DNA of 64,000 bases, from NCBI GenBank assembly GCA_937871505.1, contig CALMPF010000023.1, positions 471-64,470 of the forward strand, written 5' to 3'. Made by a program: the position numbers and the translations under genes. Under the pieces are notes generated by a model. It searched no databases. It worked only from the letters and a program-made list of their open reading frames with translations, and was not told where the DNA came from. Numbering within the stretch: position 1 is the first letter of the stretch; each line of letters begins with the position of its first letter. The stretch is from an uncultured Planctomycetia bacterium (GTDB taxonomy: Bacteria; Planctomycetota; Phycisphaerae; Phycisphaerales; SM1A02). This document shows, in pieces, positions 1 to 64,000 of this stretch.

Positions 1-294
1 CCACGCTGCACGGACCGAGGGATGGGCAACGCGCGGAGGGCCTCGACGCGAAGCCGGCTGCGGAGAAGAGGCCGGAACTGGAAGCTGCGGTGCTCCGCGC
101 CACCGGCATCGATGCCCCTGATCGGGTGCGCGCAAAAGGCCCGCACTCAGGCCCGCACTCGGTGCGCGAAACGGGGGAATCTCGGCGCGACGCGGCGCGA
201 CGACCAGACCGACGACGGCGCTACCGCGACCAACCTGAAGCCATCGCGCGATGCGGAGTTGCGCGACGATGCGCGGCGTGGCGCGGCGTCCTGC

Positions 295-341
295 GGAAAT
301 GCCTCGTCAAGGACTCGAACCTTGAACCCGCTGATTAAGAG
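295..341. repeat. attL: partial copy of the tRNA-Lys 3' part
   Basis: GGAAATGCCTCGTCAAGGACTCGAACCTTGAACCCGCTGATTAAGAG is identical to 41679-41725. Identity stops at 342 (C versus T at 41726), so no complete tRNA is present here. Confidence 0.85.
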
Positions 342-608
342 CGCGCGCCATGCTGACTCTCAATCAGCGCCGGATGCACGGTTTGCGATCGCGGGGACGG
401 ACCCCCTTGCGCAAACCTTGCGCGACGACGACGAGGGTCGGACGCGGAGCGTGCCCTCGACCAGGTCGGGGCGCGAGGAGCCCGGGACCCGGTCGCACGC
501 CCGGGAGCGCGCCGACGCGGGTCACGAGCCTGATCTGGAGACGGCCATGCAGCGCGTGCTGGATCTCGCGCGGTCGCCCGAGGGCCGCGCGACGAGAGGG
601 GGTGCGGC

Positions 609-1088
609 GTGAGCGATCACCGCATCACCATCACCCCCGAGGCGTGCAGGCTCGCCGCCGCAGACGTCTGGCTGCGACTCAGCTACGTCGAGCTGATCGT
701 GCGCGGGATCGAGCCCGGACCCGATCGCGACATGATCCTGCGAGACCTCGTCGAGCCGATGGTCCGCTCGCTCGCGGAGTGGTGCTCCCAGTTCCGCGGC
801 CACGACGGACAGACGCGGGACCGCCACGAGGAGCATGTGCGGCGGCTCGCCGCGGCGATGGAGCGGCTCGGCGAGACCCCATCGGATGTCGTCGCCTGCG
901 ACCTCCGCGAGCTCGCCGGACGGCACCGCGTGACGCCCGAACAGCTCCTGATCGCAGCGGTCGCGCTCGACCCGGAGCGCGGTCTGGCGAGCGAGTCCGC
1001 CCTCCTCGACCTCGACGAGGGCGACGGCGCGAGGATCGCCGCGATGCTCCGCGAGCTCGCCGAGCGGCTCATGGAGGCGGCGCGATGA
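609..1088 (+). CDS. Hypothetical phage protein (159 aa)
   Basis: The ORF has balanced amino-acid composition and its stop overlaps the next start (ATGA at 1085). I recognised no family. Confidence 0.5.
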   Translation: MSDHRITITPEACRLAAADVWLRLSYVELIVRGIEPGPDRDMILRDLVEPMVRSLAEWCSQFRGHDGQTRDRHEEHVRRLAAAMERLGETPSDVVACDLRELAGRHRVTPEQLLIAAVALDPERGLASESALLDLDEGDGARIAAMLRELAERLMEAAR

Positions 1089-1465
1089 GCACCACGCACC
1101 GCACGCTCGACGAGGGTCGGCTCGAGGACATCAGGTCGATGCTGGTCTCCTCAGAGCTCTCCCGGTGGACGCTGCACATCCTGCTCTGCCGCGGAGTCCA
1201 GCCATGGGAGATCGTCGCGTGGCTCGAGCTGCACCAGGGCGTCAGCCGTGGCTGGATCTGGTGCACGCTCAGGTCGGCCGGCTGGCCAGTCGATCAGTGC
1301 GTCGCGGCGTTCAGGCTCGCGCGGTGGTCGGCGGATGAGGTCATCAGGGCCGCGCTGAGGCACCCGGCGAGGTCGATGGTCGGATGCGGATGGCGGCGCG
1401 GCGAGATGGCGGCGGCGCTCCGCGGGATCGCGGAGCGGCTCGAACGAGACCAGGAGGACCAGTGA
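1085..1465 (+). CDS. Hypothetical phage protein (126 aa)
   Basis: Internal ATG of ORF 350-1465 that overlaps the upstream stop. The product begins MSTTHRTLDEGRLEDIRS. The upstream part of the listed ORF is Arg/Pro-rich and looks like an artefact. Confidence 0.45.
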   Translation: MSTTHRTLDEGRLEDIRSMLVSSELSRWTLHILLCRGVQPWEIVAWLELHQGVSRGWIWCTLRSAGWPVDQCVAAFRLARWSADEVIRAALRHPARSMVGCGWRRGEMAAALRGIAERLERDQEDQ

Positions 1466-1695
1466 TGGCATGGAGTCCAGCACCCCAGGTGCAGGTGGCG
1501 CGAGACGCGGCCGACGCGATGGAGCGTGCCGCAGGCACGCGCATCGATCGATGCATCGTGCTCTACACGACCGCTGACGGCGCCCTCGGCTACGCGAGCT
1601 TCGGGCGCACGAGGGCGCTCTGCGCGTCAGCGCGCAAGGTCGCCGACGCCGCATACGAGCACGTGATGGAGCGGTGGGAGGAGATCGGGCCATGA
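1465..1695 (+). CDS. Hypothetical phage protein (76 aa)
   Basis: ATG at 1465 overlaps the upstream TGA (TGATG). The product begins MAWSPAPQVQVARDAADAMERAAG. Confidence 0.4.
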   Translation: MAWSPAPQVQVARDAADAMERAAGTRIDRCIVLYTTADGALGYASFGRTRALCASARKVADAAYEHVMERWEEIGP

Positions 1696-2177
1696 GCGCC
1701 GCACCGCCCAACCACAACCCGGCCCCGCAGCACTCGGCGCCGGTGGTCCAGATCCGTCCGACGCCAGCAGCAGGACCGCACACCATGACCCCAGAGCATC
1801 AGCATCTCCTCGAGCGCATCGCAGCCGCACTGGAGGAGCTTGCGCGGCCGTCGATCGTCCGTCGACCGACGGTGCAGCGATACGGCGCCGGGTGGGTCGC
1901 AGGCGACGACATCGACATCGGCGTCGTCGGCCATGGCCCGTCGCCACGCGGGGCGTGCGCCGCGTATGACACCGCCTTCCGCCGCAGTGCGGAAGGGGGT
2001 TCGGCAGTGCGCATGGGACTGGTCAAGCCAGTCCCGTGCCAAGCGTGCCTCAGCCTCGGTGATTCGGAGGCTGCTGCGGCCGTCCGTGTCCTACAGAGCA
2101 AGGGCATCACGCCAGATCAGGCGGCGGCGCTGATGAAGAGTGAAGCGGCGTGGAAGCGGGAAGGGGCCGAGCCATGA
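1692..2177 (+). CDS. Hypothetical phage protein (161 aa)
   Basis: ATGA overlap with the upstream stop at 1692-1695. I recognised no family. Confidence 0.4.
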   Translation: MSAAPPNHNPAPQHSAPVVQIRPTPAAGPHTMTPEHQHLLERIAAALEELARPSIVRRPTVQRYGAGWVAGDDIDIGVVGHGPSPRGACAAYDTAFRRSAEGGSAVRMGLVKPVPCQACLSLGDSEAAAAVRVLQSKGITPDQAAALMKSEAAWKREGAEP

Positions 2178-2782
2178 TGCACCCCCCGCACCCAACGCGG
2201 CTCGACCACTGGACGACGCCCGGTGTGACGTGGGCGTCGATCGACCCGTCGTCGACCCGCACCGGCGTCGCGATCTGGCGCCCACCGGACGCGGTCCCGT
2301 TGCTCGTCGCCCTCTGCGGCGGGTCTGCGAGTGATCCGTGCGTCCGCATCGACCGGATCGTCGAGCTGCTCGCGGACCTGATCCACCATCGACGCGTGCG
2401 CGGCGTGGTGATCGAGATCCCGAGCGGCCGCGTCGGCACCGGCGCCCGTGCAGGCGCCACCGGCCACCTCGCGATCTACGGCATGGCCGTAGGCGCGATC
2501 CGGCAGGCGTGCCTGTCGATGCTCGGAGGGGCGCAGGACCAGGTGATCTCCGTCGACGAGCGCACGTGGACGCGGCGGCGTCCGCAGCGCTCGAGGATCG
2601 CCCTCGCCCGCGCGATCGCGCCGGAGCTGGTCCACCGCTCCGACCCGGGCGGAGATCTCGCCGACGCCGTCGCGCTCGGCGCGTGGTGGAGCGATCAGTT
2701 GCCGCTGCTGGCCGCGATCAACATGGCGACGGACTCGCACGACGCCGGCATCGTGCGGCGCCGGAAGGGGGCTCGACGGTGA
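2174..2782 (+). CDS. RuvC-like Holliday junction resolvase
   Basis: WASIDPSSTRTGVA resembles the RuvC GIDPG..tG motif, VVIEIP carries an acidic residue, and GGDLADAVALGAWW resembles the DAADALAIA motif. The start overlaps the upstream stop (ATGA). Confidence 0.65.
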   Translation: MMHPPHPTRLDHWTTPGVTWASIDPSSTRTGVAIWRPPDAVPLLVALCGGSASDPCVRIDRIVELLADLIHHRRVRGVVIEIPSGRVGTGARAGATGHLAIYGMAVGAIRQACLSMLGGAQDQVISVDERTWTRRRPQRSRIALARAIAPELVHRSDPGGDLADAVALGAWWSDQLPLLAAINMATDSHDAGIVRRRKGARR

Positions 2783-3156
2783 TCGCTGCGCCGCGTCCGA
2801 TGAGGCCGATCGACATCGCGTCGGCAGCGATGCGGGTCGTCGGCATCCCGCAGGGAGAGATCGTCTCCAGATCGCGCCGGCCCGAACTCGTCCGTGCCCG
2901 CGAGCTGATCGCGGCTGCGGTCCGGACGCTGACTGATGCGTCGCTGCCCGAGATCGGGCGGCTGATGTGTCGGTACCACACGTCCGTCATGGTCATGGTG
3001 CGACGCTGGATGAGGCGACCGCCAGAGGACCGCGAGGAGCTCCTCCACCGCGTGATGCTCGAGACGCTGAGACCGTCGAGAGCGCGGTGGGTGGTGGTGA
3101 CGAGAGATCGCAGCGGCGGCAGCAGAGTGAGAGGAGGACATCGGTGGCACGGCTGA
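2779..3156 (+). CDS. DnaA domain IV-like helix-turn-helix protein
   Basis: GEIVSRSRRPELVRARELIAAAVRTLTDASLPEIGRLMCRYHTSVMVMVRRW resembles the DnaA C-terminal pattern (R...aR..amyl...t..Sl.eIG..f...HsTV). GTG start overlaps the upstream stop (GTGA). Confidence 0.5.
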   Translation: MIAAPRPMRPIDIASAAMRVVGIPQGEIVSRSRRPELVRARELIAAAVRTLTDASLPEIGRLMCRYHTSVMVMVRRWMRRPPEDREELLHRVMLETLRPSRARWVVVTRDRSGGSRVRGGHRWHG

Positions 3157-4298
3157 CAGACAGACTCTCGATGCTCGCATCGGCCAGCTTCTCGGCACTC
3201 ATGGATCGGCGCCGAGCGCGTGGTGCCACCACCGTGTCACCCGCCGTGACCAGGGCCGTCGTCTGGGCGCTCGTGCAGCACGCGGACACGTCGGGTGTGA
3301 GCTATCCGTCGATCGAGACGCTCGCCCGAGAGAGCGACAGCTCGACGCGATCGGCGAAGCGGGTGATCGCGGTGCTCCGCGAGGAGGGCATCGTGGTGGT
3401 GCGGCGGCGCAATCACGGCGCCGCCGCCGGCCGCAAGCTCGGTCAATCGATCGAGGGCGCGACGAACGTCTATCGGATCGACTGGGATGCCTTCGCGCGG
3501 CTGAGCGAGTCCGCGCCGACCACCGCAGGAACAGGGGCCAGCCCGACCCCTGAACATGGGCCAGGTGGGCCCTTGAACAGGGGCCAGCCTGTCCACGATC
3601 AGGGGCCAGCCTGTCCACGATCAGGGGCCAGCGTGGCCCCGAAACTGTCCAGTGAACCGTCCAGAGAACCCCCCCCAGCCCCCCGAGGGGGCGAAGGGGG
3701 GGGGGCGGAGGAGTCGATCATCGACGACGCCGAGCGACGGCCGGCTCCGTCGACCGATCGCCAGTGGGCGTCGGAGATCACGTCCCGCTACCCGCTGGTC
3801 GCGGGAGCGCTGCCGATGTCCGACGAGAACGCCGTCGTCGCGGCGATCGTCGCCGAGCGAGCGTGGCCGGACGGCGCGACGCCGAGCGAGATCGCTGCCG
3901 CGGTCGACGAGCTGCGCGTCCGCGTCGACCGCGGCGAACTGCGGCGGCCTGTGTGGCTGCGGAGGTGGTCGGCTGAGCGCGGGTACTGGCCGTTCGTCGC
4001 GGTCGCTCGCGAGGCTGCGGCTGCCGCGGCGTCGAGAGACGCGGTCGCTGTCGCCGGCAGGATCGGCGCAGCCGCGACAGCCGAGGCTGAGCGTGACCGG
4101 CTGGCTCGCGATCGAGCGGCGACCGAGGCAGAGCTCTCGGTGCTCACGGCCGCGGAGTACGCCGAGCTCGTCGGCAAGGTGCGAGCCGACGTGCCTGCCG
4201 CGGAGCGGTTGAGCGACCACGGCCCGATCATGCGATTGCTGGTCTCGGCGCGGATCCGGGAGCGGAGCGAGAGCCAGGTGGAGGTGGAGGCATGCTGA
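3144..4298 (+). CDS. Phage replication initiator-like HTH protein (contains iterons)
   Basis: YPSIETLARESDSSTRSAKRVIAVLREEGIVVVRRR is a typical winged-HTH of phage or plasmid replication proteins. GTG start follows GAGGAGGA. Tandem iterons lie inside the gene, as in lambda O. Confidence 0.55.
   Translation: MARLTDRLSMLASASFSALMDRRRARGATTVSPAVTRAVVWALVQHADTSGVSYPSIETLARESDSSTRSAKRVIAVLREEGIVVVRRRNHGAAAGRKLGQSIEGATNVYRIDWDAFARLSESAPTTAGTGASPTPEHGPGGPLNRGQPVHDQGPACPRSGASVAPKLSSEPSREPPPAPRGGEGGGAEESIIDDAERRPAPSTDRQWASEITSRYPLVAGALPMSDENAVVAAIVAERAWPDGATPSEIAAAVDELRVRVDRGELRRPVWLRRWSAERGYWPFVAVAREAAAAAASRDAVAVAGRIGAAATAEAERDRLARDRAATEAELSVLTAAEYAELVGKVRADVPAAERLSDHGPIMRLLVSARIRERSESQVEVEAC
3531..3633. 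repeat. Iteron cluster (putative phage origin) inside the initiator gene
   Basis: The motif CAGGGGCCAGC occurs four times (3532, 3578, 3600, 3622). Two of these are exact 22-bp tandem units, CAGGGGCCAGCCTGTCCACGAT, at 3578-3599 and 3600-3621. Confidence 0.5.
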
Positions 4299-4519
4299 CG
4301 CACGCTGAGCCAGGGGACGTCGTGCAGGTCGTCTCGCCGGTCGATGGCAGAGCTCGGCTCGCGATGCTGGTCGAGCGGCATCCTCGACCCCACCCGGAGC
4401 ACGGGCCTGGATGGATCATCCGCACCGCCCGGGAACCGGCGCGCGGCTGCGTCGAGACGTGGCTTGAGTGCCACCTGCGGTGGCCGCAGCGCGCGGCCGA
4501 GGAGTCCACACCATGCTGA
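4292..4519 (+). CDS. Hypothetical small protein (75 aa), coupled to the TnpB/Cas12-like gene
   Basis: There are ATGCTGA overlaps at both ends (4292 and 4513). I recognised no family. Confidence 0.45.
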   Translation: MLTHAEPGDVVQVVSPVDGRARLAMLVERHPRPHPEHGPGWIIRTAREPARGCVETWLECHLRWPQRAAEESTPC

Positions 4520-5775
4520 CCGTCACCAGTCGCTGCACGTGCTCGCGGTGTGCCGTCGAGCGCGACGGCAAGCCGGCCAAGGACGGCTCCGCCAAGCTGC
4601 CGCGCGGCTGGAAGCGGTGGTGCGACGCGCTCTGGTGCGACACCTGCTGGCGTCGCGGGTGGTCCATGAGGGCGGTGTCGATGCCGATTGCGTCGGCCGC
4701 ACGGGATGGCGAGCAGATCGAGCGCAGCGCGCTGCGCGATCTCATCCGGGCAGCCTGCCAGATGGCGTCGACCGCTGCGAACATCGTCATCCGCGAGTGT
4801 GTCGCGACGGACATCGTCAGGCTTCCGGGCATGGCCAAGCTGCCGCCGATGCCAGCGTTCCCGCCTGGCCCGACGGGCAAGGCATCGACGCACGTCTACC
4901 ACCGCGTCCGCGCCGCGCTGCCTGACCTCGACCCACAGAGCGTGACGAGCATCGTGCAGGCCGCGCAGCGGAAGTGGAGCGCGTCGCGGTTCGATGTCGT
5001 CTGGCGTCGCTCGGCGGCGCCGCCGTCCTACCGCGACGACATGCCGTGCCCGATCGCGGCTGCGGCGACGTCTGTCGCGATGGACGGAGATCGCGCCGTG
5101 GTGTCGATCAGGCTCGGGCGCAGCCGCGTCGCCTGCACCATGGTGCAGGGTGCCGAGTGGAGGCGTCAGCTCGCGACGCTGCGCCGGATCGCGTCCCGCG
5201 AGTGGCCCGGCGGAGAGGCATCGGTCTACCTGCGCGACGGCAGACCGATGATCAAGGTCTGTGCGTGGGTGCCAGTCTCGGCACCGCGAGAGACCGATGG
5301 CGTGCTCTCAGTGCGCACCTGCGGCGACCACATGCTCACCCTGACGGTCGGTCAGACGGTGCGCAGAGTCAACTGCGACCGCGATCGCCGGATGCTGGAG
5401 ACTCACGATCGTCGGCTCCAGCGCTGGAGCGACGACATGAAGCCGGAGGTCAGGCCACCGTCGATGGTCGCTGAGCACCTGCAGGAGGATCGCGAGATCG
5501 CGTGTCGCGCGCGGGCTCGCGTCGTCGACACGCTGACGCACACGCTGTCGTCGATCGTCGCGGGACTCGCTCGCCGCCGTCGCGTCGCGCGAGTGGTGTA
5601 CGACAACACCGACCGGACCTACATGTCTGGATCGTTCCCGTGGCACATGCTGGCTGAGCGGATCCGCCAGAAGGTCGCGGCGAACGGACAGGAGATGCTG
5701 ACCATCACGCCTGACGCGAGCACGAGGGTGGTGGCACCCCCTCAGGAGATGCTCGCGAGTGAGGCGGGACAATGA
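4513..5775 (+). CDS. Compact TnpB/Cas12-like protein (420 aa), apparently lacking the Zn-finger/RuvC-III segment; has an N-terminal CxxC...CxxC zinc ribbon
   Basis: The gene sits immediately upstream of the CRISPR array. By eye it is colinear with TnpB in five segments:
- MRAVSMPIAS..AANIVIREC (N-terminal strand plus helix).
- AAQRKWSASRFDVVWRRSAAPPSYRDDMPCPI (WED, PrFK-like).
- GVLSVRTCGDHMLTLTV (RuvC-I strand; Leu at the Asp position).
- RVARVVYDNTD (RuvC-II strand; Asp for Glu).
- SFPWHMLAERIRQKVAANGQEM.
The ORF ends about 20 aa after the last segment. The family call is an inference; that it is a real CDS is more secure. Confidence 0.5.
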   Translation: MLTVTSRCTCSRCAVERDGKPAKDGSAKLPRGWKRWCDALWCDTCWRRGWSMRAVSMPIASAARDGEQIERSALRDLIRAACQMASTAANIVIRECVATDIVRLPGMAKLPPMPAFPPGPTGKASTHVYHRVRAALPDLDPQSVTSIVQAAQRKWSASRFDVVWRRSAAPPSYRDDMPCPIAAAATSVAMDGDRAVVSIRLGRSRVACTMVQGAEWRRQLATLRRIASREWPGGEASVYLRDGRPMIKVCAWVPVSAPRETDGVLSVRTCGDHMLTLTVGQTVRRVNCDRDRRMLETHDRRLQRWSDDMKPEVRPPSMVAEHLQEDREIACRARARVVDTLTHTLSSIVAGLARRRRVARVVYDNTDRTYMSGSFPWHMLAERIRQKVAANGQEMLTITPDASTRVVAPPQEMLASEAGQ

Positions 5776-5885
5776 CTTGCGGCCACCACCAGGCCGAGTG
5801 CGAGGAGGGATCGGACGTTGACCGCCGATCACGCTCGCGGAATGCCGCGGAAGTGGCGGGGATATCTGGCCTTGCGCCAGCGGCC

Positions 5886-6403
5886 CCCGCGGTGCCTCGA
5901 TCGACGATCAGGGACTGTGGGTCCAGCAGCGGGTCACCAGCGCCGTCGCAGATCACCCCGCGGTGCCTCGATCGACGATCAGGGACTGTGGGGCGGGTAC
6001 CTACGGCACTGGCGACACCGCCGTCGACGCCCGCGGTGCCTCGATCGACGATCAGGGACTGTGGGGACCCGGCCAAGGCGCAGCTCAACACCTTCGTCGC
6101 CCCCGCGGTGCCTCGATCGACGATCAGGGACTGTGGGGGTGGCGACCGTCCCGAAGCTCGGCCAGGCGATGCGCCCCGCGGTGCCTCGATCGACGATCAG
6201 GGACTGTGGGGCTCGGGCCCCGACGCCCGCGGTGCCTCGATCAACGATCAGGACTGTGGGTTCGTGCCCTACGCCGAGATGTGCGCGACGCTCACCCCCG
6301 CGGTGCCTCGATCGACGATCAGGGACTGTGGGTGTGCAGGTCGCCGCGATGCTCGAAGCCGATGGCCCCCGCGGTGCCTCGATCGACGATCAGGGACTGT
6401 GGG
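5886..6403. CRISPR. CRISPR array, 8 repeats and 7 spacers, carried by the prophage
   Basis: The 36-bp repeat CCCGCGGTGCCTCGATCGACGATCAGGGACTGTGGG starts at 5886, 5957, 6030, 6102, 6175, 6226, 6297 and 6368. The copy at 6226 is 35 bp and degenerate. The spacers are unique, with lengths 35, 37, 36, 37, 15, 36 and 35 bp. Confidence 0.85.
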
Positions 6404-6458
6404 ACGAGCTTGCGAGCCTGTGCCATGGACGCCGTCATCGAGTCGACGGGAGGCTCCA

Positions 6459-6812
6459 GTGAGCACGCTGCGCCCGCGCAACCCAGTGCATCGCCTGCCG
6501 TCGTGGGCCGAGCTCCAATCGCTGCCGCCTGAGGCCTGGGACGGCCTCAGGCGCGTCCTGCTCGACCTGCGGAGCGAGGCCAACGAGCTCGCGGAGACCG
6601 CGTGGCGGCGGCGCAAGGGCCCGATGGCCGCCTACTGGCGGGCCGTCTCGACCTACGCCAGGCACCTGGCCGGCTGCTGCGTGCCCCCCCGCGGGTCCTC
6701 CCCGGGCCCTGATTCGCCCGCGACACCCAAGGGAACAGTCGCAAAACGAGACAGACTTTCTTTCGCGCGGCCAGTCCGATCCAACCCCCTTCCGGGACCA
6801 GAAACGCGATGA
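6459..6812 (+). CDS. Hypothetical protein (117 aa) downstream of the array
   Basis: GTG start follows GGGAGG, and the stop overlaps the ParB-methylase start (ATGA at 6809). The product begins STLRPRNPVHRLPSWAELQSLPPEAWDGLRRVLLDLRSEANELAETAW. Confidence 0.45.
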   Translation: MSTLRPRNPVHRLPSWAELQSLPPEAWDGLRRVLLDLRSEANELAETAWRRRKGPMAAYWRAVSTYARHLAGCCVPPRGSSPGPDSPATPKGTVAKRDRLSFARPVRSNPLPGPETR

Positions 6813-8167
6813 AGCTCGAACACAGAACTCTCGATTCCATCAGGCCCTACGAGCAGAACCCGCGGATCAACGACGCGGCGGTAGACGCTGTCGCCAGGTC
6901 GATCAGCGAGTTCGGCTTCCGCCAGCCGATCGTCGTCGACCCCGATGGGGTGATCATCGTCGGCCACGTCCGGTGGAAGGCCGCCCAGCGCCTCGGCCTC
7001 GAGCAGGTGCCGGTCCACGTCGCCAAGGACCTCTCGCCGGAGCGGGCGCGGGCCTACCGCATCGCCGACAACCAGACCGCCGACATCGCCGAGTGGGACG
7101 ACGAGGCCCTCACCGCGGAGCTGCTCGCCCTCAGAGACCTCGACGTCGATCTCGCCTCGCTGGGCTTCGACGAGGACGAGCTGGCGAGGCTCCTCGCCGG
7201 AGACCTCTCCCCCGGTGAGACCGACCCCGACGACATCCCCGCTCCGCCCGATGAGGCGACGACGCAGCCGGGAGACCTGTGGATCCTGGGCGACCACCGG
7301 CTCCTCTGCGGTGACAGCTCGAGCGCTGCCGACGTCGACCGGCTCCTCGCCGGCGATCCCATCCACCTGGTCAACACCGACCCGCCGTACAACGTGAAGG
7401 TCGAGCCGCGATCGAACAACGCGATCGCCGCCGGGCTCTCGTCGTTCAGCGCCGCGAAGCCGACCCATCACCAGTCGATGGACGTCGCGCGGCATCCCGA
7501 GAAGTCGAAGGCGACCCACCGCCAGCTCCGCGCGAAGGACCGTCCGCTCGCGAACGACTTCGTCACCGACGCCGCGTTCGACGATCTGCTCGACGCGTGG
7601 TTCGGCAACATCGCCCGAGTGCTCCTGCCCGGTCGCGGCTTCTACGTCTGGGGCGGCTACGCGAACCTCGGGAACTACCCGCCGTTCCTGCGGAAGCACG
7701 GGCTCTACTTCAGCCAGGGGATCGTGTGGGACAAGCAACACCCCGTCCTGACGCGCAAGGACTTCATGGGTGCCTTCGAGCTCGCGTTCTACGGCTGGCG
7801 CGAGGGCGCGGCCCATCTATTCCTCGGGCCGAACAACGCGACGGACCTCTGGCGAGTCAAGAAGGTGACCCCGCAGTCGATGGTCCACCTCACCGAGAAG
7901 CCCGTCGAGCTCGCGATCCGCGCGATGCAGTACTCGTCGCGGCCAGGCGAGAACGTGCTCGACCTCTTCGGCGGCAGCGGCTCGACGCTCATCGCTGCGG
8001 AGCAGACCGGGCGACGGGCGCGGCTGATGGAGCTCGACGCGCTCTACTGCGACGTGATCGTGCAGCGCTGGGAGCAGTTCACGGGCCGGAAGGCCAGCCG
8101 GATCTCCGCATCCGACCGCGACACAGCCCCGGCCGGTGCCGGGGCTGTGGAGGAAGCCGGGGCGTGA
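6809..8167 (+). CDS. ParB-like nuclease domain fused to a DNA methyltransferase (N6A/N4C type)
   Basis: The N-terminus (IRPYEQNPRINDAAVDAVARSISEFGFRQPIVV..GHVRWKAAQRLG) is a ParB/Srx fold. VNTDPPYN is the catalytic DPPY motif. LDLFGGSGSTLIAAEQTGR is the SAM-binding motif. Confidence 0.85.
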   Translation: MKLEHRTLDSIRPYEQNPRINDAAVDAVARSISEFGFRQPIVVDPDGVIIVGHVRWKAAQRLGLEQVPVHVAKDLSPERARAYRIADNQTADIAEWDDEALTAELLALRDLDVDLASLGFDEDELARLLAGDLSPGETDPDDIPAPPDEATTQPGDLWILGDHRLLCGDSSSAADVDRLLAGDPIHLVNTDPPYNVKVEPRSNNAIAAGLSSFSAAKPTHHQSMDVARHPEKSKATHRQLRAKDRPLANDFVTDAAFDDLLDAWFGNIARVLLPGRGFYVWGGYANLGNYPPFLRKHGLYFSQGIVWDKQHPVLTRKDFMGAFELAFYGWREGAAHLFLGPNNATDLWRVKKVTPQSMVHLTEKPVELAIRAMQYSSRPGENVLDLFGGSGSTLIAAEQTGRRARLMELDALYCDVIVQRWEQFTGRKASRISASDRDTAPAGAGAVEEAGA

Positions 8168-8186
8168 CCCCGGCGCGGTCATCCGA

Positions 8187-8492
8187 TCAGGCAGGCATCG
8201 CGTCGCTCGTGACCTCGGCGAGCGTCGTCGCAAGCATGTTGAACGGCCTGGTCAGCTCGATGATCGCGTGGTATTTGGCGATCGCCATCTCGAGCTCGTA
8301 CGCGGTCGCCTGGAGTACACCGCAGGGGTTCGGGGCCTCGCCCGCGGCGAGGCGTCGCTCCGCCTCGTCGAGCCGCCGACGGGCCTCGTCGATCGTGCTC
8401 TCGATCCGCTGTCGGTACTCCGCGGCCGTCAAGCTGAAGGACCGCTTCGCGTACGCGACATGCCAGGTCTGGGTCTCGGTGAGGATCTGCAT
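8187..8492 (-). CDS. Hypothetical small protein (101 aa)
   Basis: ATG at 8492 follows GGAGAC. The product begins MQILTETQTWHVAYAKRSF and is predicted helical. Leader copy A lies upstream. Confidence 0.5.
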   Translation of the reverse strand: MQILTETQTWHVAYAKRSFSLTAAEYRQRIESTIDEARRRLDEAERRLAAGEAPNPCGVLQATAYELEMAIAKYHAIIELTRPFNMLATTLAEVTSDAMPA

Positions 8493-8623
8493 CGTGGTCT
8501 CCGTGGTTCGAGGTGTCTCGCGTCCGTTCCCCGTCGTCGGGGATCCCCGTTCGCGTCGCCCACAACAGGGCATGGAATCGGCCCCGCAGCAAGCGGATCA
8601 GCCGAGAAAACATGGGTTTCTCG
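8493..8623 (-). promoter_or_regulatory. Conserved leader/promoter cassette, copy A
   Basis: About 130 nt nearly identical to 9142-9272. The core ACAACAGGGCATGGAATCGGCCCCGCAGCAAGCGGATC is shared with 10182-10275. The cassette ends at the SD and ATG of the downstream minus-strand gene. Confidence 0.55.
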
Positions 8624-8780
8624 CACATTCCAGATCGCGGCCTCGGACCGCCCGGCTGTCCCGGTCGTGCCCCCCGACGCCGTGGGCCACGACGTCCGCG
8701 TCTGTGGCGTCGGCCCGCCGAGATCCCCCCACCCCAGCCCTGGCGACCAGCGACGCGACACGGCCCAACGTGGGCGGACG

Positions 8781-8812
8781 AGAGCGCCCCGGCGTTCGCC
8801 GGGGCGTCGTCT
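8781..8812 (-). terminator. GC-rich hairpin downstream of gene 8836-9141
   Basis: GCCCCGGCG-TTC-GCCGGGGC lies just past the stop of the minus-strand gene. There is no U-tract, which may be common in high-GC genomes. Confidence 0.3.
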
Positions 8813-8835
8813 CGGGACCAGGTCGCCAGCGTGCG

Positions 8836-9141
8836 CTACTTCGTGGCGGCACCCACCGCCTCGAGGTAGTCGAGCAGGTCATCGATCCGGAGCCAGATGT
8901 CGCCGTCCGCGCAGTCGTGCTCCTCGGGCCCGTTCGGCGTCAGCTCGAAGAGTCGGTAGCCGCCGGGAGCTCCGGGGATCGACCCCCAGTTGCCTTCCTG
9001 GCGCCGGCCGCGTCCGGCGGGAACCGATGTGAGGTTCCAGAGGCGGCGGTCTGGCGTCCGCAGCTCGAGGCTGGTGATCTCGATTCCGCGCTCCTCGACC
9101 TGGCGGGCGGCGTCGGTGGTGCGGTGTGTCGTGGTGGTCAT
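8836..9141 (-). CDS. Hypothetical small protein (101 aa)
   Basis: ATG at 9141 follows GGAGACAACG. The product begins MTTTTHRTTDAARQVEERGIEITSLELR. Leader copy B lies upstream. Confidence 0.5.
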   Translation of the reverse strand: MTTTTHRTTDAARQVEERGIEITSLELRTPDRRLWNLTSVPAGRGRRQEGNWGSIPGAPGGYRLFELTPNGPEEHDCADGDIWLRIDDLLDYLEAVGAATK

Positions 9142-9272
9142 TCGCGTTGTCTCCGTGGTAGGTGGTCCGCGTCCGTTCCCCGTCGTCGGGGATCCCCGTT
9201 CGCGTCGCACACAACAGGGCATGGATTCGGCCCCACAGCAAGCGGATCAGCCGAGAAAACATGGGATTCTCG
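9142..9272 (-). promoter_or_regulatory. Conserved leader/promoter cassette, copy B
   Basis: Near-identical to 8493-8623, although the downstream coding sequences are unrelated. Confidence 0.55.
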
Positions 9273-9318
9273 GAGAGTGGGCGTCCAGTGGGCAACTCGC
9301 CAATCGGCCCAGCGGCGC

Positions 9319-9843
9319 TCATCCGGTGTGACCGGTCGACGCGAAGAGACCACGATCGACCCTGCGGAAGCGCGATGCCGGCCCCTTCGCCGCGATCTCC
9401 CTGGTGATCGCGGCGTAGAGCGTCGCGTGAGGTGTCTTCCCGCTCGTCCGCCATCCTTCGGCGATCGCGCGATCGGCGATCACCCTCGCGCTGAGAGGCT
9501 TGTCCGAGTGGGCGAGCACCTCGGCGGCGAGCGTGAGCCCGCTCCAGCGTCGGATCACGCGCGATCGGCGCGGCGCCGCGGTCGTCTCCGTCGTCGACAC
9601 CGCGCGCTCGCTGGCGGTCATTCCGTCGGCGCTGGTGGCGCGCTCGTCGCTCTTGGCTGCGTTCTCCTGATCGGCGGCAGCGATCGCCTTGATGTTGGCC
9701 TTGATGGCCCGCTGCGCATCTGCGAGCGCCCGCTTGGTCGTGGCGTCTCCATCGGCGCGAGCAGCGCTCGCCGGTGCCCGTCGGGCCTTCTTGGGGACGG
9801 ACTTCTTCGGGGTCGGCTTCTTGCTGGTGGTCTTCTGCGGCAT
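9319..9843 (-). CDS. HARE-HTH (winged helix) DNA-binding protein with a Lys-rich N-terminal tail
   Basis: The C-terminus (LTLAAEVLAHSDKPLSARVIADRAIAEGWRTSGKTPHATLYAAITREIAAKGPASRFRRVDRGLFAS) matches the HARE-HTH pattern (tP.atl.a.i..di....srF.rv.rG.f). The N-terminus MPQKTTSKKPTPKKSVPKKARR is histone-tail-like. Confidence 0.65.
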   Translation of the reverse strand: MPQKTTSKKPTPKKSVPKKARRAPASAARADGDATTKRALADAQRAIKANIKAIAAADQENAAKSDERATSADGMTASERAVSTTETTAAPRRSRVIRRWSGLTLAAEVLAHSDKPLSARVIADRAIAEGWRTSGKTPHATLYAAITREIAAKGPASRFRRVDRGLFASTGHTG

Positions 9844-9914
9844 CGTGGTATCTCCATGCCGACGCCGCCGGAGCCCGCGACGCGCGGGCTCCGGCGCTCG
9901 GCCAGGTGGGTTGG

Positions 9915-10181
9915 TCAGTGGCTCGCGGCATTCGCGTCGTCGAGGAAGCCCTCGACCTCGCTGCGGTCCATCCCCGCGAGGAAGGCGACCGCGTCGACCA
10001 GGTCGCAGCGGAGCTTCTGGATGTTGCCCGCGAAGCCCCAGTTCTTCTCGTCGGCCTTGGCGCGCTCGTCGTGCTTGGCGAGCTCCATGTCGAGGACGTC
10101 GAGGAGCCGGGCGATGTCGTTGCGGGCGGCGGCGTACGCGCTGGTCGCGGTGCGTCGGGTCTGGCTGGTGGCGGTCGTCAT
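9915..10181 (-). CDS. Hypothetical small protein (88 aa)
   Basis: ATG at 10181 follows GGAGCACGAC. The product begins MTTATSQTRRTATSAYAAARNDIARLLDVLDMEL. Leader copy C lies upstream. Confidence 0.5.
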   Translation of the reverse strand: MTTATSQTRRTATSAYAAARNDIARLLDVLDMELAKHDERAKADEKNWGFAGNIQKLRCDLVDAVAFLAGMDRSEVEGFLDDANAASH

Positions 10182-10275
10182 GTCGTGCTCCGTGGTAGGT
10201 GTTCCGCGTCGGACACAACAGGCCATGGAATCGGCGACGCAGCAAGGCGATCCCCCGAGAATCGCCGATGAATCT
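10182..10275 (-). promoter_or_regulatory. Conserved leader/promoter cassette, copy C (shorter variant)
   Basis: Shares CACAACAGGCCATGGAATCGGCGACGCAGCAAGGCGATC and the CCACGGAG SD context with copies A and B. It lacks the GGGGATCCCC-containing insert. Confidence 0.45.
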
Positions 10276-10327
10276 GCAGAGGGGGCATCCAGTGGACAAA
10301 GTTTGCCGCGAATGACCCCTCCGGAGA

Positions 10328-10669
10328 ATGCACGCGATCGAGACACGACGGACCAGGTCGCCCATGGGCGCGGCCGCTGTCTCATCGCCACCGATGCAGC
10401 CACCCGAACCACGCGAAACGTCGCCGCCCAGGCAGGCCCCGATCGACCCTCGGGCGCTCGCGATCGATCAGCTGGCCACGTTGCTGACGCGCGCGGGCGG
10501 TGTGCGCGTCAGCGAGGCGATGATCGAGGCGGACGTGGCCGATGGCGCGCCGACGAACGCCGACGGAACGCTGCACCTGGTGCACTACTGCGCGTGGCTC
10601 GCCGCGGAGGTCTCGAGGCAGCAGGGAGGTGGGCGAGCCCATCGACCCGCGCCGCCTGAGACCGGTTGA
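10328..10669 (+). CDS. Terminase small subunit-like HTH protein (start uncertain)
   Basis: The gene lies directly upstream of TerL. IDQLATLLTRAGGVRVSEAMIEADVADGAPTNADGTLHLVHYCAWL resembles TerS/Nu1-like HTH regions. Alternative in-frame ATGs are at 10364 and 10394. Confidence 0.4.
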   Translation: MHAIETRRTRSPMGAAAVSSPPMQPPEPRETSPPRQAPIDPRALAIDQLATLLTRAGGVRVSEAMIEADVADGAPTNADGTLHLVHYCAWLAAEVSRQQGGGRAHRPAPPETG

Positions 10670-12962
10670 CTGCCTCCAGCTGCTGAACTCGACCCCGTTG
10701 GGCGAGGTGGTCAGCGAGAGGCAGTTGCTGCGCTGGCGGATGTCCGCCGGCACGGCGATCGCCGCGCCCGCGGATCCGACCAAGGTAGACGTCCTCCGCC
10801 TCACCGGATGGCTCGCTCGCCGCCGCGATCGATCGATCGAGGCAGCCAAGCGGAAGGGCCGCGCGCCTGCGGCCGCGCCGCCGCCTCACGCGAACGCCTA
10901 CGACGCGCATCGCGAGCGCATGCGCGCCCGCTTCGAGGCGCTCTCGAAGTCCGGCCGCGACATCGGCGAGCTGCCGCCTGTCCGCGACCCCGACCGGCGC
11001 GCTCGATGCGAGCGGGATCTGCGGCTGTTCTGCGAGACGTACATGCCGATGACGTTCACGCTCGCTTGGTCTCCAGACCACCTGGTCGTCATCCGCAAGA
11101 TCGAGCAGGCGGTGTTGGAGGGCGGGCTCTTCGCGATGGCCATGCCCCGCGGCTCGGGGAAGACCTCACTCTGCGAGGTCGCCTGCCTGTGGGCGATCGT
11201 GTACGGCCACCGCCAATTCGTGGCGCTCATCGGAGCCGAGAAGGACTCCGCGACCCAGTCACTCGACTCCGTGAAGACCGAGATCGCGAGCAACGATCTC
11301 CTCGCCGAGGACTTTCCGGAGGTCTGCTTCCCGGTTCAGTGCCTCGAGGGGATCCACCAGCGGGCGCCGGGACAGCTGTACCAGGGCCGTCAGACGCACA
11401 TCCACTGGACCGCCGACGAGCTCGTGCTGCCGACGATCGCAGGCGCGAAGTCCTCCGGCGCGATCATGCGCGTCGCCGGCATCACCGGCCGGATCCGCGG
11501 GATGAAGTACAAGAGGCAGGATGGCGTCAGCGTCCGCCCCGAGCTCGTCCTCGTCGACGACCCGCAGACCGACGAGTCCGCCCGCAGCCCATCGCAGTGC
11601 GCCACCAGAGAGCGCCTTGTCGCGGGCGCGATCCTCGGTCTCGCAGGACCCCGAAAGAAGATCGCCGGGCTGATGACGCTCACCGTCGTTGCCCGAGACG
11701 ACCTGGCCGATCGCCTGCTCGACTCGCAGCGCCACCCCCAGTGGCAGGGTGAGCGGATGCGGATGGTCTACGAGTTCCCGCACGACGAGAAGCTCTGGGC
11801 GCGCTACTCGGAGATCCGCGCCGAGGGACTGCGCGCCGAGAAGGGCCTCGAGCCGGCCACAGCGTTCTACAAGAAGCACCGAAAGAAGATGGACGCCGGG
11901 GCCAAGGTCGCCTGGGAAGCGCGGTTCAACCCGGACGAGGCGAGCGCCATCCAGCACGCGATGAACCTGCGGCTTCAGGACGAGCACGCGTTCTGGGCGG
12001 AGTACCAGAACGATCCGAAGCCGCTGCACGAGGAGGCAGCGCCCGACGTCGGCATCGAGGAGATCCTCGCGCGCACCAACGGCTACCGCCGGGGCGTCGT
12101 CCCTCGCTCGAGCTCGATCGTCACAGCCTTCATCGATGTGCAGGGGAAGCTGCTCTACTGGATGATCGTCGCGTGGGAGCAGGACTTCACGGGGCACCTC
12201 GTCGACTACGGCACCTTCCCCGAGCAGCGCGTGCCGTACTTCACGCTCCGCGACGCGAAGCGGACGCTCGCCTCGATCGCTCCCCGGGCCGGGCTCGAGG
12301 GGATGATCTTCGCGGGGCTCGAGGGCGCAGCCGCAGCGATCCTCGGCCGCGAGCTGCCTCGCGATGACGGAGGTGTGGCCCGCGTGTCACGCTGCCTCAT
12401 CGACGCGAACTGGGGTGCGTCGACCGAGGTCGTCTACCAGTTCTGCCGCCAGTCGCAGTACTCGGGCCAGCTCACTCCGAGCCACGGTCGATGGATCGGC
12501 GCCACCAGCCGGCAGATGGCGGAGTACGCCGCGAAGAAGGGCGATCGGGTCGGCTCGCACTGGCGCATGCCGGCGCCGACCGGCCGACGCGCGGTGCGGC
12601 ACGTGCTCTTCGACGCGAACTGGTGGAAGAGCTTCCTCGCCCAGCGCCTGTCGATCGGCATGGGCGATCGGGGAGGGCTCAGCATCTTCGGTGATTCAGC
12701 CGCCGCAGAATCCCACCGCATGCTCGCCGAGCATTGGACCTCCGAGCGCCGCACTCCCGTCGAGGCGCGCGGCAAGACGGTCGACGAGTGGAAGCTGCGG
12801 GCGCCCGGGATCGACAACCACTGGCTCGACACCGCTGTCGGCTGCGCTGTCGCGGCGTCGATGGAGGGGGCGGCGACGGCAGGCATGGCACCGCTGGCCC
12901 GGCGCCAGAAGCGCATCCGTCTCTCCGAGATCATCGCGGCCAGAAGGGCGATCACGCAATGA
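10629..12962 (+). CDS. terL: Terminase large subunit (GpA family)
   Basis: Walker A is AMPRGSGKTS and Walker B-like is ELVLVDDPQTDES. The nuclease-region motifs CLIDANWG and DNHWLDTAVGCAVAA are typical of lambda GpA-type terminases. The GTG start at 10629 is tentative. Confidence 0.85.
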   Translation: MGEPIDPRRLRPVDCLQLLNSTPLGEVVSERQLLRWRMSAGTAIAAPADPTKVDVLRLTGWLARRRDRSIEAAKRKGRAPAAAPPPHANAYDAHRERMRARFEALSKSGRDIGELPPVRDPDRRARCERDLRLFCETYMPMTFTLAWSPDHLVVIRKIEQAVLEGGLFAMAMPRGSGKTSLCEVACLWAIVYGHRQFVALIGAEKDSATQSLDSVKTEIASNDLLAEDFPEVCFPVQCLEGIHQRAPGQLYQGRQTHIHWTADELVLPTIAGAKSSGAIMRVAGITGRIRGMKYKRQDGVSVRPELVLVDDPQTDESARSPSQCATRERLVAGAILGLAGPRKKIAGLMTLTVVARDDLADRLLDSQRHPQWQGERMRMVYEFPHDEKLWARYSEIRAEGLRAEKGLEPATAFYKKHRKKMDAGAKVAWEARFNPDEASAIQHAMNLRLQDEHAFWAEYQNDPKPLHEEAAPDVGIEEILARTNGYRRGVVPRSSSIVTAFIDVQGKLLYWMIVAWEQDFTGHLVDYGTFPEQRVPYFTLRDAKRTLASIAPRAGLEGMIFAGLEGAAAAILGRELPRDDGGVARVSRCLIDANWGASTEVVYQFCRQSQYSGQLTPSHGRWIGATSRQMAEYAAKKGDRVGSHWRMPAPTGRRAVRHVLFDANWWKSFLAQRLSIGMGDRGGLSIFGDSAAAESHRMLAEHWTSERRTPVEARGKTVDEWKLRAPGIDNHWLDTAVGCAVAASMEGAATAGMAPLARRQKRIRLSEIIAARRAITQ

Positions 12963-13159
12963 GCACACCCCAGCGACCATCGCCGCCGTCGACCGACCGC
13001 CCGCCGGGCCTCGAGTGCGCGAAGTGCGGATGCCGACACTGGGAGGTCGTCTACACCGTGCAGCGCACGCGGTTCATTCAGCGACGTCGCGAGTGCAGGC
13101 ACTGCGGCCATCGCGTGACCACGCGCGAGCGGATCATCGGCGCCAGATTCACGGCCTGA
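12959..13159 (+). CDS. Zinc-ribbon protein (NrdR/Ogr-like CxxC...CxxC)
   Basis: ECAKCGCRHWEVVYTVQRTRFIQRRRECRHCGHRVTTRE resembles the NrdR N-terminal zinc ribbon pattern (C..C...V.dsR...iRRRReC..C..RftT.E). The start overlaps the TerL stop (ATGA). Confidence 0.55.
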   Translation: MSTPQRPSPPSTDRPPGLECAKCGCRHWEVVYTVQRTRFIQRRRECRHCGHRVTTRERIIGARFTA

Positions 13160-13220
13160 CCTGCACCGGTGGAACGATTCGCGCCGCACCCGTGGACTTG
13201 GCTTCGCGCCGCGTCTGTAC

Positions 13221-13451
13221 TTGTGGATGCAGCTGCCGCCGGTCTCCGACCTGCGACGCCTCAGGCTCGAGCTGAGACTCGTGCCGGCGTCGCATCGCGA
13301 GGACGCCATGCAGGTCGCGTGGATCGCATACCTCGAGGGCCGCGATCCAGCCGTCGCCGTGAACTCATGGTGGGCCGCCGAGCGTCGGCGCCGTCGCCGA
13401 GAAGTCCCCGAGGAGATCGCCCATGCCCACACCGACGAACGAAGAGATTGA
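13221..13451 (+). CDS. Hypothetical protein (76 aa)
   Basis: ORF in the gap between the zinc-ribbon gene and the gpW-like gene. Its composition is acceptable but support is weak. Confidence 0.3.
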   Translation: MWMQLPPVSDLRRLRLELRLVPASHREDAMQVAWIAYLEGRDPAVAVNSWWAAERRRRRREVPEEIAHAHTDERRD

Positions 13452-13629
13452 CGCCGCGCTCGCCGAGAACCTGACCGGGCCGCGCAAGGCATCGAACGAG
13501 ACGGGCTCGATCGAGCAGCACTCGCTCACCGATCAGATCGCGATGGACCGCTACCGCCGCGCCAAGGCCGCGGCCAAGAAGCCCCTCCGGGGTATGCGCG
13601 TGTCCGTGATCGTCCCCCCGGGCGCGTGA
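13423..13629 (+). CDS. gpW-like head-tail joining protein
   Basis: It is 68 aa and lies between terminase and portal, as lambda W does. PTNEEIDAALAENLTGPRKASNETGSIEQHSLTDQI is colinear with lambda gpW ([38 protein letters not shown]). Confidence 0.5.
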   Translation: MPTPTNEEIDAALAENLTGPRKASNETGSIEQHSLTDQIAMDRYRRAKAAAKKPLRGMRVSVIVPPGA

Positions 13630-13731
13630 ATCTGCACCCGCCGAGGGGCGAGACCTATACCGGTAGAGGCATTTGCATCCGCGACGCGGTTCTTCCCGGG
13701 TTCGAGTCGGCGCCGCGTCTGTACCGGGTGA

Positions 13732-15207
13732 GTGTCGCCGCTCGGATCCATCCTCCGGCTGTTCCGTCGCGCCGAGACTGCGCCGAGTCGACCTGCTTCG
13801 CCGGGGCGCCGCGTCAGCGGTCGCTACGACGCAGCGCAGACGAGCGATGAGAATCGCCGCCATTGGGCTGCTGCTGATCACCTCAGCCCGAATGCGGCCC
13901 TCTCGCCGCAGGTCCGGGCTCTGGTCCGTGCTCGGGCCCGATATGAGGTCGCGAACAACTCGTTCGCCGCCGGCATGGTCGGCACTCTGGCGAACGACCT
14001 GATCGGCACCGGGCCTCGACTCCAGCTGCTCACGAGCGACGCCGCCGCAAACCGCGAGGTTGAGCGTGCGTTCCGCGCGTGGTCTCGCCGGGTGAACCTC
14101 GCCGAGAAGCTCCGGACCATGCGGCGCGCCCGCGCCGTCGACGGCGAGGCTTTCGCGCTGCGGACGACCAACACGCAGCTGCCCGACGTCCAGGTCGACC
14201 TGAGGCTGATCGAGGCCGACCAGGTCGCGTCGCCGGCGGCGACCGCTGATCAGCTCGTCGACGGCATCCAGCTCGACCGCAACGGCGTGCCGCTGCGGTA
14301 CGAGGTGCTCGACACCCACCCGGGCGACCAGACTGGGGGCATTCCCCGGACGCGTCTGGTGAGCGCTGCGAACGTCTGCCACCTGTTCCGGGTCGATCGA
14401 CCTGGCCAGGCACGCGGTATGTCGGAGCTGGCACCGGCCCTCTCGCTCTTCGCGCTGCTCCGTCGCTACACGCTGGCGGTCGTGCGCGCTGCGGAGACGG
14501 CGGCGTCGATCTCCGGCACCCTCGAGTCCGAGGCTCCCGCTGACGACGAGGACGCTGTGATCACCGAGCCCGGCGACACGTTCGAACTCGATCGCGGCTC
14601 GCTGCTCGCGCTGCCTGCTGGCGCGAGGATGCAGCAGGTCAAGGCTGAGCAGCCCACGACCACCTACCCGATGTTCCGCGACGCGCTGCTGAACGAGGTC
14701 GCACGTGCGCTGGGCATCCCCTTCAACGTCGCGGCAGGAAACTCCGGCGGCTACAACTACGCCTCCGGGCGCCTCGACTGGCAGATCTACCACCGGCTGC
14801 TCGGCGTCGAGCGAGAGCAGGTCGAGTGTGTGATCCTCGATCCGCTGCTGACCGACTGGATGGACGAGGCGGCGCTGACGGGAATCGCTCCCGCAGCGTG
14901 GCGATCTCTCGCCGAGATCCCGCACCGCTGGATGTGGCCCGGTCATGAGCACGTCGACCCCGCGAAGGAGGCGAACGCACAGCGGATCCGCCTCGAGTCG
15001 AGGACGACGACACTCTTCACTGAGTACGCCAAGCAGGGTCTCGACTGGGAGGCGGAGCTCCGGCAGATCGCCGCTGAGCAGGCGCTGATGCGTGAGCTCG
15101 GCCTGTCTTCGCCGGGGACGTCGACGACTGCGGACGAGCCGGACGACACCGACACCGACCAGGACGACGAGCTCGCCGAGAGCGAACTCGAGGAGGCATC
15201 CGCGTGA
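13732..15207 (+). CDS. Portal protein (lambda gpB family)
   Basis: GRYDAAQTSDENRRHWAAADHLSPNAALSPQVRALVRARARYEVANNSFAAGMVGTLANDLIGTG is characteristic of lambda-family portals. Size and position also fit. Confidence 0.85.
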   Translation: MSPLGSILRLFRRAETAPSRPASPGRRVSGRYDAAQTSDENRRHWAAADHLSPNAALSPQVRALVRARARYEVANNSFAAGMVGTLANDLIGTGPRLQLLTSDAAANREVERAFRAWSRRVNLAEKLRTMRRARAVDGEAFALRTTNTQLPDVQVDLRLIEADQVASPAATADQLVDGIQLDRNGVPLRYEVLDTHPGDQTGGIPRTRLVSAANVCHLFRVDRPGQARGMSELAPALSLFALLRRYTLAVVRAAETAASISGTLESEAPADDEDAVITEPGDTFELDRGSLLALPAGARMQQVKAEQPTTTYPMFRDALLNEVARALGIPFNVAAGNSGGYNYASGRLDWQIYHRLLGVEREQVECVILDPLLTDWMDEAALTGIAPAAWRSLAEIPHRWMWPGHEHVDPAKEANAQRIRLESRTTTLFTEYAKQGLDWEAELRQIAAEQALMRELGLSSPGTSTTADEPDDTDTDQDDELAESELEEASA

Positions 15208-17336
15208 AGCGACAGCGCCGCAAGACCAAGCGGGGTCGCGTCACCGCGGCCCCGACGATCCTCGCCAACGAGGCTCTGCCGTCGCGCGTCATCGCGATGT
15301 CGGCACCGATCACCTTCGCGCCGCTCGTGGCCTCCGCAGACGGCGCCGAGGCGATGCCGCGGCTCTCTGTGGTCGCCTACACGGGCGTCCAGATGCAGAT
15401 CGCCGGCTGGTGGCACCCCGTGGTCATCGACCTCGCGGGGCTGCGAGTCGGCGCTGCAAGTCGGCCACTCCTCCGCGAGCACGACGCCCTCCGCGTCGTC
15501 GGCCACACCAGCGACATCCGCGTCGAGGGCGTCGACCGCGTCGTCCTCGACGGCGTGGTGAGCGGGACCGGCCCCGACGCCGCCGAGATCCGTGCCGCCG
15601 CGAGGAATGGATTTCCCTGGCAGGCGAGCGTCGGCGTCGCAGCGGAGCGCGTCGAGTTCTTGAAGCCCGGCGCGACGGCTTCGGCCAACGGACGCACCTT
15701 CACCGGCCCCCTCTACATCGCGCGAGCCTCGCTTCTGCGCGAGGTCTCCATCGTCGCGCTCGGCGCAGACGACAGCACGACCGCACGACTCGCCGCCTCG
15801 CGCGGCAAGGAGCATCACATGACCTTCGAGCAGTGGCTCGCCAGCCTCGGCCTCGATCCGCAGACGATCGACGCATCCCAGCGCACCAACCTCCAGGCAG
15901 CCTTCGCTGCGATCCACGGACCGAAGCAGACCACTGCGGTCACCGCCTCGGCCGCAACAGCCGACGACGACGCGAACGAGCCTGATCACTCCGCCGAGAT
16001 CGTCGCCAGGATCCGACGCGACGCAGCCGCCGAGTCGGCCCGCATCGCCGGCATCCAGGCGAAGGCGGCAGGTCACCCTGAGATCATCGCGAAGGCGATC
16101 GCCGAGGGCTGGACCGTCGACAAGGCAGAGCTCGAGGCGACGCGTGCCAGTCGGCCCATCGCGCCGACTGGTCATGTCGGCGGCGCGGCCCCGGCCCCCG
16201 CCGCGATCGAGGCCTCGATGCTCCTGTCGATCGGCGTCGATCAGGCGACCGTCGGCAGGTGGTACGACCAGCCGACGATGGAGGCGGCGACGGATCGTCG
16301 CATGCGCAATGTCGGACTGCACGAGCTGTTCTCCTTCGCGGCCGCGGCCGCCGGCGTGCACATGCCGTCCGGCCGCTTCGGCGACGACCACATCCGGGCT
16401 GCGTTCGAGGCCGAGCGTCGGCTCATCCAGGCGCAGCAGTTCTCGACGTTCAGTCTCTCGGGAATCCTGTCCAACATCGCCAACAAGACCCTCCTCGCGG
16501 CGTTCCTCGCGGTCGAGCGAGTCGCCGAGCGCCTCAGCCATGTCCGATCGACGAGCGACTTCAAGGCGTTCACGACCCATCGGCTGACGCCGGACGGGCG
16601 CTTCGAGGAGGTCGGTCCGGATGGCGAGCTGAAGCTCGCGTCGCTGAAGGGATCGGACTACGCGAACCAGCTCAAGACACGCGGCCGCGTCATCGCACTC
16701 ACTCGTCAGGCGATGATCAACGACGACCTCGGTGCGTTCACGGAGATCGCGGCGCACCTGGGGCGCGCCGGCGCGCTCGCTCTCGAGCGAGCGTGGCACC
16801 TGCTGCTCCTCAGCAATCCCGGGTCGTTCTTCGCGACCGGCAACGGCAACTACATCGAGGGCGCAGCGACCGCGTTCGGAATCGGTGGCCTGACGACGCT
16901 CGAGCAGAAGTTCCGCGACCAGGTGGACGCTGCCGGCGAGCCGATCATGGTCAGCCCGAAGTTCCTGCTCGTGCCGACGTCGCTGGCGGTGCCTGCGCAG
17001 CAGATCTTCGCGGAGACGCGCGTCAACGAGACGACGACGACGAACGCAGCGAAGCCCGCGAACAACCCGCACGCGGGCAAGTGGACGCCGATCGCCAGCC
17101 CCTGGCTCAACTCTCAGGCGCTCCCCGGAAGCTCTGCACTCGCGTACTACCTCTTCGCCGATCCGGCGGACGTGGGCGCGATGCAGATCGCGTTCCTCAA
17201 TGGCCAGCGCATCCCGACGATCGAGGGCGGAAGCACCGACTTCACGACGCTCGGCATGCAGTGGCGCGGCTACTGGGACTTCGGCGTCGCGATGCAGGAT
17301 CACCGCGGCGCCGCGAAGAGCAAGGGCGAGGCGTAA
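15204..17336 (+). CDS. Prohead protease (S78/HK97-type) - scaffold - major capsid fusion protein
   Basis: The N-terminal region (LLREHDALRVVGH ... FPWQASVGV ... LLREVSIVALGADDST) resembles HK97 prohead protease. The middle is a helical linker. The C-terminal ~400 aa (SGILSNIANKTLL...KFLLVPTSLA...YYLFADPADVGAMQIAFLNG) is capsid-like. The position after the portal fits. Confidence 0.7.
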   Translation: MKRQRRKTKRGRVTAAPTILANEALPSRVIAMSAPITFAPLVASADGAEAMPRLSVVAYTGVQMQIAGWWHPVVIDLAGLRVGAASRPLLREHDALRVVGHTSDIRVEGVDRVVLDGVVSGTGPDAAEIRAAARNGFPWQASVGVAAERVEFLKPGATASANGRTFTGPLYIARASLLREVSIVALGADDSTTARLAASRGKEHHMTFEQWLASLGLDPQTIDASQRTNLQAAFAAIHGPKQTTAVTASAATADDDANEPDHSAEIVARIRRDAAAESARIAGIQAKAAGHPEIIAKAIAEGWTVDKAELEATRASRPIAPTGHVGGAAPAPAAIEASMLLSIGVDQATVGRWYDQPTMEAATDRRMRNVGLHELFSFAAAAAGVHMPSGRFGDDHIRAAFEAERRLIQAQQFSTFSLSGILSNIANKTLLAAFLAVERVAERLSHVRSTSDFKAFTTHRLTPDGRFEEVGPDGELKLASLKGSDYANQLKTRGRVIALTRQAMINDDLGAFTEIAAHLGRAGALALERAWHLLLLSNPGSFFATGNGNYIEGAATAFGIGGLTTLEQKFRDQVDAAGEPIMVSPKFLLVPTSLAVPAQQIFAETRVNETTTTNAAKPANNPHAGKWTPIASPWLNSQALPGSSALAYYLFADPADVGAMQIAFLNGQRIPTIEGGSTDFTTLGMQWRGYWDFGVAMQDHRGAAKSKGEA

Positions 17337-17423
17337 GCACCGACACCACGCGACGCGTCGTCGGCGCGATCGCATCGCACATGACTCACGCCGGGCGCGG
17401 GCCCGGCCAGACAGGAGCGCGAC

Positions 17424-17756
17424 ATGAACTTCTCTCTCGCACCCGGAGATCGGGTCGACTACACGCCCAACACCGCGATCGCCGCCGGAACGATCGTCGT
17501 CTTCGGCGCCGGAGTCGGTCTGGCCGATCAGGACATCCCCGCCAACCAGCTCGGCGCACTCTCGGTGCGCGGACTGAAGCGACTCGTGAAGGCGACCGGA
17601 TCGGCGATCACCGGCGGCGCCAAGCTCTACTGGGACGCGATCAACGAGCGCGTCACCACCACCGTCGGAAGCAACGCCTACGTCGGCATCGCGGTCCCGG
17701 CTGGCGCCGCGTCTGCGGACACCACCGTGCTCGTGCTGATGGGTCACGCAGCCTGA
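17424..17756 (+). CDS. DUF2190-like head decoration/accessory protein
   Basis: It is 110 aa and lies immediately after the capsid gene. VVFGAGVGLADQDIPANQLGALSVRGLKRL..AKLYWD is typical of the DUF2190 family. Confidence 0.55.
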   Translation: MNFSLAPGDRVDYTPNTAIAAGTIVVFGAGVGLADQDIPANQLGALSVRGLKRLVKATGSAITGGAKLYWDAINERVTTTVGSNAYVGIAVPAGAASADTTVLVLMGHAA

Positions 17757-18136
17757 TGCTCGACCTCCTCGACCGAGGCCACCGGTTCCTCGCCGCGCGG
17801 CAGGCGTCCCACGTCAGCCGCGCGGTGCAGTACGTGCGGACCACGGGGACCGCGCTCGACGTCGTCGCGACCATCGGCCGCACGACGTTCGAGCTGGCGA
17901 CCGATGCCGGCGGAACTCAGTCGATCGAGTCGCGCGACTACCTGATCCCGGCGGAGATGCTCCCATTCGATCCGTCGCGGGGCGATCGGGTGATCGAGCT
18001 GGTCGGCACCACCCAGATCGTGTACGAGGTCGCCGCGCCCGGCGGCGAGGCGCACTGGCGGTGGAGCGACGCGTCGCGGACGCGACGCCGCGTCCACACG
18101 AAGCACGTCCAGACGATCGAGACGGTGCCCGCATGA
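17756..18136 (+). CDS. Head-tail connector/adaptor candidate (126 aa)
   Basis: TGATG overlap at 17754-17758. The call rests on position in the head-completion block; I recognised no motif. Confidence 0.4.
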   Translation: MLDLLDRGHRFLAARQASHVSRAVQYVRTTGTALDVVATIGRTTFELATDAGGTQSIESRDYLIPAEMLPFDPSRGDRVIELVGTTQIVYEVAAPGGEAHWRWSDASRTRRRVHTKHVQTIETVPA

Positions 18137-18576
18137 CCTCCGCGATCGTCCAGATCGGCACCGCCCTCGTCGCCATGCTCGCGGCGCCTCCGCTCGAGCT
18201 GACGGCGACGTTCCGCTTCGCGCCGGAGACCGCGCTCAACACGACCCCGCCCGGACTCGAGGTGATCGTCTCGCCGGCATCGATCGAGTTCACGGCGGCG
18301 GATCGCTCGACCACGTTCCGCGATCACCGGCTGTGGATCCTCGTCCGCCGGAAGCTCGGGACCGATCCCGGTCCGCCCGCGCTCGACGGGTACGAGGAGC
18401 AGGTCGCCGAGCTCGTCGACCTCGTCGAGCGGATCGCCGATTCACTGCACCGCGCGGTGATCACCGGCGCTCCGGTGACTGACGTCGGGATCGACCCGGT
18501 CGTCGATCGCATGCATCTGCGCGAGCAGAACCAGTTCGTCTCGATCGTCTCCGTCACATGCCGGCAGCGGAAGTGA
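18133..18576 (+). CDS. Head/tail completion protein candidate (147 aa)
   Basis: ATGA overlap at 18133. The gene lies between the connector candidate and the tail tube gene. Confidence 0.4.
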   Translation: MTSAIVQIGTALVAMLAAPPLELTATFRFAPETALNTTPPGLEVIVSPASIEFTAADRSTTFRDHRLWILVRRKLGTDPGPPALDGYEEQVAELVDLVERIADSLHRAVITGAPVTDVGIDPVVDRMHLREQNQFVSIVSVTCRQRK

Positions 18577-18632
18577 GCGACCAATGACCGCAGTCGCCAC
18601 CTGCGCCGCGCCGTAGCCCGAAAGGACTCGAT

Positions 18633-19076
18633 ATGTCACTCGTCCTCGGCCTCAACGCCAAGCTCTACCGGAACACCGGGACCTACGCATCGCCGACGTG
18701 GGCGCTGATCGGCAACGTCAAGAACGTCACGCTCAACCTCGAGAAGGGCGAGGCGGACGTCACCACCCGTTCGAACAACGGGTGGCGCGCGAACGTCGGC
18801 ACGCTGAAGGACGCATCCATCGAGTTCCAGATGGTGTGGGACACCGATGACACGCACTTCAGCGCGATCAAGGATGCCTTCCTCGCCAACACCCCGATCG
18901 AGTTTCTCGTGCTCGACGGCCCCGTCGCGACCGCAGGCAGTCAGGGCCTCAGGGCAACCTGCGACATCATGAGCTTCTCGCGCGACGAGCAGCTCGAGGA
19001 GGCCCTCATGGTCAACGTGACGGCCAAGCCCACGTACTCGGTCAACGCGCCCGAGTGGTTCGAGGTGCCGGCGTGA
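18633..19076 (+). CDS. Major tail (tube) protein
   Basis: LNAKLYRNTGTYASPTWALIGNVKNVTLNLEKGEADVTTRSNNGWRANVGTLKDASIEF resembles TP901-1/phi13-type major tail proteins. There is a good SD (AAAGGA), and the position before the chaperone genes fits. Confidence 0.65.
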   Translation: MSLVLGLNAKLYRNTGTYASPTWALIGNVKNVTLNLEKGEADVTTRSNNGWRANVGTLKDASIEFQMVWDTDDTHFSAIKDAFLANTPIEFLVLDGPVATAGSQGLRATCDIMSFSRDEQLEEALMVNVTAKPTYSVNAPEWFEVPA

Positions 19077-19585
19077 CCGTGGCGAAGCCAACCAGCTTCA
19101 GCGACACCGCCGGGCGAGTCTGGACGCCCGAGGTCAACGTCGCCGCGGTCAAGCGAGTGCGCGCCCGCCTCGGCGTCGACCTCATCGACCTCGACGACGG
19201 CAAGCTCATCGGTCGTCTCAGCACCGATCCGATCTTCCTGGCCGACGTGCTCTACGTCGTTTGCGAGCTTCAGGCCACGGCCGCTGGCGTGTCTGACGAG
19301 GCGTTCGGCGAGGCGCTCGCCGGCGAGCCGATCGAGCACGCAGCGACGGCGCTGCTCGAGTCGCTCGTGTCTTTTTCCCCGAGCACCCGAATCCAGGCCG
19401 CGCTTCGGCAGGTGCTGACGGTGCAGCGGCAGACGCATGCGAGAGCCCTCGATGTGATGGAGCAGCGGCTCCCGTCGGCGATCGCTCAGGCGCAGGCGGA
19501 AGCCGAGCGGGCACTCGAGGACCTGGCCCGTGGGAGCTCATCTACCGACTCGCCGGGACCGTCGGAGTCGATCCAGACCCGCTGA
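19073..19585 (+). CDS. Tail assembly chaperone (gpG-like)
   Basis: GTGA overlap with the tail tube stop. The acidic/helical product lies directly upstream of a T-like ORF in the -1 frame and of the tape measure region. Confidence 0.55.
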   Translation: MTVAKPTSFSDTAGRVWTPEVNVAAVKRVRARLGVDLIDLDDGKLIGRLSTDPIFLADVLYVVCELQATAAGVSDEAFGEALAGEPIEHAATALLESLVSFSPSTRIQAALRQVLTVQRQTHARALDVMEQRLPSAIAQAQAEAERALEDLARGSSSTDSPGPSESIQTR

Positions 19586-19605
19586 CGCTCCGCGAGCTCG
19601 TCTGG

Positions 19606-19869
19606 ATGGCTCAGGGTCGATCGGACTCGCTCTGGGATCACACGTCCGAGGTCCTCTGCCTGCTCGCCAACGTCCACCGCGACCCCAAGAAGCGCGCGAA
19701 GCCGTTCTCGTCCCACCATTTCCGCCCGCGCCGTGCGGGCGACACCCGCAAGGAAGCATCGCTGCCCGTCGGGATCGACGCTCTCCGCGTCTTCCTCCCC
19801 CGGGGAGCACGCGCAAAGGCAACGCCCTCATGCGAATCACCATCGCCCGGACAGCCATCTTCAGCCTGA
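19606..19869 (+). CDS. gpT-like segment (possibly expressed as a -1 frameshift extension of 19073-19585)
   Basis: The -1 frame is open from well upstream and reads WELIYRLAGTVGVDPDPLTLRELVWMAQGRSDSLWDHTSEVLCLLANVHRDPKKRAKPF. This resembles the T part of G/GT chaperones. I could not identify a canonical slippery heptamer. Confidence 0.35.
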   Translation: MAQGRSDSLWDHTSEVLCLLANVHRDPKKRAKPFSSHHFRPRRAGDTRKEASLPVGIDALRVFLPRGARAKATPSCESPSPGQPSSA

Positions 19870-20195
19870 TCGGTCTCACCCTCGCCGCTGCCGCTGCCGC
19901 GTTCGCGCCGCCGCCTCCGCGCGAGACGGTCGATATCGGCACGCAGCTCATCGCGGCACGCGTCGAGATCAGACTCGCCCAGGTCGCAGCCGTGGAGGGC
20001 CGCATCGCCGACGAGACCGGACACCTCGCCCGGGCGTATTCGTCCGTCGGCTCCGTCTTATCCGCACTCGGTGCCGATTACGACGACGGCGAGGAGATCG
20101 CTCGCCACCGCCAGCGACTCCAGATCCCGCCCCCGGCTCCCGAGGCTCCCCCGGCGTCAACATCGGTCCCGCGCTCGATCCACTCCCTGCGCTGA
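19830..20195 (+). CDS. Secreted/membrane-anchored protein (121 aa)
   Basis: The N-terminal hydrophobic segment is MRITIARTAIFSLIGLTLAAAAAAFA. The stop overlaps the next start (TGATG). Confidence 0.45.
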   Translation: MRITIARTAIFSLIGLTLAAAAAAFAPPPPRETVDIGTQLIAARVEIRLAQVAAVEGRIADETGHLARAYSSVGSVLSALGADYDDGEEIARHRQRLQIPPPAPEAPPASTSVPRSIHSLR

Positions 20196-20791
20196 TGCGC
20201 CTGTCATGGTCCATCCTCACTGCCTGCGGCGCGTGCATCGTGCTCGCGGCGTGTGCGTCTCCGCCTGGCGGCGACCTCCCTTCGGCGCTCCCGAGCCTCC
20301 GCGGCTCGACGTCGGGAGCGATGACGAACGGAGCCGCGGCGAGCTGGGGCGTGCTGCGCTCGATGGCGATGCTGGCGTTCGTCCCGGCGATCGGCGCGGC
20401 GATCGGATCGGCGTTCATCCCGCAGCTGCGGACGATCGCCGGGACGCTGCTGGGGATCGCGCTGCTGACCGCGTCGGCGCCGTGGTTCCTCGAGCGATAC
20501 GGCGATCGCATGTTCCTGCCGGCGATCCTCGTGACCAGCATCGCCCTCGCGGCATGCGCGGCGATTCCGGTCTGGCTCTGGGTCCGCAAGCTCCAGCAGA
20601 CGCAGACGGTCATCCGGAAGCTGGAGAGCGACGCTCAGCTCGAGGAGGACCCGCGCAAGCGACTGATGGACATCGGAGGAGCGACGGCGCTCAAGCGCCT
20701 CAGCGATCCGACGTTCGATCGCAAGTTCCGGTACGCGCCGATCGTCGAGCAGGCGACGGCGACTCCACCTCTCACGGAGATCAACACGTGA
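20195..20791 (+). CDS. Lipoprotein-like polytopic membrane protein (198 aa)
   Basis: Lipobox-like ILTACGACIVLAACAS is followed by several hydrophobic spans (MAMLAFVPAIGAAIGSAF, LLGIALLTASAPWF, LPAILVTSIALAACAAIPVWLWV). Confidence 0.5.
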   Translation: MRLSWSILTACGACIVLAACASPPGGDLPSALPSLRGSTSGAMTNGAAASWGVLRSMAMLAFVPAIGAAIGSAFIPQLRTIAGTLLGIALLTASAPWFLERYGDRMFLPAILVTSIALAACAAIPVWLWVRKLQQTQTVIRKLESDAQLEEDPRKRLMDIGGATALKRLSDPTFDRKFRYAPIVEQATATPPLTEINT

Positions 20792-20916
20792 TTCTCGCAT
20801 CCGCCTCGTCCCTCCTCGGCTCGATCTGGTTCGCCCTCATGCTCGGGCTCGCCGGCTACATCGTCGGCAGCGTGCTGCCGGTGACGAAGCTGGGCGGGCT
20901 TTTCGGCAAGAAGTGA
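20788..20916 (+). CDS. Small membrane protein (42 aa)
   Basis: GTGA overlap at 20788. The product VILASASSLLGSIWFALMLGLAGYIVGSVLPV is one transmembrane span. Confidence 0.35.
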   Translation: MILASASSLLGSIWFALMLGLAGYIVGSVLPVTKLGGLFGKK

Positions 20917-21506
20917 TGATCCGTCCAACACTCAAGCTCACGAAGGACTCGTTCTTTGACCGCGCGGCCGTCATCGCGGCGATGGACCGTGTGACGCATC
21001 GCGCACTGTCGCGATCCGGTGCCATCGTCCGCCGGGAGGCTCGCTCGAGCATCAAGGACCGACCCCGCCAGAAGCTCAAGGAGATGACTCCGGAGGAGCA
21101 GTCGAAGTACAGGGCTTCGGTCGCGGCGGCCGAGCGGGAGGGTCGGCCGAAGCCGAAGCGGCCGATGGTCACAGAGAGCAGCAAGCCTGGCAAGCCGCCG
21201 TACAGCATCACCAACTTGCTGCGCGGCAAGACCGCGGACAAGCGCGCTGGCATCACCTTCGATTACGACTTCCGGACGCGAAGCGTGGTCGTCGGACCGA
21301 TCAAGCTCAACACCAGCAGCGGCGCACCTGCCGTGCTCGAGCACGGTGGCACGACCACGATCCGAACCCGACGGAAGTCACGCAAGGTGCGAGTTGCAGC
21401 GCGTCCGTACATGGGGCCAGCGCTCGCTCGCATCCTGGCCCAGGGAAAGATCCCGGACGCCTTCCGTGAGCGTGTCCAGCATGGCAAGCCGACGGGAGCT
21501 GGCTGA
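20913..21506 (+). CDS. Virion/tail-associated protein (197 aa; HK97 gp10-like?)
   Basis: ATGA overlap at 20913. The gene lies immediately upstream of the tape measure gene. The family assignment is weak. Confidence 0.4.
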   Translation: MMIRPTLKLTKDSFFDRAAVIAAMDRVTHRALSRSGAIVRREARSSIKDRPRQKLKEMTPEEQSKYRASVAAAEREGRPKPKRPMVTESSKPGKPPYSITNLLRGKTADKRAGITFDYDFRTRSVVVGPIKLNTSSGAPAVLEHGGTTTIRTRRKSRKVRVAARPYMGPALARILAQGKIPDAFRERVQHGKPTGAG

Positions 21507-21508
21507 CC

Positions 21509-23470
21509 ATGGCCCTCTCCGGCGCCATCCGTGCAGGACGTGCGTTCGTCGAGATCGGAGCGAGGTTGGGATCCTCGTTTCAACGCGGTCTCGCAGCCGC
21601 TCAGGCCCGCCTGAAGTCATTCGGCGCTGGCCTGCGCAACATCGGCGTAGGCATCACCGCAGGCGCTGGCGCTGTACTCGCACCGCTCACAGCCGCCGTG
21701 CTCCAGTTCGCTTCCGCAGGCGATGCACTCCAGAAGATGTCCGCGCGGACCGGCGCGAGCGCCGAGGCTCTCTCCGAGCTCGGCGTCGCGGCCCAGCTCT
21801 CCGGAACCTCGGTCGAGGTGATGGAGAAGGGCATCCGCACGATGCAGCGGACGATCGCCGAGGCGGCGAACGGCAGCGCGATGGCCGCGGATTCGCTCGC
21901 GCTGCTTGGGCTTTCGGCTGCGAAGCTCGCGGGGATGTCGCCCGACCGGCAGCTCGAGGCGATCGCTGACGGCTTGGCGGCGATCACCGACGACGCGCAG
22001 CGGACAGCGGCCGCGATGCGGGTCTTCGGGCGCAGCGGCGCCGAACTCATCCCCATGCTCTCTGGTGGCTCCGCGGGGATCGCCGCGATGCGCAAGCAGG
22101 CTCACGACCTCGGCCTGACCGTCTCGACCGAGACTGCCAACAGCGCGGCGCGACTCAATGACGCGCTCTTCCTCCTCTTCGCCACGGTCAAGAAGGTCAG
22201 CTTCGAGATCGGCGCTGCGCTCGCGCCTGCGGTCGAGAGGTTCGCCAAGGTGGCGGCGCCGATCGTCGCCAGCGTCATCAGGTGGGTGAAGGCGAATCAG
22301 CAGATCGTCGTTGCGGTGGCCAAGGTCACGCTCGTCGTCCTGGCTGCCGGCATCGCCATCACCGCTCTGGGGATCGCGATCGTCGGCCTGGGCGCCGTGC
22401 TCGGCGCTGCAGCGACCATCGTCGCGGCGCTTGGCGCGGCACTTGCGGCGATGGTCAGCCCGATCGGGCTTCTCATCATCGGTCTCGCAGGGCTGGTCAC
22501 ATGGCTGCTTCGGTTCACCAGCGTTGGCGTTCAGGCCGTGGAGTGGATCAAGGGCAGGTTCGCGTCACTCCTGCCCGCAGTGAACGCTGTCTGGACTGGC
22601 ATCCGCGATGCTCTCGCTGCTGGCGACCTTGGCTTGGCGATGGAGGTCGCGTGGGCCGCAGTCAAGCTCGCGTGGACCGCGGGAATTGGGTACCTCGAGG
22701 AGCGCTGGACTCAGTTCCGCGGGTGGATAACAACCGCGGTGATGGAGACGTGGGCTGGCATTCAGCTCTTCGGCGCATCCGTCTGGCACGCGTTTGAGAT
22801 CGCCGCTGTCGAGGCCATGGCCATGATCCGATCAGCGTGGGCGCAGACGGTCGCCGCGATGGCGAAGGCGGCGCGTCCACTCGTCGAGCTCACCACCGAG
22901 ATCCTTGCCCGGACAGGTGATCTGGTCGGTGCCGGCGACACGTTCAGGATGGGAGGAGCCGCGATCGCTGCGACTCTGCCGACGGGAGACCAGATCGACA
23001 CGCAGCTGGACGAGGACCGTGCACTGATCGAGGCCCGCCGACAACTGGGGCGAGGCGTGGCCGACGCGACGCTCAGCGGTCGCCAGAACGTGATCGGAAA
23101 CCGACTGGTGGAAGGCGACGCCGAGCGACGAGTGGCCCGCGACGCCACCATCGCCAAGAACGCCAAGGCCCTCGCCGATGCCCAGGCGAAGCTCCAGGAA
23201 GCGATTGCGGCCGCTGGCGCAGCGCGCAAGCAGTCCGATGACGACGCGAACGAGCGCGAGAAGCGGATCAAGCGGGCAACCGATGATGGCCTCGAGATCG
23301 GTGGCCAGACCTCGCGGGCTGAATCGCGCGGGACCTTCTCCGCGGCGGCGGCGCGCGGACTCGACTCGCCGAACACCGTCGGCCCGAAGCTCGACCGGAT
23401 GCTCGAGTTCCTGCGCACGATCGCCCGCAACACCGAGTCGGACGGACCTGTCCTGCAGGAGGGGGCCTGA
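21509..23470 (+). CDS. Tail tape measure protein
   Basis: AEALSELGVAAQLSGTSVEVMEKGIRTMQRTIAEAANGS..LGLSAAKLAGMSPDRQLEAIADGLAAI..RTAAAMRVFGRSGAELIPML is the typical tape measure N-terminal core. It is followed by transmembrane-like and coiled-coil segments. Confidence 0.85.
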   Translation: MALSGAIRAGRAFVEIGARLGSSFQRGLAAAQARLKSFGAGLRNIGVGITAGAGAVLAPLTAAVLQFASAGDALQKMSARTGASAEALSELGVAAQLSGTSVEVMEKGIRTMQRTIAEAANGSAMAADSLALLGLSAAKLAGMSPDRQLEAIADGLAAITDDAQRTAAAMRVFGRSGAELIPMLSGGSAGIAAMRKQAHDLGLTVSTETANSAARLNDALFLLFATVKKVSFEIGAALAPAVERFAKVAAPIVASVIRWVKANQQIVVAVAKVTLVVLAAGIAITALGIAIVGLGAVLGAAATIVAALGAALAAMVSPIGLLIIGLAGLVTWLLRFTSVGVQAVEWIKGRFASLLPAVNAVWTGIRDALAAGDLGLAMEVAWAAVKLAWTAGIGYLEERWTQFRGWITTAVMETWAGIQLFGASVWHAFEIAAVEAMAMIRSAWAQTVAAMAKAARPLVELTTEILARTGDLVGAGDTFRMGGAAIAATLPTGDQIDTQLDEDRALIEARRQLGRGVADATLSGRQNVIGNRLVEGDAERRVARDATIAKNAKALADAQAKLQEAIAAAGAARKQSDDDANEREKRIKRATDDGLEIGGQTSRAESRGTFSAAAARGLDSPNTVGPKLDRMLEFLRTIARNTESDGPVLQEGA

Positions 23471-24288
23471 TGCCGGTCACCTTCACCGAGCGCGATGTCT
23501 CCCGCGAGACCGAGACTGGGCCGAACAGGTCCGTCGAGCTGCGATTCACTGCGCACGGTTCAGACGACGACCTCGAGATCCGCAGCGAGGCGGAATCACA
23601 GCTCCCGGCGAGCTACGACGGCCTCAGTGGACGCATCATCCGCGTCCTGCCCATCGTGATCCGTGGCGATGACAGCTATTGGGACGTGGTGGGGCGGTAC
23701 ACCACGAGCCTGATCCCGGGACCGCCGGAGGTCGGGCAGAGCGAGTTCTCATTCGAGGTCGGGACCACCACGACGCGGATTCTGCGGTCGATCGAGACCA
23801 TCGCTCAGGTCAGCGCCAGCGGATACACGCCGGCGCCGGACTTCAAGCAGGCGATCAACGTCGATGACGATGGCGTGCACGGCGTCGACATTCTGACGCC
23901 CGAGGGGCGATTCGCTGAGCGGCACTTCCTCGCGGATTCGATGATCGATGGTGCGTACCGCGGGACGCTCCTCCGTCTGGCTGGCACGGTGAACGGCGCG
24001 ACGTGGAGGGGCGAAGCGAAGGGCCAGATCCTGTTTGTGGGCGCGCGCGGTCGCAAGCGGCAGAGCGATTCAGTCTGGGAGATCGAGTACAACTTCGCGT
24101 TCAGCGCAAATGCCACGGGCATCGTGATCGGTGACGTGACTGTTCCGGAGAAGGAGGGATGGCAGTACCTCTGGACGTACGCCGTGCCTGAATCCGCCGG
24201 CGGAACGATCATCCCTACACCACGTGCGGCCTACGTCGAGCGGGTCTACCCATACGGTGACTTCTCGTTGCTGGGGTTGGGCCCGTGA
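23470..24288 (+). CDS. Distal tail protein candidate (272 aa)
   Basis: TGATG overlap with the tape measure stop. This is the first gene after the tape measure gene. Confidence 0.45.
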   Translation: MPVTFTERDVSRETETGPNRSVELRFTAHGSDDDLEIRSEAESQLPASYDGLSGRIIRVLPIVIRGDDSYWDVVGRYTTSLIPGPPEVGQSEFSFEVGTTTTRILRSIETIAQVSASGYTPAPDFKQAINVDDDGVHGVDILTPEGRFAERHFLADSMIDGAYRGTLLRLAGTVNGATWRGEAKGQILFVGARGRKRQSDSVWEIEYNFAFSANATGIVIGDVTVPEKEGWQYLWTYAVPESAGGTIIPTPRAAYVERVYPYGDFSLLGLGP

Positions 24289-25859
24289 CGAATCCAGGCG
24301 ACACGCTCGTGGTCCGCGCCGCGGAGTGGCGCCGCATCCGGAGCGCCGCGCGTGCTGCGGAGTTTGCACCGCAGCGCCGCAGCCGAGAGCCGGACGCGAT
24401 GCTGGGGCTGTCACAGACGCTCGCGTTGGTCAGGAACGATCACTCGGTGACCATCCCACGATTCGGCGGCGTGCTGCTGCTGGACAGCGTCTTCGACGGC
24501 GCGGTGGCCGCGCAGCAGGGTGAGTGGGCGAAGCGAGTCGTGCTGAGCGGGCGCAACAGCGTGGCCGGATCGCTCACGTCCTGGGTGGGCGTCGCGATGC
24601 GAGACATCGAGCAGGGCCGCATCGGCCGGGTCTGCACCGGCGGCGTCTGTCACGCTCTGGTCAACCTCACCAACGCGGCCCACCGGTACGCCACGATCGC
24701 AGCCTCGGGCACGGCTCTGGCCAGCGCTGCCCGCGGTCCGATCCGCATCCTCGCGATCACGCCCGGCGCGCCCGAGACCGGCGAGAAGTACTGCATCGTC
24801 TGGGTCGGCCCGCCGCTCTCCGAGCCGACCGAGATCTACGCCAGGATCACCGCGGCGACGGCCATCGACGGCGCGGCCAACCGCTGGTGGTACTCGTGGG
24901 AGGAGGTCGAGTGGAGCACCACCGCGAACGTGTGGGAGCCGCGCGCCGGAGGTTTGTCCGGGGGCCCCGACAGCGGGCTCGGGCCCGCGGTCAACTCCGT
25001 CGAGAACGATAACGACGGCGAGCATCGCGAGAGCGCCGGCGTCGACCTCGACTCCGGCGACGCGACGGTCACCCTGCTGCCGATCGGCGCGAACGAGCTG
25101 ATGCCGGTCTACCTGCTGCGTCGCGTCATCGAGGGCGACGAGCCCGAGGCGGGAGTCTGGGAGTTCCGCGCCGAGAACGACGTCGACGTCGAGTGTGCAG
25201 AGCCGATCGACGATGCAGCGCCGATCCTCTACTCCGCGTTTGGCGCGCTCGGTGGGCTGCTCACAGGGCTCGGCGCGGGCGACGCAGGCGAACTGCTCCC
25301 CGGCGCTGATCACACGGTCATCGTCGCAGCCTCCACTGCCGACGAGGGCCTCGCGTACGACTATCGGCACCGCCTCATCGCGGCGCCGATGACGGCCGAT
25401 GGCAGCCCGGTCGCGAACACGACGACGGAGACCGCGATCGCCACCGTCGCCGTCGGGGCGCTCATGGACGCCGTCGGCGCGTGCCTCCGCGTCACGTTCG
25501 CCGGAGACATCCAGTCCACCGGATCGAGCGTCTCGTGCACACTGCGGCTGAAGCTCGGCGGAGTGACGATCCGCACATGGGTCTTCACGTTCGCCTCGAC
25601 GACGGGCGGTGCCGCCGGATGGACCGCTGGCGCCGTCATCACCACGCGGACCGCAGGCGCCACAGGGAACGTGCATGTAGCTGATCTCGGTGGCGGCGTG
25701 CTCCGGACGATGCTCCAGCTCGCAGCAGGCGAAACGAGCGGCGCGATCGATCTCACCGACGCCGGCAACGACCTCGAGCTCACCGCGCAGTGGTCGGCCG
25801 CATCGACGAATCACTCCGTGCAGGTCGAGCAGGTGCTCACAGAGGGGCTGACGCTGTGA
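24285..25859 (+). CDS. Tail tip/hub protein candidate (524 aa)
   Basis: GTGA overlap at 24285. The call rests on position in the tail-tip block. Confidence 0.45.
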   Translation: MTNPGDTLVVRAAEWRRIRSAARAAEFAPQRRSREPDAMLGLSQTLALVRNDHSVTIPRFGGVLLLDSVFDGAVAAQQGEWAKRVVLSGRNSVAGSLTSWVGVAMRDIEQGRIGRVCTGGVCHALVNLTNAAHRYATIAASGTALASAARGPIRILAITPGAPETGEKYCIVWVGPPLSEPTEIYARITAATAIDGAANRWWYSWEEVEWSTTANVWEPRAGGLSGGPDSGLGPAVNSVENDNDGEHRESAGVDLDSGDATVTLLPIGANELMPVYLLRRVIEGDEPEAGVWEFRAENDVDVECAEPIDDAAPILYSAFGALGGLLTGLGAGDAGELLPGADHTVIVAASTADEGLAYDYRHRLIAAPMTADGSPVANTTTETAIATVAVGALMDAVGACLRVTFAGDIQSTGSSVSCTLRLKLGGVTIRTWVFTFASTTGGAAGWTAGAVITTRTAGATGNVHVADLGGGVLRTMLQLAAGETSGAIDLTDAGNDLELTAQWSAASTNHSVQVEQVLTEGLTL

Positions 25860-26581
25860 GTGCGCTGCGGAAGATCGGATGTTGCTGTGGGCCTGGCGGC
25901 GGCGGCGAGATCCTGTGCAGCCAGTTCGGGCCGCCGACGTGCCCATCGTCGTACGCGGTGAGTTGGACCGGGTGCCAGTGGAGGATGTTCCAGGCGATTG
26001 GCGGCCCATACCTCGACATCGAATGGACCATCTACGGGACGATGCACTACATCAATCGCCCACCGTTCGAGCCAACGTTCCCGTACCTGTATCGCGCTGG
26101 CAATCCGGGCCTCCTGCCGCCGTACAACGCGTCTTGGGGTCCGCCAACGAACCAACTGACGGCCGAAATCAGAACCATCGCGAACACGGTCCCACACCCC
26201 GAACCAGGTTGGGATTGCGTGATTCAGTCTGTCGCGTTCCCGGTCGGGCTGTCAATGCAGGTCGGCTGCTTTCCGTCGTCTGGGATGCTGAGTGCATCCG
26301 CTGCCGACGGGCCAGTGCTCTCGCTAGATGGCAGTGGTGGATGTTCGGCGTTCGGGCTCGGTCCTGACGGTTTCGCGGCGAGTTGGAAGAACCTCCCACC
26401 ATTCACCGGGTTCGTGCCGATGGCTCAGACGAGTACAGACGGGTGCTTGGGCGGCATCTCCGCGAGCAGCATCCGCGACAGCATTCTCTCACAGGTGGGT
26501 GCGCTCAATCCTGACTGCTGGGGCGGACCATCCAACCAGTTCATCGTGCTCTTGTCGCCGGGATCGCTATCCATCACGTGA
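25856..26581 (+). CDS. Cys-rich tail tip/receptor-binding candidate (241 aa)
   Basis: GTGA overlap at 25856. The product has many Cys residues (GCCCGPGGGGEILCSQFGPPTCPSS...). The DNA looks locally less GC-rich than its neighbours. Confidence 0.4.
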   Translation: MSALRKIGCCCGPGGGGEILCSQFGPPTCPSSYAVSWTGCQWRMFQAIGGPYLDIEWTIYGTMHYINRPPFEPTFPYLYRAGNPGLLPPYNASWGPPTNQLTAEIRTIANTVPHPEPGWDCVIQSVAFPVGLSMQVGCFPSSGMLSASAADGPVLSLDGSGGCSAFGLGPDGFAASWKNLPPFTGFVPMAQTSTDGCLGGISASSIRDSILSQVGALNPDCWGGPSNQFIVLLSPGSLSIT

Positions 26582-26904
26582 CCAATCCACGCCCAATCGT
26601 CCGATGCGCTCATTGGTCGCCCGCTGCGTGCCCTGGCGCGGGGACGTGCGCGCTCGGACTCCACGGCGGCACGCCGTCGCTCGGCGTGTGCATGATCTCC
26701 TGCGACCAGTACGACGGCCCCGATCGCGGCGCCGGCGACACGCTCCACCGCGCGATCAAGGCGGCGCAGGAAGCCGCACGCAAGCTCCACCTCGCCGCCG
26801 CGCGTTCTCGCGACATCCCACCATGCGGCGGCTGCGGTCGGCGCCGTGCCGCACTCAATCGCTTCCTCCCGTACAGCGGCCATGCCGCGCAGGAATCTCC
26901 ATGA
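26578..26904 (+). CDS. Cys-rich small protein (108 aa)
   Basis: GTGA overlap at 26578. It has Cys clusters (CAHWSPAACPGAGTCALG, CMISCDQY, CGGCGRRRAALN). Confidence 0.4.
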   Translation: MTNPRPIVRCAHWSPAACPGAGTCALGLHGGTPSLGVCMISCDQYDGPDRGAGDTLHRAIKAAQEAARKLHLAAARSRDIPPCGGCGRRRAALNRFLPYSGHAAQESP

Positions 26905-27539
26905 GCTACGCCACTCAGAGCGCCTCACGATCGACGATGAACGCCGACAAGGCCGTCATGCTGACCGCAGGGGGCACCCAGTGGGGCGTGGCGAACGGCA
27001 ACGCTCTCGCGCTCACCGATCCGAGCGCTCTGCTCGCGGTCGATCCGCAGGCGGTGATCGACGGAGTGGCGGCGCAGCACGCTCACGTCGTTCCGATCCG
27101 CCTGACCGATCACACGGGCCTGCTCCGGTCCATCTACCTGCGGATGTGCGTCGCGTGGGCGTCCACGGCGTCCGGCGTCACGCTGGCGACGACTCCGCGG
27201 GTCGCGGTCCTCGGGCGCCTCGACGCGCCGAACCCGTCGTCTGTCGTGCTGCCGCACCAGGTGAATGGCGCGTGGCCGAACATCGGATCGCCGTCGCTGG
27301 GCGGACGCGGCAACTGGGACCGGCTCCCCGACCTCGAGGGGACCTCCGACGTGGATCTCGCCGGCGACATCGCAGTCGCAGGCAGCTACATGAGCGGCGA
27401 GACCCCGATGTTCTTCCGGCTGGGCCGCCCGGTCGACGTCGCGCTCAGAGGCGCCACGGACGCCCAGATCCACATCGTCCGTGCTGGCGCCCTGAGCGGC
27501 GCCGGGACCGCGATGGTGCTCTACCGACTCTGGTCCTGA
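26901..27539 (+). CDS. Tail-associated hypothetical protein (212 aa)
   Basis: ATGA overlap at 26901. I recognised no family. Confidence 0.45.
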   Translation: MSYATQSASRSTMNADKAVMLTAGGTQWGVANGNALALTDPSALLAVDPQAVIDGVAAQHAHVVPIRLTDHTGLLRSIYLRMCVAWASTASGVTLATTPRVAVLGRLDAPNPSSVVLPHQVNGAWPNIGSPSLGGRGNWDRLPDLEGTSDVDLAGDIAVAGSYMSGETPMFFRLGRPVDVALRGATDAQIHIVRAGALSGAGTAMVLYRLWS

Positions 27540-27561
27540 TCCGCACGCAGGAGCCCTGACG

Positions 27562-29055
27562 ATGACGCTCGCACACTACACCGCAGTCCCGATCATGACA
27601 TGCTCGCCAGCGCTGCGGCGAGTCCTGAGACGCGACGTCTTTCTCGCGTCGCTCGAGCGCGACATCGCGCTGGCGGGAGTCGGCGACTCGCGCGTCAGCG
27701 GGCAGGGCGCATCGGGCGTCGACCTCCTCGCTACGCTCGACTACGGCTTCGCCGCGTGGTCCGGCGGCACGTCGCACTCGATCTGGCGCTACGGCAGCGC
27801 CACCCGCGCGCACTTCGGCAACTTCGCCACGAACACGCTCGGATTCCAGACCACGACGGCGTACACGATCGCCGAGATGCCGCCGCGCTGGCGAACGAAC
27901 GGGCCGCGTCAGCTGCGCAGCGGCGCCACGACGCAGGGCATCGGCTACTGCATCCATCCGGACGGCATCGGGCTGGTGCGCCCGCACAATCGCACCATCG
28001 AGCCCGGCCTCCTCTCCGCAGGCACGTACGCGTGCGACGTGATGTGCCTGACGCAGACGGATCCGATCCCGGGCACGCAGCTCACGGGGCGCCTGCGCCG
28101 ACACAACCTGATCGGCCCCGAATGGAATATCGCTGCGAGTCAGACGATCACGATCGACACGCCGGGGCTCAACGCGCCGAAGGGCGTCGCCCACGTGTTC
28201 ACGTTCGGCGGACTGTCGCTCGGCGATTTCCCGCGCGCGACGCTCGCGATCCAAGCGAACATCGACGGTGCGGGGACCGGGACGATCGTCGCGGCCGGTC
28301 GCCTGCGCGGCGAGGGCGTGGAGCCTCGCGGACTGCGCGTCGAGAGCCTGAGCGACGGCGGCTATCAGACGACCTCGTTCGCCGGCAACCACGGCTCGTG
28401 CAAGTGGATCGTCGACGCGATGGGCACGCCCATCATGGCCCTCGTCTACTGCGACATCAACGACTTCTATTCCGGCGCCGGCGTGAGCGCGGCCACGTAC
28501 GAGGCGCGCCTGCGGGACTCGCTGCTGCCGTGGATCCAGTCATACCTCGGCATCCCCTACGTCGTGCTCATCGCGGGCCTGTGGCATCAGGCTTCCGGGG
28601 CCAACTGGAGCACGAGCAAGGACGAGCAGTTCGTGCAGCACGCTGCCGTGCATCAGCGCGTCGCCGAGGATCTGCGCGACAGCGTGCTGGCGTTCAACCT
28701 GGCCCGCGCGATGCACGCTCGCGGGATGACGCGCGCCAACGAGGACCTCTCCGCGACGACCGACGCCGGCGTGTGGGCCGACGCGACGGCCTACGCCGCG
28801 AACGCACGCGTCACGATCCCGAACGGCGGTCGCACGTGGAGGTGCGTCGTCCCGCACACGTCAGACCTCGCGCTCAATCACCCCGTGAGCGGCACGAACT
28901 ACCTCTCATTCTGGAAGGAGATGGTGCTCATGGTGGACAACGCGCACAACCGGGACGTCGGCGCGAACATCGTCGGGAGCGCCATCGTCGATTCCCTCAC
29001 CAATTTCTTTGTGCCGGAGGGTGGGGCCCAGCGCGGTCCCTACTACCACGCATGA
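27562..29055 (+). CDS. Tail fibre/receptor-binding protein with a possible SGNH-esterase core and a CBM5/12-like C-terminal motif
   Basis: MALVYCDINDFYSG resembles the SGNH GxND block. GVWADATAYAANARVTIPNGGRTWRCVVPHTSDLALNHPVSGTNYLSFW resembles the CBM5/12 pattern W..taY..G..V...G..y.c...h.s.....P......W. Confidence 0.4.
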   Translation: MTLAHYTAVPIMTCSPALRRVLRRDVFLASLERDIALAGVGDSRVSGQGASGVDLLATLDYGFAAWSGGTSHSIWRYGSATRAHFGNFATNTLGFQTTTAYTIAEMPPRWRTNGPRQLRSGATTQGIGYCIHPDGIGLVRPHNRTIEPGLLSAGTYACDVMCLTQTDPIPGTQLTGRLRRHNLIGPEWNIAASQTITIDTPGLNAPKGVAHVFTFGGLSLGDFPRATLAIQANIDGAGTGTIVAAGRLRGEGVEPRGLRVESLSDGGYQTTSFAGNHGSCKWIVDAMGTPIMALVYCDINDFYSGAGVSAATYEARLRDSLLPWIQSYLGIPYVVLIAGLWHQASGANWSTSKDEQFVQHAAVHQRVAEDLRDSVLAFNLARAMHARGMTRANEDLSATTDAGVWADATAYAANARVTIPNGGRTWRCVVPHTSDLALNHPVSGTNYLSFWKEMVLMVDNAHNRDVGANIVGSAIVDSLTNFFVPEGGAQRGPYYHA

Positions 29056-29309
29056 CACTGGACCAGATCTACAGCGAGAAGCTCCGAGAGCAGCTCACGC
29101 AGTGGGACATCAGCGAGGTGGAGCTCGTCGGCACGACCGGCGACGGCTCGACGATCCTCTATGCGCTCGCGGATGGTCGGTTCGCGGCCGACTCGGTCGG
29201 AGACGACTCGGCTGAGGATCCGGCACCGCGCATCTACGGCGGCGCGGAAGAGCTGCCCGACTACCTCGCGAGTCTGCTGAGTCTGGACGACGATGAGGAG
29301 GACCAGTGA
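29052..29309 (+). CDS. Acidic small protein (85 aa)
   Basis: ATGA overlap at 29052. The C-terminus is LLSLDDDEEDQ. Confidence 0.45.
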   Translation: MTLDQIYSEKLREQLTQWDISEVELVGTTGDGSTILYALADGRFAADSVGDDSAEDPAPRIYGGAEELPDYLASLLSLDDDEEDQ

Positions 29310-29626
29310 CCGGGCGCAACAGCCGAGGCGAGACCGTCCAGGTGAGGGTGAGCGTCGGCGTGATCGTCACTGCCGCGCTCACGATCGTCCTCGCGATCGG
29401 CGGCGCGATCGTGTCACAGACGATCGCAGCGAACGTCGCTGCGGCGCGGCATGACGAGCGGATGATCGCGCTGAAGGACGAGCTGCGCGGGATCCGCGAG
29501 CAGATCCGGATCGAGATGGCGCACCAGCAGGCCATGTCGGCGGTGCGCGTCGAGCAGATCGACTGGAGGCTCGTCGCGATCGAGACGTGGATCTCGTCTC
29601 GGTTCGCGCGCCCCCTCGGCGAGTGA
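29306..29626 (+). CDS. Membrane-anchored coiled-coil protein (holin/spanin-like candidate)
   Basis: One transmembrane span (VGVIVTAALTIVLAIGGAIVSQTIAANVAA) is followed by a helical region. The gene lies at the end of the late operon. I recognised no endolysin nearby. Confidence 0.4.
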   Translation: MTGRNSRGETVQVRVSVGVIVTAALTIVLAIGGAIVSQTIAANVAAARHDERMIALKDELRGIREQIRIEMAHQQAMSAVRVEQIDWRLVAIETWISSRFARPLGE

Positions 29627-29669
29627 CCACACCCACCCCAGCAGCGGCACGGCCGCGGAGCAGAGAACC

Positions 29670-30305
29670 ATGCACAGCAGTCCTGAGTCTGTGTCGTCGC
29701 AGGTCGTCGGCGACGCGCTGTCGTTCGTCGTCGCGGGAGAGACGCCAGAGCATCACGGGCTCGTCGGTGTACGCGCCAGGATCCCGGTGCCGATGATCGT
29801 GGATCTGCGCCGGCACCAGCAGCTCTCCGGACACCTCGGTATCGCGATCACCGGACTGCACGACGGCGAGGTCGGCGCGCAGCCGGTCTCCGACTACGCG
29901 TTCGCGCTCATCGCGCGACCGGAGGCCGACCGCGACGGCGACGGCGTCGTCGACGGTGCGGATCTCGGCATCGTGCTCGATCTCGCGTCGCTGAGCCCGG
30001 ACTCGCCGCCGCCGGACGTCGGCGCTGCGGTCGGAGACGTGCTCGCGCACTGGGGCGAGACCGGCCCGCGGATCGCGCGGGCGTGGGGCGTGCAGGCCGG
30101 CGGATCCCCGTGGATGCTCCATGGCACCGGGCGCGGCCGGATCGCGCAGACGGTCACCCCGACGCTGTGGATGGACACCGACCACCTCGGACGAGTGGTG
30201 CTGGCGATCGATGTCGCGGTGACCCAGCGGACCCAGTACCAGATCTTCGGTTCGCTGCGACTCCCGCTGCCGGCCTCGGCTCCGGAGTCCGCGCCGATTA
30301 CCTGA
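29670..30305 (+). CDS. Hypothetical protein with a dockerin/EF-hand-like motif
   Basis: DRDGDGVVDGADLGIVL resembles the C-terminal motifs of host proteins 50763-52205 and 59212-61188. Confidence 0.5.
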   Translation: MHSSPESVSSQVVGDALSFVVAGETPEHHGLVGVRARIPVPMIVDLRRHQQLSGHLGIAITGLHDGEVGAQPVSDYAFALIARPEADRDGDGVVDGADLGIVLDLASLSPDSPPPDVGAAVGDVLAHWGETGPRIARAWGVQAGGSPWMLHGTGRGRIAQTVTPTLWMDTDHLGRVVLAIDVAVTQRTQYQIFGSLRLPLPASAPESAPIT

Positions 30306-30314
30306 CACCGCATC

Positions 30315-30386
30315 GTCGCCCGGCGTGCCGGGCGACGACACCCGGGGCAGTTCGCGTTCCGCCGGCTGGCGCCGGCGGAACGCGAA
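30315..30386 (+). terminator. Two tandem strong hairpins at the end of the late operon
   Basis: The first is GTCGCCCGG-cgtg-CCGGGCGAC (30315-30336). The second is TTCGCGTTCCGCCGGC-tggc-GCCGGCGGAACGCGAA (30351-30386). They are followed by an A-run, not a T-run, so they are not canonical intrinsic terminators. Confidence 0.4.
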
Positions 30387-30404
30387 AAAAAAGATGCGTC
30401 CCTG

Positions 30405-30432
30405 TTGACGGGGGCCGCTGACGTGGTATGCT
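30405..30432 (+). promoter_or_regulatory. Sigma70-like promoter (TTGACG-N16-TATGCT)
   Basis: The -35 is TTGACG (30405-30410) and the -10 is TATGCT (30427-30432), preceded by TGG. It lies upstream of the small-gene block that starts at 30520. Confidence 0.5.
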
Positions 30433-30463
30433 CTGGGTGTCGATCGGGAGTCCGATCGACCTC

Positions 30464-30519
30464 AGCCCGCGGAGATCGCGGGAGACTGACGCCCGGCACG
30501 GCCGGGAGGAGAGACAACG
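30464..30519 (+). promoter_or_regulatory. Double-hairpin leader module, copy 1
   Basis: AGCCCGCGGAGATCGCGGGAG forms a CCCGCG/CGCGGG stem with loop GAGAT. CCCGGCACGGCCGGG forms a hairpin whose 3' arm runs into the SD GGGAGGAGAG. The ATG follows at 30520. Confidence 0.5.
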
Positions 30520-30783
30520 ATGACCAGCAACTACCGATGGGTCTGGCAGACTGCCAGCCGTGACCAAGGTCAGATCGTCGCGCGCCAGTACCCCCAGCTC
30601 CTCCGCGCCGCGGAGGGCGAAGAGGGCACGCTGACCCGACACCAGCTGCGGCTCCACCGCGACCACGGCGACGGGACCTGGACCATCACGAGCCGCGGGC
30701 GGACCGTCGCCAGCGGCGGCGCGGGCGACCCGATCCCAGAGCCTGCCGCCGCCGCCGCTGCGGCGAAGCGTGCAGGCGAGTGA
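30520..30783 (+). CDS. Hypothetical small protein (87 aa)
   Basis: Strong SD (GGGAGGAGAG). The product begins MTSNYRWVWQTASRDQGQIVARQYPQLLRAAEGEEG. Confidence 0.55.
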   Translation: MTSNYRWVWQTASRDQGQIVARQYPQLLRAAEGEEGTLTRHQLRLHRDHGDGTWTITSRGRTVASGGAGDPIPEPAAAAAAAKRAGE

Positions 30784-30853
30784 TCCCTTCCGCGGCATCC
30801 TTGCCGCGGCCCCGTTGACCGCCCCGCGCCGCAACGTGCGGCGCGGGGCCTCA

Positions 30854-30913
30854 AGCCCGCGGAGATCGCGGGAGACACCACACGCCCCGGCCACGCCGGG
30901 AGGAGAGACGACC
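30854..30913 (+). promoter_or_regulatory. Double-hairpin leader module, copy 2
   Basis: Same AGCCCGCGGAGATCGCGGGAG hairpin, plus CCCGGC-cac-GCCGGG and the SD AGGAGAGAC. The ATG follows at 30914. Confidence 0.5.
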
Positions 30914-31177
30914 ATGAGGATCTACACGGCGGAGATCGGCGACGGGTGCAGCCGCAACGGAGGAGGCACCACATCGTTTCGCGCTGCCTCCCTCGCGCGA
31001 GCATGGCAGCTCGCGGAGGAATGGACTCTGGAAGGGGACTGGGGCCTCGCAGCCCCCGGCGAGTCCGTCGAAGTCACCCTCTCGGCGGGTGGTCGAGTCA
31101 TCGACCAGCGTCGGATCGTGATTTGCGAGCCGGACGTCGCGGCGGACATCCGTGACGACTACGACGCCCCAGCCTGA
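30914..31177 (+). CDS. Hypothetical small protein (87 aa)
   Basis: Internal ATG of ORF 30770-31177, preceded by the conserved SD. The product begins MRIYTAEIGDGCSRNGGGTTSFRAASLARAWQLAEEW. Confidence 0.5.
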   Translation: MRIYTAEIGDGCSRNGGGTTSFRAASLARAWQLAEEWTLEGDWGLAAPGESVEVTLSAGGRVIDQRRIVICEPDVAADIRDDYDAPA

Positions 31178-31184
31178 CATCACC

Positions 31185-31237
31185 AGCCCGCGGAGATCGC
31201 GGGAGCAACACACCCGGCACGGCCGGGAGGAGAGACA
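31185..31237 (+). promoter_or_regulatory. Double-hairpin leader module, copy 3
   Basis: Same two hairpins and SD as copies 1 and 2. The ATG follows at 31238. Confidence 0.5.
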
Positions 31238-31765
31238 ATGGCCACGCGCCGACGCCAAATCGAGGATCTGCTACGTCGTCTCGGAGTGTCCGAGCTTCTT
31301 CCTCGCGCCCTGCGCGCCGAGGATAACCAATGGGGAGACATCTGTGAGTACATCCGCCTCGGGCACGCGGCGGAGCTCGTGGACTGCGGCCTGCGCGAGT
31401 GCGCAGGCTGCGCCGAGCCGATCGAGGACATCGGGCACCCCGACTACGACGGCGGCACAGTAGAGCTAGCCGACGGAACCCTGCTCTGCGACGGCTGCCA
31501 CGAGGCAGCCGAGGAGGCGCGGGCGAAGATCGTGGTGGAGTACGTCGAGGAGGCGGATGAATGGTTCGAGGACCGCTCGGCACTCTCCCATGAGGAGGCC
31601 GAGATGGCTCGGTACCTCGATCGCGCCGACGAGCACGCGGCCTACGAGGCACGATCCTGGGTGTCGGTGTGCCCGCGCAACGAGCGACGGGCGTTCTGCC
31701 GGCATCAGGACTCGATCGACATCCAGCGTTGGCTGCGCGGCAAGACCGTGCGCAAGGACGCATGA
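31238..31765 (+). CDS. Hypothetical protein with Cys pairs (175 aa)
   Basis: CGLRECAGCAEP...LLCDGCHEAAEE suggests a zinc-binding element. It has the conserved SD. Confidence 0.5.
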   Translation: MATRRRQIEDLLRRLGVSELLPRALRAEDNQWGDICEYIRLGHAAELVDCGLRECAGCAEPIEDIGHPDYDGGTVELADGTLLCDGCHEAAEEARAKIVVEYVEEADEWFEDRSALSHEEAEMARYLDRADEHAAYEARSWVSVCPRNERRAFCRHQDSIDIQRWLRGKTVRKDA

Positions 31766-31825
31766 CATCACCCGCCACGCGCCGCACCGTGCGGCGCGGG
31801 ACCGCACACATGAAGGAGACACGCA

Positions 31826-32152
31826 GTGCACATCGACATCGACGGCCTCCGCCGCGCGCTGGCGCGACTCGGGCCAGACATCACACTCGAACGCGCCGGC
31901 TGCGGCGCGGTGTGGGTGCGGCCTGCGCGCGGCCTCAAGATCTTCCTCGGGGGCTCGACCTGGACCAGCGGCTCGCTCGCGATCGACGCGTCCTGCGCCG
32001 ATCTGCGCGGCAAGGTCCTCGCCCTGCGCATCGCCAGACTGCTCGCGCAGGGCTGGCAGTCGATCCTGGTGGCGATCGGAGGATCGACAGTCGTCTTCGC
32101 CGGCGGGCGCATGATCGGCCGCGTGCCCGAGGCCCCAGACGCACATGCCTGA
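31826..32152 (+). CDS. Hypothetical protein (108 aa)
   Basis: GTG start 7 nt after AAGGAGAC. Confidence 0.45.
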   Translation: MHIDIDGLRRALARLGPDITLERAGCGAVWVRPARGLKIFLGGSTWTSGSLAIDASCADLRGKVLALRIARLLAQGWQSILVAIGGSTVVFAGGRMIGRVPEAPDAHA

Positions 32153-32606
32153 CACCGCGCACGCCCCGTCGATGGTCTGGGTGACCCATCGAGTCGACTC
32201 CACCGGGATGATCGACATCTCGGCCGTGGTCGTCCCTGAGGGAGACGAGCCACCTTCGGGTGTCGATCACCCGGCTCCGCCGGTGCCGGTGCCTGGCATG
32301 ACCTATCGCAGCAGGCTGCTGCCGATCGCGCTGCCGGGTCGGATCGCAGATCAGATCGCGCGCAGCTACATCACCGTGATGGGGGAGACGGCTCAGCAGC
32401 GTGCGCAGGTCGAGCCGCTCCCGGCGCGCGACGCGGCCGCGATCCTCTTCGCCGCGGTGGTCGGGTCGCGGCGCATCGCGCGGATGATCGCCGAGCAGCG
32501 CGGGTGCGGCGGCGGGTCGCGAGATCTCGATCTCGCGATCGGCCGCGCGCTGATCGCAGACCCGGCCGCACTGACCGCGGCGCTGATGGAGGTGGTGAGT
32601 GGGTGA
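32145..32606 (+). CDS. Hypothetical protein (153 aa)
   Basis: ATG overlaps the upstream 3' end. Composition is balanced. Confidence 0.45.
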   Translation: MPDTAHAPSMVWVTHRVDSTGMIDISAVVVPEGDEPPSGVDHPAPPVPVPGMTYRSRLLPIALPGRIADQIARSYITVMGETAQQRAQVEPLPARDAAAILFAAVVGSRRIARMIAEQRGCGGGSRDLDLAIGRALIADPAALTAALMEVVSG

Positions 32607-33111
32607 GTTCCGGTCGCGCCGCGCCGACGGGCGCGGACATCGGGTCGCCGGCGACCGGACGCACGCAGCGCTCCGCGTCGACGGTCTGTCGCCCCCCGAG
32701 ATCGTCGCGATGGTCGTCAGCAGGCTCGACGACCTCGGCTACGGCTCGCGCCGGAGGCTCGCGCGTCAGTTGCGCGTGACGCCGAAGCAGCTCTGGCGCT
32801 GGCTCTCAGGCCACGACTGGCCGAGCGCCGCGGCGTGCCGTCGGCTGCTCGCGTGGGTGCGCCGCGAGCGGCCATGGACGGACGAGCGGCGGAGCGGCCC
32901 CCGGGGGAGCGGCCCCGTCCGCGGGCGGATGACGATCGCAGCCGCGGCCGAGCTGCACGGCGTCGCCGCGAGCACCGTCGCGAGGCACGCCGCGAGGCTC
33001 GGCGTCGGCATCCGCGCCGCGTCCGGCCGCGGCCGACGACCGCCGCTGCTGCTGACGCCGGGGGAGGTCAGGATGGTCGTCGGGCAGATCCGGAAGCGTG
33101 AGGAAGCGTGA
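32599..33111 (+). CDS. HTH-containing regulatory protein candidate (170 aa)
   Basis: There are two HTH-like stretches: RRRLARQLRVTPKQLWRWLSG and MTIAAAAELHGVAASTVARHAARLG. Confidence 0.45.
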   Translation: MGEFRSRRADGRGHRVAGDRTHAALRVDGLSPPEIVAMVVSRLDDLGYGSRRRLARQLRVTPKQLWRWLSGHDWPSAAACRRLLAWVRRERPWTDERRSGPRGSGPVRGRMTIAAAAELHGVAASTVARHAARLGVGIRAASGRGRRPPLLLTPGEVRMVVGQIRKREEA

Positions 33112-33142
33112 GGAAGCGTGATGAAGCGTGATGAAGCGTGAT
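33093..33142. repeat. 10-bp tandem repeat x5 (GAAGCGTGA[G/T])
   Basis: GAAGCGTGAG GAAGCGTGAG GAAGCGTGAT GAAGCGTGAT GAAGCGTGAT spans the stop of 32599-33111 and the convergent intergenic gap. Confidence 0.8.
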
Positions 33143-33167
33143 GCGAGGGTCACGCATCGACGGGAAT

Positions 33168-34217
33168 TCATCGCGCTGCCAGCGCATGGTCGGGCACCCG
33201 AAACTCGATTCCGATGGGATTCCCGTTCCGGAGCGGGCGCACACGCAGCTCAGTCGCAGCGTCGACCGGGAGTTCACACGCGAACCAGTCCGCGACGGTC
33301 TGCCCCGGATAGATCGACTCGGCGCTGATGCCGCCGTCGGGCACCCCGCCGGTGAGGGTGTAGACCGTGTACCGGTTCCCGTGTTCGTCGACCACGTCAG
33401 CGCGGCCGAACAGCCCTCGATCGCGCCACGAGACGAACGGAGCACGCTTGTTGGTGCTCGGATTCTCGATCTCCATCTTGATCCATACCGCGTCGGACGT
33501 GGTCGTCATCGCCCGGCCGAACTGATCGAAGTTGCGTGTGCCCACGTACGCATCCACCAAGCGAATCCGCACATCGTCGACGTCGGCCCACGCCTGCCAA
33601 TCAACGACGGTCGGGCCGCTGGATGCCGCAGGTCCCTGGACGCTGGCCTCATGTGCCCGGGACCTCGCCTGCTCCAACGCTGAGGGAACACCGGACACTG
33701 CGGCGGCGAGTCCGACGCTCGTGACCAAGCTGATCGACAGCGAGACGACACAGAGGGCACCTCCGCCGAGGGCGAAGCCGATCCCGCGCCCGCGGCGGAA
33801 GACCGCCGCAAGGACACCGATGATCGCGAGCAGGAGACCGAGGCCGGCGAAGATCGCTCCGATGATGGACACGAACGGGATCCAGCAGATGAGCAGTGCG
33901 ACCAGGCCCAGGATCACCGACGCGATCCCCATGCTGCTGCTGCCGCCGGATCCTGCATGCACGACGACTTGGTTCACGTGGCTCGGCTGACCTGGCGGGT
34001 ACGCCTGCCCATGCCCACTTGGGCCTTGGCGGGCAGCGATCCCCTCTCTCGGCACCTCGACGATTCCGGTGGGCGCGGTCGGCTCCCGGATGTCGCTCAC
34101 CATGATGCCCATGTCGGCGGCTTGCTCTTGCGCCTCGAGCAGGGTCTCCGCCTCGATCGTGACCTTCACCGGCTTGCCGGTGTCCCTGCTCGCTCCCATC
34201 ACCGTGAATGAACGCAT
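33168..34217 (-). CDS. Membrane protein with an extracytoplasmic beta-rich C-terminal domain (DUF4352-like?); moron candidate
   Basis: ATG at 34217 follows GGGGAGAT. A small N-terminal domain is followed by 3-4 transmembrane spans (IASVILGLVALLICWIPFVSIIGAIFAGLGLLLAIIGVLAAVF...). The C-terminal domain ends ...IEFRVPDHALAAR. Confidence 0.55.
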   Translation of the reverse strand: MRSFTVMGASRDTGKPVKVTIEAETLLEAQEQAADMGIMVSDIREPTAPTGIVEVPREGIAARQGPSGHGQAYPPGQPSHVNQVVVHAGSGGSSSMGIASVILGLVALLICWIPFVSIIGAIFAGLGLLLAIIGVLAAVFRRGRGIGFALGGGALCVVSLSISLVTSVGLAAAVSGVPSALEQARSRAHEASVQGPAASSGPTVVDWQAWADVDDVRIRLVDAYVGTRNFDQFGRAMTTTSDAVWIKMEIENPSTNKRAPFVSWRDRGLFGRADVVDEHGNRYTVYTLTGGVPDGGISAESIYPGQTVADWFACELPVDAATELRVRPLRNGNPIGIEFRVPDHALAAR

Positions 34218-34344
34218 TCTCTGATCTCCCCGGCGCAGGCTCCCCGCGCCGATGTCCCCTGATCTGCGTGAGGAACCGCTCCTCAGGCCATGCTGTCGCA
34301 TCGATCGATGATCCCGCAACCACGACACGGGCCGGGACAGGAGG

Positions 34345-34722
34345 TCACCCGGGCCGCCGCGAGCGCGAAGACTGGCCGCCAGATTGCGGGTTGACCCGTC
34401 GCACAGGCTTCCGTCCACGGGTCTGTTCGGTCCGACTGAATCGCCCCTTGGCGACGATGCTGTGCTCTTGCGCGAAGGCCTTGAGCACACCCACCAACTC
34501 AGTTCGTACCACATGGCTGATCTGGTCCTCGTGAAGCTGCTTGGCGTTCATCGCCCGCAGCACCTCTGGACCACACGCCTCACCGATGGCGACCAAGGCA
34601 GCGATGACGCCGGTCATTGAGCCGATGCCGGATTGCATGGCCAGCGAGTGGAGCTTGGCGTGATCTAGATCACGGACACGGATGGGAGGGGTGGCTGGCA
34701 CGTCAGGCACAGGGTAAACCAT
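34345..34722 (-). CDS. Ribbon-helix-helix-like regulator candidate (start at ATG 34722 or GTG 34749)
   Basis: PPIRVRDLDHAKLHSLAMQSGIGSMTGVIAALVAIGE has a strand-helix-helix pattern. The gene is divergent from 34797-35012 across the least GC-rich stretch I noticed in the window. Confidence 0.4.
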   Translation of the reverse strand: MVYPVPDVPATPPIRVRDLDHAKLHSLAMQSGIGSMTGVIAALVAIGEACGPEVLRAMNAKQLHEDQISHVVRTELVGVLKAFAQEHSIVAKGRFSRTEQTRGRKPVRRVNPQSGGQSSRSRRPG

Positions 34723-34762
34723 GTAGACAACTTGGGGACAAAAGTTCACATCAACTACCTTG

Positions 34763-34791
34763 TTGACAATGTAAACGGTGTGAGCTAGATT
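34763..34791 (+). promoter_or_regulatory. Near-consensus sigma70 promoter (TTGACA-N17-TAGATT) giving a leaderless or near-leaderless mRNA
   Basis: TTGACA is at 34763-34768 and TAGATT at 34786-34791. The ATG of the downstream gene is at 34797, only 5 nt after the -10 element. Confidence 0.55.
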
Positions 34792-34796
34792 CCGGC

Positions 34797-35012
34797 ATGG
34801 CCACTCGACGATCCGTGCTCATCCGTGTCTCGCCAGAGACGTACCAGCGGGCAAAACGCCTGCGCTGGCAGAGACAGAGCACGATCGGAGGGGTGGTCGG
34901 TGAGGCGTTGGAGCTGCTGGATCGTGAGCGTGGAGCCCAAGAGGCGCCGTCGGCCAGCCCAGCGCCCGCCGAAATCTCACGTTCCCGCCGCAAGCCCAAG
35001 TCCGTCGCATGA
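34797..35012 (+). CDS. Ribbon-helix-helix (CopG/Arc-like) regulator
   Basis: RSVLIRVSPETYQRAKRLRWQRQSTIGGVVGEALELLDRE fits a beta-strand plus two helices of RHH repressors. Confidence 0.55.
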   Translation: MATRRSVLIRVSPETYQRAKRLRWQRQSTIGGVVGEALELLDRERGAQEAPSASPAPAEISRSRRKPKSVA

Positions 35013-35093
35013 GACCCTCACCCACACCTGCGGTCTCACTCCCGCGGGTGTGGGAGGCGCCGGGCGGCGATCGACGCCCGGCTCCCTCCTCCT

Positions 35094-35121
35094 CCGCCGG
35101 CGACGGCGACGTCGCCGGCGG
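35094..35121 (+). terminator. Hairpin downstream of the RHH gene
   Basis: CCGCCGGCGAC-ggcgac-GTCGCCGGCGG has an 11-bp stem. It is followed by the tandem CTGATCTCCTCC x2 (35125-35148). There is no T-tract. Confidence 0.3.
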
Positions 35122-35369
35122 CCCCTGATCTCCTCCCTGATCTCCTCCCAGAGCCCGCGTGAGGCGGGCGTCTCTCTCCAGCGTGGACTCGACACGCGGG
35201 CCCGGGCCGAGCCGATCGGCCCCAGGTGCCGACGACCTGACCATCAGTCGGAGCGCCCCTCGTCGCTGCCTCGGCAGCGGCAGGGGCTTCCAGCCGCGGC
35301 GCCGCGGCAGACCTACCTCCTCCGCAGCCCCCTCCGTCGGCGCCGACGGAGGGGGCAACCCCGAACACC

Positions 35370-36113
35370 ATGAGCCACGCATGCCACACGCCGACCACGA
35401 CTCCGACCCAGACAGACAGTCTCCGGAGGCACGCGACTGCCATCGGCGACGTGGTCGGCCTCGTGCGAGGCACGATCGGGGAGCTTCCCGGGCTGCCGCG
35501 CGCCGTGCGCGAGCAAGCAGACGGACTGGAGTACCCGCCAGTCCACGATGCGTGGCTGCACCTCACGCACGATGCGATGAGGCAGCTCCTCGCCGCGCTC
35601 GGTCAGGCGGCGCTCGAGGTCGCGTGTGCGGCCGACCGGTGGGCCGCCAAGCAGGTCATGGGCCGCACCTCGGGCCGCAGACCCGAGGTGTACCTCGACG
35701 CTGCCATCTGGGCTGCCTGCCGTGCCGCCGTCGGGGCCGTCCGCGCCGCGGTGGACGGCCCCGACGGCGCCGCAGACGAGCACATCGCAGCCTGCGGCGC
35801 CCACGCGCGGCGAGCCCATGAGCTCGCCGCAGAGGCGGTCATCGTCACGCGACACGCAGGTCTCGTCGACTGGCTGAGGCGGCTGGGCATCACCGGGCGA
35901 GTGATCGCGCACGCGACGCTCGACGATGTCCGTGGCCGCAGGGTGATCGGCCCCCTCCCACTCCATTTGGCCGCACACGCGTCGCTCGTCGGCGCGATCG
36001 ACATGCCGCTCATCACTGCGGAGTCGAGGGGCCGAGACCTCTCGCCCGAAGAAATGGACAGAGCCGGCGCCGTGCTGCACTGGTACACGGTGCGGCCGGT
36101 CGCCGGCGACTGA
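35370..36113 (+). CDS. Protein with a C-terminal Csx16 (Cas_VVA1548)-like domain
   Basis: The C-terminal ~90 aa read VIVTRHAGLVDWLRRLGITGRVIAHATLDDVRGRRVIGPLPLHLAAHASLVGAIDMPLITAESRGRDLSPEEMDRAGAVLHWYTVR. This matches my recollection of the Csx16 consensus (TRHpGA..Wl....H......GD.ViG.LP..LAa........L.l....RG.EL..ee....ga.l..y.V). Confidence 0.45.
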   Translation: MSHACHTPTTTPTQTDSLRRHATAIGDVVGLVRGTIGELPGLPRAVREQADGLEYPPVHDAWLHLTHDAMRQLLAALGQAALEVACAADRWAAKQVMGRTSGRRPEVYLDAAIWAACRAAVGAVRAAVDGPDGAADEHIAACGAHARRAHELAAEAVIVTRHAGLVDWLRRLGITGRVIAHATLDDVRGRRVIGPLPLHLAAHASLVGAIDMPLITAESRGRDLSPEEMDRAGAVLHWYTVRPVAGD

Positions 36114-36173
36114 TCGACCCCCACCCACCCCCCGCGCCGGCCGGGGGGGCAGTCAGACTCAGCCGGCACCCCT

Positions 36174-36245
36174 GGCGGGGTAGAGCAGGAGCAGCTCGCC
36201 GGTCTCATACGCCGGAGGTCGCTGGTGCGAATCCAGCCCCCGCTA
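36174..36245 (+). tRNA. Prophage-encoded tRNA-Met(CAT)-like gene (non-canonical T-loop)
   Basis: The sequence is GGCGGGG TA GAGC AGGAGCA GCTC G CCGGT CTCATAC GCCGG AGGTC GCTGG TGCGAAT CCAGC CCCCGCT A. It folds into a full cloverleaf with anticodon CAT. The T-loop reads TGCGAAT (G at position 55). No CCA is encoded. Confidence 0.55.
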
Positions 36246-36293
36246 CTGGCTCGGCTGCGGCGCCCGAGGTCGGCGCCGTGGCCGGGGCGCTCG

Positions 36294-36321
36294 CCCCCTG
36301 CGGTCGCGCGACCGCAGGGGG
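36294..36321 (+). terminator. Perfect 28-bp palindrome downstream of the tRNA
   Basis: CCCCCTGCGGTCGC|GCGACCGCAGGGGG, with no T-tract. Confidence 0.35.
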
Positions 36322-36400
36322 ACTTCAGCGGGCCGCGCGGTGCGGCCCGCGACATGCTCGGAGCGACGTCGGGACGCTGCCCGACGGCATAGGAGATCCC

Positions 36401-36877
36401 ATGCGGATCGAGACAGCCCTGTCGGTCTCCGTCCTCGACGGAGACCGCGTCGTCGACCGGGCGACGCGGAGGATCGCAGTCGATGTCGCCGCCGGGGACG
36501 CAGCGGAAGCGGCGTCGCTCCTCGGTCGGCTGAGCGTCGCGGAGACGCCCAGCATGCCCGGCGGCAGCGCCGATCTCGCGATGGCGCTGCAGTCGATCGC
36601 GACGGCAGCGATCGCCGCGCCCACTCCGATCCTCGGCGAGCAGCCGGTCGAGCAGCCGGTCGAGCAGCGTGCGCCGATCGCGCACGGGTGCTCGGTGTCG
36701 ATGCTCGCGCTGCTCGCGGTGGTGGTGGTCGGGATCGTGGTCGTCGCCATCCGCGAGGGCAGCGGCGCGATCCTCGGATCTGCGTCCATCGCCGGGCTCC
36801 TCCTCATCGGAGTCGTCGGCGCGTGCTCAGTCTGGCTCGCCGAGCTCGGGGACGGGATGGGGGTGGTCGAGCGATGA
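36401..36877 (+). CDS. Membrane protein (158 aa)
   Basis: ATG follows AGGAGATCCC. The C-terminal transmembrane pair is MLALLAVVVVGIVVVAI and IAGLLLIGVVGACSVWLA. Confidence 0.5.
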   Translation: MRIETALSVSVLDGDRVVDRATRRIAVDVAAGDAAEAASLLGRLSVAETPSMPGGSADLAMALQSIATAAIAAPTPILGEQPVEQPVEQRAPIAHGCSVSMLALLAVVVVGIVVVAIREGSGAILGSASIAGLLLIGVVGACSVWLAELGDGMGVVER

Positions 36878-37323
36878 TCTGCCGGAGCCCCCAGGACACC
36901 GCCACTGCCGCCGACCTCATCGTCTGGCTCGTGCGGGAGATCGTCGCAGGCCGCGTCCTCGACGAGCGCCCCGCCGCGGTGACCTACCGCGTGCAGTGCG
37001 AGCTCGGAGGGAGGTGGACGCCCGATCAGATCGAGGCCGCGATCGACGGTGTCGTCCGCTGTCCGCCGCAGGTCGCGACGGAGCTGCGGCGGATGCCGCG
37101 GGCGCAGGCCGGGGGCCGCTCGATCGACCATGCGATCTCGGATCGCATCGGCACGGCTCCGTGCGCGGCGTGCGGCGAGATGCTCGCGACCGACCGGGCG
37201 GTCTCCGTCTGCCGCGGCTGCGCGGATCGACTCGCCGGCGCGATCGCGTCGAGCGAGCTCGACGCCGAGCTCGGAGACGTGCGTCAGCACGCGATGGTCG
37301 CGTGCGGGGAGGACGACGAGTGA
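36874..37323 (+). CDS. Hypothetical protein with a CxxC...CxxC motif (149 aa)
   Basis: ATGA overlap at 36874. The motif is APCAACGEMLATDRAVSVCRGCADRL. Confidence 0.45.
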   Translation: MICRSPQDTATAADLIVWLVREIVAGRVLDERPAAVTYRVQCELGGRWTPDQIEAAIDGVVRCPPQVATELRRMPRAQAGGRSIDHAISDRIGTAPCAACGEMLATDRAVSVCRGCADRLAGAIASSELDAELGDVRQHAMVACGEDDE

Positions 37324-37559
37324 TGCAGCCTCAGTCGCCGGGAGATCTCCCGGTGCCCACGGTGCCCCCGCCCGACCAGCGGCGTGCGATCCGAGACTGG
37401 ATCGATCGAGAGCTCGACGCCGGGCGGATCCGCGGCGAGAAGCCCGAGGATGTGGCCATCCGCGCCACCGATGAGCTCGGCTACCACGTCGCGCCGCTCT
37501 CCGTCCACGCGGCGTACATGGTCGTCTGCGTCGCGCGGCGGATCAGGGGGGCGGGATGA
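37323..37559 (+). CDS. Hypothetical small protein (78 aa)
   Basis: TGATG overlap at 37321-37325. Confidence 0.4.
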   Translation: MQPQSPGDLPVPTVPPPDQRRAIRDWIDRELDAGRIRGEKPEDVAIRATDELGYHVAPLSVHAAYMVVCVARRIRGAG

Positions 37560-38011
37560 GCCGCTCGTGCTACTCCGACGACCTCGATTCCGCCGCGCTC
37601 GCGATGTGGCGCGGGCGCGTCATGAGCGCGATCCGCGGCCGACGCGGGCAGCGCCTGCTGCGCGACTTGCTGTCGGCGCTCGAGGCGATGCCTGACCGCG
37701 AGCTGATCAGGGGCGATCTGGTCGTCGATGGCGCCTGCTGCGCGCTCGGCGCGGTCGCGCTGCACCGCGGACTGCGTGCGCAGGTCGACGAGATCCAGCG
37801 GGAGCTCCCGCGCGACGAGTGGGACGATCACGACGACGGCGAGCGCAACGAGATGATCGCGGCTGCGCTCGACGTGGCGACCTGCATGGTGCAGGAGATC
37901 GCCGACGTCAACGACGACTGGGGACCGCATGACCAGACGCCAGCGCAGCGGCACGCGAGGATGCTCGCGTGGGTGCGAGGGCACCTCGCGCAGGGCAAGG
38001 AGGAACGATGA
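37556..38011 (+). CDS. Hypothetical protein (151 aa)
   Basis: ATGA overlaps at both ends. Confidence 0.45.
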   Translation: MSRSCYSDDLDSAALAMWRGRVMSAIRGRRGQRLLRDLLSALEAMPDRELIRGDLVVDGACCALGAVALHRGLRAQVDEIQRELPRDEWDDHDDGERNEMIAAALDVATCMVQEIADVNDDWGPHDQTPAQRHARMLAWVRGHLAQGKEER

Positions 38012-39612
38012 CCATCACCACGACTCACGGCGTGTCGAACATCCCGATCGACTCGATCGACGTGCACGTCTCGTCGCGGCCGGTGGACGCCGAGCACGTG
38101 CGCCGGCTCGCCGAGTCGATCGCGGAGCACGGACTGCAGTCGCCGATCACGGTCTACCTGTCGGGAGCGCGGTACGTCCTCGGGGACGGCAGGCACCGGC
38201 TCGAGGCATGCCGGAAGCTCGGCATGGAGGAGTTGTTGGCGATCTGCCGCGCGGAGACCGCCGATGACGACATCCGCGTCGGGCAGCTCGTCGCGAACCT
38301 CCATCGCCGCGACATGCTCCCGATCGAGGAGGCCGAGGGCGTGGCCGAGCTCCTCGCGGCCTACCGGGGCCGCGGTGATGCAGCGCCGGTCGAGCGGGTC
38401 GCGGCGGCGCTCGGGCGACCCGAGACCTGGGTGCGCGAGCGGATGTACCTCGATCGACTCGCGCCGCGCGTGCGCGAGCTCGCCCGCATCGCGGAGATTC
38501 CCGCCGGCCACCTCCGCGAACTGGCACGCGTGGGCGACGTGCAGCGTCAGCAGGAGCTCGCGGCGCAGTGTGCCGGATCGTCCTGGTGGCAGATCGTCGA
38601 GCGAGACGATGAGGATGAGGTCTGCGGGTGGGACGCGGACGAGATCGCCGAGATCCGCGATCGCATCGCGACGCGGACCACGAGCCGGCCGACGATCGCA
38701 GAGATTCGCGAGACGGTCGACACCTACCTCCGGCCCCTGCGCGGCGTGCCGTGGGAGCTCTCGCTCCCGGTGATCGCCACCGACGGCCGCGAACTGCGAC
38801 CATGCGACGGATGCCCGCACAACAGCGGCAGCGACCGCGTCCTCTTCGCCGTCGCGTCCGACGCGAAGCACGAAGTCTGCGCAGACGGCGCCTGCTACGC
38901 CGCGAAGCGCGAGGCGGCGGACCGCGTGAGGACGAAGATCGAGGGTGATCTCGCGCGGCGCAAGACGCCGGCGACGCTCGACCACGTGCGAGCGAAGGCG
39001 CCGGACTGGATGAGGGCGACGACCGTCTCAGGCATCGCCAGGAAGCACGCGGCAAAGCACGCGGCCAACGGGAAGGACACGGCGTCGACGACTGCTCCTG
39101 CGGCTGCCAGACCTTCAGCGACCGGGCCGAGCGACGAGGCTCTCCGCGCATTCGCCGATCAGGTGCTCGACTGGTCCGAGTCGGTGAGCGCCCTGCTCAC
39201 TGATCTGCTCACGCCCCTCGAGCTCGTGCTGCTGAACCATCTGAGTGCCACAGGCGACAATCGAATCGTCTTCCGCACGTACGGGATCGACCGCGGGGTC
39301 CACATCCAGCCGACCGGACTCGAGGATGTCGATCCGTCGACCATCCGCGCCGATGACTACGCGAGCGCCACCGCGCTCGCCGAGCTTGCGCGGCAGCGAA
39401 AGATCGACTGTGTGTACGAGGAGATCGACTGGCTGTGCCTGCCGCGCACCTGGGTGGACGCCCTCGGCGCTCGCTACGGCGTCGTGATCCCTCCCGACCC
39501 GGTGTGGGATCCGCCGGCGCCGGCCGAGCCGCCGAAGCAGAAGGGGAAGAAGCCTCGCGGCCAGATGGCCGCGGCGAACGACCGCACGCATGACGAGGAG
39601 GACGACCGGTGA
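38008..39612 (+). CDS. ParB/Srx-domain protein (534 aa)
   Basis: IPIDSIDVHVSSRPVDAEHVRRLAESIAEHGLQSPITVYLSGARYVLGDGRHRLEACRKLG is a ParB N-terminal (DGxHR) domain. It has a long C-terminal extension. Confidence 0.75.
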   Translation: MTITTTHGVSNIPIDSIDVHVSSRPVDAEHVRRLAESIAEHGLQSPITVYLSGARYVLGDGRHRLEACRKLGMEELLAICRAETADDDIRVGQLVANLHRRDMLPIEEAEGVAELLAAYRGRGDAAPVERVAAALGRPETWVRERMYLDRLAPRVRELARIAEIPAGHLRELARVGDVQRQQELAAQCAGSSWWQIVERDDEDEVCGWDADEIAEIRDRIATRTTSRPTIAEIRETVDTYLRPLRGVPWELSLPVIATDGRELRPCDGCPHNSGSDRVLFAVASDAKHEVCADGACYAAKREAADRVRTKIEGDLARRKTPATLDHVRAKAPDWMRATTVSGIARKHAAKHAANGKDTASTTAPAAARPSATGPSDEALRAFADQVLDWSESVSALLTDLLTPLELVLLNHLSATGDNRIVFRTYGIDRGVHIQPTGLEDVDPSTIRADDYASATALAELARQRKIDCVYEEIDWLCLPRTWVDALGARYGVVIPPDPVWDPPAPAEPPKQKGKKPRGQMAAANDRTHDEEDDR

Positions 39613-39884
39613 GAGCAGAGCAGCTCGACCGTCTGCCGCACCCGCGGACGCTGGAGGATGTGATCTCCGATCTCGAGCTGCACCTCGGATCGCGCATCCC
39701 CTACGCCCCTGCGAGGATCGAGTCGGCGCTCACGGCACTGCGTGTCCGCGCCGCGCCGCGCGAGGATCTGCATCAGCTCCGGGACGATGTCCGGAGCCTC
39801 GGGCATCAGCTGCGGGAGCTGGACCTCGCCGTCGATGCGTCGCTCCGGCGCCTCGACCTGATGTGCGGAGAGCGCAGACCGTGA
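39609..39884 (+). CDS. Hypothetical protein (91 aa)
   Basis: GTGA overlap at 39609. The product looks helical. Confidence 0.4.
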   Translation: MRAEQLDRLPHPRTLEDVISDLELHLGSRIPYAPARIESALTALRVRAAPREDLHQLRDDVRSLGHQLRELDLAVDASLRRLDLMCGERRP

Positions 39885-39945
39885 GCGCAGGGACCGTCGT
39901 CCGTCCATCACCACGCCGCGCCCGGGCGCGAAGGAACGCCAACGC

Positions 39946-40256
39946 ATGATCGACCAGCCTCCACCAGCCCCCGAAGCCGGGCCCGACTCGCCTCAGGCGA
40001 CGGCGCCAAGGCCACCGATGCTCGGCGCCGAGCAGTTCGCCCGGCGCCTCGGCGTCTCGCGCTCCACTGTCTACCGGCTGCGCAACCGGGGCGCGCTGCC
40101 CGACCCTCACATCGCATCCGGCCGGGTCATCCGCTGGAGCTCGGTCATCGTCGAGCGCTGGATCGATGCTGGCTGCCCGATCCGAGACGAGTGGGAGAAG
40201 ATGCCCGGCGCTGCGATGCCGGCGGCGCCTCGCGCGAAGAAGGGCGGTCGTCGACG

Positions 40257-40260
<4 letters not shown>
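39946..40260 (+). CDS. xis: Excisionase / AlpA-family HTH protein
   Basis: LGAEQFARRLGVSRSTVYRLRNRGALPDPHIASGRVIRWSSVIVERWI matches the AlpA/HTH_17 pattern. The gene lies directly upstream of the integrase, with a GTGA overlap. Confidence 0.75.
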
Positions 40261-41756
<1,496 letters not shown>

Positions 41757-41869
41757 GCATGCGACGGCGGCTTCTCTGCGCGCCTCGGCGCAGGGGTGGA
41801 CGCGGTCGCAAGCGGGGAGTGTAACGACGCGATTCGGTCGATCAAGTCTGCTGGGCCGCGGAAGCGTGC

Positions 41870-46078
<4,209 letters not shown>

Positions 46079-46940
46079 TGGAAGACCTCCTCAGAAGTCG
46101 AGGCGAGCGGAGCGAGCCCGAGAGGCCGACTCGAAGGCCGGCGATCTGGCACGGGGCCGGCTGCTCGCGCGTGTCGATGCGGGTGGATGCGGCGCGCCGC
46201 AGCCGCGGTCGCGCACGCCGACGAGTCGCGCCGGACTCCTCCGGGGGAGGAGCTCGGCGTTCGCCGTCGGGATCGCCCAGCCGCCGCGCGTCGCTTCCGG
46301 AGGACTCTCGGCGGAGGCGGCGCGGCGGAGCGCCCGACGGCGGGACGGCTCCATCGAGAGGAGCCGATCGTCAGCGGAGAGGCGGGGGAAGGTCCAGGAG
46401 AGCCAGTCGCGGCAGGCTGGAGCGGGACGCAGCGCGCCGCGCCGCGCGCGCCGCGCCGCCCCGATGCGGCGCCGCTCCGGCGCTCTCGAGAGGCGTCCGG
46501 CCGGGACAGCGCGTCGCGACATCGCGATAGGCGCCCACCGCCGCGACGATCGCATGCACCGCGGCCCGCGCACGGCCGCCGTCGAGGACCCTCGCTATCA
46601 GGCTCCGATCGCTTGCCATCGCTCCCGCGAGCACCGCGCCGGCGCCGACCGCCGAGATCGCCAAGGCCATCGTCGCGGCCAGCATGAGCTGGCGGGCGCT
46701 GGAACCGGGCAGCGGCGTTCGGAGTCCGGAGCTCTCTCGGCGCGGGCCCGATGTCGAGCGCGTGGCCTGCGGGCGAGATCGGACGGAGCGGGAATCCACG
46801 AGTGGCCGGGTCGATGCGACGAGATGCCCGCCGCGAAGTGCGGCCGGCAGGAACGGTGAGTATTGGCGGCCGGACTCAGGCGGACAAGGAGAGCCGACGA
46901 CCGGACGACCGGACGGGTGCATGGCCGCTTCCGCGGCAGA

Positions 46941-47330
46941 AAAGGTGTCAGGATGCATTCATCCGCGCACCGAAGCCGGCGGCGGAATCGGTGATGCACC
47001 GCCACCGGTCGAAGGCCAGGTGCCTGTTCCGCCGGGGGCGTGCCGGAGCGGGTGGGCAGGCGCGACGGGTCGGGCGCCGGGAGTCCGGCGCGGCGCTCTC
47101 AGCGGCCGCGCGGCTTCCGCGCCGCGATGTCGAGGCTGGTGATGAACTCGGAGGCGCAGCGACTCTCGGGGAGCGCCGCGAGGATGCGCCGGTAGAGCGG
47201 ATCCTCCCAGTTGGTCATCGCCTTCACGTACTCGGGCTTCGAAGTCAACTCGATCTCGGCGAAGCCGGCGGCTTCGATCATCCCGCGGAACTCCTCCACG
47301 AGGATCGCCCCCGCCACGCAGCCGATGAGG
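46941..47330. repeat. Imperfect direct repeat, copy 1 (arsM 3' end plus ~160 bp downstream)
   Basis: Aligns with 49167-49560. One shared block is GCCGGGGGCGTGCCGGAGCGGGTGGGCA.G.GCG.CGGGTCGGGCGC.GGGAGTCCGGCGCGGCGCTCTCAG.GGCCGCGCGGCTT. Confidence 0.7.
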
Positions 47331-48043
47331 GCCTCGACGTCCGCTCGGACCGACTCCGGCAGCGGCCGCAGAAGCGCCAGGTCCGAGACCGCCACGCGGC
47401 CTCCGGGCCTGAGCACCCGCGCGATCTCCCGCCAGACCTGCGACTTGTCCGGCGACAGGTTGATCACGCAGTTGGAGATCACGACGTCGACGCTCGCGTC
47501 GGCGACCGGAAGGTGCTCGATCTCGCCGAGGCGGAACTCGACGTTGTCCAGCCCGCTCCGGGCGCGGTACCCGGCGACGTTCCGCCGCGCCGTCGCGAGC
47601 ATCTCAGCCGTCATGTCGACACCGATGACCCGCCCCGCCGCGCCGACCTTCGGGCCCGCGACGAAGCAGTCGAACCCCGCGCCGGCGCCGAGATCGAGGA
47701 CCACCTCGCCGGGCCGGAGCGCCGCGATCGCGGTTGGATTTCCGCATGAGAGACCGAGGTTGGCGCCTTCCGGGAGGGCTGCGAGATCGTCGGCCGCGTA
47801 CCCGATGGCGCTGACGAGCTCACCAGGGGAGAAGGCCGTCGGGCCGCAGCAGCCGCCTCCGCCGCAGCACCCTGAATCCGGCGCGCTCTCCGACTGCGCG
47901 GCAGACCAGGATCCGGCCTCCGCGATGCGCCCGTAGCCGGCGCGGACCTGCGAGCGGATCGCGTCGGCGTCGTCGGGTGGCACGGCGGGGGAGGAGCTTG
48001 AGCGAGGCGGGGTCGACGGAACCGGGCTGTGCGCATGGGTCAT
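47099..48043 (-). CDS. arsM: Arsenite S-adenosylmethionine methyltransferase
   Basis: CCGGGGCCG and GLSCGNP supply the conserved Cys residues. VLDLGAGAGFDCF is the SAM motif. VVISNCVINLSPDK and GGRVAVSD also fit. Confidence 0.8.
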   Translation of the reverse strand: MTHAHSPVPSTPPRSSSSPAVPPDDADAIRSQVRAGYGRIAEAGSWSAAQSESAPDSGCCGGGGCCGPTAFSPGELVSAIGYAADDLAALPEGANLGLSCGNPTAIAALRPGEVVLDLGAGAGFDCFVAGPKVGAAGRVIGVDMTAEMLATARRNVAGYRARSGLDNVEFRLGEIEHLPVADASVDVVISNCVINLSPDKSQVWREIARVLRPGGRVAVSDLALLRPLPESVRADVEALIGCVAGAILVEEFRGMIEAAGFAEIELTSKPEYVKAMTNWEDPLYRRILAALPESRCASEFITSLDIAARKPRGR

Positions 48044-48555
48044 GGGAGGTTCTCCTTTGCAGGTGGCGCGATGCTGAGCGATCGCGGGCTCGCTGCGCGA
48101 GTGCGAAGCTCGGGGTGTTCGGGAAGCCGCTCGACGAACCGCCTGATCTCATCCCGGACGCGGCGGTAGTGAGGGAGCGCCTCGGCATCCGTGACGTCGC
48201 CGTCAGGGTGAGCCAGCGCCGCGAGTCGGGGTGGATCCTCGAAGGGCGCATGCAGGACGACGTGACGACCGGGCAGGGTGGGACAGGAGGCTTGCGCGGC
48301 GTCGCAGACGGTCACGACGACATCGAAGGGCCGACCCCCGAGCTCCTCGATGCCCTTGGAGCGCTGCGCGGAGATGTCGACGCCCGCCTCGCGCATGGCG
48401 AGCACGGCCAGCCGATCGAGCGATGACGGGCGGACTCCCGCCGAGAAGGGCTCGATCAGATCCGAGCCGAGCGCGCGCGCCCATCCTTCCGCCATCTGGC
48501 TTCGACAGGCATTCGCGGTGCAGAGGAAGAGCACGCGGAGCGGCGTCGGGGTCAT
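48040..48555 (-). CDS. arsC: Arsenate reductase (LMW-PTPase family)
   Basis: RVLFLCTANACRSQMAEGW is the CX5R P-loop. VVVTVCDAAQASCP follows. ATGA overlap with arsM. Confidence 0.8.
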   Translation of the reverse strand: MTPTPLRVLFLCTANACRSQMAEGWARALGSDLIEPFSAGVRPSSLDRLAVLAMREAGVDISAQRSKGIEELGGRPFDVVVTVCDAAQASCPTLPGRHVVLHAPFEDPPRLAALAHPDGDVTDAEALPHYRRVRDEIRRFVERLPEHPELRTRAASPRSLSIAPPAKENLP

Positions 48556-49112
48556 CGCGCAGCGCTCCGGCGCCCCTCGGCGTCGTCACGAGGCTGAGCG
48601 GAGCGCTCTCCGGCGAGGTGATCCGCCGCCTTTGAGCCCGAGGCGTCTCCGCTGCGATGCGTCGCGGGTCGAGAGCGAGCATCGGCGCCGCCAGCGGAGG
48701 CATCCGCCCGGCCGCAGCAGGCGTTCTCCTCGGGCGAAGCGCAGCATGCCTCGATCGCATCCGCCAGCCCGCGCAGGACTCCGACCAGCTCACGGGAGCG
48801 GACGCGATAGAGGACGACGCGGCCTCGCCGGGTCGCGGCGAGAGCGCCGGCCCGGGCCATGAGGCTCAGATGGCGCGAGACGACGGAGAGATCGACCGAG
48901 CAGCACTCCGCAACCTCGCTCACCGAGCACGGGCGCCCGCACTTGCTCAGGCATGCGAAGAGCCTCGCCCGGGTGGGGTCGCCCAGCGCGCGAAAGAGGC
49001 GAGGATCAAGGAAAGCGTCGATCGGACCTCGGTATCGGCCGGCAAGGCGCGGCGTCGCCGGTCGATCCGGCGATGCGGCCTCCATCGTCTTGCCAGCGGC
49101 ACATGGTTGCAT
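48552..49112 (-). CDS. arsR: ArsR-family metalloregulator (start uncertain: 49112 or 49085)
   Basis: LFRALGDPTRARLFACLSKCGRPCSVSEVAECCSVDLSVVSRHLSLMARAGALAATRRGRVVLYRV is a typical ArsR/SmtB wHTH with Cys pairs. Confidence 0.8.
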   Translation of the reverse strand: MQPCAAGKTMEAASPDRPATPRLAGRYRGPIDAFLDPRLFRALGDPTRARLFACLSKCGRPCSVSEVAECCSVDLSVVSRHLSLMARAGALAATRRGRVVLYRVRSRELVGVLRGLADAIEACCASPEENACCGRADASAGGADARSRPATHRSGDASGSKAADHLAGERSAQPRDDAEGRRSAAR

Positions 49113-49122
49113 GACGATGCAA
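49107..49122. promoter_or_regulatory. Perfect inverted repeat TTGCAT-gacg-ATGCAA at the arsR start (putative ArsR operator)
   Basis: The palindrome overlaps the arsR 5' end. It is adjacent to a TATATT -10-like hexamer on the minus strand (49121-49126). Confidence 0.45.
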
Positions 49123-49166
49123 ATATAGCCGCTGCCTCGGCGCCGTCAAGGGGCGCGCCCGAGGAA

Positions 49167-49560
49167 AAAGGTGTCACGATCCAGTTACAGGGTGCATTCA
49201 CCCGCACACCGAAGCTGGCGGCGGAATCGGCCATGCACCGCCGCCGGACGACCGCCAGGACGCCGGGGGCGTGCCGGAGCGGGTGGGCAAGGGCGGCGGG
49301 TCGGGCGCGGGGAGTCCGGCGCGGCGCTCTCAGTGGCCGCGCGGCTTTCGCGTCGCGCCATCGGGGCTGGTGATGAAGTCGGAGCCGAAGCGACCGTCGA
49401 GGAGCACGGCGAGGTTCCGTCGGCAGAGCGGATCTTCCCCTCTGGTCGTCGCCTTCGCGCGCTCGGGCTTCGAAGTCACCCCGATCTCGACGGATTCGGC
49501 GACCTGCACTTCGCCGCCGCCGGCGACGAACCTCATCCTGCCCCGCTCGACCGTCCGGAT
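49167..49560. repeat. Imperfect direct repeat, copy 2
   Basis: See copy 1 (46941-47330). Confidence 0.7.
49330..49560 (-). pseudogene. Remnant of an arsM C-terminus
   Basis: It translates to VEIGVTSKPERAKATTRGEDPLCRRNLAVLLDGRFGSDFITSPDGATRKPRGH. The intact ArsM reads EIELTSKPEYVKAMTNWEDPLYRRILAALPESRCASEFITSLDIAARKPRGR. No methyltransferase core lies upstream of the remnant. Confidence 0.6.
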
Positions 49561-49687
49561 GCCGCCCATCCGCGCTCGCGGCCGAGATCCGCTCGCCAGC
49601 GCGCAGAAGCTCCTGGTCGGCGCCCCGGAGGACCGTCTCGTCCCAATCCGCCGCGGGCGGCATCCGGGCGTCGATACGATCGGCGCG

Positions 49688-50611
49688 ATGTCCCTGAACG
49701 CCGACTTCTGTCCCTCCCTCGCTGCGCTCGGGGAGCACGCGGGGCGGCGGATCGGGCGCCATCTGCTCGCCGCGATGCGCAGCATGCTCGCCGGACCGGG
49801 GGTTCGCCACGGCCGCGGGTTCGCGGCGCTGGTCACCGGAGCGCCGCATCCCTTCGGCAACTTCGCGGTGCTGAGCGACGGGGACGACTCCGAAGCAGTG
49901 ACCGCCGCGACGGACCTCCTGCTCGCGTGCAGCGCGCCCACGGCGCTGATCTTCGCGGCGGCCCCGGCGGGTCCGCATGTCGACGAGCGCCTTGGCCGGC
50001 TGGGGTTCCACTCGACGATGGCGATGCCGGCGATGGCGATCGAGATCGATTCGCTCGCCGCCACGCACCTCCCGCGCGGCTGCGCCTTCGAGCGCATCGA
50101 TGACCGGGATGAGGCGTCGTGGGCGACGGCCTTCGTCGACGGATACGGGCTTCCGCAATCGCTGCGACGCAGCTTCGGCGGCGACGGGCGGAGCCCCGAG
50201 GGGACGCTCGAGGCGGGGGTCGATGCGGGCATGCGAGCCGGATCGGCCGACGCGGCGAGCACGACGCGACGATGGGTCGAGCGCTATGGGATCACGATGC
50301 GCGGCCGGGTGGTCTGCACGTCGCTCATCTGCGTCGATGATGGGCTTGCGGGGGTGTACTGCGTCGCGACGCTGCCGGAGGCGCGCCGCTGCGGCCTCGG
50401 CGGACATGCGACGGCGGAAGCCCTCCGCTGCGCTCGCGCGCTGGGCTGTCGCGTCGGCGTGCTCCAGTCCTCGCTCGAGGGTCGCAGCCTCTACGCACGG
50501 CTCGGGTTCGTGGAGCTGGGCGCGCTGCCGGTCTACCTGCGCATGCCTGCGGACGCGCCGACGCTTGCCGCGGCAGGAGGTGCGCTCCCGGACGCGGCGC
50601 CGGCGGACTGA
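49688..50611 (+). CDS. GNAT-family N-acetyltransferase
   Basis: The C-terminal core is LAGVYCVATLPEARRCGLGGHATAEALRCARALGCRVGVLQSSLEGRSLYARLGF, matching the Q/RxxGxG/A acetyl-CoA motif. The start is chosen at the first ATG after the arsM remnant. Confidence 0.6.
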   Translation: MSLNADFCPSLAALGEHAGRRIGRHLLAAMRSMLAGPGVRHGRGFAALVTGAPHPFGNFAVLSDGDDSEAVTAATDLLLACSAPTALIFAAAPAGPHVDERLGRLGFHSTMAMPAMAIEIDSLAATHLPRGCAFERIDDRDEASWATAFVDGYGLPQSLRRSFGGDGRSPEGTLEAGVDAGMRAGSADAASTTRRWVERYGITMRGRVVCTSLICVDDGLAGVYCVATLPEARRCGLGGHATAEALRCARALGCRVGVLQSSLEGRSLYARLGFVELGALPVYLRMPADAPTLAAAGGALPDAAPAD

Positions 50612-50762
50612 ATCCCTTGACGCTCGCGCCGATCGGGCGGACACTGACGGCTTCCGCGATGCAGGAGGTTCGCGGCGCTCCCGGCCGCGTGCATCGCGAT
50701 CCATTCCCCGCCGGCGGCCAGGTCGAAGGCCCGGTCGGCTCGGACATCCAACGGAGTCTCCC

Positions 50763-52205
50763 ATGATTCGAATCGCAGCGCTCCTCGCCACGTCGGCAGC
50801 CGGCATCGCCGTCGCCGGGCTTCCGTTCACCATCACGCCGCTGGTCCTCCAGAACGACGAGATCGAGCCCGGCGTCCTGGTGACGTCGATCGAGTCGCTC
50901 GACGTGAACAACGCCGGCGACTGGCTCCTCGAACTGGCGACCAACGCGCCGACCGCCTTCAACCGCCTGATCGTCCTCAACGGGGCGATCGAGTACCGCA
51001 AGGGATTCGGCTTCCCGGCCCCGGTGGGCGGGCTGATCTCGAGCTTCGACAGCGTCCGCATCAACAACAACGCCGAGATCGGCTGGAACCTCTTCTTCTC
51101 GGAGCTTCCCAGCAACGCCGACACCGGCGTCTTCTTCAACGATCTCCTGCTCATCCAGGAGGGCGATCTCTCGCAGCCGACCAGCGGCCTGACCGTCCCC
51201 TCGCCGTACATCGGGTTCTTCGAGACCCGGATGAATGACAACAACGAGATCTTCCTCGTCGGCACCGTCGACGATCCGATGATCGTCTCCGGCGTCGACC
51301 GCGTCCTCGCCTGGCTCGACTACGACGTCGTGACCAACACCCACGTCGAGACCATCCTCTGGAAGGAGAGCGACGTTCTCCCGGGACAGAGCGAGGCTGC
51401 CCTCGACTTCGGAACCGGCACCGAGAACGCGGCGATCAACAACGCCCGTCAGGCGTTCTTCAGCGTCTCGCTCTCGGGCCCGACGGCGACGAACGCGGCC
51501 CTCTACCGCGACGCCGAGCTGATCGTCCAGAAGGGCGACGAGTCGCCGATCGCGGGGCGCACCTACACCAACATCGGCACCAGCACGCGCGTGGACATGA
51601 ACGCCTCGGGCGACTGGGTCTTCGTGTCGAACATCTCCGGCGACGCCGCCGACAACATCGTCATCGTGGACGGCGGCGGGATCGTCGCCCAGCGCGGGAC
51701 GCAGGCCCCGGGGACCGATCCGGGGACGCTGATCAACAACTTCAACTCCGCGCCGGTCCGCATCGACGACTCCGGCAACGTCTTCTGGTACGCCAACCTC
51801 ACCGGCGACGCTGCGACGAATCAGGCGCTCTACCGCAACGGAGACCTGATCGTCCGCAAGGGCGTCGCGGTGGACGGCCTGACCTTCACCTCGCTGGCGG
51901 GAAGCACCGCGACCGGCGGGATCACCAAGGGCTTCTCGATCAGTCAGGATGGCCGGTACATGCTCTTCCGCGGCATCCTCGACAACGGCCTTCGAGGCGC
52001 CTTCCTGGTGACCTTCGGCGATCCCCCGTGCGGGAACTCGCCCGACCTCGACGGCGACGGCGAGGTCAACGGCGCCGACCTCGGCCTGCTGCTCGGCGGA
52101 TGGGGTCCCTGCGTCCCCGGGGCGCCCTGTCCGGCGGACCTCAACTGCGACGGCGAAGTCGATGGCGCCGATCTCGGGGCGCTGCTCGGCGCGTGGACGA
52201 ACTGA
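50763..52205 (+). CDS. Secreted repeat protein with two C-terminal dockerin-like (EF-hand) motifs
   Basis: The signal peptide is MIRIAALLATSAAGIAVAG. The C-terminal motifs are DLDGDGEVNGADLGLLLGGWG and DLNCDGEVDGADLGALLGAW. Confidence 0.65.
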   Translation: MIRIAALLATSAAGIAVAGLPFTITPLVLQNDEIEPGVLVTSIESLDVNNAGDWLLELATNAPTAFNRLIVLNGAIEYRKGFGFPAPVGGLISSFDSVRINNNAEIGWNLFFSELPSNADTGVFFNDLLLIQEGDLSQPTSGLTVPSPYIGFFETRMNDNNEIFLVGTVDDPMIVSGVDRVLAWLDYDVVTNTHVETILWKESDVLPGQSEAALDFGTGTENAAINNARQAFFSVSLSGPTATNAALYRDAELIVQKGDESPIAGRTYTNIGTSTRVDMNASGDWVFVSNISGDAADNIVIVDGGGIVAQRGTQAPGTDPGTLINNFNSAPVRIDDSGNVFWYANLTGDAATNQALYRNGDLIVRKGVAVDGLTFTSLAGSTATGGITKGFSISQDGRYMLFRGILDNGLRGAFLVTFGDPPCGNSPDLDGDGEVNGADLGLLLGGWGPCVPGAPCPADLNCDGEVDGADLGALLGAWTN

Positions 52206-52637
52206 GCTGAAAGGAACTCCCGTGGGCGTCGCTCGGCGCCCTGAACGATCCCTCGGATAGCGGGGCCTTCCGCAGTCGCCCGCAGCGGCGTCCGACGGCG
52301 TCGAAGTTCGCGCCCCGCGCACTCCGCGGAGCGCGGGCGTCTTGACCGCAGCGGTGCTCTGGGTCCGCAGCGGCGCTCTGGGCCCGCAGCGGTGCTTTCG
52401 GCCCCCGGGCCGCGTCGCTTCTTCGTGGTGAGTTCGCGCGTCGCGCGACCTCGCAGGGAAGCGACGGGGCGCTGGAGCGTTGATCGTCGGAGCGGCGCGA
52501 TGCCCGCCCGTCCGCGGAGTGCGCGGACGGGCGGGTCGCTTGCGGGGAGCCTGCGGGGTCGACGACGGGGACCTGCTCCGAGGCCTTCAGAGACGGACCA
52601 TCCCTCCCGGCGCTGCCGCGGGGTAGGATCGCCAAGC

Positions 52638-53798
52638 ATGACTCACTTCTCTCCCGGTGCAGTTCGTTCCGCGGTCGCCGCGCTCCTTCTGCTGCCGTCC
52701 CTCGGCGCGCTCGCGCTGGCGAGCCCTGGCGCCGGAGCGACCGACTCCGTCGCGAGCGATCGGAACGATGGCGATGAGCGCCACGAGCTCGCTCCGCGCG
52801 TCGAGGAGACGAGGTACTACCGGGTCGTCCAGACGGTGGCGCTTCACGACGTGCCGGAGACCGCGGAGCTGGTCCGGCTCTGGACCGCCGTTCCGGTCGA
52901 CGGCCCCTGGCAGCGCGTGCTCGACATGCGGGTCATCGAGGCGCCGGAGGGGTGGAGCCTGGTGCGGCAGCCCGCCTCCGGCGGCGCGATGATCTACTCG
53001 GAGTCGCCCGCTGCGGCGCGCTCGAGCGACCCGGTGAAGGTCGTCGTCGAGTACCTCGTGCAGCGCGAAGCGCCCGCCGTGGACATGCGGATGCCCACGG
53101 ATCTCCACGTCGACCAGGAGCCGCTCCAGCGGGCGCTCTTCGGGGAGTTCCTTCGGACCGACGCCTCGCTGATGGAGGCGAGCGAACAGGTGAGGTCGAT
53201 GGCGAGGGAAGCCTGCAAGGGGGCGAAGCACCCGCGCGAGAAGGTGCTGCGGCTGCTCGATGCGGTGGCGTCGAGCGTCGACCACTACTCGAAGGACGCG
53301 TCGAAGCCGCACTGCGGCCGCGGCGCAGCGAGCGACTGCCTCGAGCACGGCGGCGGCTGCTGCACCGACATCCACTCGCTCTTCATCGCGATGGCCCGGG
53401 CGGAGGGGATCCCTGCGCGGCTCCAGATGGGACACCGCCTGCGCGGCGATCGGGAGGGACAGACCTTCGACCCGAGCTATCGCTGCTGGGTCGAGTTCTG
53501 GCTCGATGGCTCCGGCTGGGTTCCGACGGACATCGTCGTCGCCGACAGCGGAAGCCCCGAGTGGCGCGCCGAGCAGTGGGGACGCGTCGACGCGAGGCGC
53601 GTCTGGCTCTGGGAGGGGCGCGGGTACGACCTCGTCCCCAAGCAGGCCGGCCCGCCGATCCAGACCATGCACTCGGGCTGGGCGGAGATCGATGGCGTGG
53701 CGGTCGATCCGCTCCCGAAGGAGGACGGAACGCCTTCGCGCCTTCGCCGAACCGTGCGCTTCGCCGACGTCACCGATGCGTTCACCGAGGGTCGCTGA
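52638..53798 (+). CDS. Secreted transglutaminase-like (Cys protease fold) protein
   Basis: The signal peptide is AVAALLLLPSLGALALASPGAGA. GGGCCTDIHSLFIAMARAEGIPARL ... CWVEFWLDGSGWVPTD supplies the Cys-His-Asp transglutaminase core pattern. Confidence 0.65.
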   Translation: MTHFSPGAVRSAVAALLLLPSLGALALASPGAGATDSVASDRNDGDERHELAPRVEETRYYRVVQTVALHDVPETAELVRLWTAVPVDGPWQRVLDMRVIEAPEGWSLVRQPASGGAMIYSESPAAARSSDPVKVVVEYLVQREAPAVDMRMPTDLHVDQEPLQRALFGEFLRTDASLMEASEQVRSMAREACKGAKHPREKVLRLLDAVASSVDHYSKDASKPHCGRGAASDCLEHGGGCCTDIHSLFIAMARAEGIPARLQMGHRLRGDREGQTFDPSYRCWVEFWLDGSGWVPTDIVVADSGSPEWRAEQWGRVDARRVWLWEGRGYDLVPKQAGPPIQTMHSGWAEIDGVAVDPLPKEDGTPSRLRRTVRFADVTDAFTEGR

Positions 53799-53853
53799 TC
53801 CCGTCTCGCGGCTTCGGGCTCGATCGCACCGGATCGAAACGCCCATCGAGCGC

Positions 53854-55233
53854 TCAGTAGGCGAACTGCATCTGGACGCGAACGACGATCTGGCCGTCGT
53901 CGCCGAGCGCATCGGTGCGCCACCCAGCCCCCCCGCCGGCGGAGCCGAAGAGGGGCGCAACCGCGTTCAGGCCGTACCCGACGTCGGCGCTGAGCTTGAG
54001 AGCGCGCGGTGCGATGTACCACGTCGCGCCGAGGGTGGCGATGCTCAGATCGTCGGCTCCGGTGTCGCCGTCCGCCCACTCGTAGCGGGCGAAGGCCTCG
54101 AGCGTCGGCAGCAGGTACCAGCCGACCTGGCCGTACGCGCCGATCTGGTCACGTGACGCGCCGGGCTCGTCGAGGTGGCGCCCGACGACCGCCGCGAAGA
54201 GCACGGCGCCGCCGAGGCCGACCTCGCCGTCGACGGTCCACGAGAGAGTCTCGACGCCCGCGGCGGCCGGTCCGGAGGCGGTGCGCTGCCAGAAGACCGC
54301 AGCGCCGATGAGCGACGCCGGCGCTTCGTCCGGCCGGCTCGTCATGTCGTTGAACTGGCTCCAGTCGCCGGCGCCGAATTTCACCTCGGCGCGACCCGCG
54401 AAGGCGTACTCAGTCCGCGTCTCGTTCCACGGCACGTTCACCCCGCCGGCGCGTTCGCTCCCGTCGCAGGCGAGTCCCGTGAGCCTGAACCTGTCGTTGG
54501 ACCAGCCCACGAAAACGCCCTGCGAACGACCGATTCCGAAGGTGGCATCGATGAGCGACCGGTCCACGAGGAGCAGGCCAGAGCCGGAAGCGAGCGTCTC
54601 GCACATGAACGGCGCCTTGGCCTGGCCCGCCTGGACGAAGAACCCGCCGTCGAAGGTCTTCCGGATGTAGGCGTCGCGAAGCGTGAGCACCCCCGTGTCG
54701 CGGAGGACGTTCGCCTGCACGCGGTAGACCCAGCTCGGGTCGACGACATGACCGTCGAGCTGGATGTAGCTGCGCCTGATCTCGAAGCCGCTCTGCGTTC
54801 CGTCCTGCCCGCGCGGCGGATCCGACCGATGATTGAGGACCCACCTGATCTGCGTGTACCCTCTCAGCTTGAGGGAGAAGTTCCCATCGGCGCTCGCGAG
54901 GAAGAACCCCCTGTTCCATCCGGCAGTCAGCCCCGAGCCCTGGAGCGACGCTCGACCTCCCGCGTCCGCGAGCGCCTCGTCGGCGAGGTGCCTGATCGCC
55001 GCGGCGCGGGCGGCATCGAGGAGCTCCGCGCCGGGCGCTTCGACGAGGCGTCTGTACTCCGCGATCTCCGCTCGGAGCAGGTCGATCTCGGCGTGGACGC
55101 GATGGAGGTCGGCGCCGGTGGCATCGACCGCCGGCGCTGACCCGGCGAGCGCCGTCGCGGCGATCGCAGCGGAGAGGCGGAGGGAATCTGCTCGAGCAGG
55201 CGTGGCAAGCCTCAAGGAGCAAGACCGTCGCAT
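53854..55233 (-). CDS. Outer-membrane porin (OprO/P-like), paralogue 1
   Basis: An N-terminal coiled coil is followed by a beta-barrel-like region (GWNRGFFLASADGNFSLKLRGYTQIRW). The C-terminal signature is VVRVQMQFAY. It is similar along its length to 55402-56781. Confidence 0.65.
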   Translation of the reverse strand: MRRSCSLRLATPARADSLRLSAAIAATALAGSAPAVDATGADLHRVHAEIDLLRAEIAEYRRLVEAPGAELLDAARAAAIRHLADEALADAGGRASLQGSGLTAGWNRGFFLASADGNFSLKLRGYTQIRWVLNHRSDPPRGQDGTQSGFEIRRSYIQLDGHVVDPSWVYRVQANVLRDTGVLTLRDAYIRKTFDGGFFVQAGQAKAPFMCETLASGSGLLLVDRSLIDATFGIGRSQGVFVGWSNDRFRLTGLACDGSERAGGVNVPWNETRTEYAFAGRAEVKFGAGDWSQFNDMTSRPDEAPASLIGAAVFWQRTASGPAAAGVETLSWTVDGEVGLGGAVLFAAVVGRHLDEPGASRDQIGAYGQVGWYLLPTLEAFARYEWADGDTGADDLSIATLGATWYIAPRALKLSADVGYGLNAVAPLFGSAGGGAGWRTDALGDDGQIVVRVQMQFAY

Positions 55234-55401
55234 GTTCAGGCGGCGCGGTACCTCCGTGCCGCCGCATCCGGGCTTGGCGAGCGTTACGCAGGGCGACTGT
55301 CGCATGGAAGGTGTGGAGGCGGATCGCCTGGACGAGGCCGGATCGGGTCGACCGATCGGAGCTCCTCGACCGGAGCGGGCCGCCGGGTCAGCCGGCCGCG
55401 A

Positions 55402-56781
55402 TCAGAACATGAGCTGGAACTGGACGCGGACGACGATCTGGCCGTCGTCGCCCTCGGCGTCCGTCCGCCAGCCGGTCGCGCTGCTCGTGGCGCCGAAGAA
55501 GGGGGAGACCGCATTGATGCCGTACCCGATGTCGCCGCTGAGCTTCAGTTGCTGGCGCGCGATGTACCAGTTCGCTCCGGCCGTCACGAGGCTGAGATCG
55601 GCGCCTGAGGTGTCGCTGTCGGCCCATTCATAGCGACCGAAGAGCTCGACCGTCGGCGCGACGAAGATCCCGCCCTGGCCGTACGGGCCGAACTGATCGA
55701 AGTTGCCGTCGTCCGAGTCCAGGTGCCGTCCGACGACCGCCGCGAACAGGCTGGCTCCTCCGAGGTTGAGGGTGCCGTCGACCGTCCAGCCGAGCGTCTC
55801 GACGCCTGCGAACCTGGACCCGGTGTCGCCCCGCTGCCAGAGGACCGCGGCGCCGATCAGCCCGCTCTTCTCGTCGTCGGGAAAGCTGGTCATCCCGTTG
55901 AACTGATTCCAGTTCCCTCCGAACTTGGCTTCCGCCCGTCCGATGAAGGCGTACTCGGTCGTTGGAAAGTCCCACCCGTTGTTGGCGCCGCCTGCGGGCT
56001 GCGAGCCGTCGCAGTAGGTTCCGACGATCCGGAAGGTGTCGTTCGACCAGCCCACGAAGACGCCCTGCGTTCTCCCGATCCCGAAGGTCGCCTCGACGAC
56101 GGAGCGGTCGACGAGAAGCAGTCCCGCGTCGGAGGCGAGCGTTTCGCGCATGAAGGGCGCCTTCGCCTGTCCCCCCTGAACGAAGAACCCGCCGTCGAAG
56201 TTCTTCCGGACGTAGGTGTCCTGAAGGAGGAAGACGCCGCCGGACCGCTGGAAGTTGCCCTGGACCCGGTAGACCCAGCTCGGATCGACGACGTGGCCGT
56301 CGAAGGTGATATAGGTGCGGCGATTCTCGAACCCGCTCTGACTGCCGTCCTGCCCCGATGGAGGATCGGAGCGGTGGCCATAGATCCAGCTGATCTGCGC
56401 GTACCCGCTGATCTTCAGGGAGAAGTTCCCATCCGGGCTCGCGAGGAAGAAGCCCTTGTTCCATCCTGCGGTGACTCCGGAGCCCTGGAGAGACGCTCGA
56501 GTGTCCGCATCGGCGATGACCTCGGCGACGAGCGACCGGATCTCCTGCGCTCTCGCCTCGTCGAGCCGCGCGTGCTCGGGGTCATCCACTGACCGCTTGA
56601 ACTCCGCGATCTCGGCGCGGAGCGACCGGAGCGCATCGAGAAGCTCGAGGTCGGCGTTCCCGGCCGGCGAGGGGGTCGCCGTCGCAGGTGCCATTGCGCA
56701 GAGCGGCGCGGCGATGACGACGGGCAGGAGGCAACCCGGGAGCAGGCACGCTGGGGGCAGGTTCCTTCGCATCCTCGGCAC
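55402..56781 (-). CDS. Outer-membrane porin (OprO/P-like), paralogue 2
   Basis: GWNKGFFLASPDGNFSLKISGYAQISW. The C-terminus is VVRVQFQLMF. Confidence 0.65.
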   Translation of the reverse strand: MPRMRRNLPPACLLPGCLLPVVIAAPLCAMAPATATPSPAGNADLELLDALRSLRAEIAEFKRSVDDPEHARLDEARAQEIRSLVAEVIADADTRASLQGSGVTAGWNKGFFLASPDGNFSLKISGYAQISWIYGHRSDPPSGQDGSQSGFENRRTYITFDGHVVDPSWVYRVQGNFQRSGGVFLLQDTYVRKNFDGGFFVQGGQAKAPFMRETLASDAGLLLVDRSVVEATFGIGRTQGVFVGWSNDTFRIVGTYCDGSQPAGGANNGWDFPTTEYAFIGRAEAKFGGNWNQFNGMTSFPDDEKSGLIGAAVLWQRGDTGSRFAGVETLGWTVDGTLNLGGASLFAAVVGRHLDSDDGNFDQFGPYGQGGIFVAPTVELFGRYEWADSDTSGADLSLVTAGANWYIARQQLKLSGDIGYGINAVSPFFGATSSATGWRTDAEGDDGQIVVRVQFQLMF

Positions 56782-57033
56782 TGTAATGGAATCTCCTCGG
56801 GATCGCAGGCCCGGTCGCAGCGGCGCTGGCGGTCATCCCCGGTCCGTCCAGCCGGCGTTCCCGTGAACCGCCGTGAGGCTCGCCGACCCGAATCGGCCGG
56901 ACCGCTCCCGAGCGCCGCGGCGCTCGGCCGGAAGGGAGGCGGAGGCTCCTGCCGCGTCAGGAGCGGGTCCGGAGCGATCGTCCCGCCGAGTCGCCGCGGA
57001 GGCCGGTTCACCGGAGCGTCCGTCGGCGGACCG

Positions 57034-58977
57034 TCACAGTGGCGGAAGCAGGAGCGTCGCGGCCCCGGGTCCCACCGGGAGCCCCAGGACGAAGACCCAG
57101 AGGTAGAACAGGACGATCCACCCGGCGAGGAACGCGATCGAGTAGGGGAGCATGGTCGAGATCATGGTCCCGATGCCCAGGCGCCGGTCGTAGCGGCAGG
57201 CGAAGGCGTAGACGATGCCGAAGTAGCTCATCATCGGAGTGACGATGTTGGTCGAGGAGTCGCCGATCCGATACGCCGCCTGGATCACCTCGGGGGCGTA
57301 GCCGACGCGCATGAGCATCGGGACGAAGATCGGGGCCATCACGGCCCACTGCGCCGAGGCGCTGCCGAGCATGAGATTGATGAAGGCGCAGAGCAGGATG
57401 AAGGGAAGAAAGACCAGCGCGTTGTCGAGGCGCAGCGCGATGATCGCGTCCGACCCGACGACGGCGACGATCGAGCCGAGCCGGGTCTGATCGAAGAAGG
57501 CGACGAACTGCGCCGCGAAGAAGACCAGGACGATGTAGAGCCCCATCGAGCCGATCGTCGAGCTCATCGCGGTGATGACGTCGCGATCGTCCTTGATCGT
57601 CCCCACGGCTCGGCCGTAGACGATCCCGGGCACGATGAAGAAGACCAGGAGCAGGGCGACGATGCCGCGCGTGAAGGGAGAGTGGAGGAGGTCGCCGGTC
57701 TCGGGATTGCGGAGCACGCCATACCCCGGGAGAAGATCGAGCGCCGCGTTGATGCGACCCGCGGCGCCCTCCTGCCGCGGGAGCACGAGGACGACCGTCA
57801 CCCGCCGGAGCGCTCCCGCCTCGGACGCGGCGCCGGCGAGCGCCGCGCCCTCGATGGCGGCGGCGGCGCGGCGTTCGGCGTCCCACTCCCGGGCCTCTGC
57901 GAGCGCTGTTCCTCTGGCGACCTCGAGCTCGACGCTCGGCCGCGGCCCGGCAATCCAGAGGAACCCGAGGCTGACCAGCAGCGCCGCGACCGCGGCCCTG
58001 CGAAGTCCTCGCCGCTCCTGAGCCGCGAGCGGATCCACGGTGATCGTCCGCTCGATCCCCTCCTCGGCGCGCGCTCCGTCGAAGCGGCCGAGGCGGGGCT
58101 CGACCACCAGCGCCGTCACGGCGGTGCCGACGATCGTGATGAAGAACGTGCTCACGACCATGAAGTACCAGTTGACCGCTGCGTGGACCTCGTAGGTGGG
58201 GTCGTAGAGCCGCGCCGCCTCCTCGGTGATTCCGGCCAGCAGCGGATCGATCGTGCCGAGCAGGAGGTTGGCGCTGTAGCCCCCCGAGACCCCCGCGAAG
58301 GTCGCTGCGAGCCCGGCGAGGGGATGGCGGCCGAGGGCGTGGAAGATCGCGGCCCCCATCGGCACGAGCACGACGTAGCCCATCTCGCTGGCGGTGTTGG
58401 AGAGGACGCCGGCGAGGACGAGCGACGCGGTGACCATCGTCCTCGGCGCGCCGAGGACGACCAGGCGCACTGCGGCGGAGAGGAGACCGCTGCGCTCCGC
58501 GACCCCGACGCCGAGCAGCGCGACGAGGACGGTTCCCAGCGGCGCGAAGCCGACGAAGTTGCGCACGAGGTTCTCGACGATCCAGCGCGCACCCTCGCCG
58601 TTCATCAGCGATCGCGCCGCGATGATGCCGTCCTCGGAGCGCCCCGGCGCGCCGGGAGGTCGGGGGTCCTCCACCGCGACGCCCAGCGCCGCCGCGGCGG
58701 CGCCGAGCACGATCGTCCCGAGGGCGAAGAGCGCAAAGAGCGTGACCGGATGCGGAAGCAGGTTCCCCAGCCGCTCGACGATGCCGAGGAGCCGCGCCCC
58801 CAAAGCGGCGCGGGAGGCGGCGCCGGACGCGGCGGGGGGTGCGGATCCGGCTGCATCGCGCGGCGCGGCGCCCTCGCCGCGCTCGCTTTCCGCAGCGGAG
58901 GAGGCGGAATCGGGCGGCGCGGAGGGGCGGCTCGGCACGGCGCCGGAGGAAGCGTCGCGACGGGGCGTCCGGGGCAT
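57034..58977 (-). CDS. AbgT-family transporter (p-aminobenzoyl-glutamate/antimetabolite efflux type)
   Basis: VERLGNLLPHPVTLFALFA, NFVGFAPLGTVLVALLGVGVAERSG and GYSANLLLGTIDPLLAGIT are typical AbgT blocks. Confidence 0.75.
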   Translation of the reverse strand: MPRTPRRDASSGAVPSRPSAPPDSASSAAESERGEGAAPRDAAGSAPPAASGAASRAALGARLLGIVERLGNLLPHPVTLFALFALGTIVLGAAAAALGVAVEDPRPPGAPGRSEDGIIAARSLMNGEGARWIVENLVRNFVGFAPLGTVLVALLGVGVAERSGLLSAAVRLVVLGAPRTMVTASLVLAGVLSNTASEMGYVVLVPMGAAIFHALGRHPLAGLAATFAGVSGGYSANLLLGTIDPLLAGITEEAARLYDPTYEVHAAVNWYFMVVSTFFITIVGTAVTALVVEPRLGRFDGARAEEGIERTITVDPLAAQERRGLRRAAVAALLVSLGFLWIAGPRPSVELEVARGTALAEAREWDAERRAAAAIEGAALAGAASEAGALRRVTVVLVLPRQEGAAGRINAALDLLPGYGVLRNPETGDLLHSPFTRGIVALLLVFFIVPGIVYGRAVGTIKDDRDVITAMSSTIGSMGLYIVLVFFAAQFVAFFDQTRLGSIVAVVGSDAIIALRLDNALVFLPFILLCAFINLMLGSASAQWAVMAPIFVPMLMRVGYAPEVIQAAYRIGDSSTNIVTPMMSYFGIVYAFACRYDRRLGIGTMISTMLPYSIAFLAGWIVLFYLWVFVLGLPVGPGAATLLLPPL

Positions 58978-59211
58978 GGCTCGACGCTACGCGCTTCACC
59001 CCCCGCAAGCGCAACCGAAGCGCCGCCCGACCGCGATGCTCCATCGGCGCTCGCGCCGACTTGGCGCCGGGTCAGCGCCTCCGAAGCGCGCGGCTGACCG
59101 CGCGGCGGTCTGCTCTTGCGGCCGGACATTTCGCCGGCCACGCAACGCGAGCGCCGCCGGGCCTCCCCGACAGGGGGACCGCCGGCGCATCGACACAGGA
59201 GCCACTCACCG

Positions 59212-61188
59212 ATGACCACGACCACGCACGCACGGCTGCGCACCCTTCCGACTCCGGACCGCCCGGCACTCCGCCATCGCGCGGCGACCTCCGCCATCGC
59301 GGGAGCGCTGCTCGTCGCGGGAGGCGCCTTCGCCGGCCCCGAGACCCACCGCCTGACGATCCTGCACAACAACGACGGCGAGTCGCGCCTGATCAACGCC
59401 GGCGGCGGTCTCGCCGACTTCGGCGGCATCGCCCGCTTCGCGACCGTCGTGAACCAGCTCCGCGCCCAGGGCGAGGCCGAGGGGGGCGTGATGATGCTCT
59501 CCTCGGGAGACAACTTCCTCGCCGGTCCGGAGTGGAACGCCAGCCTCGCCAACGGCGTGCCCTACTTCGACGCCATCGGAATGCAGCTCATCGGCTACGA
59601 CGCCATCTGTCTCGGGAACCACGACTTCGACTTCGGGCCGCCGATCCTCGCCAACTTCGTCGAGAGCTTCACGGACGGCGTTCCGCTTCTCTCCTCGAAC
59701 CTCGACTTCTCCGGCGAGCCGGTCCTCCAGACGCTCTTCGACGCCGGTCGCATCGCCCGCAGCGTCGTCGTCGTGGTCGACGGCCGCGAGGTCGGCGTCG
59801 TCGGCGCGACGACGCCGGACCTGCCCTTCATCTCCTCGCCCGGGAACGTCGTGGTCGATCCGGCGGTGCTCGAGCGCATCCAGGAGGAGGTCGAAGCGCT
59901 CCAGTCCAAGGGAGTCCAGCGGATCATCGTGATCACGCATTTGCAGGGGATCTCGGTCGAGCTCGCGCTGGTCGGCCAGCTTCGCGGCGTCGATGTCCTG
60001 ATCGCCGGCGGAGGCTCCGAGCTGCTCTGGAATCCCGGGACGCTCCTGGTCCCCGGTGACGACATCGACGCGAACATGGACGGCGTGCCCGACCTCGCCA
60101 TCGGACCCTATCCGCTGCTGATCCCGGATGCGGATGGCCGCATCGTTCCCGTCGTGACCACGCGCGGCGACTACCGCTACGTCGGGCGGCTGATCGTCGA
60201 CTTCGACTCCGCGGGCGAGATCGTCGGCATCGACGCCGGCAGCGGCATCGTGCGCGTCGCGGGCGGCGCCCAGCCCGATGCCGTCCTCCCCGACCCGGTC
60301 GTCCAGGCGCTCGTCGTCGATCCGGTCGCCGCGGCGCTCGCGGAGCTGGCGGCCAACATCATCGCGACCTCCGAGGTGCCGCTGGACGGGACCAACACCG
60401 CGATCCGCTCGCGCGAGACGAACCTCGGAAATCTCTGCGCCGACAGCATGCTCTGGCAGGCCCGCGAGCTGGCGCCCGAGTTCGGTCTTCCCATCCCGGC
60501 CATCGCGCTCCAGAACGGCGGCGGGATCCGCAACAACAACGTCATCCCCGCCGGGGAGATCTCCGAGCTGACGACCTTCTCGATCCTGCCGTTCGCCAAC
60601 TTCGTCGCGATCCTGCCCTCGGTCCCGGCCGCGACGATCAAGGACGTCCTCGAGAACGCCGTGAGCCGCATCGCTCCGCCTCCGGGATTCCCCTCCGGCG
60701 GCAACGGGCGCTTCGCCCAGGTGGCCGGGCTGAGCTTCGAGTACGTCGTCGACATCCCGCCGGGATCGCGCGTCCGCAACGCCTTCCTCGACGACGGCCC
60801 CCCGCTGGTGCTCGACGGCGTCGTGCCCGCCGATGCGCCCGCGATCGCGGTGGCGACGATCAACTTCCTCGCCAACGGCGGCGACGAGTATCCCCTCGCC
60901 GGCCTGCCCTTCACCGCGCTGGGGGTCTCGTACCAGCAGGCCCTCGCGAACTACCTCGCCGGCCCCCTGGCGGGGGAGGTGCTCGCGGCGCAGTACCCCG
61001 AGGAGGGTGAGGGACGCATCGTCCGCATCGAGGTCGGCGCCGACCTCGACGGCAACGGCACCGTCGACGCCGCCGACCTGGCGATCCTGATCGGCCAGTG
61101 GGGCGGCCCCGGCAGCGCCGACCTCAATGGCGACGGGGCGGTGAACGCCGTCGATCTCGGCATCCTGCTCGCGAAGTTCTCCGGCTGA
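59212..61188 (+). CDS. Secreted 5'-nucleotidase/metallophosphatase (UshA-like) with a C-terminal dockerin-like motif
   Basis: Metallophosphatase motifs are ILHNNDGESRL, SSGDNF and GNHDFDFG. The C-terminal 5'-nucleotidase region includes RETNLGNLCADS. The protein ends with DLDGNGTVDAADLAILIGQWG..DLNGDGAVNAVDLGILLAKF. Confidence 0.75.
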   Translation: MTTTTHARLRTLPTPDRPALRHRAATSAIAGALLVAGGAFAGPETHRLTILHNNDGESRLINAGGGLADFGGIARFATVVNQLRAQGEAEGGVMMLSSGDNFLAGPEWNASLANGVPYFDAIGMQLIGYDAICLGNHDFDFGPPILANFVESFTDGVPLLSSNLDFSGEPVLQTLFDAGRIARSVVVVVDGREVGVVGATTPDLPFISSPGNVVVDPAVLERIQEEVEALQSKGVQRIIVITHLQGISVELALVGQLRGVDVLIAGGGSELLWNPGTLLVPGDDIDANMDGVPDLAIGPYPLLIPDADGRIVPVVTTRGDYRYVGRLIVDFDSAGEIVGIDAGSGIVRVAGGAQPDAVLPDPVVQALVVDPVAAALAELAANIIATSEVPLDGTNTAIRSRETNLGNLCADSMLWQARELAPEFGLPIPAIALQNGGGIRNNNVIPAGEISELTTFSILPFANFVAILPSVPAATIKDVLENAVSRIAPPPGFPSGGNGRFAQVAGLSFEYVVDIPPGSRVRNAFLDDGPPLVLDGVVPADAPAIAVATINFLANGGDEYPLAGLPFTALGVSYQQALANYLAGPLAGEVLAAQYPEEGEGRIVRIEVGADLDGNGTVDAADLAILIGQWGGPGSADLNGDGAVNAVDLGILLAKFSG

Positions 61189-61209
61189 GCGCCGACTGTT
61201 TGACTCTCT

Positions 61210-61246
61210 GCGACCGCCCCGGGCGCGCGGCGCCCGGGGCGGTCGC
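61210..61246 (+). terminator. Strong hairpin after the nucleotidase gene
   Basis: GCGACCGCCCCGGGCGC-gcg-GCGCCCGGGGCGGTCGC has a 17-bp stem and is followed by GTTC. Confidence 0.5.
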
Positions 61247-61584
61247 GTTCATCGAGACCGTCGACTGCGCGGGAGGGGCCGTCGCGTCACGCACTCCAGC
61301 GTCGCTCGGCGGCGGCGCACGCTTCGCCTCCGGGGAGTGCTCAGGAGGAGCAGCGACAACCGCGGGCGCCGACTGCTGCGCCGCGCGCGGTCGAGGCCCG
61401 AAGTCGCCCCACGTCGCCCTACGTCGCCCCACGTCGCCCGAGCTCGAGCGCTGTGAGCAGCGCGCCGGAGAGCCTCGTCCTCCCGCCGGGCCGTTCGGGC
61501 CGCCTGCCAGCACTCCACCGCCCCGTCCGCTCGCCGCGCCGGACTTCCGCGGCTCATCCAGTTGCGCTCTCAGGAGTCGCGCTC

Positions 61585-62418
61585 TCAGGAGTCGCGCGCG
61601 CGTCGCCCGAGAGCGGTCAGCACCGCCTCGACGACCGTCCGTGCCTGCTCCTTCTCTTCCAGGCCACCCAGCACGATGGGCTGGCGGTCGGCGCGGCCGT
61701 AGGGGAGTTGATGCGGCTGCCAGTGCGATGCGTCCATGACCACGGGCAGGATCGATCGGCCCTCGACCCCCCGATTGCCCCGCCGTTCGATCTCCCGCTC
61801 GCCTTCTCGACAGAGAGAGATCGCCCGGGCCACTTCCTCGCCGGTGTACCACCCCGAGTCCCAACTCGCGGAGACCAGGACCAGGAAGAGCCGCGTGCGG
61901 GCCATCGCTTCCTGGGTTCGACGGGGCCAGTCCGCGCCGGGCGGCAGGGAGGCCCGGTCGAGAAAGGCATCGACGCGATGCATGATCAGCGCTTCCCAGA
62001 GCCGTCGGGCGATGGCCCGATCGGCTCCGGCATGGATCACGAAGAGGTCCCAGTCCTTCTCCTCCGGTCCCACCTTGGGGATCGCGTCGGCTGCTGCATC
62101 GAGCACCTCGCCGGGGGTGACTGCCGAGAGCGGGCGCGTTCCGGCAGGCCCCAGTCCGACCGAGACGCGCTCCGCACCCGGCTCGGCCCGCAACGCCTTG
62201 AGCCAGCGCGAGACCCGTTCGAGCAGGCCGAGACGCTCGGCGAGATGCCAGGTGGCGAGGATTGCCGGGGGGATGCTCAGCAGGACCGTTGCCACCGCCG
62301 CAGCATCGCGTGTACCGGCGGTGGAAAGCCCTCTTTCCTCGCACTCGACGGTGAGCGCGGCGGAAGTCGCAGCGGCGAACGGCTTGGCTCCGACGTCAAC
62401 AGGAATCACCAGGTTCAT
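61585..62418 (-). CDS. TIR-domain protein with an ~130-aa N-terminal adaptor-like region
   Basis: The C-terminal half reads DWDLFVIHAGADRAIARRLWEALIMHRVDAFLDRASLPPGADWPRRTQEAMARTRLFLVLVSASWDSGWYTGEEV. This fits the TIR pattern (D.F.SH...D......L...L......F.D...l..G......i......S....v.l.S......S.W...E). ATG at 62418 follows GGAGGT, 23 nt after the TPR gene stop. Confidence 0.65.
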   Translation of the reverse strand: MNLVIPVDVGAKPFAAATSAALTVECEERGLSTAGTRDAAAVATVLLSIPPAILATWHLAERLGLLERVSRWLKALRAEPGAERVSVGLGPAGTRPLSAVTPGEVLDAAADAIPKVGPEEKDWDLFVIHAGADRAIARRLWEALIMHRVDAFLDRASLPPGADWPRRTQEAMARTRLFLVLVSASWDSGWYTGEEVARAISLCREGEREIERRGNRGVEGRSILPVVMDASHWQPHQLPYGRADRQPIVLGGLEEKEQARTVVEAVLTALGRRARDS

Positions 62419-62441
62419 GGCGGGATGACCTCCGATCGAAG

Positions 62442-64000
62442 TCAGTCGGAACGTCTTCGTCGGCGTAGCCCGGGCTCCTCCGGCCCGTCGCTGCCCGGCC
62501 CGGAGCCGGTCGCCTCCAGCGCCTTCAGCATGGCCGCGACCTGCTCCGCCTCGCCAGCCCGTCCCAACCGCCGCCACGCCTCCAGCGCAAGCCCGAGGAC
62601 CTCCCGAGCCCCGGCACCCTCGCCCGTGGCGGCCAGCACCTGACCGTAGACCGAGCCGACGACCGCGATGGCACCTACCGGGCCAATGCGACGCAGAAGA
62701 GGGAATGCCCGATCGAGGCGGCCCTTGGCCGCGACGAGGTCGCCTCTGGCCAGGTCGATCTGCGCGAGATCCCAGAGCGAGTTGGCGAGCCCGTCCGCGT
62801 CGCCCAGTCGTTCGAAGACGGCGAGCCTCTCGGTGTGAAGGCGCAAGGCCTCGTCGACCTCGCCCTTGGAAGCGCGAATGTGGGCGATGTCACCGAGTGT
62901 GACCGCCCGCTCGCAGGCGTCGCCGAGACGTTCGAAGACCGCGAGCCGCTCGGTGTGGAGGCGCAAGGCCTCGTCGACCTCGCCGTTCAAGGCGAGGATG
63001 CGGGCGATGTCACCGAGGGTCACCGCCCGCGAGCGGGCGTCGCCGAGGCGTTCGTAGACGGCCAGCTCCTCCTCGTGAAGGCGCAAGGCCTTGTCGAACT
63101 CGCCCTTCATGGCGCGAACGCGGGCGATGTGACCGAGGGTCACCGCCCGCGAGCGGAGGTCGCCGAGACGTTCGAAGACCTCGAGCACATCGAGCTGATG
63201 GCGCAGGGCCTCGTCGACTTCGCCCCCGTAGGCGCGGATGCGGGCGATGTCACCGAGGGCAAACGCCCATTCGCGGGCGTCGCCCAGTCGTTCGACGATC
63301 CCGAGCCTCTCGGTGTGAAGGCGCAAGGCCTCGTCGACCTCGCCCTTGGAGACGCGGATGCGGGCGATGTCACCGAGGGTCACCGCCTGCTCGCGGGCTT
63401 CGCCTAGACGCTCGAAGACCGCGAGCCTCTCGGTGTGAAGGCGCAAGGCCTCGTCGACCTCGCCCGTGTCGACGCGGATGCGGGCGATGTCACCGAGGGT
63501 CACCGCCCGCGAGCGGGCGTCGTTGATCTGCAAGAAGATGGCCTCGGCACGGGCAAGTCGATCAAGCGCTTCCTCTGGTTCGCCGCGCTGGGCCAGCGCC
63601 CGCCCTTCGAGCAGCAGCAAGCTGGCCTCGGTGTGGTGGTCGCCGGCTTCCAGTCGCTCTCGGGCCGCCGCGAGGATGTCGTCGAGCGGCTCCGGCGAGC
63701 GTCGGGCGAGAGCAGCCGCCTGCATCAGGATCCAACTTGTGCAGGGATGGTTGTGTTCGACCAGGAGGCGGCAGGCCCCGATGGCCAGCGGGCCGGTTCG
63801 GCGGGGATCATCGAGCCCGTCGAGCAAGGGAATGGCAACCTCCGTGGTGCGGACGAGGAGGTCCACGTCCTTGCGCTCGGCGGCGAGAAGGAAGGCCTGC
63901 ACAGCCACGATCGGATCGCGCCCCAGATCGTGCGTTCGAAGGAGGTCCAAGGCCTCGGGGAGGAGCGCCTGGCGCTCCTCCGGCAAGCGTGGAGACAGGT
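62442..64000 (-). CDS. TPR-repeat protein (C-terminal part; the 5' end is probably outside the window)
   Basis: There are at least 8 consecutive ~40-aa repeats of the type AVTLGDIARIRxxxGEVDEALRLHTERLAVFERLGDxRxx (TPR_10/12-like). The frame is open to the window edge. Confidence 0.7.
   Translation of the reverse strand, partial: LSPRLPEERQALLPEALDLLRTHDLGRDPIVAVQAFLLAAERKDVDLLVRTTEVAIPLLDGLDDPRRTGPLAIGACRLLVEHNHPCTSWILMQAAALARRSPEPLDDILAAARERLEAGDHHTEASLLLLEGRALAQRGEPEEALDRLARAEAIFLQINDARSRAVTLGDIARIRVDTGEVDEALRLHTERLAVFERLGEAREQAVTLGDIARIRVSKGEVDEALRLHTERLGIVERLGDAREWAFALGDIARIRAYGGEVDEALRHQLDVLEVFERLGDLRSRAVTLGHIARVRAMKGEFDKALRLHEEELAVYERLGDARSRAVTLGDIARILALNGEVDEALRLHTERLAVFERLGDACERAVTLGDIAHIRASKGEVDEALRLHTERLAVFERLGDADGLANSLWDLAQIDLARGDLVAAKGRLDRAFPLLRRIGPVGAIAVVGSVYGQVLAATGEGAGAREVLGLALEAWRRLGRAGEAEQVAAMLKALEATGSGPGSDGPEEPGLRRRRRSD
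62761..63540. repeat. 120-bp tandem periodicity (about 6.5 units) inside the TPR gene
   Basis: GGGCGATGT[C/G]ACCGAG recurs at 62882, 63002, 63122, 63242, 63362 and 63482, exactly 120 bp apart. Confidence 0.85.

Follow-up and report, generated by a model that had tools for sequence, protein, structure and literature searches.

A prophage-borne module combining a truncated Cas12f homologue, a predicted tracr-like RNA and a CRISPR array in a Phycisphaerales genome

Main finding

A Phycisphaerales (Planctomycetota) genome, of which 64 kb were examined (the whole stretch of DNA analysed, hereafter the window), harbours an integrated temperate phage with a self-contained type V-F-derived CRISPR module, comprising an effector gene, a structured RNA and a multi-spacer array. 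The module is probably an RNA-guided DNA binder rather than a cutter, with rival phages or other mobile elements in the same host as its likely targets. The gene-RNA-array arrangement recurs in related (pro)phage loci with differing repeats and spacers. The features of the module are as follows.

4292 to 4519, + strand: upstream 75-aa ORF, whose stop overlaps the effector start codon; operon context only
4513 to 5775, + strand: effector gene, whose Cas12f-derived product has 420 aa and a WED-REC-RuvC(I,II) core (PADLOC, profile, AF2 and Foldseek)
4513 to 4659, + strand: coding region of the N-terminal zinc ribbon (aa 1-49; C10, C13, C42, C45; LPxGWK motif), from family conservation
5767 to 5885, + strand: predicted non-coding RNA, structured and conserved, that separates gene from array as a tracrRNA-like scaffold, from covariation and the R1 model
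5780 to 5796, + strand: hairpin H1, with the loop CCAC (5786-5789) complementary to the repeat 3' end GUGG
5856 to 5861, + strand: anti-repeat GCGGGG, able to pair with CCCCGC at the 5' end of the repeat
5886 to 6403, + strand: CRISPR array of eight repeats of 36 nt and seven spacers; the repeats can fold as hairpins
6211 to 6260, + strand: decayed array unit, a 15-nt spacer remnant with a degenerate repeat

Homology and fold of the effector

The 420-aa product, identical to the NCBI protein PKC43_06365 from a Phycisphaerales MAG, gave no match in single-sequence searches of Pfam and NCBIfam or in a PHROGs search, and its homology is visible only via a family profile, a PADLOC model or a structure model. 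The PADLOC Cas12f model matched the protein with an E value of 1.8e-7, and the family profile searched against the PDB retrieved OsCas12f (9nzq, 1.4e-15), AsCas12f (7e-13) and dCas12f (9n9c, 1.8e-11), with TnpB-type chains at 5e-5 (9nzp) to 0.45 (8iaz). Foldseek with the AF2 monomer model (pLDDT 94.5, pTM 0.81) gave AsCas12f, SpCas12f1 and dCas12f as best matches with E values of 1e-16 to 1e-19 (8j12_A, 5e-19; 9n9c_A, 9e-17), the top 22 matches being all Cas12f or dCas12f, while Cas12m was reached at 1e-7 to 2e-6 with TM-scores of 0.23-0.29. Since the PADLOC match, the profile matches to solved Cas12f chains and the AlphaFold/Foldseek results point the same way, the effector is a genuine Cas12f homologue, nearer Cas12f than TnpB. 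This narrows the original prediction of a TnpB/Cas12-like protein, and the significant Cas12f fold removes the concern that profile and structure searches might reveal no RuvC/TnpB-like fold.

Proteins of this short architecture (390-450 aa, E below 1e-30) make up at least 624 clusters at 50% identity, a family missed by Pfam, NCBIfam and PHROGs. The extra CxxC...CxxC zinc ribbon that had been noticed at the N-terminus precedes the first WED strand and is a family trait, with its four Cys conserved in 89-94% of 127 family members and P30, G32 and W33 nearly invariant. Alignments to the solved Cas12f and dCas12f chains begin at about query residues 51-67, so that the ribbon has no counterpart in them.

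Truncation and catalytic positions

The chain ends just after the beta-strand (394-398) following the helix downstream of RuvC-II, and the TNB zinc finger and RuvC-III are missing, in agreement with the truncation before RuvC-III proposed originally. The C-terminal double CxxC (zinc finger) and RuvC-III were likewise absent in 156/156 family sequences, taken as the top matches of a 50%-identity representative search together with collected homologues, which makes the truncation ancestral rather than a frameshift. The alignment to the solved dCas12f (9n9c, 365 aa) reaches residue 362, within 3 residues of its C-terminus, indicating the same truncation point, and active OsCas12f extends about 60 residues further. 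A sequencing frameshift hiding RuvC-III, and with it a complete D-E-D nuclease, was considered and rejected, as all family members stop at one place and the downstream DNA is occupied by the conserved RNA and the array; ORF 5772-6812, a called gene in the ENA record, is merely the translated array.

By profile alignment, the RuvC-I Asp position corresponds to Arg268 (of 'SVRT') instead of the Leu read by eye, and the RuvC-II Glu position to Asp364, as had been read. Among 127 family members, 69 have R at the RuvC-I position, 14 have T and 12 have K; D is outside the five commonest residues, and acidic residues are essentially absent from this position, where R, T, K or S stands. At the RuvC-II position, D occurs in 90 members, N in 11 and E in 5. 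The effector is therefore predicted, from sequence and model, to be most likely nuclease-dead.

CRISPR array and predicted tracr-like RNA

The eight 36-bp repeats and seven unique spacers first described were recovered as seven perfect repeats of CCCGCGGTGCCTCGATCGACGATCAGGGACTGTGGG, starting at 5886, 5957, 6030, 6102, 6175, 6297 and 6368, and one degenerate repeat (6226-6260), which differs by a G>A substitution and the loss of 1 nt. All spacers are unique; six measure 35-37 nt, and the seventh (6211-6225) is a 15-nt remnant. The array lies where it had been placed; the gap from the gene stop (5775) to the first repeat (5886), given earlier as 111 nt, measures 110 nt. Within the 64 kb no repeat copy lies outside the array (0 expected by chance), and the repeat was not found in GTDB species-representative genomes or the JGI metagenome collection, so that no host system sharing it was identified there. 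A genome-wide, dispersed REP-type element was rejected on these grounds. The array is probably transcribed in the direction of the gene, because the G-U pairs of the repeat hairpin are valid only on the + strand.

The interval between gene and array is predicted to encode a structured RNA of roughly 120-150 nt directly after the gene, which may start inside the 3' end of the gene, at the CGCTCGCG motif (5748-5762). In an 11-locus alignment (A4), 91% of cells are paired vs 36-45% with the partners slid, and compensatory changes occur in 18/26 pairs, values reached by 0/500 shuffles. The covariance model R1 matches 5767-5893 with an E value of 3e-25 and also matches directly downstream of the gene in loci outside its training set. 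No Rfam family matches the scaffold RNA, and single-sequence folding (z = -0.15) is uninformative for this sequence of 70% GC.

Two elements of this RNA are complementary to the repeat. The GUGG facing the H1 loop stands at the 3' end of every repeat (first copy 5917-5920), and the four core pairs are formed in 11/11 loci, each with compensatory changes (e.g. CCGU:ACGG, CUGC:GCAG, CCGA:UCGG and UCGC:GCGA); 0/500 shuffles match the observed pairing and the slid controls give 0. The H1 contact is predicted to be a pseudoknot or second anti-repeat contact. The anti-repeat at 5856-5861 covaries with the repeat 5' end, as GCAGGG:CCCTGC in locus L014, GAGAGG:CCTCTC in L019 and GCGAGG:CCTCGC in L021. 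Judged by covariation, the RNA would thus pair with both repeat ends, as expected of a tracrRNA, resembling the Cas12f tracrRNA or the pseudoknot of the TnpB omega-RNA.

Recurrence in related loci

A look for homologues with the same repeat in related prophages had been proposed as a check; the module was found in related loci, the shared repeat was not. In total, 11 independent loci carry the same gene-RNA-array module, 7/11 being IMG/VR viral contigs, and their repeats are locus-specific, so the CRISPR association is real and recurrent. Arrays lie downstream of homologues in L002, L003, L012, L014, L015, L016, L018, L019 and L021. The array starts 110-200 nt past the gene stop in 9/11 loci and about 920 nt past it in L019, while L001 is decayed, with only 2-3 repeats left. 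L008 and L009 hold several scattered scaffold-RNA copies with no regular array, and an HNH gene upstream. The related phages have up to 8 unrelated spacers per array, none common to them. Spacer lengths of 34 to 41 nt across the loci and variant spacers of one protospacer in L014 and L019 are signs of acquisition from diverging targets. A search of genome contigs found no relatives.

Prophage setting and gene neighbourhood

The phage context was assigned from the following features, together with the structural genes for portal, capsid, cement protein and tail tube.

1 to 41756: integrated temperate-phage context
2967 to 4298: HTH_36 replication-initiator-like prophage gene
6809 to 8167: ParB-methylase, prophage gene
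10542 to 12962: large terminase, prophage gene
21509 to 23470: tape measure, prophage gene
39946 to 40260: excisionase-like prophage gene
40191 to 41750: integrase, prophage gene abutting tRNA-Lys (41684-41756)

Host secA follows beyond the tRNA-Lys end of the prophage. The effector gene lies within the early/replication operon of the prophage, and the overlap reported for it was confirmed, its ATG at 4513 overlapping the stop of ORF 4292-4519 (ATGCTGA). The product of this 75-aa ORF has no Pfam, PHROG or PADLOC match and was rejected as a partner, its sequence not being conserved in the small ORFs that precede the homologues. An all-against-all comparison of neighbouring ORFs from 19 loci revealed no conserved protein partner, only a terminase family being shared.

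Cas1, Cas2, Cas4 and other effectors were absent from the Pfam matches in the 10 kb on either side of the effector gene and from those of about 48 further ORFs scanned across the 64-kb window, which bears out their reported absence among the called ORFs. The sole other CRISPR-linked domain is Csx16-like (Cas_VVA1548), at 35370-36110. Among the Pfam matches in the window there were neither tnsB, tnsC and tniQ, the hallmark of Cas12k/CAST (V-K), nor an IS200/IS605 tnpA. No sigma gene (rpoE) adjoins the effector in the window or in 18 other loci. Scans of the module for sigma-70 promoters and terminators, which may not suit Planctomycetota, were empty. An ECF sigma gene was observed in L004, about 6 kb upstream, in the host flank and on the opposite strand.

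Spacer targets

No spacer matched the 64-kb window, which is the host-genome sequence inspected, the L004 host flank (5.5 kb) or 24 related loci. A search of IMG/VR with 22-nt cores of spacers 1, 2, 3, 4, 6 and 7 gave no match, and the array, compared by BLAST with GenBank phages and PLSDB plasmids, gave chance-level matches only. One metagenome scan returned for spacer 1 a single exact match, 24 nt long and lying in a contig that lacks annotation (L025), which leaves out the first two, seed-proximal nucleotides of the spacer and may be due to chance. No convincing protospacer thus emerged from the window, flank, related loci, IMG/VR, GenBank phages or PLSDB plasmids, and hence no PAM was derived by the comparison with viromes, phages and plasmids.

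Proposed function and alternatives

The fold, the truncation, the lost catalytic positions and the recurrence of the array lend support to the originally proposed nuclease-dead, RNA-guided DNA-binding module. According to the favoured explanation, the effector, probably dimeric like Cas12f, would bind the tracr-like RNA paired with repeat-spacer units, and the resulting RNP would form R-loops on complementary DNA without cutting, so that bound complexes might block transcription or replication of the target, as in Cas12m, type IV-A and TldR. Because the spacers are unrelated, differ between phages and match neither the carrier prophage nor the sampled flanks, the likeliest targets would be rival phages or further mobile elements sharing the host, in superinfection exclusion or inter-element conflict, and new spacers would presumably be installed by the host adaptation machinery. 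Against this explanation speak the partial decay of the array, with one degenerate repeat and a 15-nt spacer, the lack of a credible protospacer in the searches above, the empty promoter and terminator scans, and a nearly invariant D308-x-K-x-E-x-R motif whose presence leaves a rearranged catalytic centre an unlikely option.

A dedicated RNA-guided regulator of host or own phage promoters, tuning physiology or lysis-lysogeny, is an unlikely alternative. In its favour, transcription factors have been described among nuclease-dead TnpB/Cas12f relatives, in part encoded by prophages (PMC10705468, PMC13472631), the effector gene sits in an early/replication operon, the scattered scaffold-RNA copies of L008 and L009 recall fixed single guides, and the host sequence searched is a small part of the genome. 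However, the spacers match neither the window, nor the L004 host flank, nor any related locus, and up to 8 unrelated spacers of variable length, unshared by related phages, form a pattern of acquired immunity.

It is improbable that the effector is still a nuclease, with the RuvC-III carboxylate supplied from a rearranged site (e.g. D308/E312), by the other subunit of a dimer or in trans by a protein of host or phage. Catalytic-site rearrangements are known in TnpB and Cas12 (PMC10691335), the D308-x-K-x-E-x-R motif is nearly invariant (D308, K310, E312 and R314 conserved 91-98%), the RuvC-II position is mostly Asp and an HNH gene accompanies two of the homologues. Nevertheless, a rearranged catalytic centre around this motif is unlikely, given a RuvC-I position almost devoid of acidic residues, a RuvC-II position that is not invariant, the loss of the whole RuvC-III helix and TNB domain in every member, the lack of a protein partner conserved across loci and the description of a structurally equivalent truncated dCas12f as nuclease-dead (PMC13472631).

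An anti-CRISPR decoy sequestering guide RNAs or adaptation factors of a host Cas12f, or a decaying remnant, would fit the degenerate repeat and spacer, the eroded L001 array and the Cas-derived inhibitors and solitary repeats known in phages (PMC11656645), but is very improbable in view of more than 600 diverged clusters conserved at full length, dedicated zinc ribbon included, of a repeat not found in GTDB species representatives or JGI metagenomes, and of a scaffold RNA that co-evolves with the repeat of its own locus by compensatory changes, which demands selection for a working RNP.

Implications

The binding-only module aimed at rival elements may have a wider significance, which is put forward tentatively: it could represent a large type V subtype, as yet without a name and confined to phages (a zinc-ribbon dCas12f, about 420 aa long, with its tracrRNA and multi-spacer arrays), for cleavage-free adaptive interference, a natural CRISPRi, between phages or other mobile elements that borrows the adaptation machinery of the host, possibly with an origin independent of the Bacteroidota dCas12f-sigmaE. 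If true, temperate phages of little-studied phyla would widely rely on a 420-aa RNA-guided binder for silencing that is programmable and heritable and leaves the DNA uncut, a large viral family would join the known cases of binding-only CRISPR interference (Cas12m, type IV, TldR, dCas12f), and the question of how arrays gain spacers without cas1 and cas2 would be sharpened. Being very small and naturally dead, and having a defined tracr:repeat architecture, the effector is also a candidate chassis for compact CRISPRi and base-editor tools. As Pfam, NCBIfam and PHROGs all miss the at least 624 clusters, pipelines label the genes 'hypothetical' and the systems are overlooked.

Comparison with known systems

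The original view that no described type V system shows this combination was too strong, as Cas12f homologues lacking RuvC-III through C-terminal truncation, array-adjacent dCas12f among them, are already published (Altae-Tran et al. 2023, PMC10691335; Hoffmann et al. 2026, PMC13472631). The dCas12f of Bacteroidota, the 'Sigma-TnpB' of Altae-Tran et al., is an RNA-guided DNA binder and constitutes a sigma-E-associated transcription system (PMC13472631, PMC10691335; PDB 9N9C). It shares with the present effector the Cas12f fold, the truncation point (TNB and RuvC-III lost) and the lost catalytic residues, and with the module a structured RNA upstream of guides. However, dCas12f-sigmaE has an operonic rpoE whose product carries a CTD extension, an HTH gene in most cases, and chimeric single guide RNAs with guides of 14-16 nt but neither a tracrRNA nor a regular array, whereas the module has neither partner and combines a regular 8-repeat array with a separate tracr-like RNA. 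The module's effector has the N-terminal zinc ribbon in addition, and the module resides on (pro)phages of non-Bacteroidota hosts. Because active Cas12f (1e-15) outscores 9n9c (2e-11) in the family-profile search, the truncation in this family may be a loss independent of that in dCas12f-sigmaE.

A smaller, distinct dCas12f cluster is encoded beside CRISPR arrays, and a repressor role has been proposed for its members (Hoffmann et al., Extended Data Fig. 1a,b; PMC13472631). Compared by description only, it resembles the module in its truncated dCas12f next to arrays and in its proposed repressor role, and the covarying structured RNA upstream of the array is present in the module as well.

Cas12f1 proteins (AsCas12f 8J12/7WJU, SpCas12f1 9I8Y, OsCas12f 9NZQ, Un1Cas12f1 7C7L) are the best sequence and structure matches of the effector. 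The likeness extends to miniature size, a repeat-pairing tracrRNA, a guide-adjacent pseudoknot-type contact and repeats of about 36 nt. As in type V-F, an array adjoins the effector (5886-6403), and the predicted RNA provides a putative tracrRNA with two covarying repeat-complementary elements. In contrast, Cas12f1 possesses the D-E-D triad, TNB zinc finger and RuvC-III, all three missing from the present effector, and V-F1 commonly has the cas1, cas2 and cas4 that the module lacks; phage carriage and the added zinc ribbon are on the module's side.

TldR (Wiegand et al., PMC10705468) is likewise a miniature RNA-guided DNA binder with an inactivated or truncated RuvC, in some cases on prophages. 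It descends directly from TnpB and uses a single omega-RNA guide, overlapping the 3' end of the gene in the TnpB/TldR pattern, to a fixed host promoter with no array, while the effector has a multi-spacer array and is nearer Cas12f (profile E 1e-15) than TnpB-type proteins (5e-5 for 9nzp to 0.45 for 8iaz). In Cas12k/CAST (V-K), the Tn7-like tnsB, tnsC and tniQ adjoin the effector, in contrast to the module.

Cas12m (V-M) and type IV-A interfere by binding, are mobile-element-borne, often lack adaptation genes and are used in mobile-element conflicts. Cas12m, however, is about 600 aa long, retains an entire RuvC fold that serves to process crRNA and works independently of a tracrRNA, unlike the truncated 420-aa effector, which it matches in Foldseek at an E value of about 1e-7 vs 5e-19 for Cas12f, and type IV is multi-subunit class 1, unlike the single-effector module.

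Cas12r of Thermus Lalka phages (bioRxiv 10.64898/2026.04.20.719267) differs in being a 564-aa active RuvC nuclease (D238A abolishes interference) from a different TnpB branch, with no tracrRNA and 29-nt repeats. It is nonetheless a phage-encoded single-effector type V system with a short array and no adaptation genes, and its phages integrate at tRNA genes, as does the carrier phage described here. Cas12r targets rival integrative elements, for which its authors propose mobile-element conflict and host-dependent spacer uptake (bioRxiv 10.64898/2026.04.20.719267).

The effector as a truncated Cas12f derivative

The gene and array under study are laid out as follows, in a window with a GC content of ~70%.

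4513-5775 (+): effector gene, 420 aa, its ATG overlapping the stop of ORF 4292-4519 (ATGCTGA)
From 5886: CRISPR array of 36-nt repeats (CCCGCGGTGCCTCGATCGACGATCAGGGACTGTGGG), seven perfect and one degenerate (6226-6260)

Single-sequence searches of Pfam and NCBIfam with the effector gave no match, and the PADLOC Cas12f model matched residues 70-239 (E 1.8e-7). Comparison of the family profile with solved chains retrieved OsCas12f 9nzq (E 1.4e-15), AsCas12f 8j12/7wju (E 7e-13), SpCas12f1 9i8y (E 9e-12) and the 'nuclease-deactivated Cas12f' 9n9c (E 1.8e-11), with TnpB-type chains far weaker, from E 5e-5 (9nzp, deposited as TnpB yet titled RhCas12f) to 0.45 (8iaz, ISFba1 TnpB). The AlphaFold2 model, built with 127 family sequences, was very confident (pLDDT 94.5, pTM 0.81), and its top 22 Foldseek matches in the PDB were all Cas12f or dCas12f (E 5e-19 to 1e-11), TnpB reaching 1.6e-10 and Cas12m ~1e-7. 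The TnpB/Cas12-type fold of the original prediction was thereby upheld by profile, model and structure search alike, as was its N-terminal CxxC...CxxC zinc ribbon, all four cysteines of which are 89-94% conserved in the family. The model comprises the following parts and a C-terminal tail of low confidence.

aa 1-49: zinc ribbon
WED and REC domains
RuvC-type part: beta1-3 / helices / beta4 (360-364) / helix (377-390) / beta5 (394-398)

In the profile alignments, active OsCas12f extends ~60 residues beyond the effector's end, comprising the TNB zinc finger and RuvC-III that the chain had been said to lack, and truncated dCas12f 9n9c stops at most 3 residues from the aligned end. The Asp proposed at the RuvC-II Glu position was retained (Asp364), and the Leu proposed at the RuvC-I Asp position was replaced by Arg268.

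When 1.84 billion cluster representatives were searched exhaustively by profile, 1232 relatives were recovered at E up to 1e-3 and 624 at E up to 1e-30. Nearly all of the best 150 are 390-450 aa long and alignable end to end. The family is large and missed by standard annotation; the effector itself has an identical counterpart, labelled 'hypothetical protein', in a Phycisphaerales MAG (GCA_035327805.1, contig DAOLCN010000010.1). In 156 family sequences, a median of 41 residues follows the conserved FPW motif and a double CxxC at the C-terminus is absent throughout. Across the family, R, T, K or S occupies the RuvC-I position, the RuvC-II position is D in 90/127, N in 11/127 and E in 5/127, and a D308-x-K-x-E-x-R motif is 91-98% conserved. 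A sequencing frameshift hiding RuvC-III, raised at the outset as a possible artefact, is excluded because the truncation is a family-wide trait, which together with the non-catalytic residues makes an active D-E-D nuclease very unlikely on alignment grounds; retained nuclease activity is a minor alternative. From profiles and model, the effector is solidly predicted to be a Cas12f derivative without the end of the nuclease.

The CRISPR array and its scaffold RNA

The array starts after a 110-nt gap from the gene stop and holds seven spacers, six of them 35-37 nt long and the other a 15-nt remnant. Its repeat is confined to the array within the 64 kb (0 copies expected by chance) and was absent from the JGI metagenome collection and 185,579 GTDB species genomes searched for copies, so that a dispersed REP element was rejected and the predicted CRISPR array stands as a true one. 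A 346-aa 'ORF' at 5772-6812 (+), an annotated gene in the ENA assembly (L005 11260-12300), spans the scaffold RNA and the entire array and was dismissed as an annotation artefact, a translated CRISPR array.

Loci of homologues with 24-50% identity, found on metagenome contigs and on viral contigs of IMG/VR, also have arrays of 36-nt repeats behind the gene; the distance from the gene stop is mostly 110-200 nt, and ~920 nt in L019. Gene-array linkage was thus recovered in related (pro)phage loci, as had been looked for, and the same repeat was not, the repeats being locus-specific in sequence with a common hairpin design, 5' CCCGC...GCGGG 3', whose G-U pairs are valid on the gene strand only.

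Conservation is far stronger in the gene-array gap than in the proteins. In the consensus RNA structure from an 11-locus alignment, 91% of cells are paired, compared with 36-45% with partners slid, and compensatory changes occur in 18/26 pairs, values reached by 0/500 shuffles. Both ends of the repeat are contacted. The element GCGGGG (5856-5861) is complementary to the repeat 5' end CCCCGC and tracks each locus's own repeat, covarying as GCAGGG:CCCTGC, GAGAGG:CCTCTC and GCGAGG:CCTCGC in related loci. The H1 hairpin loop CCAC (5786-5789) is complementary to the spacer-adjacent repeat 3' end GUGG; this pairing is present in 11/11 loci with compensatory changes at 4/4 core pairs, matched by 0/500 shuffles and by none of the slid controls. 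The two contacts match the way tracrRNA pairs with crRNA in Cas12f systems, and the guide-adjacent pseudoknot seen in TnpB and Cas12f guide RNAs. The covariance model matches the window once (5767-5893, E 3e-25) and also matches directly downstream of the gene in L007, L017, L020 and L011, loci outside the training set; no Rfam family matched the scaffold RNA. The tracr/omega-like RNA anticipated downstream of the gene was thus borne out computationally by covariance model and repeat pairing.

The motif CGCTCGC(G/A)GAA occurs twice, at 5748-5762 (effector gene 3' end) and at 5832-5850 inside the scaffold RNA, ~85 nt apart in the window, and the pair keeps the same positions in all aligned loci (columns 34-48 and 140-158 of the RNA alignment A4). 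The gene-end copy encodes a recurrent C-terminal 'PLAE' peptide, whose conservation may reflect RNA- or DNA-level constraint rather than protein function, given the motif's recurrence within the RNA.

No regular CRISPR array accompanies the homologue P0007 (398 aa); several diverged scaffold-RNA copies lie around its gene, with irregularly spaced 'TCGTCACGG' motifs downstream (L008/L009).

L008: scaffold-RNA copies at 23-152 (-), 2738-2859, 6318-6466 and 8402-8531
L009: scaffold-RNA copies at 1737-1885 and 3821-3950

This arrangement may represent a step between arrays and guide RNAs that stand alone, of the kind proposed for the dCas12f-sigmaE lineage.

The prophage setting

The effector-array module is located inside an integrated temperate phage with these features.

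2967-4298: HTH_36 replication-initiator-like gene
6809-8167: ParB-N6/N4 methylase
21509-23470: tape measure
35370-36110 (+): 247-aa ORF, Csx16 (Cas_VVA1548) domain in the C-terminal 85 residues (Pfam E 3.7e-16, PADLOC Csx16 E 4.7e-15)
40191-41750: integrase abutting tRNA-Lys, followed by host genes, secA first
Large terminase (GpA_nuclease), portal, capsid, cement protein and tail tube
Excisionase-like HTH_17 gene

The scanned ORFs of the window yielded no Cas1, Cas2 or Cas4 and no further effector, in agreement with the first reading. The small ORF 4292-4519 showed no conservation at related loci, and no neighbour protein family except terminase recurred across 19 loci; gene, RNA and array form a portable unit.

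The Csx16 domain is the sole further CRISPR-linked signal in the scanned window ORFs; its ORF belongs to the integrated element and is closely followed by tRNA-Met (36174-36246). Since Csx16 domains occur alongside CARF proteins in type III systems, the phage protein could, speculatively, be a counter-defence factor such as a ring nuclease. Approximately five copies of a 22-nt, partly palindromic tandem repeat (GAACAGGGGCCAGCCTGTCCAC) inside the HTH_36 ORF (3529-3643) may be iterons or the prophage origin. A 120-nt unit repeated six times in tandem at 62797-63522, in ORF 62442-63986 (-), encodes TPR repeats of a host protein (TPR_12, E 4.5e-36) and is unrelated to the module. Just outside the prophage, in the host flank left of the window (L004 1-4084), lie an RND efflux pump (ACR_tran and adaptor) and an ECF sigma/cupin anti-sigma pair. 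Array-linked dCas12f guides targeting RND efflux promoters were noted by Hoffmann et al. (PMC13472631); the adjacency here looks coincidental, as no window spacer matches this flank.

Spacers and proposed function

No matches to the window spacers or to ~55 spacers of related arrays were found in the window, host flank or related loci. The 22-nt cores of six spacers had no exact match in IMG/VR, and in BLAST searches the GenBank phages and PLSDB plasmids yielded chance-level matches only. The sole database match to any window spacer is a 24-nt exact match of spacer 1 nucleotides 3-26, leaving out the first two and last nine, at 2782-2805 (-) of the 4.2-kb metagenome contig L025 (ERZ724522 NODE-6905), whose genes gave no annotation. 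The match falls within a + strand ORF (2218-2919) that has a P-loop ATPase ORF after it, and could be either a diverged protospacer or chance. Spacer lengths were 34 to 41 nt, and variant spacers of the same protospacer were seen in L014 (s2/s4, 36/39 nt identical) and L019 (s1/s4, ~75% identical), which suggests repeated acquisition from related or diverging targets, or duplication then drift.

The module joins a protein of Cas12f fold whose RuvC site is incomplete, a tracr-like RNA that co-evolves with the repeats and a multi-spacer array, carried by a phage without adaptation genes. Its RNP would bind DNA under RNA guidance without cutting and would silence targets by roadblock. Judged from the spacers, it would most likely serve in conflicts between the carrier and other phages or integrative elements, since the arrays look acquired, vary between relatives and spare their carrier. 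The chief rival is a dedicated role in regulation, though an improbable one beside these array features, and a decoy or decaying remnant is a minor one. The original reading of a nuclease-dead, RNA-guided binder with an array is supported by fold, truncation and RNA architecture, all of which are solid.

Comparison with known systems

Many phage type V families are reportedly listed by Al-Shayeb et al. 2022. The present module is best filed as a CRISPR-associated, nuclease-dead Cas12f, a kind already in the literature. Altae-Tran et al. 2023 (PMC10691335) had reported Cas12f homologues in which truncation of the C-terminus removed RuvC-III. Published dCas12f binds DNA under RNA guidance and recruits sigma-E, and a distinct dCas12f cluster, compared here by its published description, adjoins CRISPR arrays, has a covarying RNA upstream and comprises proposed repressors (Hoffmann et al. 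2026, PMC13472631); the initial impression that no such type V subtype had been described therefore overstates the novelty. The resemblance to Cas12m, type IV-A, TldR and the Cas12r system of phages (bioRxiv 10.64898/2026.04.20.719267) is one of function and not of kinship. The truncation point is common to the present family and published dCas12f, whereas the present family lacks sigma or HTH partners, adds a zinc ribbon, combines regular arrays and a tracr-like RNA of their own, separate from them, and is phage-borne outside Bacteroidota.

Follow-up and report, generated by a model that had tools for sequence, protein, structure and literature searches.

A Csx16 domain protein encoded by a Planctomycetota prophage is a candidate viral ring nuclease

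The gene at 35370–36113 (plus strand) of the window, the 64,000-nt stretch of Phycisphaerales DNA analysed here, lies inside an integrated prophage and encodes a 247-aa protein whose C-terminal Csx16 domain keeps the conserved residues and the predicted fold of its family. Judged by its sequence, the protein falls in an extensive Csx16 branch of phages and plasmids, one that is not described in the literature searched. On balance, we regard it as probably a phage ring nuclease that degrades the alarm signal cyclic tetra-adenylate (cA4) and so acts against type III CRISPR of the host. The outcome of type III CRISPR defence depends on ring nucleases, whose viral copies serve as anti-CRISPRs.

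The Csx16 domain and its N-terminal extension

The Csx16 domain, composed of residues 158–241 (35841–36092, plus strand), matches the Pfam profile PF09652 (Cas_VVA1548) with E = 3.7e-16 and 59.5 bits against a gathering cutoff of 25, and the alignment covers profile positions 2–90 of 91. Four PADLOC Csx16 models match as well (E 5e-15 to 3e-9). An earlier note, made from the letters of this DNA, had assigned the C-terminal ~90 aa to Csx16, and the Pfam and PADLOC matches bear out that assignment. Of the two family profiles it named, PF09652 is matched above its cutoff, whereas NCBIfam TIGR02620, a hypothetical equivalog domain, is matched (E = 2.3e-7) at 30.9 bits, under its cutoff of 46.35. 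This shortfall, together with a Pfam score well below the 106.8 bits of a canonical Planctomycetota Csx16, marks the protein as a divergent member of the family.

The three motifs named in the earlier note are all present, TRHAG...W at residues 160–168, GPLPLHLAA at 194–202 and RGRDLSPEEMD at 220–230, and it is in these columns that the family is most strongly conserved. Conserved residues in the domain comprise R161, H162, H181, G194, P197, H199, R220 and G221. Comparison with 20 type III-linked copies reveals that V159, R161, H162, A163, G164, W168, H181, G194, L196 and P197, invariant in all 20, are kept, as is R220, which is 95% conserved in that set. The protein departs at three positions that are 90–100% conserved among these copies (A165L, D190R and E223D). 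The conserved His, Arg and Asp/Glu residues of Csx16 were predicted to bind and cleave cA4 (PMC8284326); within this proposed set, whose positions are 90–100% conserved in the 20 type III-linked copies, our protein keeps R161, H162, H181 and R220 and has Asp, a conservative change, in place of E223. Going by conservation, the putative active-site residues appear to be preserved.

The full-length AlphaFold2 model predicts the Csx16 domain with a pLDDT of 96–98, its strands (156–159, 176–179, 191–193, 206–211 and 235–239) alternating with helices. The domain-only model (mean pLDDT 94.8, pTM 0.84) shows helices flanking a five-stranded sheet, the arrangement described for other Csx16 models (PMC12409355). 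Foldseek searches of the PDB and BFVD with the full-length and domain-only models returned nothing significant: the best PDB match has E = 0.18, Cad1 CARF domains appear only at E ~0.5, and DUF1874/AcrIII-1 structures are absent from the 50 best matches of either model, all 50 of them non-significant. Sequence and Foldseek searches of the PDB found no solved Csx16 structure, and a PHROGs search of the protein matched no family. Sequence matches of the full protein in the PDB, to ankyrin DARPins via 'LPLHLAA' and to DNA polymerase III chi, are noise.

The N-terminal extension, residues 1–150 (35370–35819, plus strand), is predicted to form four long helices at moderate confidence (AlphaFold2 pLDDT 55–76), in agreement with the ~150-aa helical region that had been proposed from the translation. 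It contains no Pfam domain, and its sole match in 5.8 billion proteins is the Csx16-like protein itself; weak matches to TFIIB and chi were dismissed as noise. BLASTP of the protein against an uncultured-phage relative, P0002, aligns residues 108–241. Residues 108–153 are common to a subset of phage Csx16 of the P0002 type, and the first 107 residues are found only in this element. The N-terminal helices may constitute an accessory module, for which oligomerisation or tethering would be guesses.

Gene, prophage and CRISPR-like array

The Csx16-like ORF has a G+C content of 0.77/0.55/0.84 at codon positions 1/2/3, the coding signature of a 70% G+C genome, and this signature spans ~35400 to 36113. 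The public gene call, whose record P0001 is the same protein, starts at GTG 35451 and yields 220 aa. The choice between this start and ATG 35370 is uncertain, and neither candidate has a Shine-Dalgarno-like motif at typical spacing.

The gene is preceded by a 357-nt untranslated leader (35013–35369, plus strand), recognised by its flat codon-position G+C and its RNA folding. A chain of near-perfect G+C-rich hairpins is predicted, with a minimum free energy of -217.8 kcal/mol against -173.6 ± 6.1 for shuffled sequences (z = -7.25). The final hairpin (35327–35356) holds the sole GGAGG motif and ends 13 nt from the ATG, and a U-tract terminator was not found in the leader. Such a structured leader could insulate the Csx16-like gene from the upstream promoter. 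A sigma-70-like promoter match, TTGACA-17 nt-TAGATT (34763–34791, plus strand), agrees at 10/12 positions, with 0.1 matches expected by chance, and is the only one within 34200–36500. The first clearly coding gene 3' of it is the Csx16-like gene. From its sequence, this putative promoter would face the Csx16-like, excisionase and integrase genes. ORFs 34797–35012 (plus strand) and 34345–34749 (minus strand) had been guessed by eye to be a ribbon-helix-helix lysogeny-switch pair; the guess is unsupported, with no ribbon-helix-helix match in PHROGs, in the PDB or, for the minus-strand ORF only, in Pfam. A phage-borne tRNA-Met (CAT) is located 60 nt 3' of the Csx16-like gene (36174–36246, plus strand; Rfam 58.4 bits, ARAGORN).

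The prophage spans 41.4 kb and is delimited by the two copies of a 47-bp att repeat associated with tRNA-Lys. The attL copy (295–341), with host genes to its left, is an exact direct repeat of attR (41679–41725), which is positioned within tRNA-Lys (CTT; 41684–41756, minus strand). The right end carries a tyrosine integrase gene (40257–41750, plus strand; PF00589 E = 3e-11, phrog_66 E = 1.7e-10), with an excisionase-like gene 5' of it (40018–40260, plus strand; HTH_17). Genes for terminase gpA, a lambda-type portal, capsid, excisionase and integrase in the window, along with the direct repeat and the tRNA, agree with the prophage location supposed in the earlier note. Its remark that no type III genes lie nearby holds for the window and both 10-kb flanks, ~84 kb of contig that is free of cas genes. 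The host flank includes a gene for a TIR-domain protein adjoining one for a CHAT/AAA_16/TPR protein.

A CRISPR-like array is also present in the prophage (5886–6403), composed of eight 36-nt repeats (CCCGCGGTGCCTCGATCGACGATCAGGGACTGTGGG) and spacers of 32–34 nt. The repeats fall within the 23–47 nt of the repeat criterion, and the spacers are unique and of similar length, with a spacer-to-spacer similarity of 0.412 against a random expectation of 0.408 ± 0.017. The region is non-coding and is irregular at two points, where a stub spacer has only 12 nt and an internal repeat is degenerate. Cas families are absent from the flanking genes. Neither the IMG/VR nor the JGI metagenome contig collection contains the 27-nt core of the repeat, and a search with a 20-nt core yields three isolated matches that are attributed to chance. 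The repeat has no Rfam CRISPR-DR match and does not resemble the type III repeats beside cellular Csx16, the spacers match neither the window nor any of the loci compared, and only near-identical assemblies of the prophage are on record, with no copy carrying different spacers. Because its repeat is missing from both contig collections, the array has no link to a CRISPR type; alternatively, it may represent a group of sites bound by protein, for which the ParB-domain proteins encoded at 6809–8167 and 38008–39612 would be candidates. A Cas12f/TnpB-like identity of the 420-aa protein encoded upstream of the array (4513–5775) is not supported, the probability from hhalign with a validated TnpB alignment being 0.58%. 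Its phmmer comparison with Cas12f 9nzq gave E = 0.29, and no homologues occur in the phage or plasmid collections.

A viral branch of Csx16

The tree separates the Csx16-like protein and 46 IMG/VR viral copies from type III-linked copies with a bootstrap of 85/100. The type III-linked copies have CRISPR arrays, Cas10 and RAMP genes no more than 10 kb away, and the 46 IMG/VR contigs are matches to two strict motif patterns. The 90%-identity cluster database contains 395 protein matches, and the whole Csx16 family reaches 2,567 matching representatives at 50% identity. All six close homologues that were looked up reside on phage-like contigs. Viral-branch Csx16 is often fused to variable extensions, with many unrelated sequences at the N- or C-terminus and, in one relative, a Csx16-Lar fusion; it sometimes lies beside other anti-defence genes. 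At three loci (L004–L006), the Csx16 gene is directly 3' of an AcrF31-family gene, and the gene for the anti-restriction protein Lar is close by. Many viral copies are stand-alone proteins of 91–96 aa, the size of cellular Csx16, an argument for a domain that functions on its own. The neighbours of a plasmid copy are small genes, SSB and RES genes, with no cas genes among them. Type III cas families are absent from the 25 commonest of the 31 Pfam families found in 149 ORFs adjoining viral copies. A second 'array' near a viral Csx16, at locus L069, proved to be an ordinary 74-bp tandem repeat.

The closest comparisons are four uncultured-phage proteins of 170–175 aa (P0002, P0003, P0019 and P0047) and Csx16 of Deinococcus proteolyticus plasmid pDEIPR02 (WP_013615786.1), which share 50–66% domain identity with our protein and, like it, occur in a phage or plasmid context without cas genes. 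P0002 and P0003 align from residue ~108, taking in the two-helix segment 108–153. All five lack the first ~107 residues of our protein, and their functions are likewise predicted only. Type III-linked Csx16 shares with it the domain family, the R-H, GxLP and RG motifs and the predicted five-stranded fold. The two differ in that type III-linked copies sit in CRISPR loci and our protein lies outside any, in an identity of 30–45% across the 85%-supported split, and in length, a typical Csx16 having ~90–115 aa and our protein adding the 150-aa N-terminal extension.

Phage-encoded Csx16 has already been mentioned (PMC12409355), so the newness implied in the earlier note is reduced and our protein adds one phage member to that set. 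The survey of cultured phages in that work counted 36 genomes with AcrIII-1 but just two with Csx16 (PMC12409355); these two are probably two database records of one archaeal virus. Across a cultured-phage collection of 50,697 records, the sole Csx16 homologue is ORF3 of Methanobacterium virus Drs3, present in two records of this one virus and annotated as 'putative CRISPR-associated protein, Cas_VVA1548'. Drs3 ORF3 is virus-encoded like our protein, but it is stand-alone, comes from an archaeal virus, has 38.6% identity to the domain and lacks the N-terminal extension. The collected copies point to a far larger set of Csx16 in uncultured bacterial phages than in the cultured-phage survey.

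Proposed function and alternatives

In assays containing EDTA, Csx16 of type III loci proved to be a ring nuclease specific for cA4 (Hoikkala et al. 2025, PMC12409355), and the tested enzyme stays cA4-specific even at a tenfold higher concentration (PMC12409355). The ring-nuclease activity attributed to the family in the earlier note has thus been confirmed biochemically, with specificity for cA4 (PMC12409355). By analogy with the metal-independent cleavage of type III-linked Csx16, the same chemistry is expected of our protein, which would cleave cA4 and counter type III immunity in a host that may use a cA4-signalling type III system. The C-terminal Csx16 domain, probably as a homodimer, would bind cA4 produced by Cas10 of the host system and convert it into linear products without metal ions. 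Loss of cA4 would leave CARF-family effectors without their activator, and the phage would replicate or the lysogen survive. The gene would be expressed early, which fits the strand it shares with the excisionase and integrase genes and its position 3' of the only promoter-like site. The anti-CRISPR role gains support from membership of the viral/mobile branch, from phage accessory neighbours that include an AcrF31-family gene, and from the kept polar residues. Weighing against the reading are the TIGR02620 score below its cutoff, the three substitutions A165L, D190R and E223D, the absence of a significant Foldseek match in the PDB, the ~84 kb of contig free of cas genes and the structured leader that could insulate the gene from the promoter. 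Modulation of other cyclic-nucleotide signalling, also raised in the earlier note, finds no specific support.

The proposed role, virus-encoded cA4 destruction against type III CRISPR, is that of AcrIII-1/Crn2 (DUF1874). Both proteins have a small α/β domain with conserved His residues, but AcrIII-1/Crn2 represents a different sequence family, and Pfam gives our protein no DUF1874 match at E up to 10. Crn4b (PMC12830947), like Csx16, belongs to a cellular ring-nuclease family that is also found on phages and plasmids; unlike Csx16, Crn4 has an unrelated fold and a broad specificity (cA3, cA4 and cA6).

The same chemistry might serve the lysogen by keeping host type III signalling low, so that prophage transcripts, or crRNAs of the array in host complexes, would not trigger cA4-dependent toxicity. 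We consider this role unlikely. In its favour, the integrated element has the integrase and excisionase of a temperate phage and bears the eight-repeat array, and cells are believed to reset type III signalling with their own ring nucleases. Against it, the array, with its repeat absent from the IMG/VR and JGI metagenome contigs, lacks a link to any CRISPR type and may be protein-binding sites instead, and the gene occupies the excisionase/integrase strand and side rather than the classic moron position. A two-part strategy is very unlikely: the array would be transcribed and loaded into a host complex or the 420-aa protein against rival phages, the Csx16 fusion would clear cA4, and its N-terminal module would serve to anchor or control the nuclease. 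If it were true, the lysogen would gain sequence-specific interference without the toxic collateral response, and the virus would both exploit and rewire type III CRISPR signalling.

Binding of cA4 without cleavage, as a sponge or as a sensor relaying infection status to the N-terminal helices, seems to us improbable, a shade more so than the lysogen role. Initial assays found the relative Csx15 almost devoid of ring-nuclease activity, and its possible role as a sponge was considered (PMC12409355); the varied N- and C-terminal fusions across phages resemble a sensor-effector architecture, and our protein is changed at three positions that hardly vary among type III-linked copies. Against binding alone stand the retention of every His and Arg conserved in the active Csx16 family, the many stand-alone viral copies of 91–96 aa and the lack of a recognisable effector fold in the N-terminal region. 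Retargeting of the domain to another signal (CBASS, Pycsar or TIR-derived messengers), countering a non-CRISPR defence, is very unlikely, as tested Csx16 is cA4-specific even at tenfold enzyme, the conserved residues are identical in both branches and no Csx16 is known to act on another ligand; in its favour are the separation of the viral branch from type III-linked copies and the TIR-domain protein beside the CHAT/AAA_16/TPR protein in the host flank. Least probable of all is a decaying or neutral passenger gene with no current function. The 107 N-terminal residues unique to the element, the uncertain start codon and the lack of a normally spaced Shine-Dalgarno-like motif at either start would suit a passenger, but the coding signature runs across the entire ORF, the family-invariant residues are intact and confidence in the domain model is very high.

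The phage ring nuclease reading, if it extends to active viral copies in general, could place Csx16 among the main viral counter-measures to cA4 signalling. Active phage Csx16 genes could also mark new anti-defence islands and flag hosts for which type III immunity is important, among them the little-studied Planctomycetota. In favour of the phage ring nuclease reading, another Planctomycetota genome (L022) contains a type III locus carrying Csx16.

A Csx16 domain and its N-terminal region

The ORF at 35370-36113 (+) encodes a protein of 247 aa, precisely as the earlier note had described it. With a G+C content of 70%, the window holds long ORFs in all frames, so a bare ORF carries little weight; this frame has G+C fractions of 0.77, 0.55, and 0.84 at codon positions 1, 2, and 3 from ~35400 through the stop codon, and the 360 nt upstream are flat over the three positions. 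A public gene call begins at GTG 35451, yielding 220 aa, and the start codon is uncertain.

Residues 158-241 match PF09652 (Cas_VVA1548) over profile positions 2-90 of 91 (E = 3.7e-16; 59.5 bits, gathering cutoff 25), bearing out the earlier assignment of the C-terminal region to Csx16. Four PADLOC Csx16 models also match (E 5e-15 to 3e-9), and no PHROGs family does. The NCBIfam profile TIGR02620, named as a further check, likewise matches, but its 30.9 bits fall below the curated cutoff of 46.35. All three motifs named in the earlier note, TRHAG...W, GPLPLHLAA, and RGRDLSPEEMD, are present; across alignments of 10 and of 84 family members, their columns vary little or not at all.

AlphaFold2 modeling with an 84-sequence alignment places five strands alternating with helices at residues 155-240 (pLDDT 96-98), and a domain-only model reaches a pLDDT of 94.8 and a pTM of 0.84. 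Like the Csx16 models in PMC12409355, the domain possesses a five-stranded sheet with helices on its flanks. Foldseek searches with these models revealed nothing significant in PDB or BFVD, and no solved Csx16 structure turned up there; among the weak matches, CARF domains from Cad1, a type III effector, are recurrent (E about 0.5). Residues 1-150 are predicted to form four long helices, at moderate confidence, in line with the predicted helical region of ~150 aa. Searched alone, this region matches only the protein itself, and residues 108-153 can be aligned with some phage Csx16 proteins (for example P0002, from an uncultured phage); the first ~107 residues are thus unique to this element. 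N-terminal extensions of unknown function are sometimes present in orthologues of Crn4b, another ring nuclease, on phages and plasmids (PMC12830947). The protein is a new, divergent Csx16 member with an orphan N-terminal module.

Type III-linked, viral, and plasmid relatives

Motif scans identified copies on 46 viral contigs of IMG/VR and at 23 loci of GTDB species-representative genomes. Twenty of the genomic copies share 30-45% identity with the prophage protein, and CRISPR arrays whose repeats end in ATTAAGAC or ATTGAAAC lie within 10 kb of 10 of these 20. Pfam matches among neighboring genes, counted at 12 of these loci, include RAMPs (10 ORFs), Cas1 (9), Cas10 palm (7), and Cmr2_N, Csm1_B, and Cas6 (3 each); one such locus, in a Planctomycetota genome, carries Cas10, a RAMP protein, and a canonical Csx16. 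A neighbor-joining tree separates the 20 type III-linked copies (bootstrap 85/100) from the prophage protein, all viral copies, and three short MAG contigs on the opposite side. Among 149 ORFs around viral copies, Cro/CI-type HTH proteins are the commonest Pfam match, and no type III cas family occurs among the 25 most frequent of the 31 matched families.

A profile search recovered 395 relatives in a 5.8-billion-protein database; clustered at 50% identity, the family has 2,567 representatives. The contigs of six close homologues were retrieved, and in each case the gene lies amid phage genes (among them terminases, portals, tail genes, HNH or GIY-YIG nucleases). On three related phage contigs (L004, at 6140-7219, and likewise L005 and L006), the Csx16 homologue is directly 3' of an AcrF31-family gene (PF25703); in L004 a Lar restriction-alleviation gene lies upstream of the pair, a grouping that looks like an anti-defense cluster. 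The domain occurs stand-alone (91-96 aa), in tandem, or joined to varied N- or C-terminal extensions, among them a Lar_restr_allev zinc ribbon (P0108), a second Csx16 domain (P0011), and unrelated C-terminal modules in viral copies (P0093/P0097 and P0068). These varied partners suggest a modular anti-defense toolkit.

A gene annotated 'Csx16' on the Deinococcus proteolyticus plasmid pDEIPR02 (NC_015162.1, 19115-19399) encodes a product with 50% identity to the prophage protein across the aligned domain. It is surrounded by small hypothetical genes along with genes for SSB (two copies), a RES NAD+ phosphorylase, and a lytic transglycosylase, and cas genes are absent within 9 kb. Such a neighborhood resembles a plasmid anti-defense or leading region. 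In a cultured-phage collection of 50,697 records, homologues are restricted to two records of the archaeal Methanobacterium virus Drs3 (MH674343.1 / NC_062738.1). These are probably both of the Csx16 phage genomes counted in PMC12409355 (2 of 28,114, beside 68 type III loci), which would then possibly be one virus, as the two Drs3 records are. Csx16 in a phage genome has been mentioned in print before; its occurrence in a Planctomycetota prophage is new, as is the indication, from our searches, of a distinct and sizeable Csx16 branch in uncultured viruses, borne on phages and plasmids.

Two loci carry further elements. On the MAG contig L010, a complete TnpB (OrfB_IS605 + Cas12f1-like_TNB; 8409-9545) lies ~360 nt 3' of a stand-alone Csx16 homologue. 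On the viral contig L069 (8340-8740), 74-bp tandem repeats (3-4 copies) lie ~1.3 kb 5' of a Csx16 homologue and are followed by four palindromic iterons spaced at 21 bp; a CRISPR array was rejected for this region, which looks like a replication origin.

Prophage location and predicted role

The gene lies well within a prophage, as had been proposed. Exact 47-bp direct repeats of att type are located at 295-341 and 41679-41725, the latter within tRNA-Lys(CTT) (41684-41756, -), the integration site, whose gene is overlapped by the 3' end of the integrase ORF. Beyond the left copy lie host genes for an ECF sigma factor and RND efflux, and beyond the right copy lies the host secA, delimiting a prophage of ~41.4 kb. 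Its genes are those of a temperate phage and encode a ParB_N-methyltransferase, terminase gpA, a lambda-type portal, a capsid protein, a ParB-like protein, an excisionase, and a tyrosine integrase. In agreement with the earlier note, which saw no type III genes nearby, no cas genes were found in the window and 10 kb past each end (~84 kb of the 121.6-kb contig DAOLCN010000010.1, assembly GCA_035327805.1).

The gene is 3' of the sole sigma-70-like promoter match in 34200-36500 (TTGACA, 17 nt, TAGATT; 34763-34791; 0.1 expected by chance) and heads a same-strand run of tRNA-Met (CAT; 36174-36246, +, 60 nt downstream), four small genes, and the ParB-like, excisionase, and integrase genes. Between promoter match and gene lie a small ORF with a weak coding signature and a 357-nt leader (35013-35369, +), for which a chain of near-perfect hairpins, with stems of 13, 8, 10, and 13 bp, is predicted. 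Its minimum free energy is -217.8 kcal/mol (z = -7.25), and none of 100 shuffles folds as well. The last hairpin (35327-35356) sequesters the sole GGAGG motif, 13 nt 5' of the ATG. The leader may serve as an attenuator, as a stack of terminators, or in the control of translation.

Ring nucleases of viruses are established anti-CRISPRs, with AcrIII-1 as the model. For Csx16, ring-nuclease function was predicted from its genomic neighborhood together with conserved His, Arg, and Asp/Glu residues (Makarova et al. 2020, as related in PMC8284326), and cA4-specific degradation, in EDTA buffer, was demonstrated in 2025 (PMC12409355). By analogy with that published activity, we consider the prophage protein a probable phage-encoded ring nuclease: its Csx16 domain would degrade cA4, and the loss of cA4 would disable CARF-dependent type III effectors. 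A cA4-signaling system would accordingly be expected in its host, and early expression upon infection or induction would be most likely.

The domain keeps V159, R161, H162, A163, G164, W168, H181, G194, L196, and P197, all invariant on the type III-linked side, together with R220 (95% conserved there), and departs from that side at A165L, D190R, and E223D. Among rival readings, the same chemistry could instead protect the lysogen, a minor possibility; a non-catalytic binder or sensor is likewise unlikely, retargeting to another nucleotide signal is quite improbable, and a functionless relic is very improbable indeed.

A repeat array and the host flank

Within the prophage, a 36-nt repeat, CCCGCGGTGCCTCGATCGACGATCAGGGACTGTGGG, occurs eight times as a CRISPR-like array in the non-coding region 5886-6403, one internal copy being degenerate. 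The start-to-start spacing is 71-73 nt, with unique spacers of 32-34 nt and one 12-nt stub; the spacers resemble each other no more than random prophage segments do and have no matches in the window or any fetched locus. The repeat is an almost full-length palindrome whose RNA folds better from the + strand (-21.8 versus -11.7 kcal/mol). It is absent from IMG/VR and JGI metagenome contig collections, and neither a cas gene near the array nor a related array was found. The region could be an orphan CRISPR array carried by the phage or, alternatively, a group of palindromic sites for protein binding, for instance by the neighboring ParB-domain proteins. Directly 5' on the same strand, a 420-aa protein whose N-terminus is Cys-rich (4513-5775, +) lacks both Pfam matches and homologues in IMG/VR, INPHARED, and PLSDB. 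Its phmmer match to Cas12f 9nzq, at the TnpB 'PxFK' motif region, is non-significant (E = 0.29), and its hhalign probability against a TnpB alignment is only 0.58%, leaving a Cas12f/TnpB-like identity unsupported.

In the host flank, SecA (41870-46078, -) has an unusual length of 1402 aa, and insertions interrupt its DEAD and wing/scaffold domains. Further along, a TIR_2-domain protein (61585-62295) adjoins a 1226-aa CHAT + AAA_16 + TPR protein (62442 to beyond 64000), both on the - strand of the window (6174-10711 in the host-flank locus L096); the pair looks like a defense system unrelated to CRISPR.
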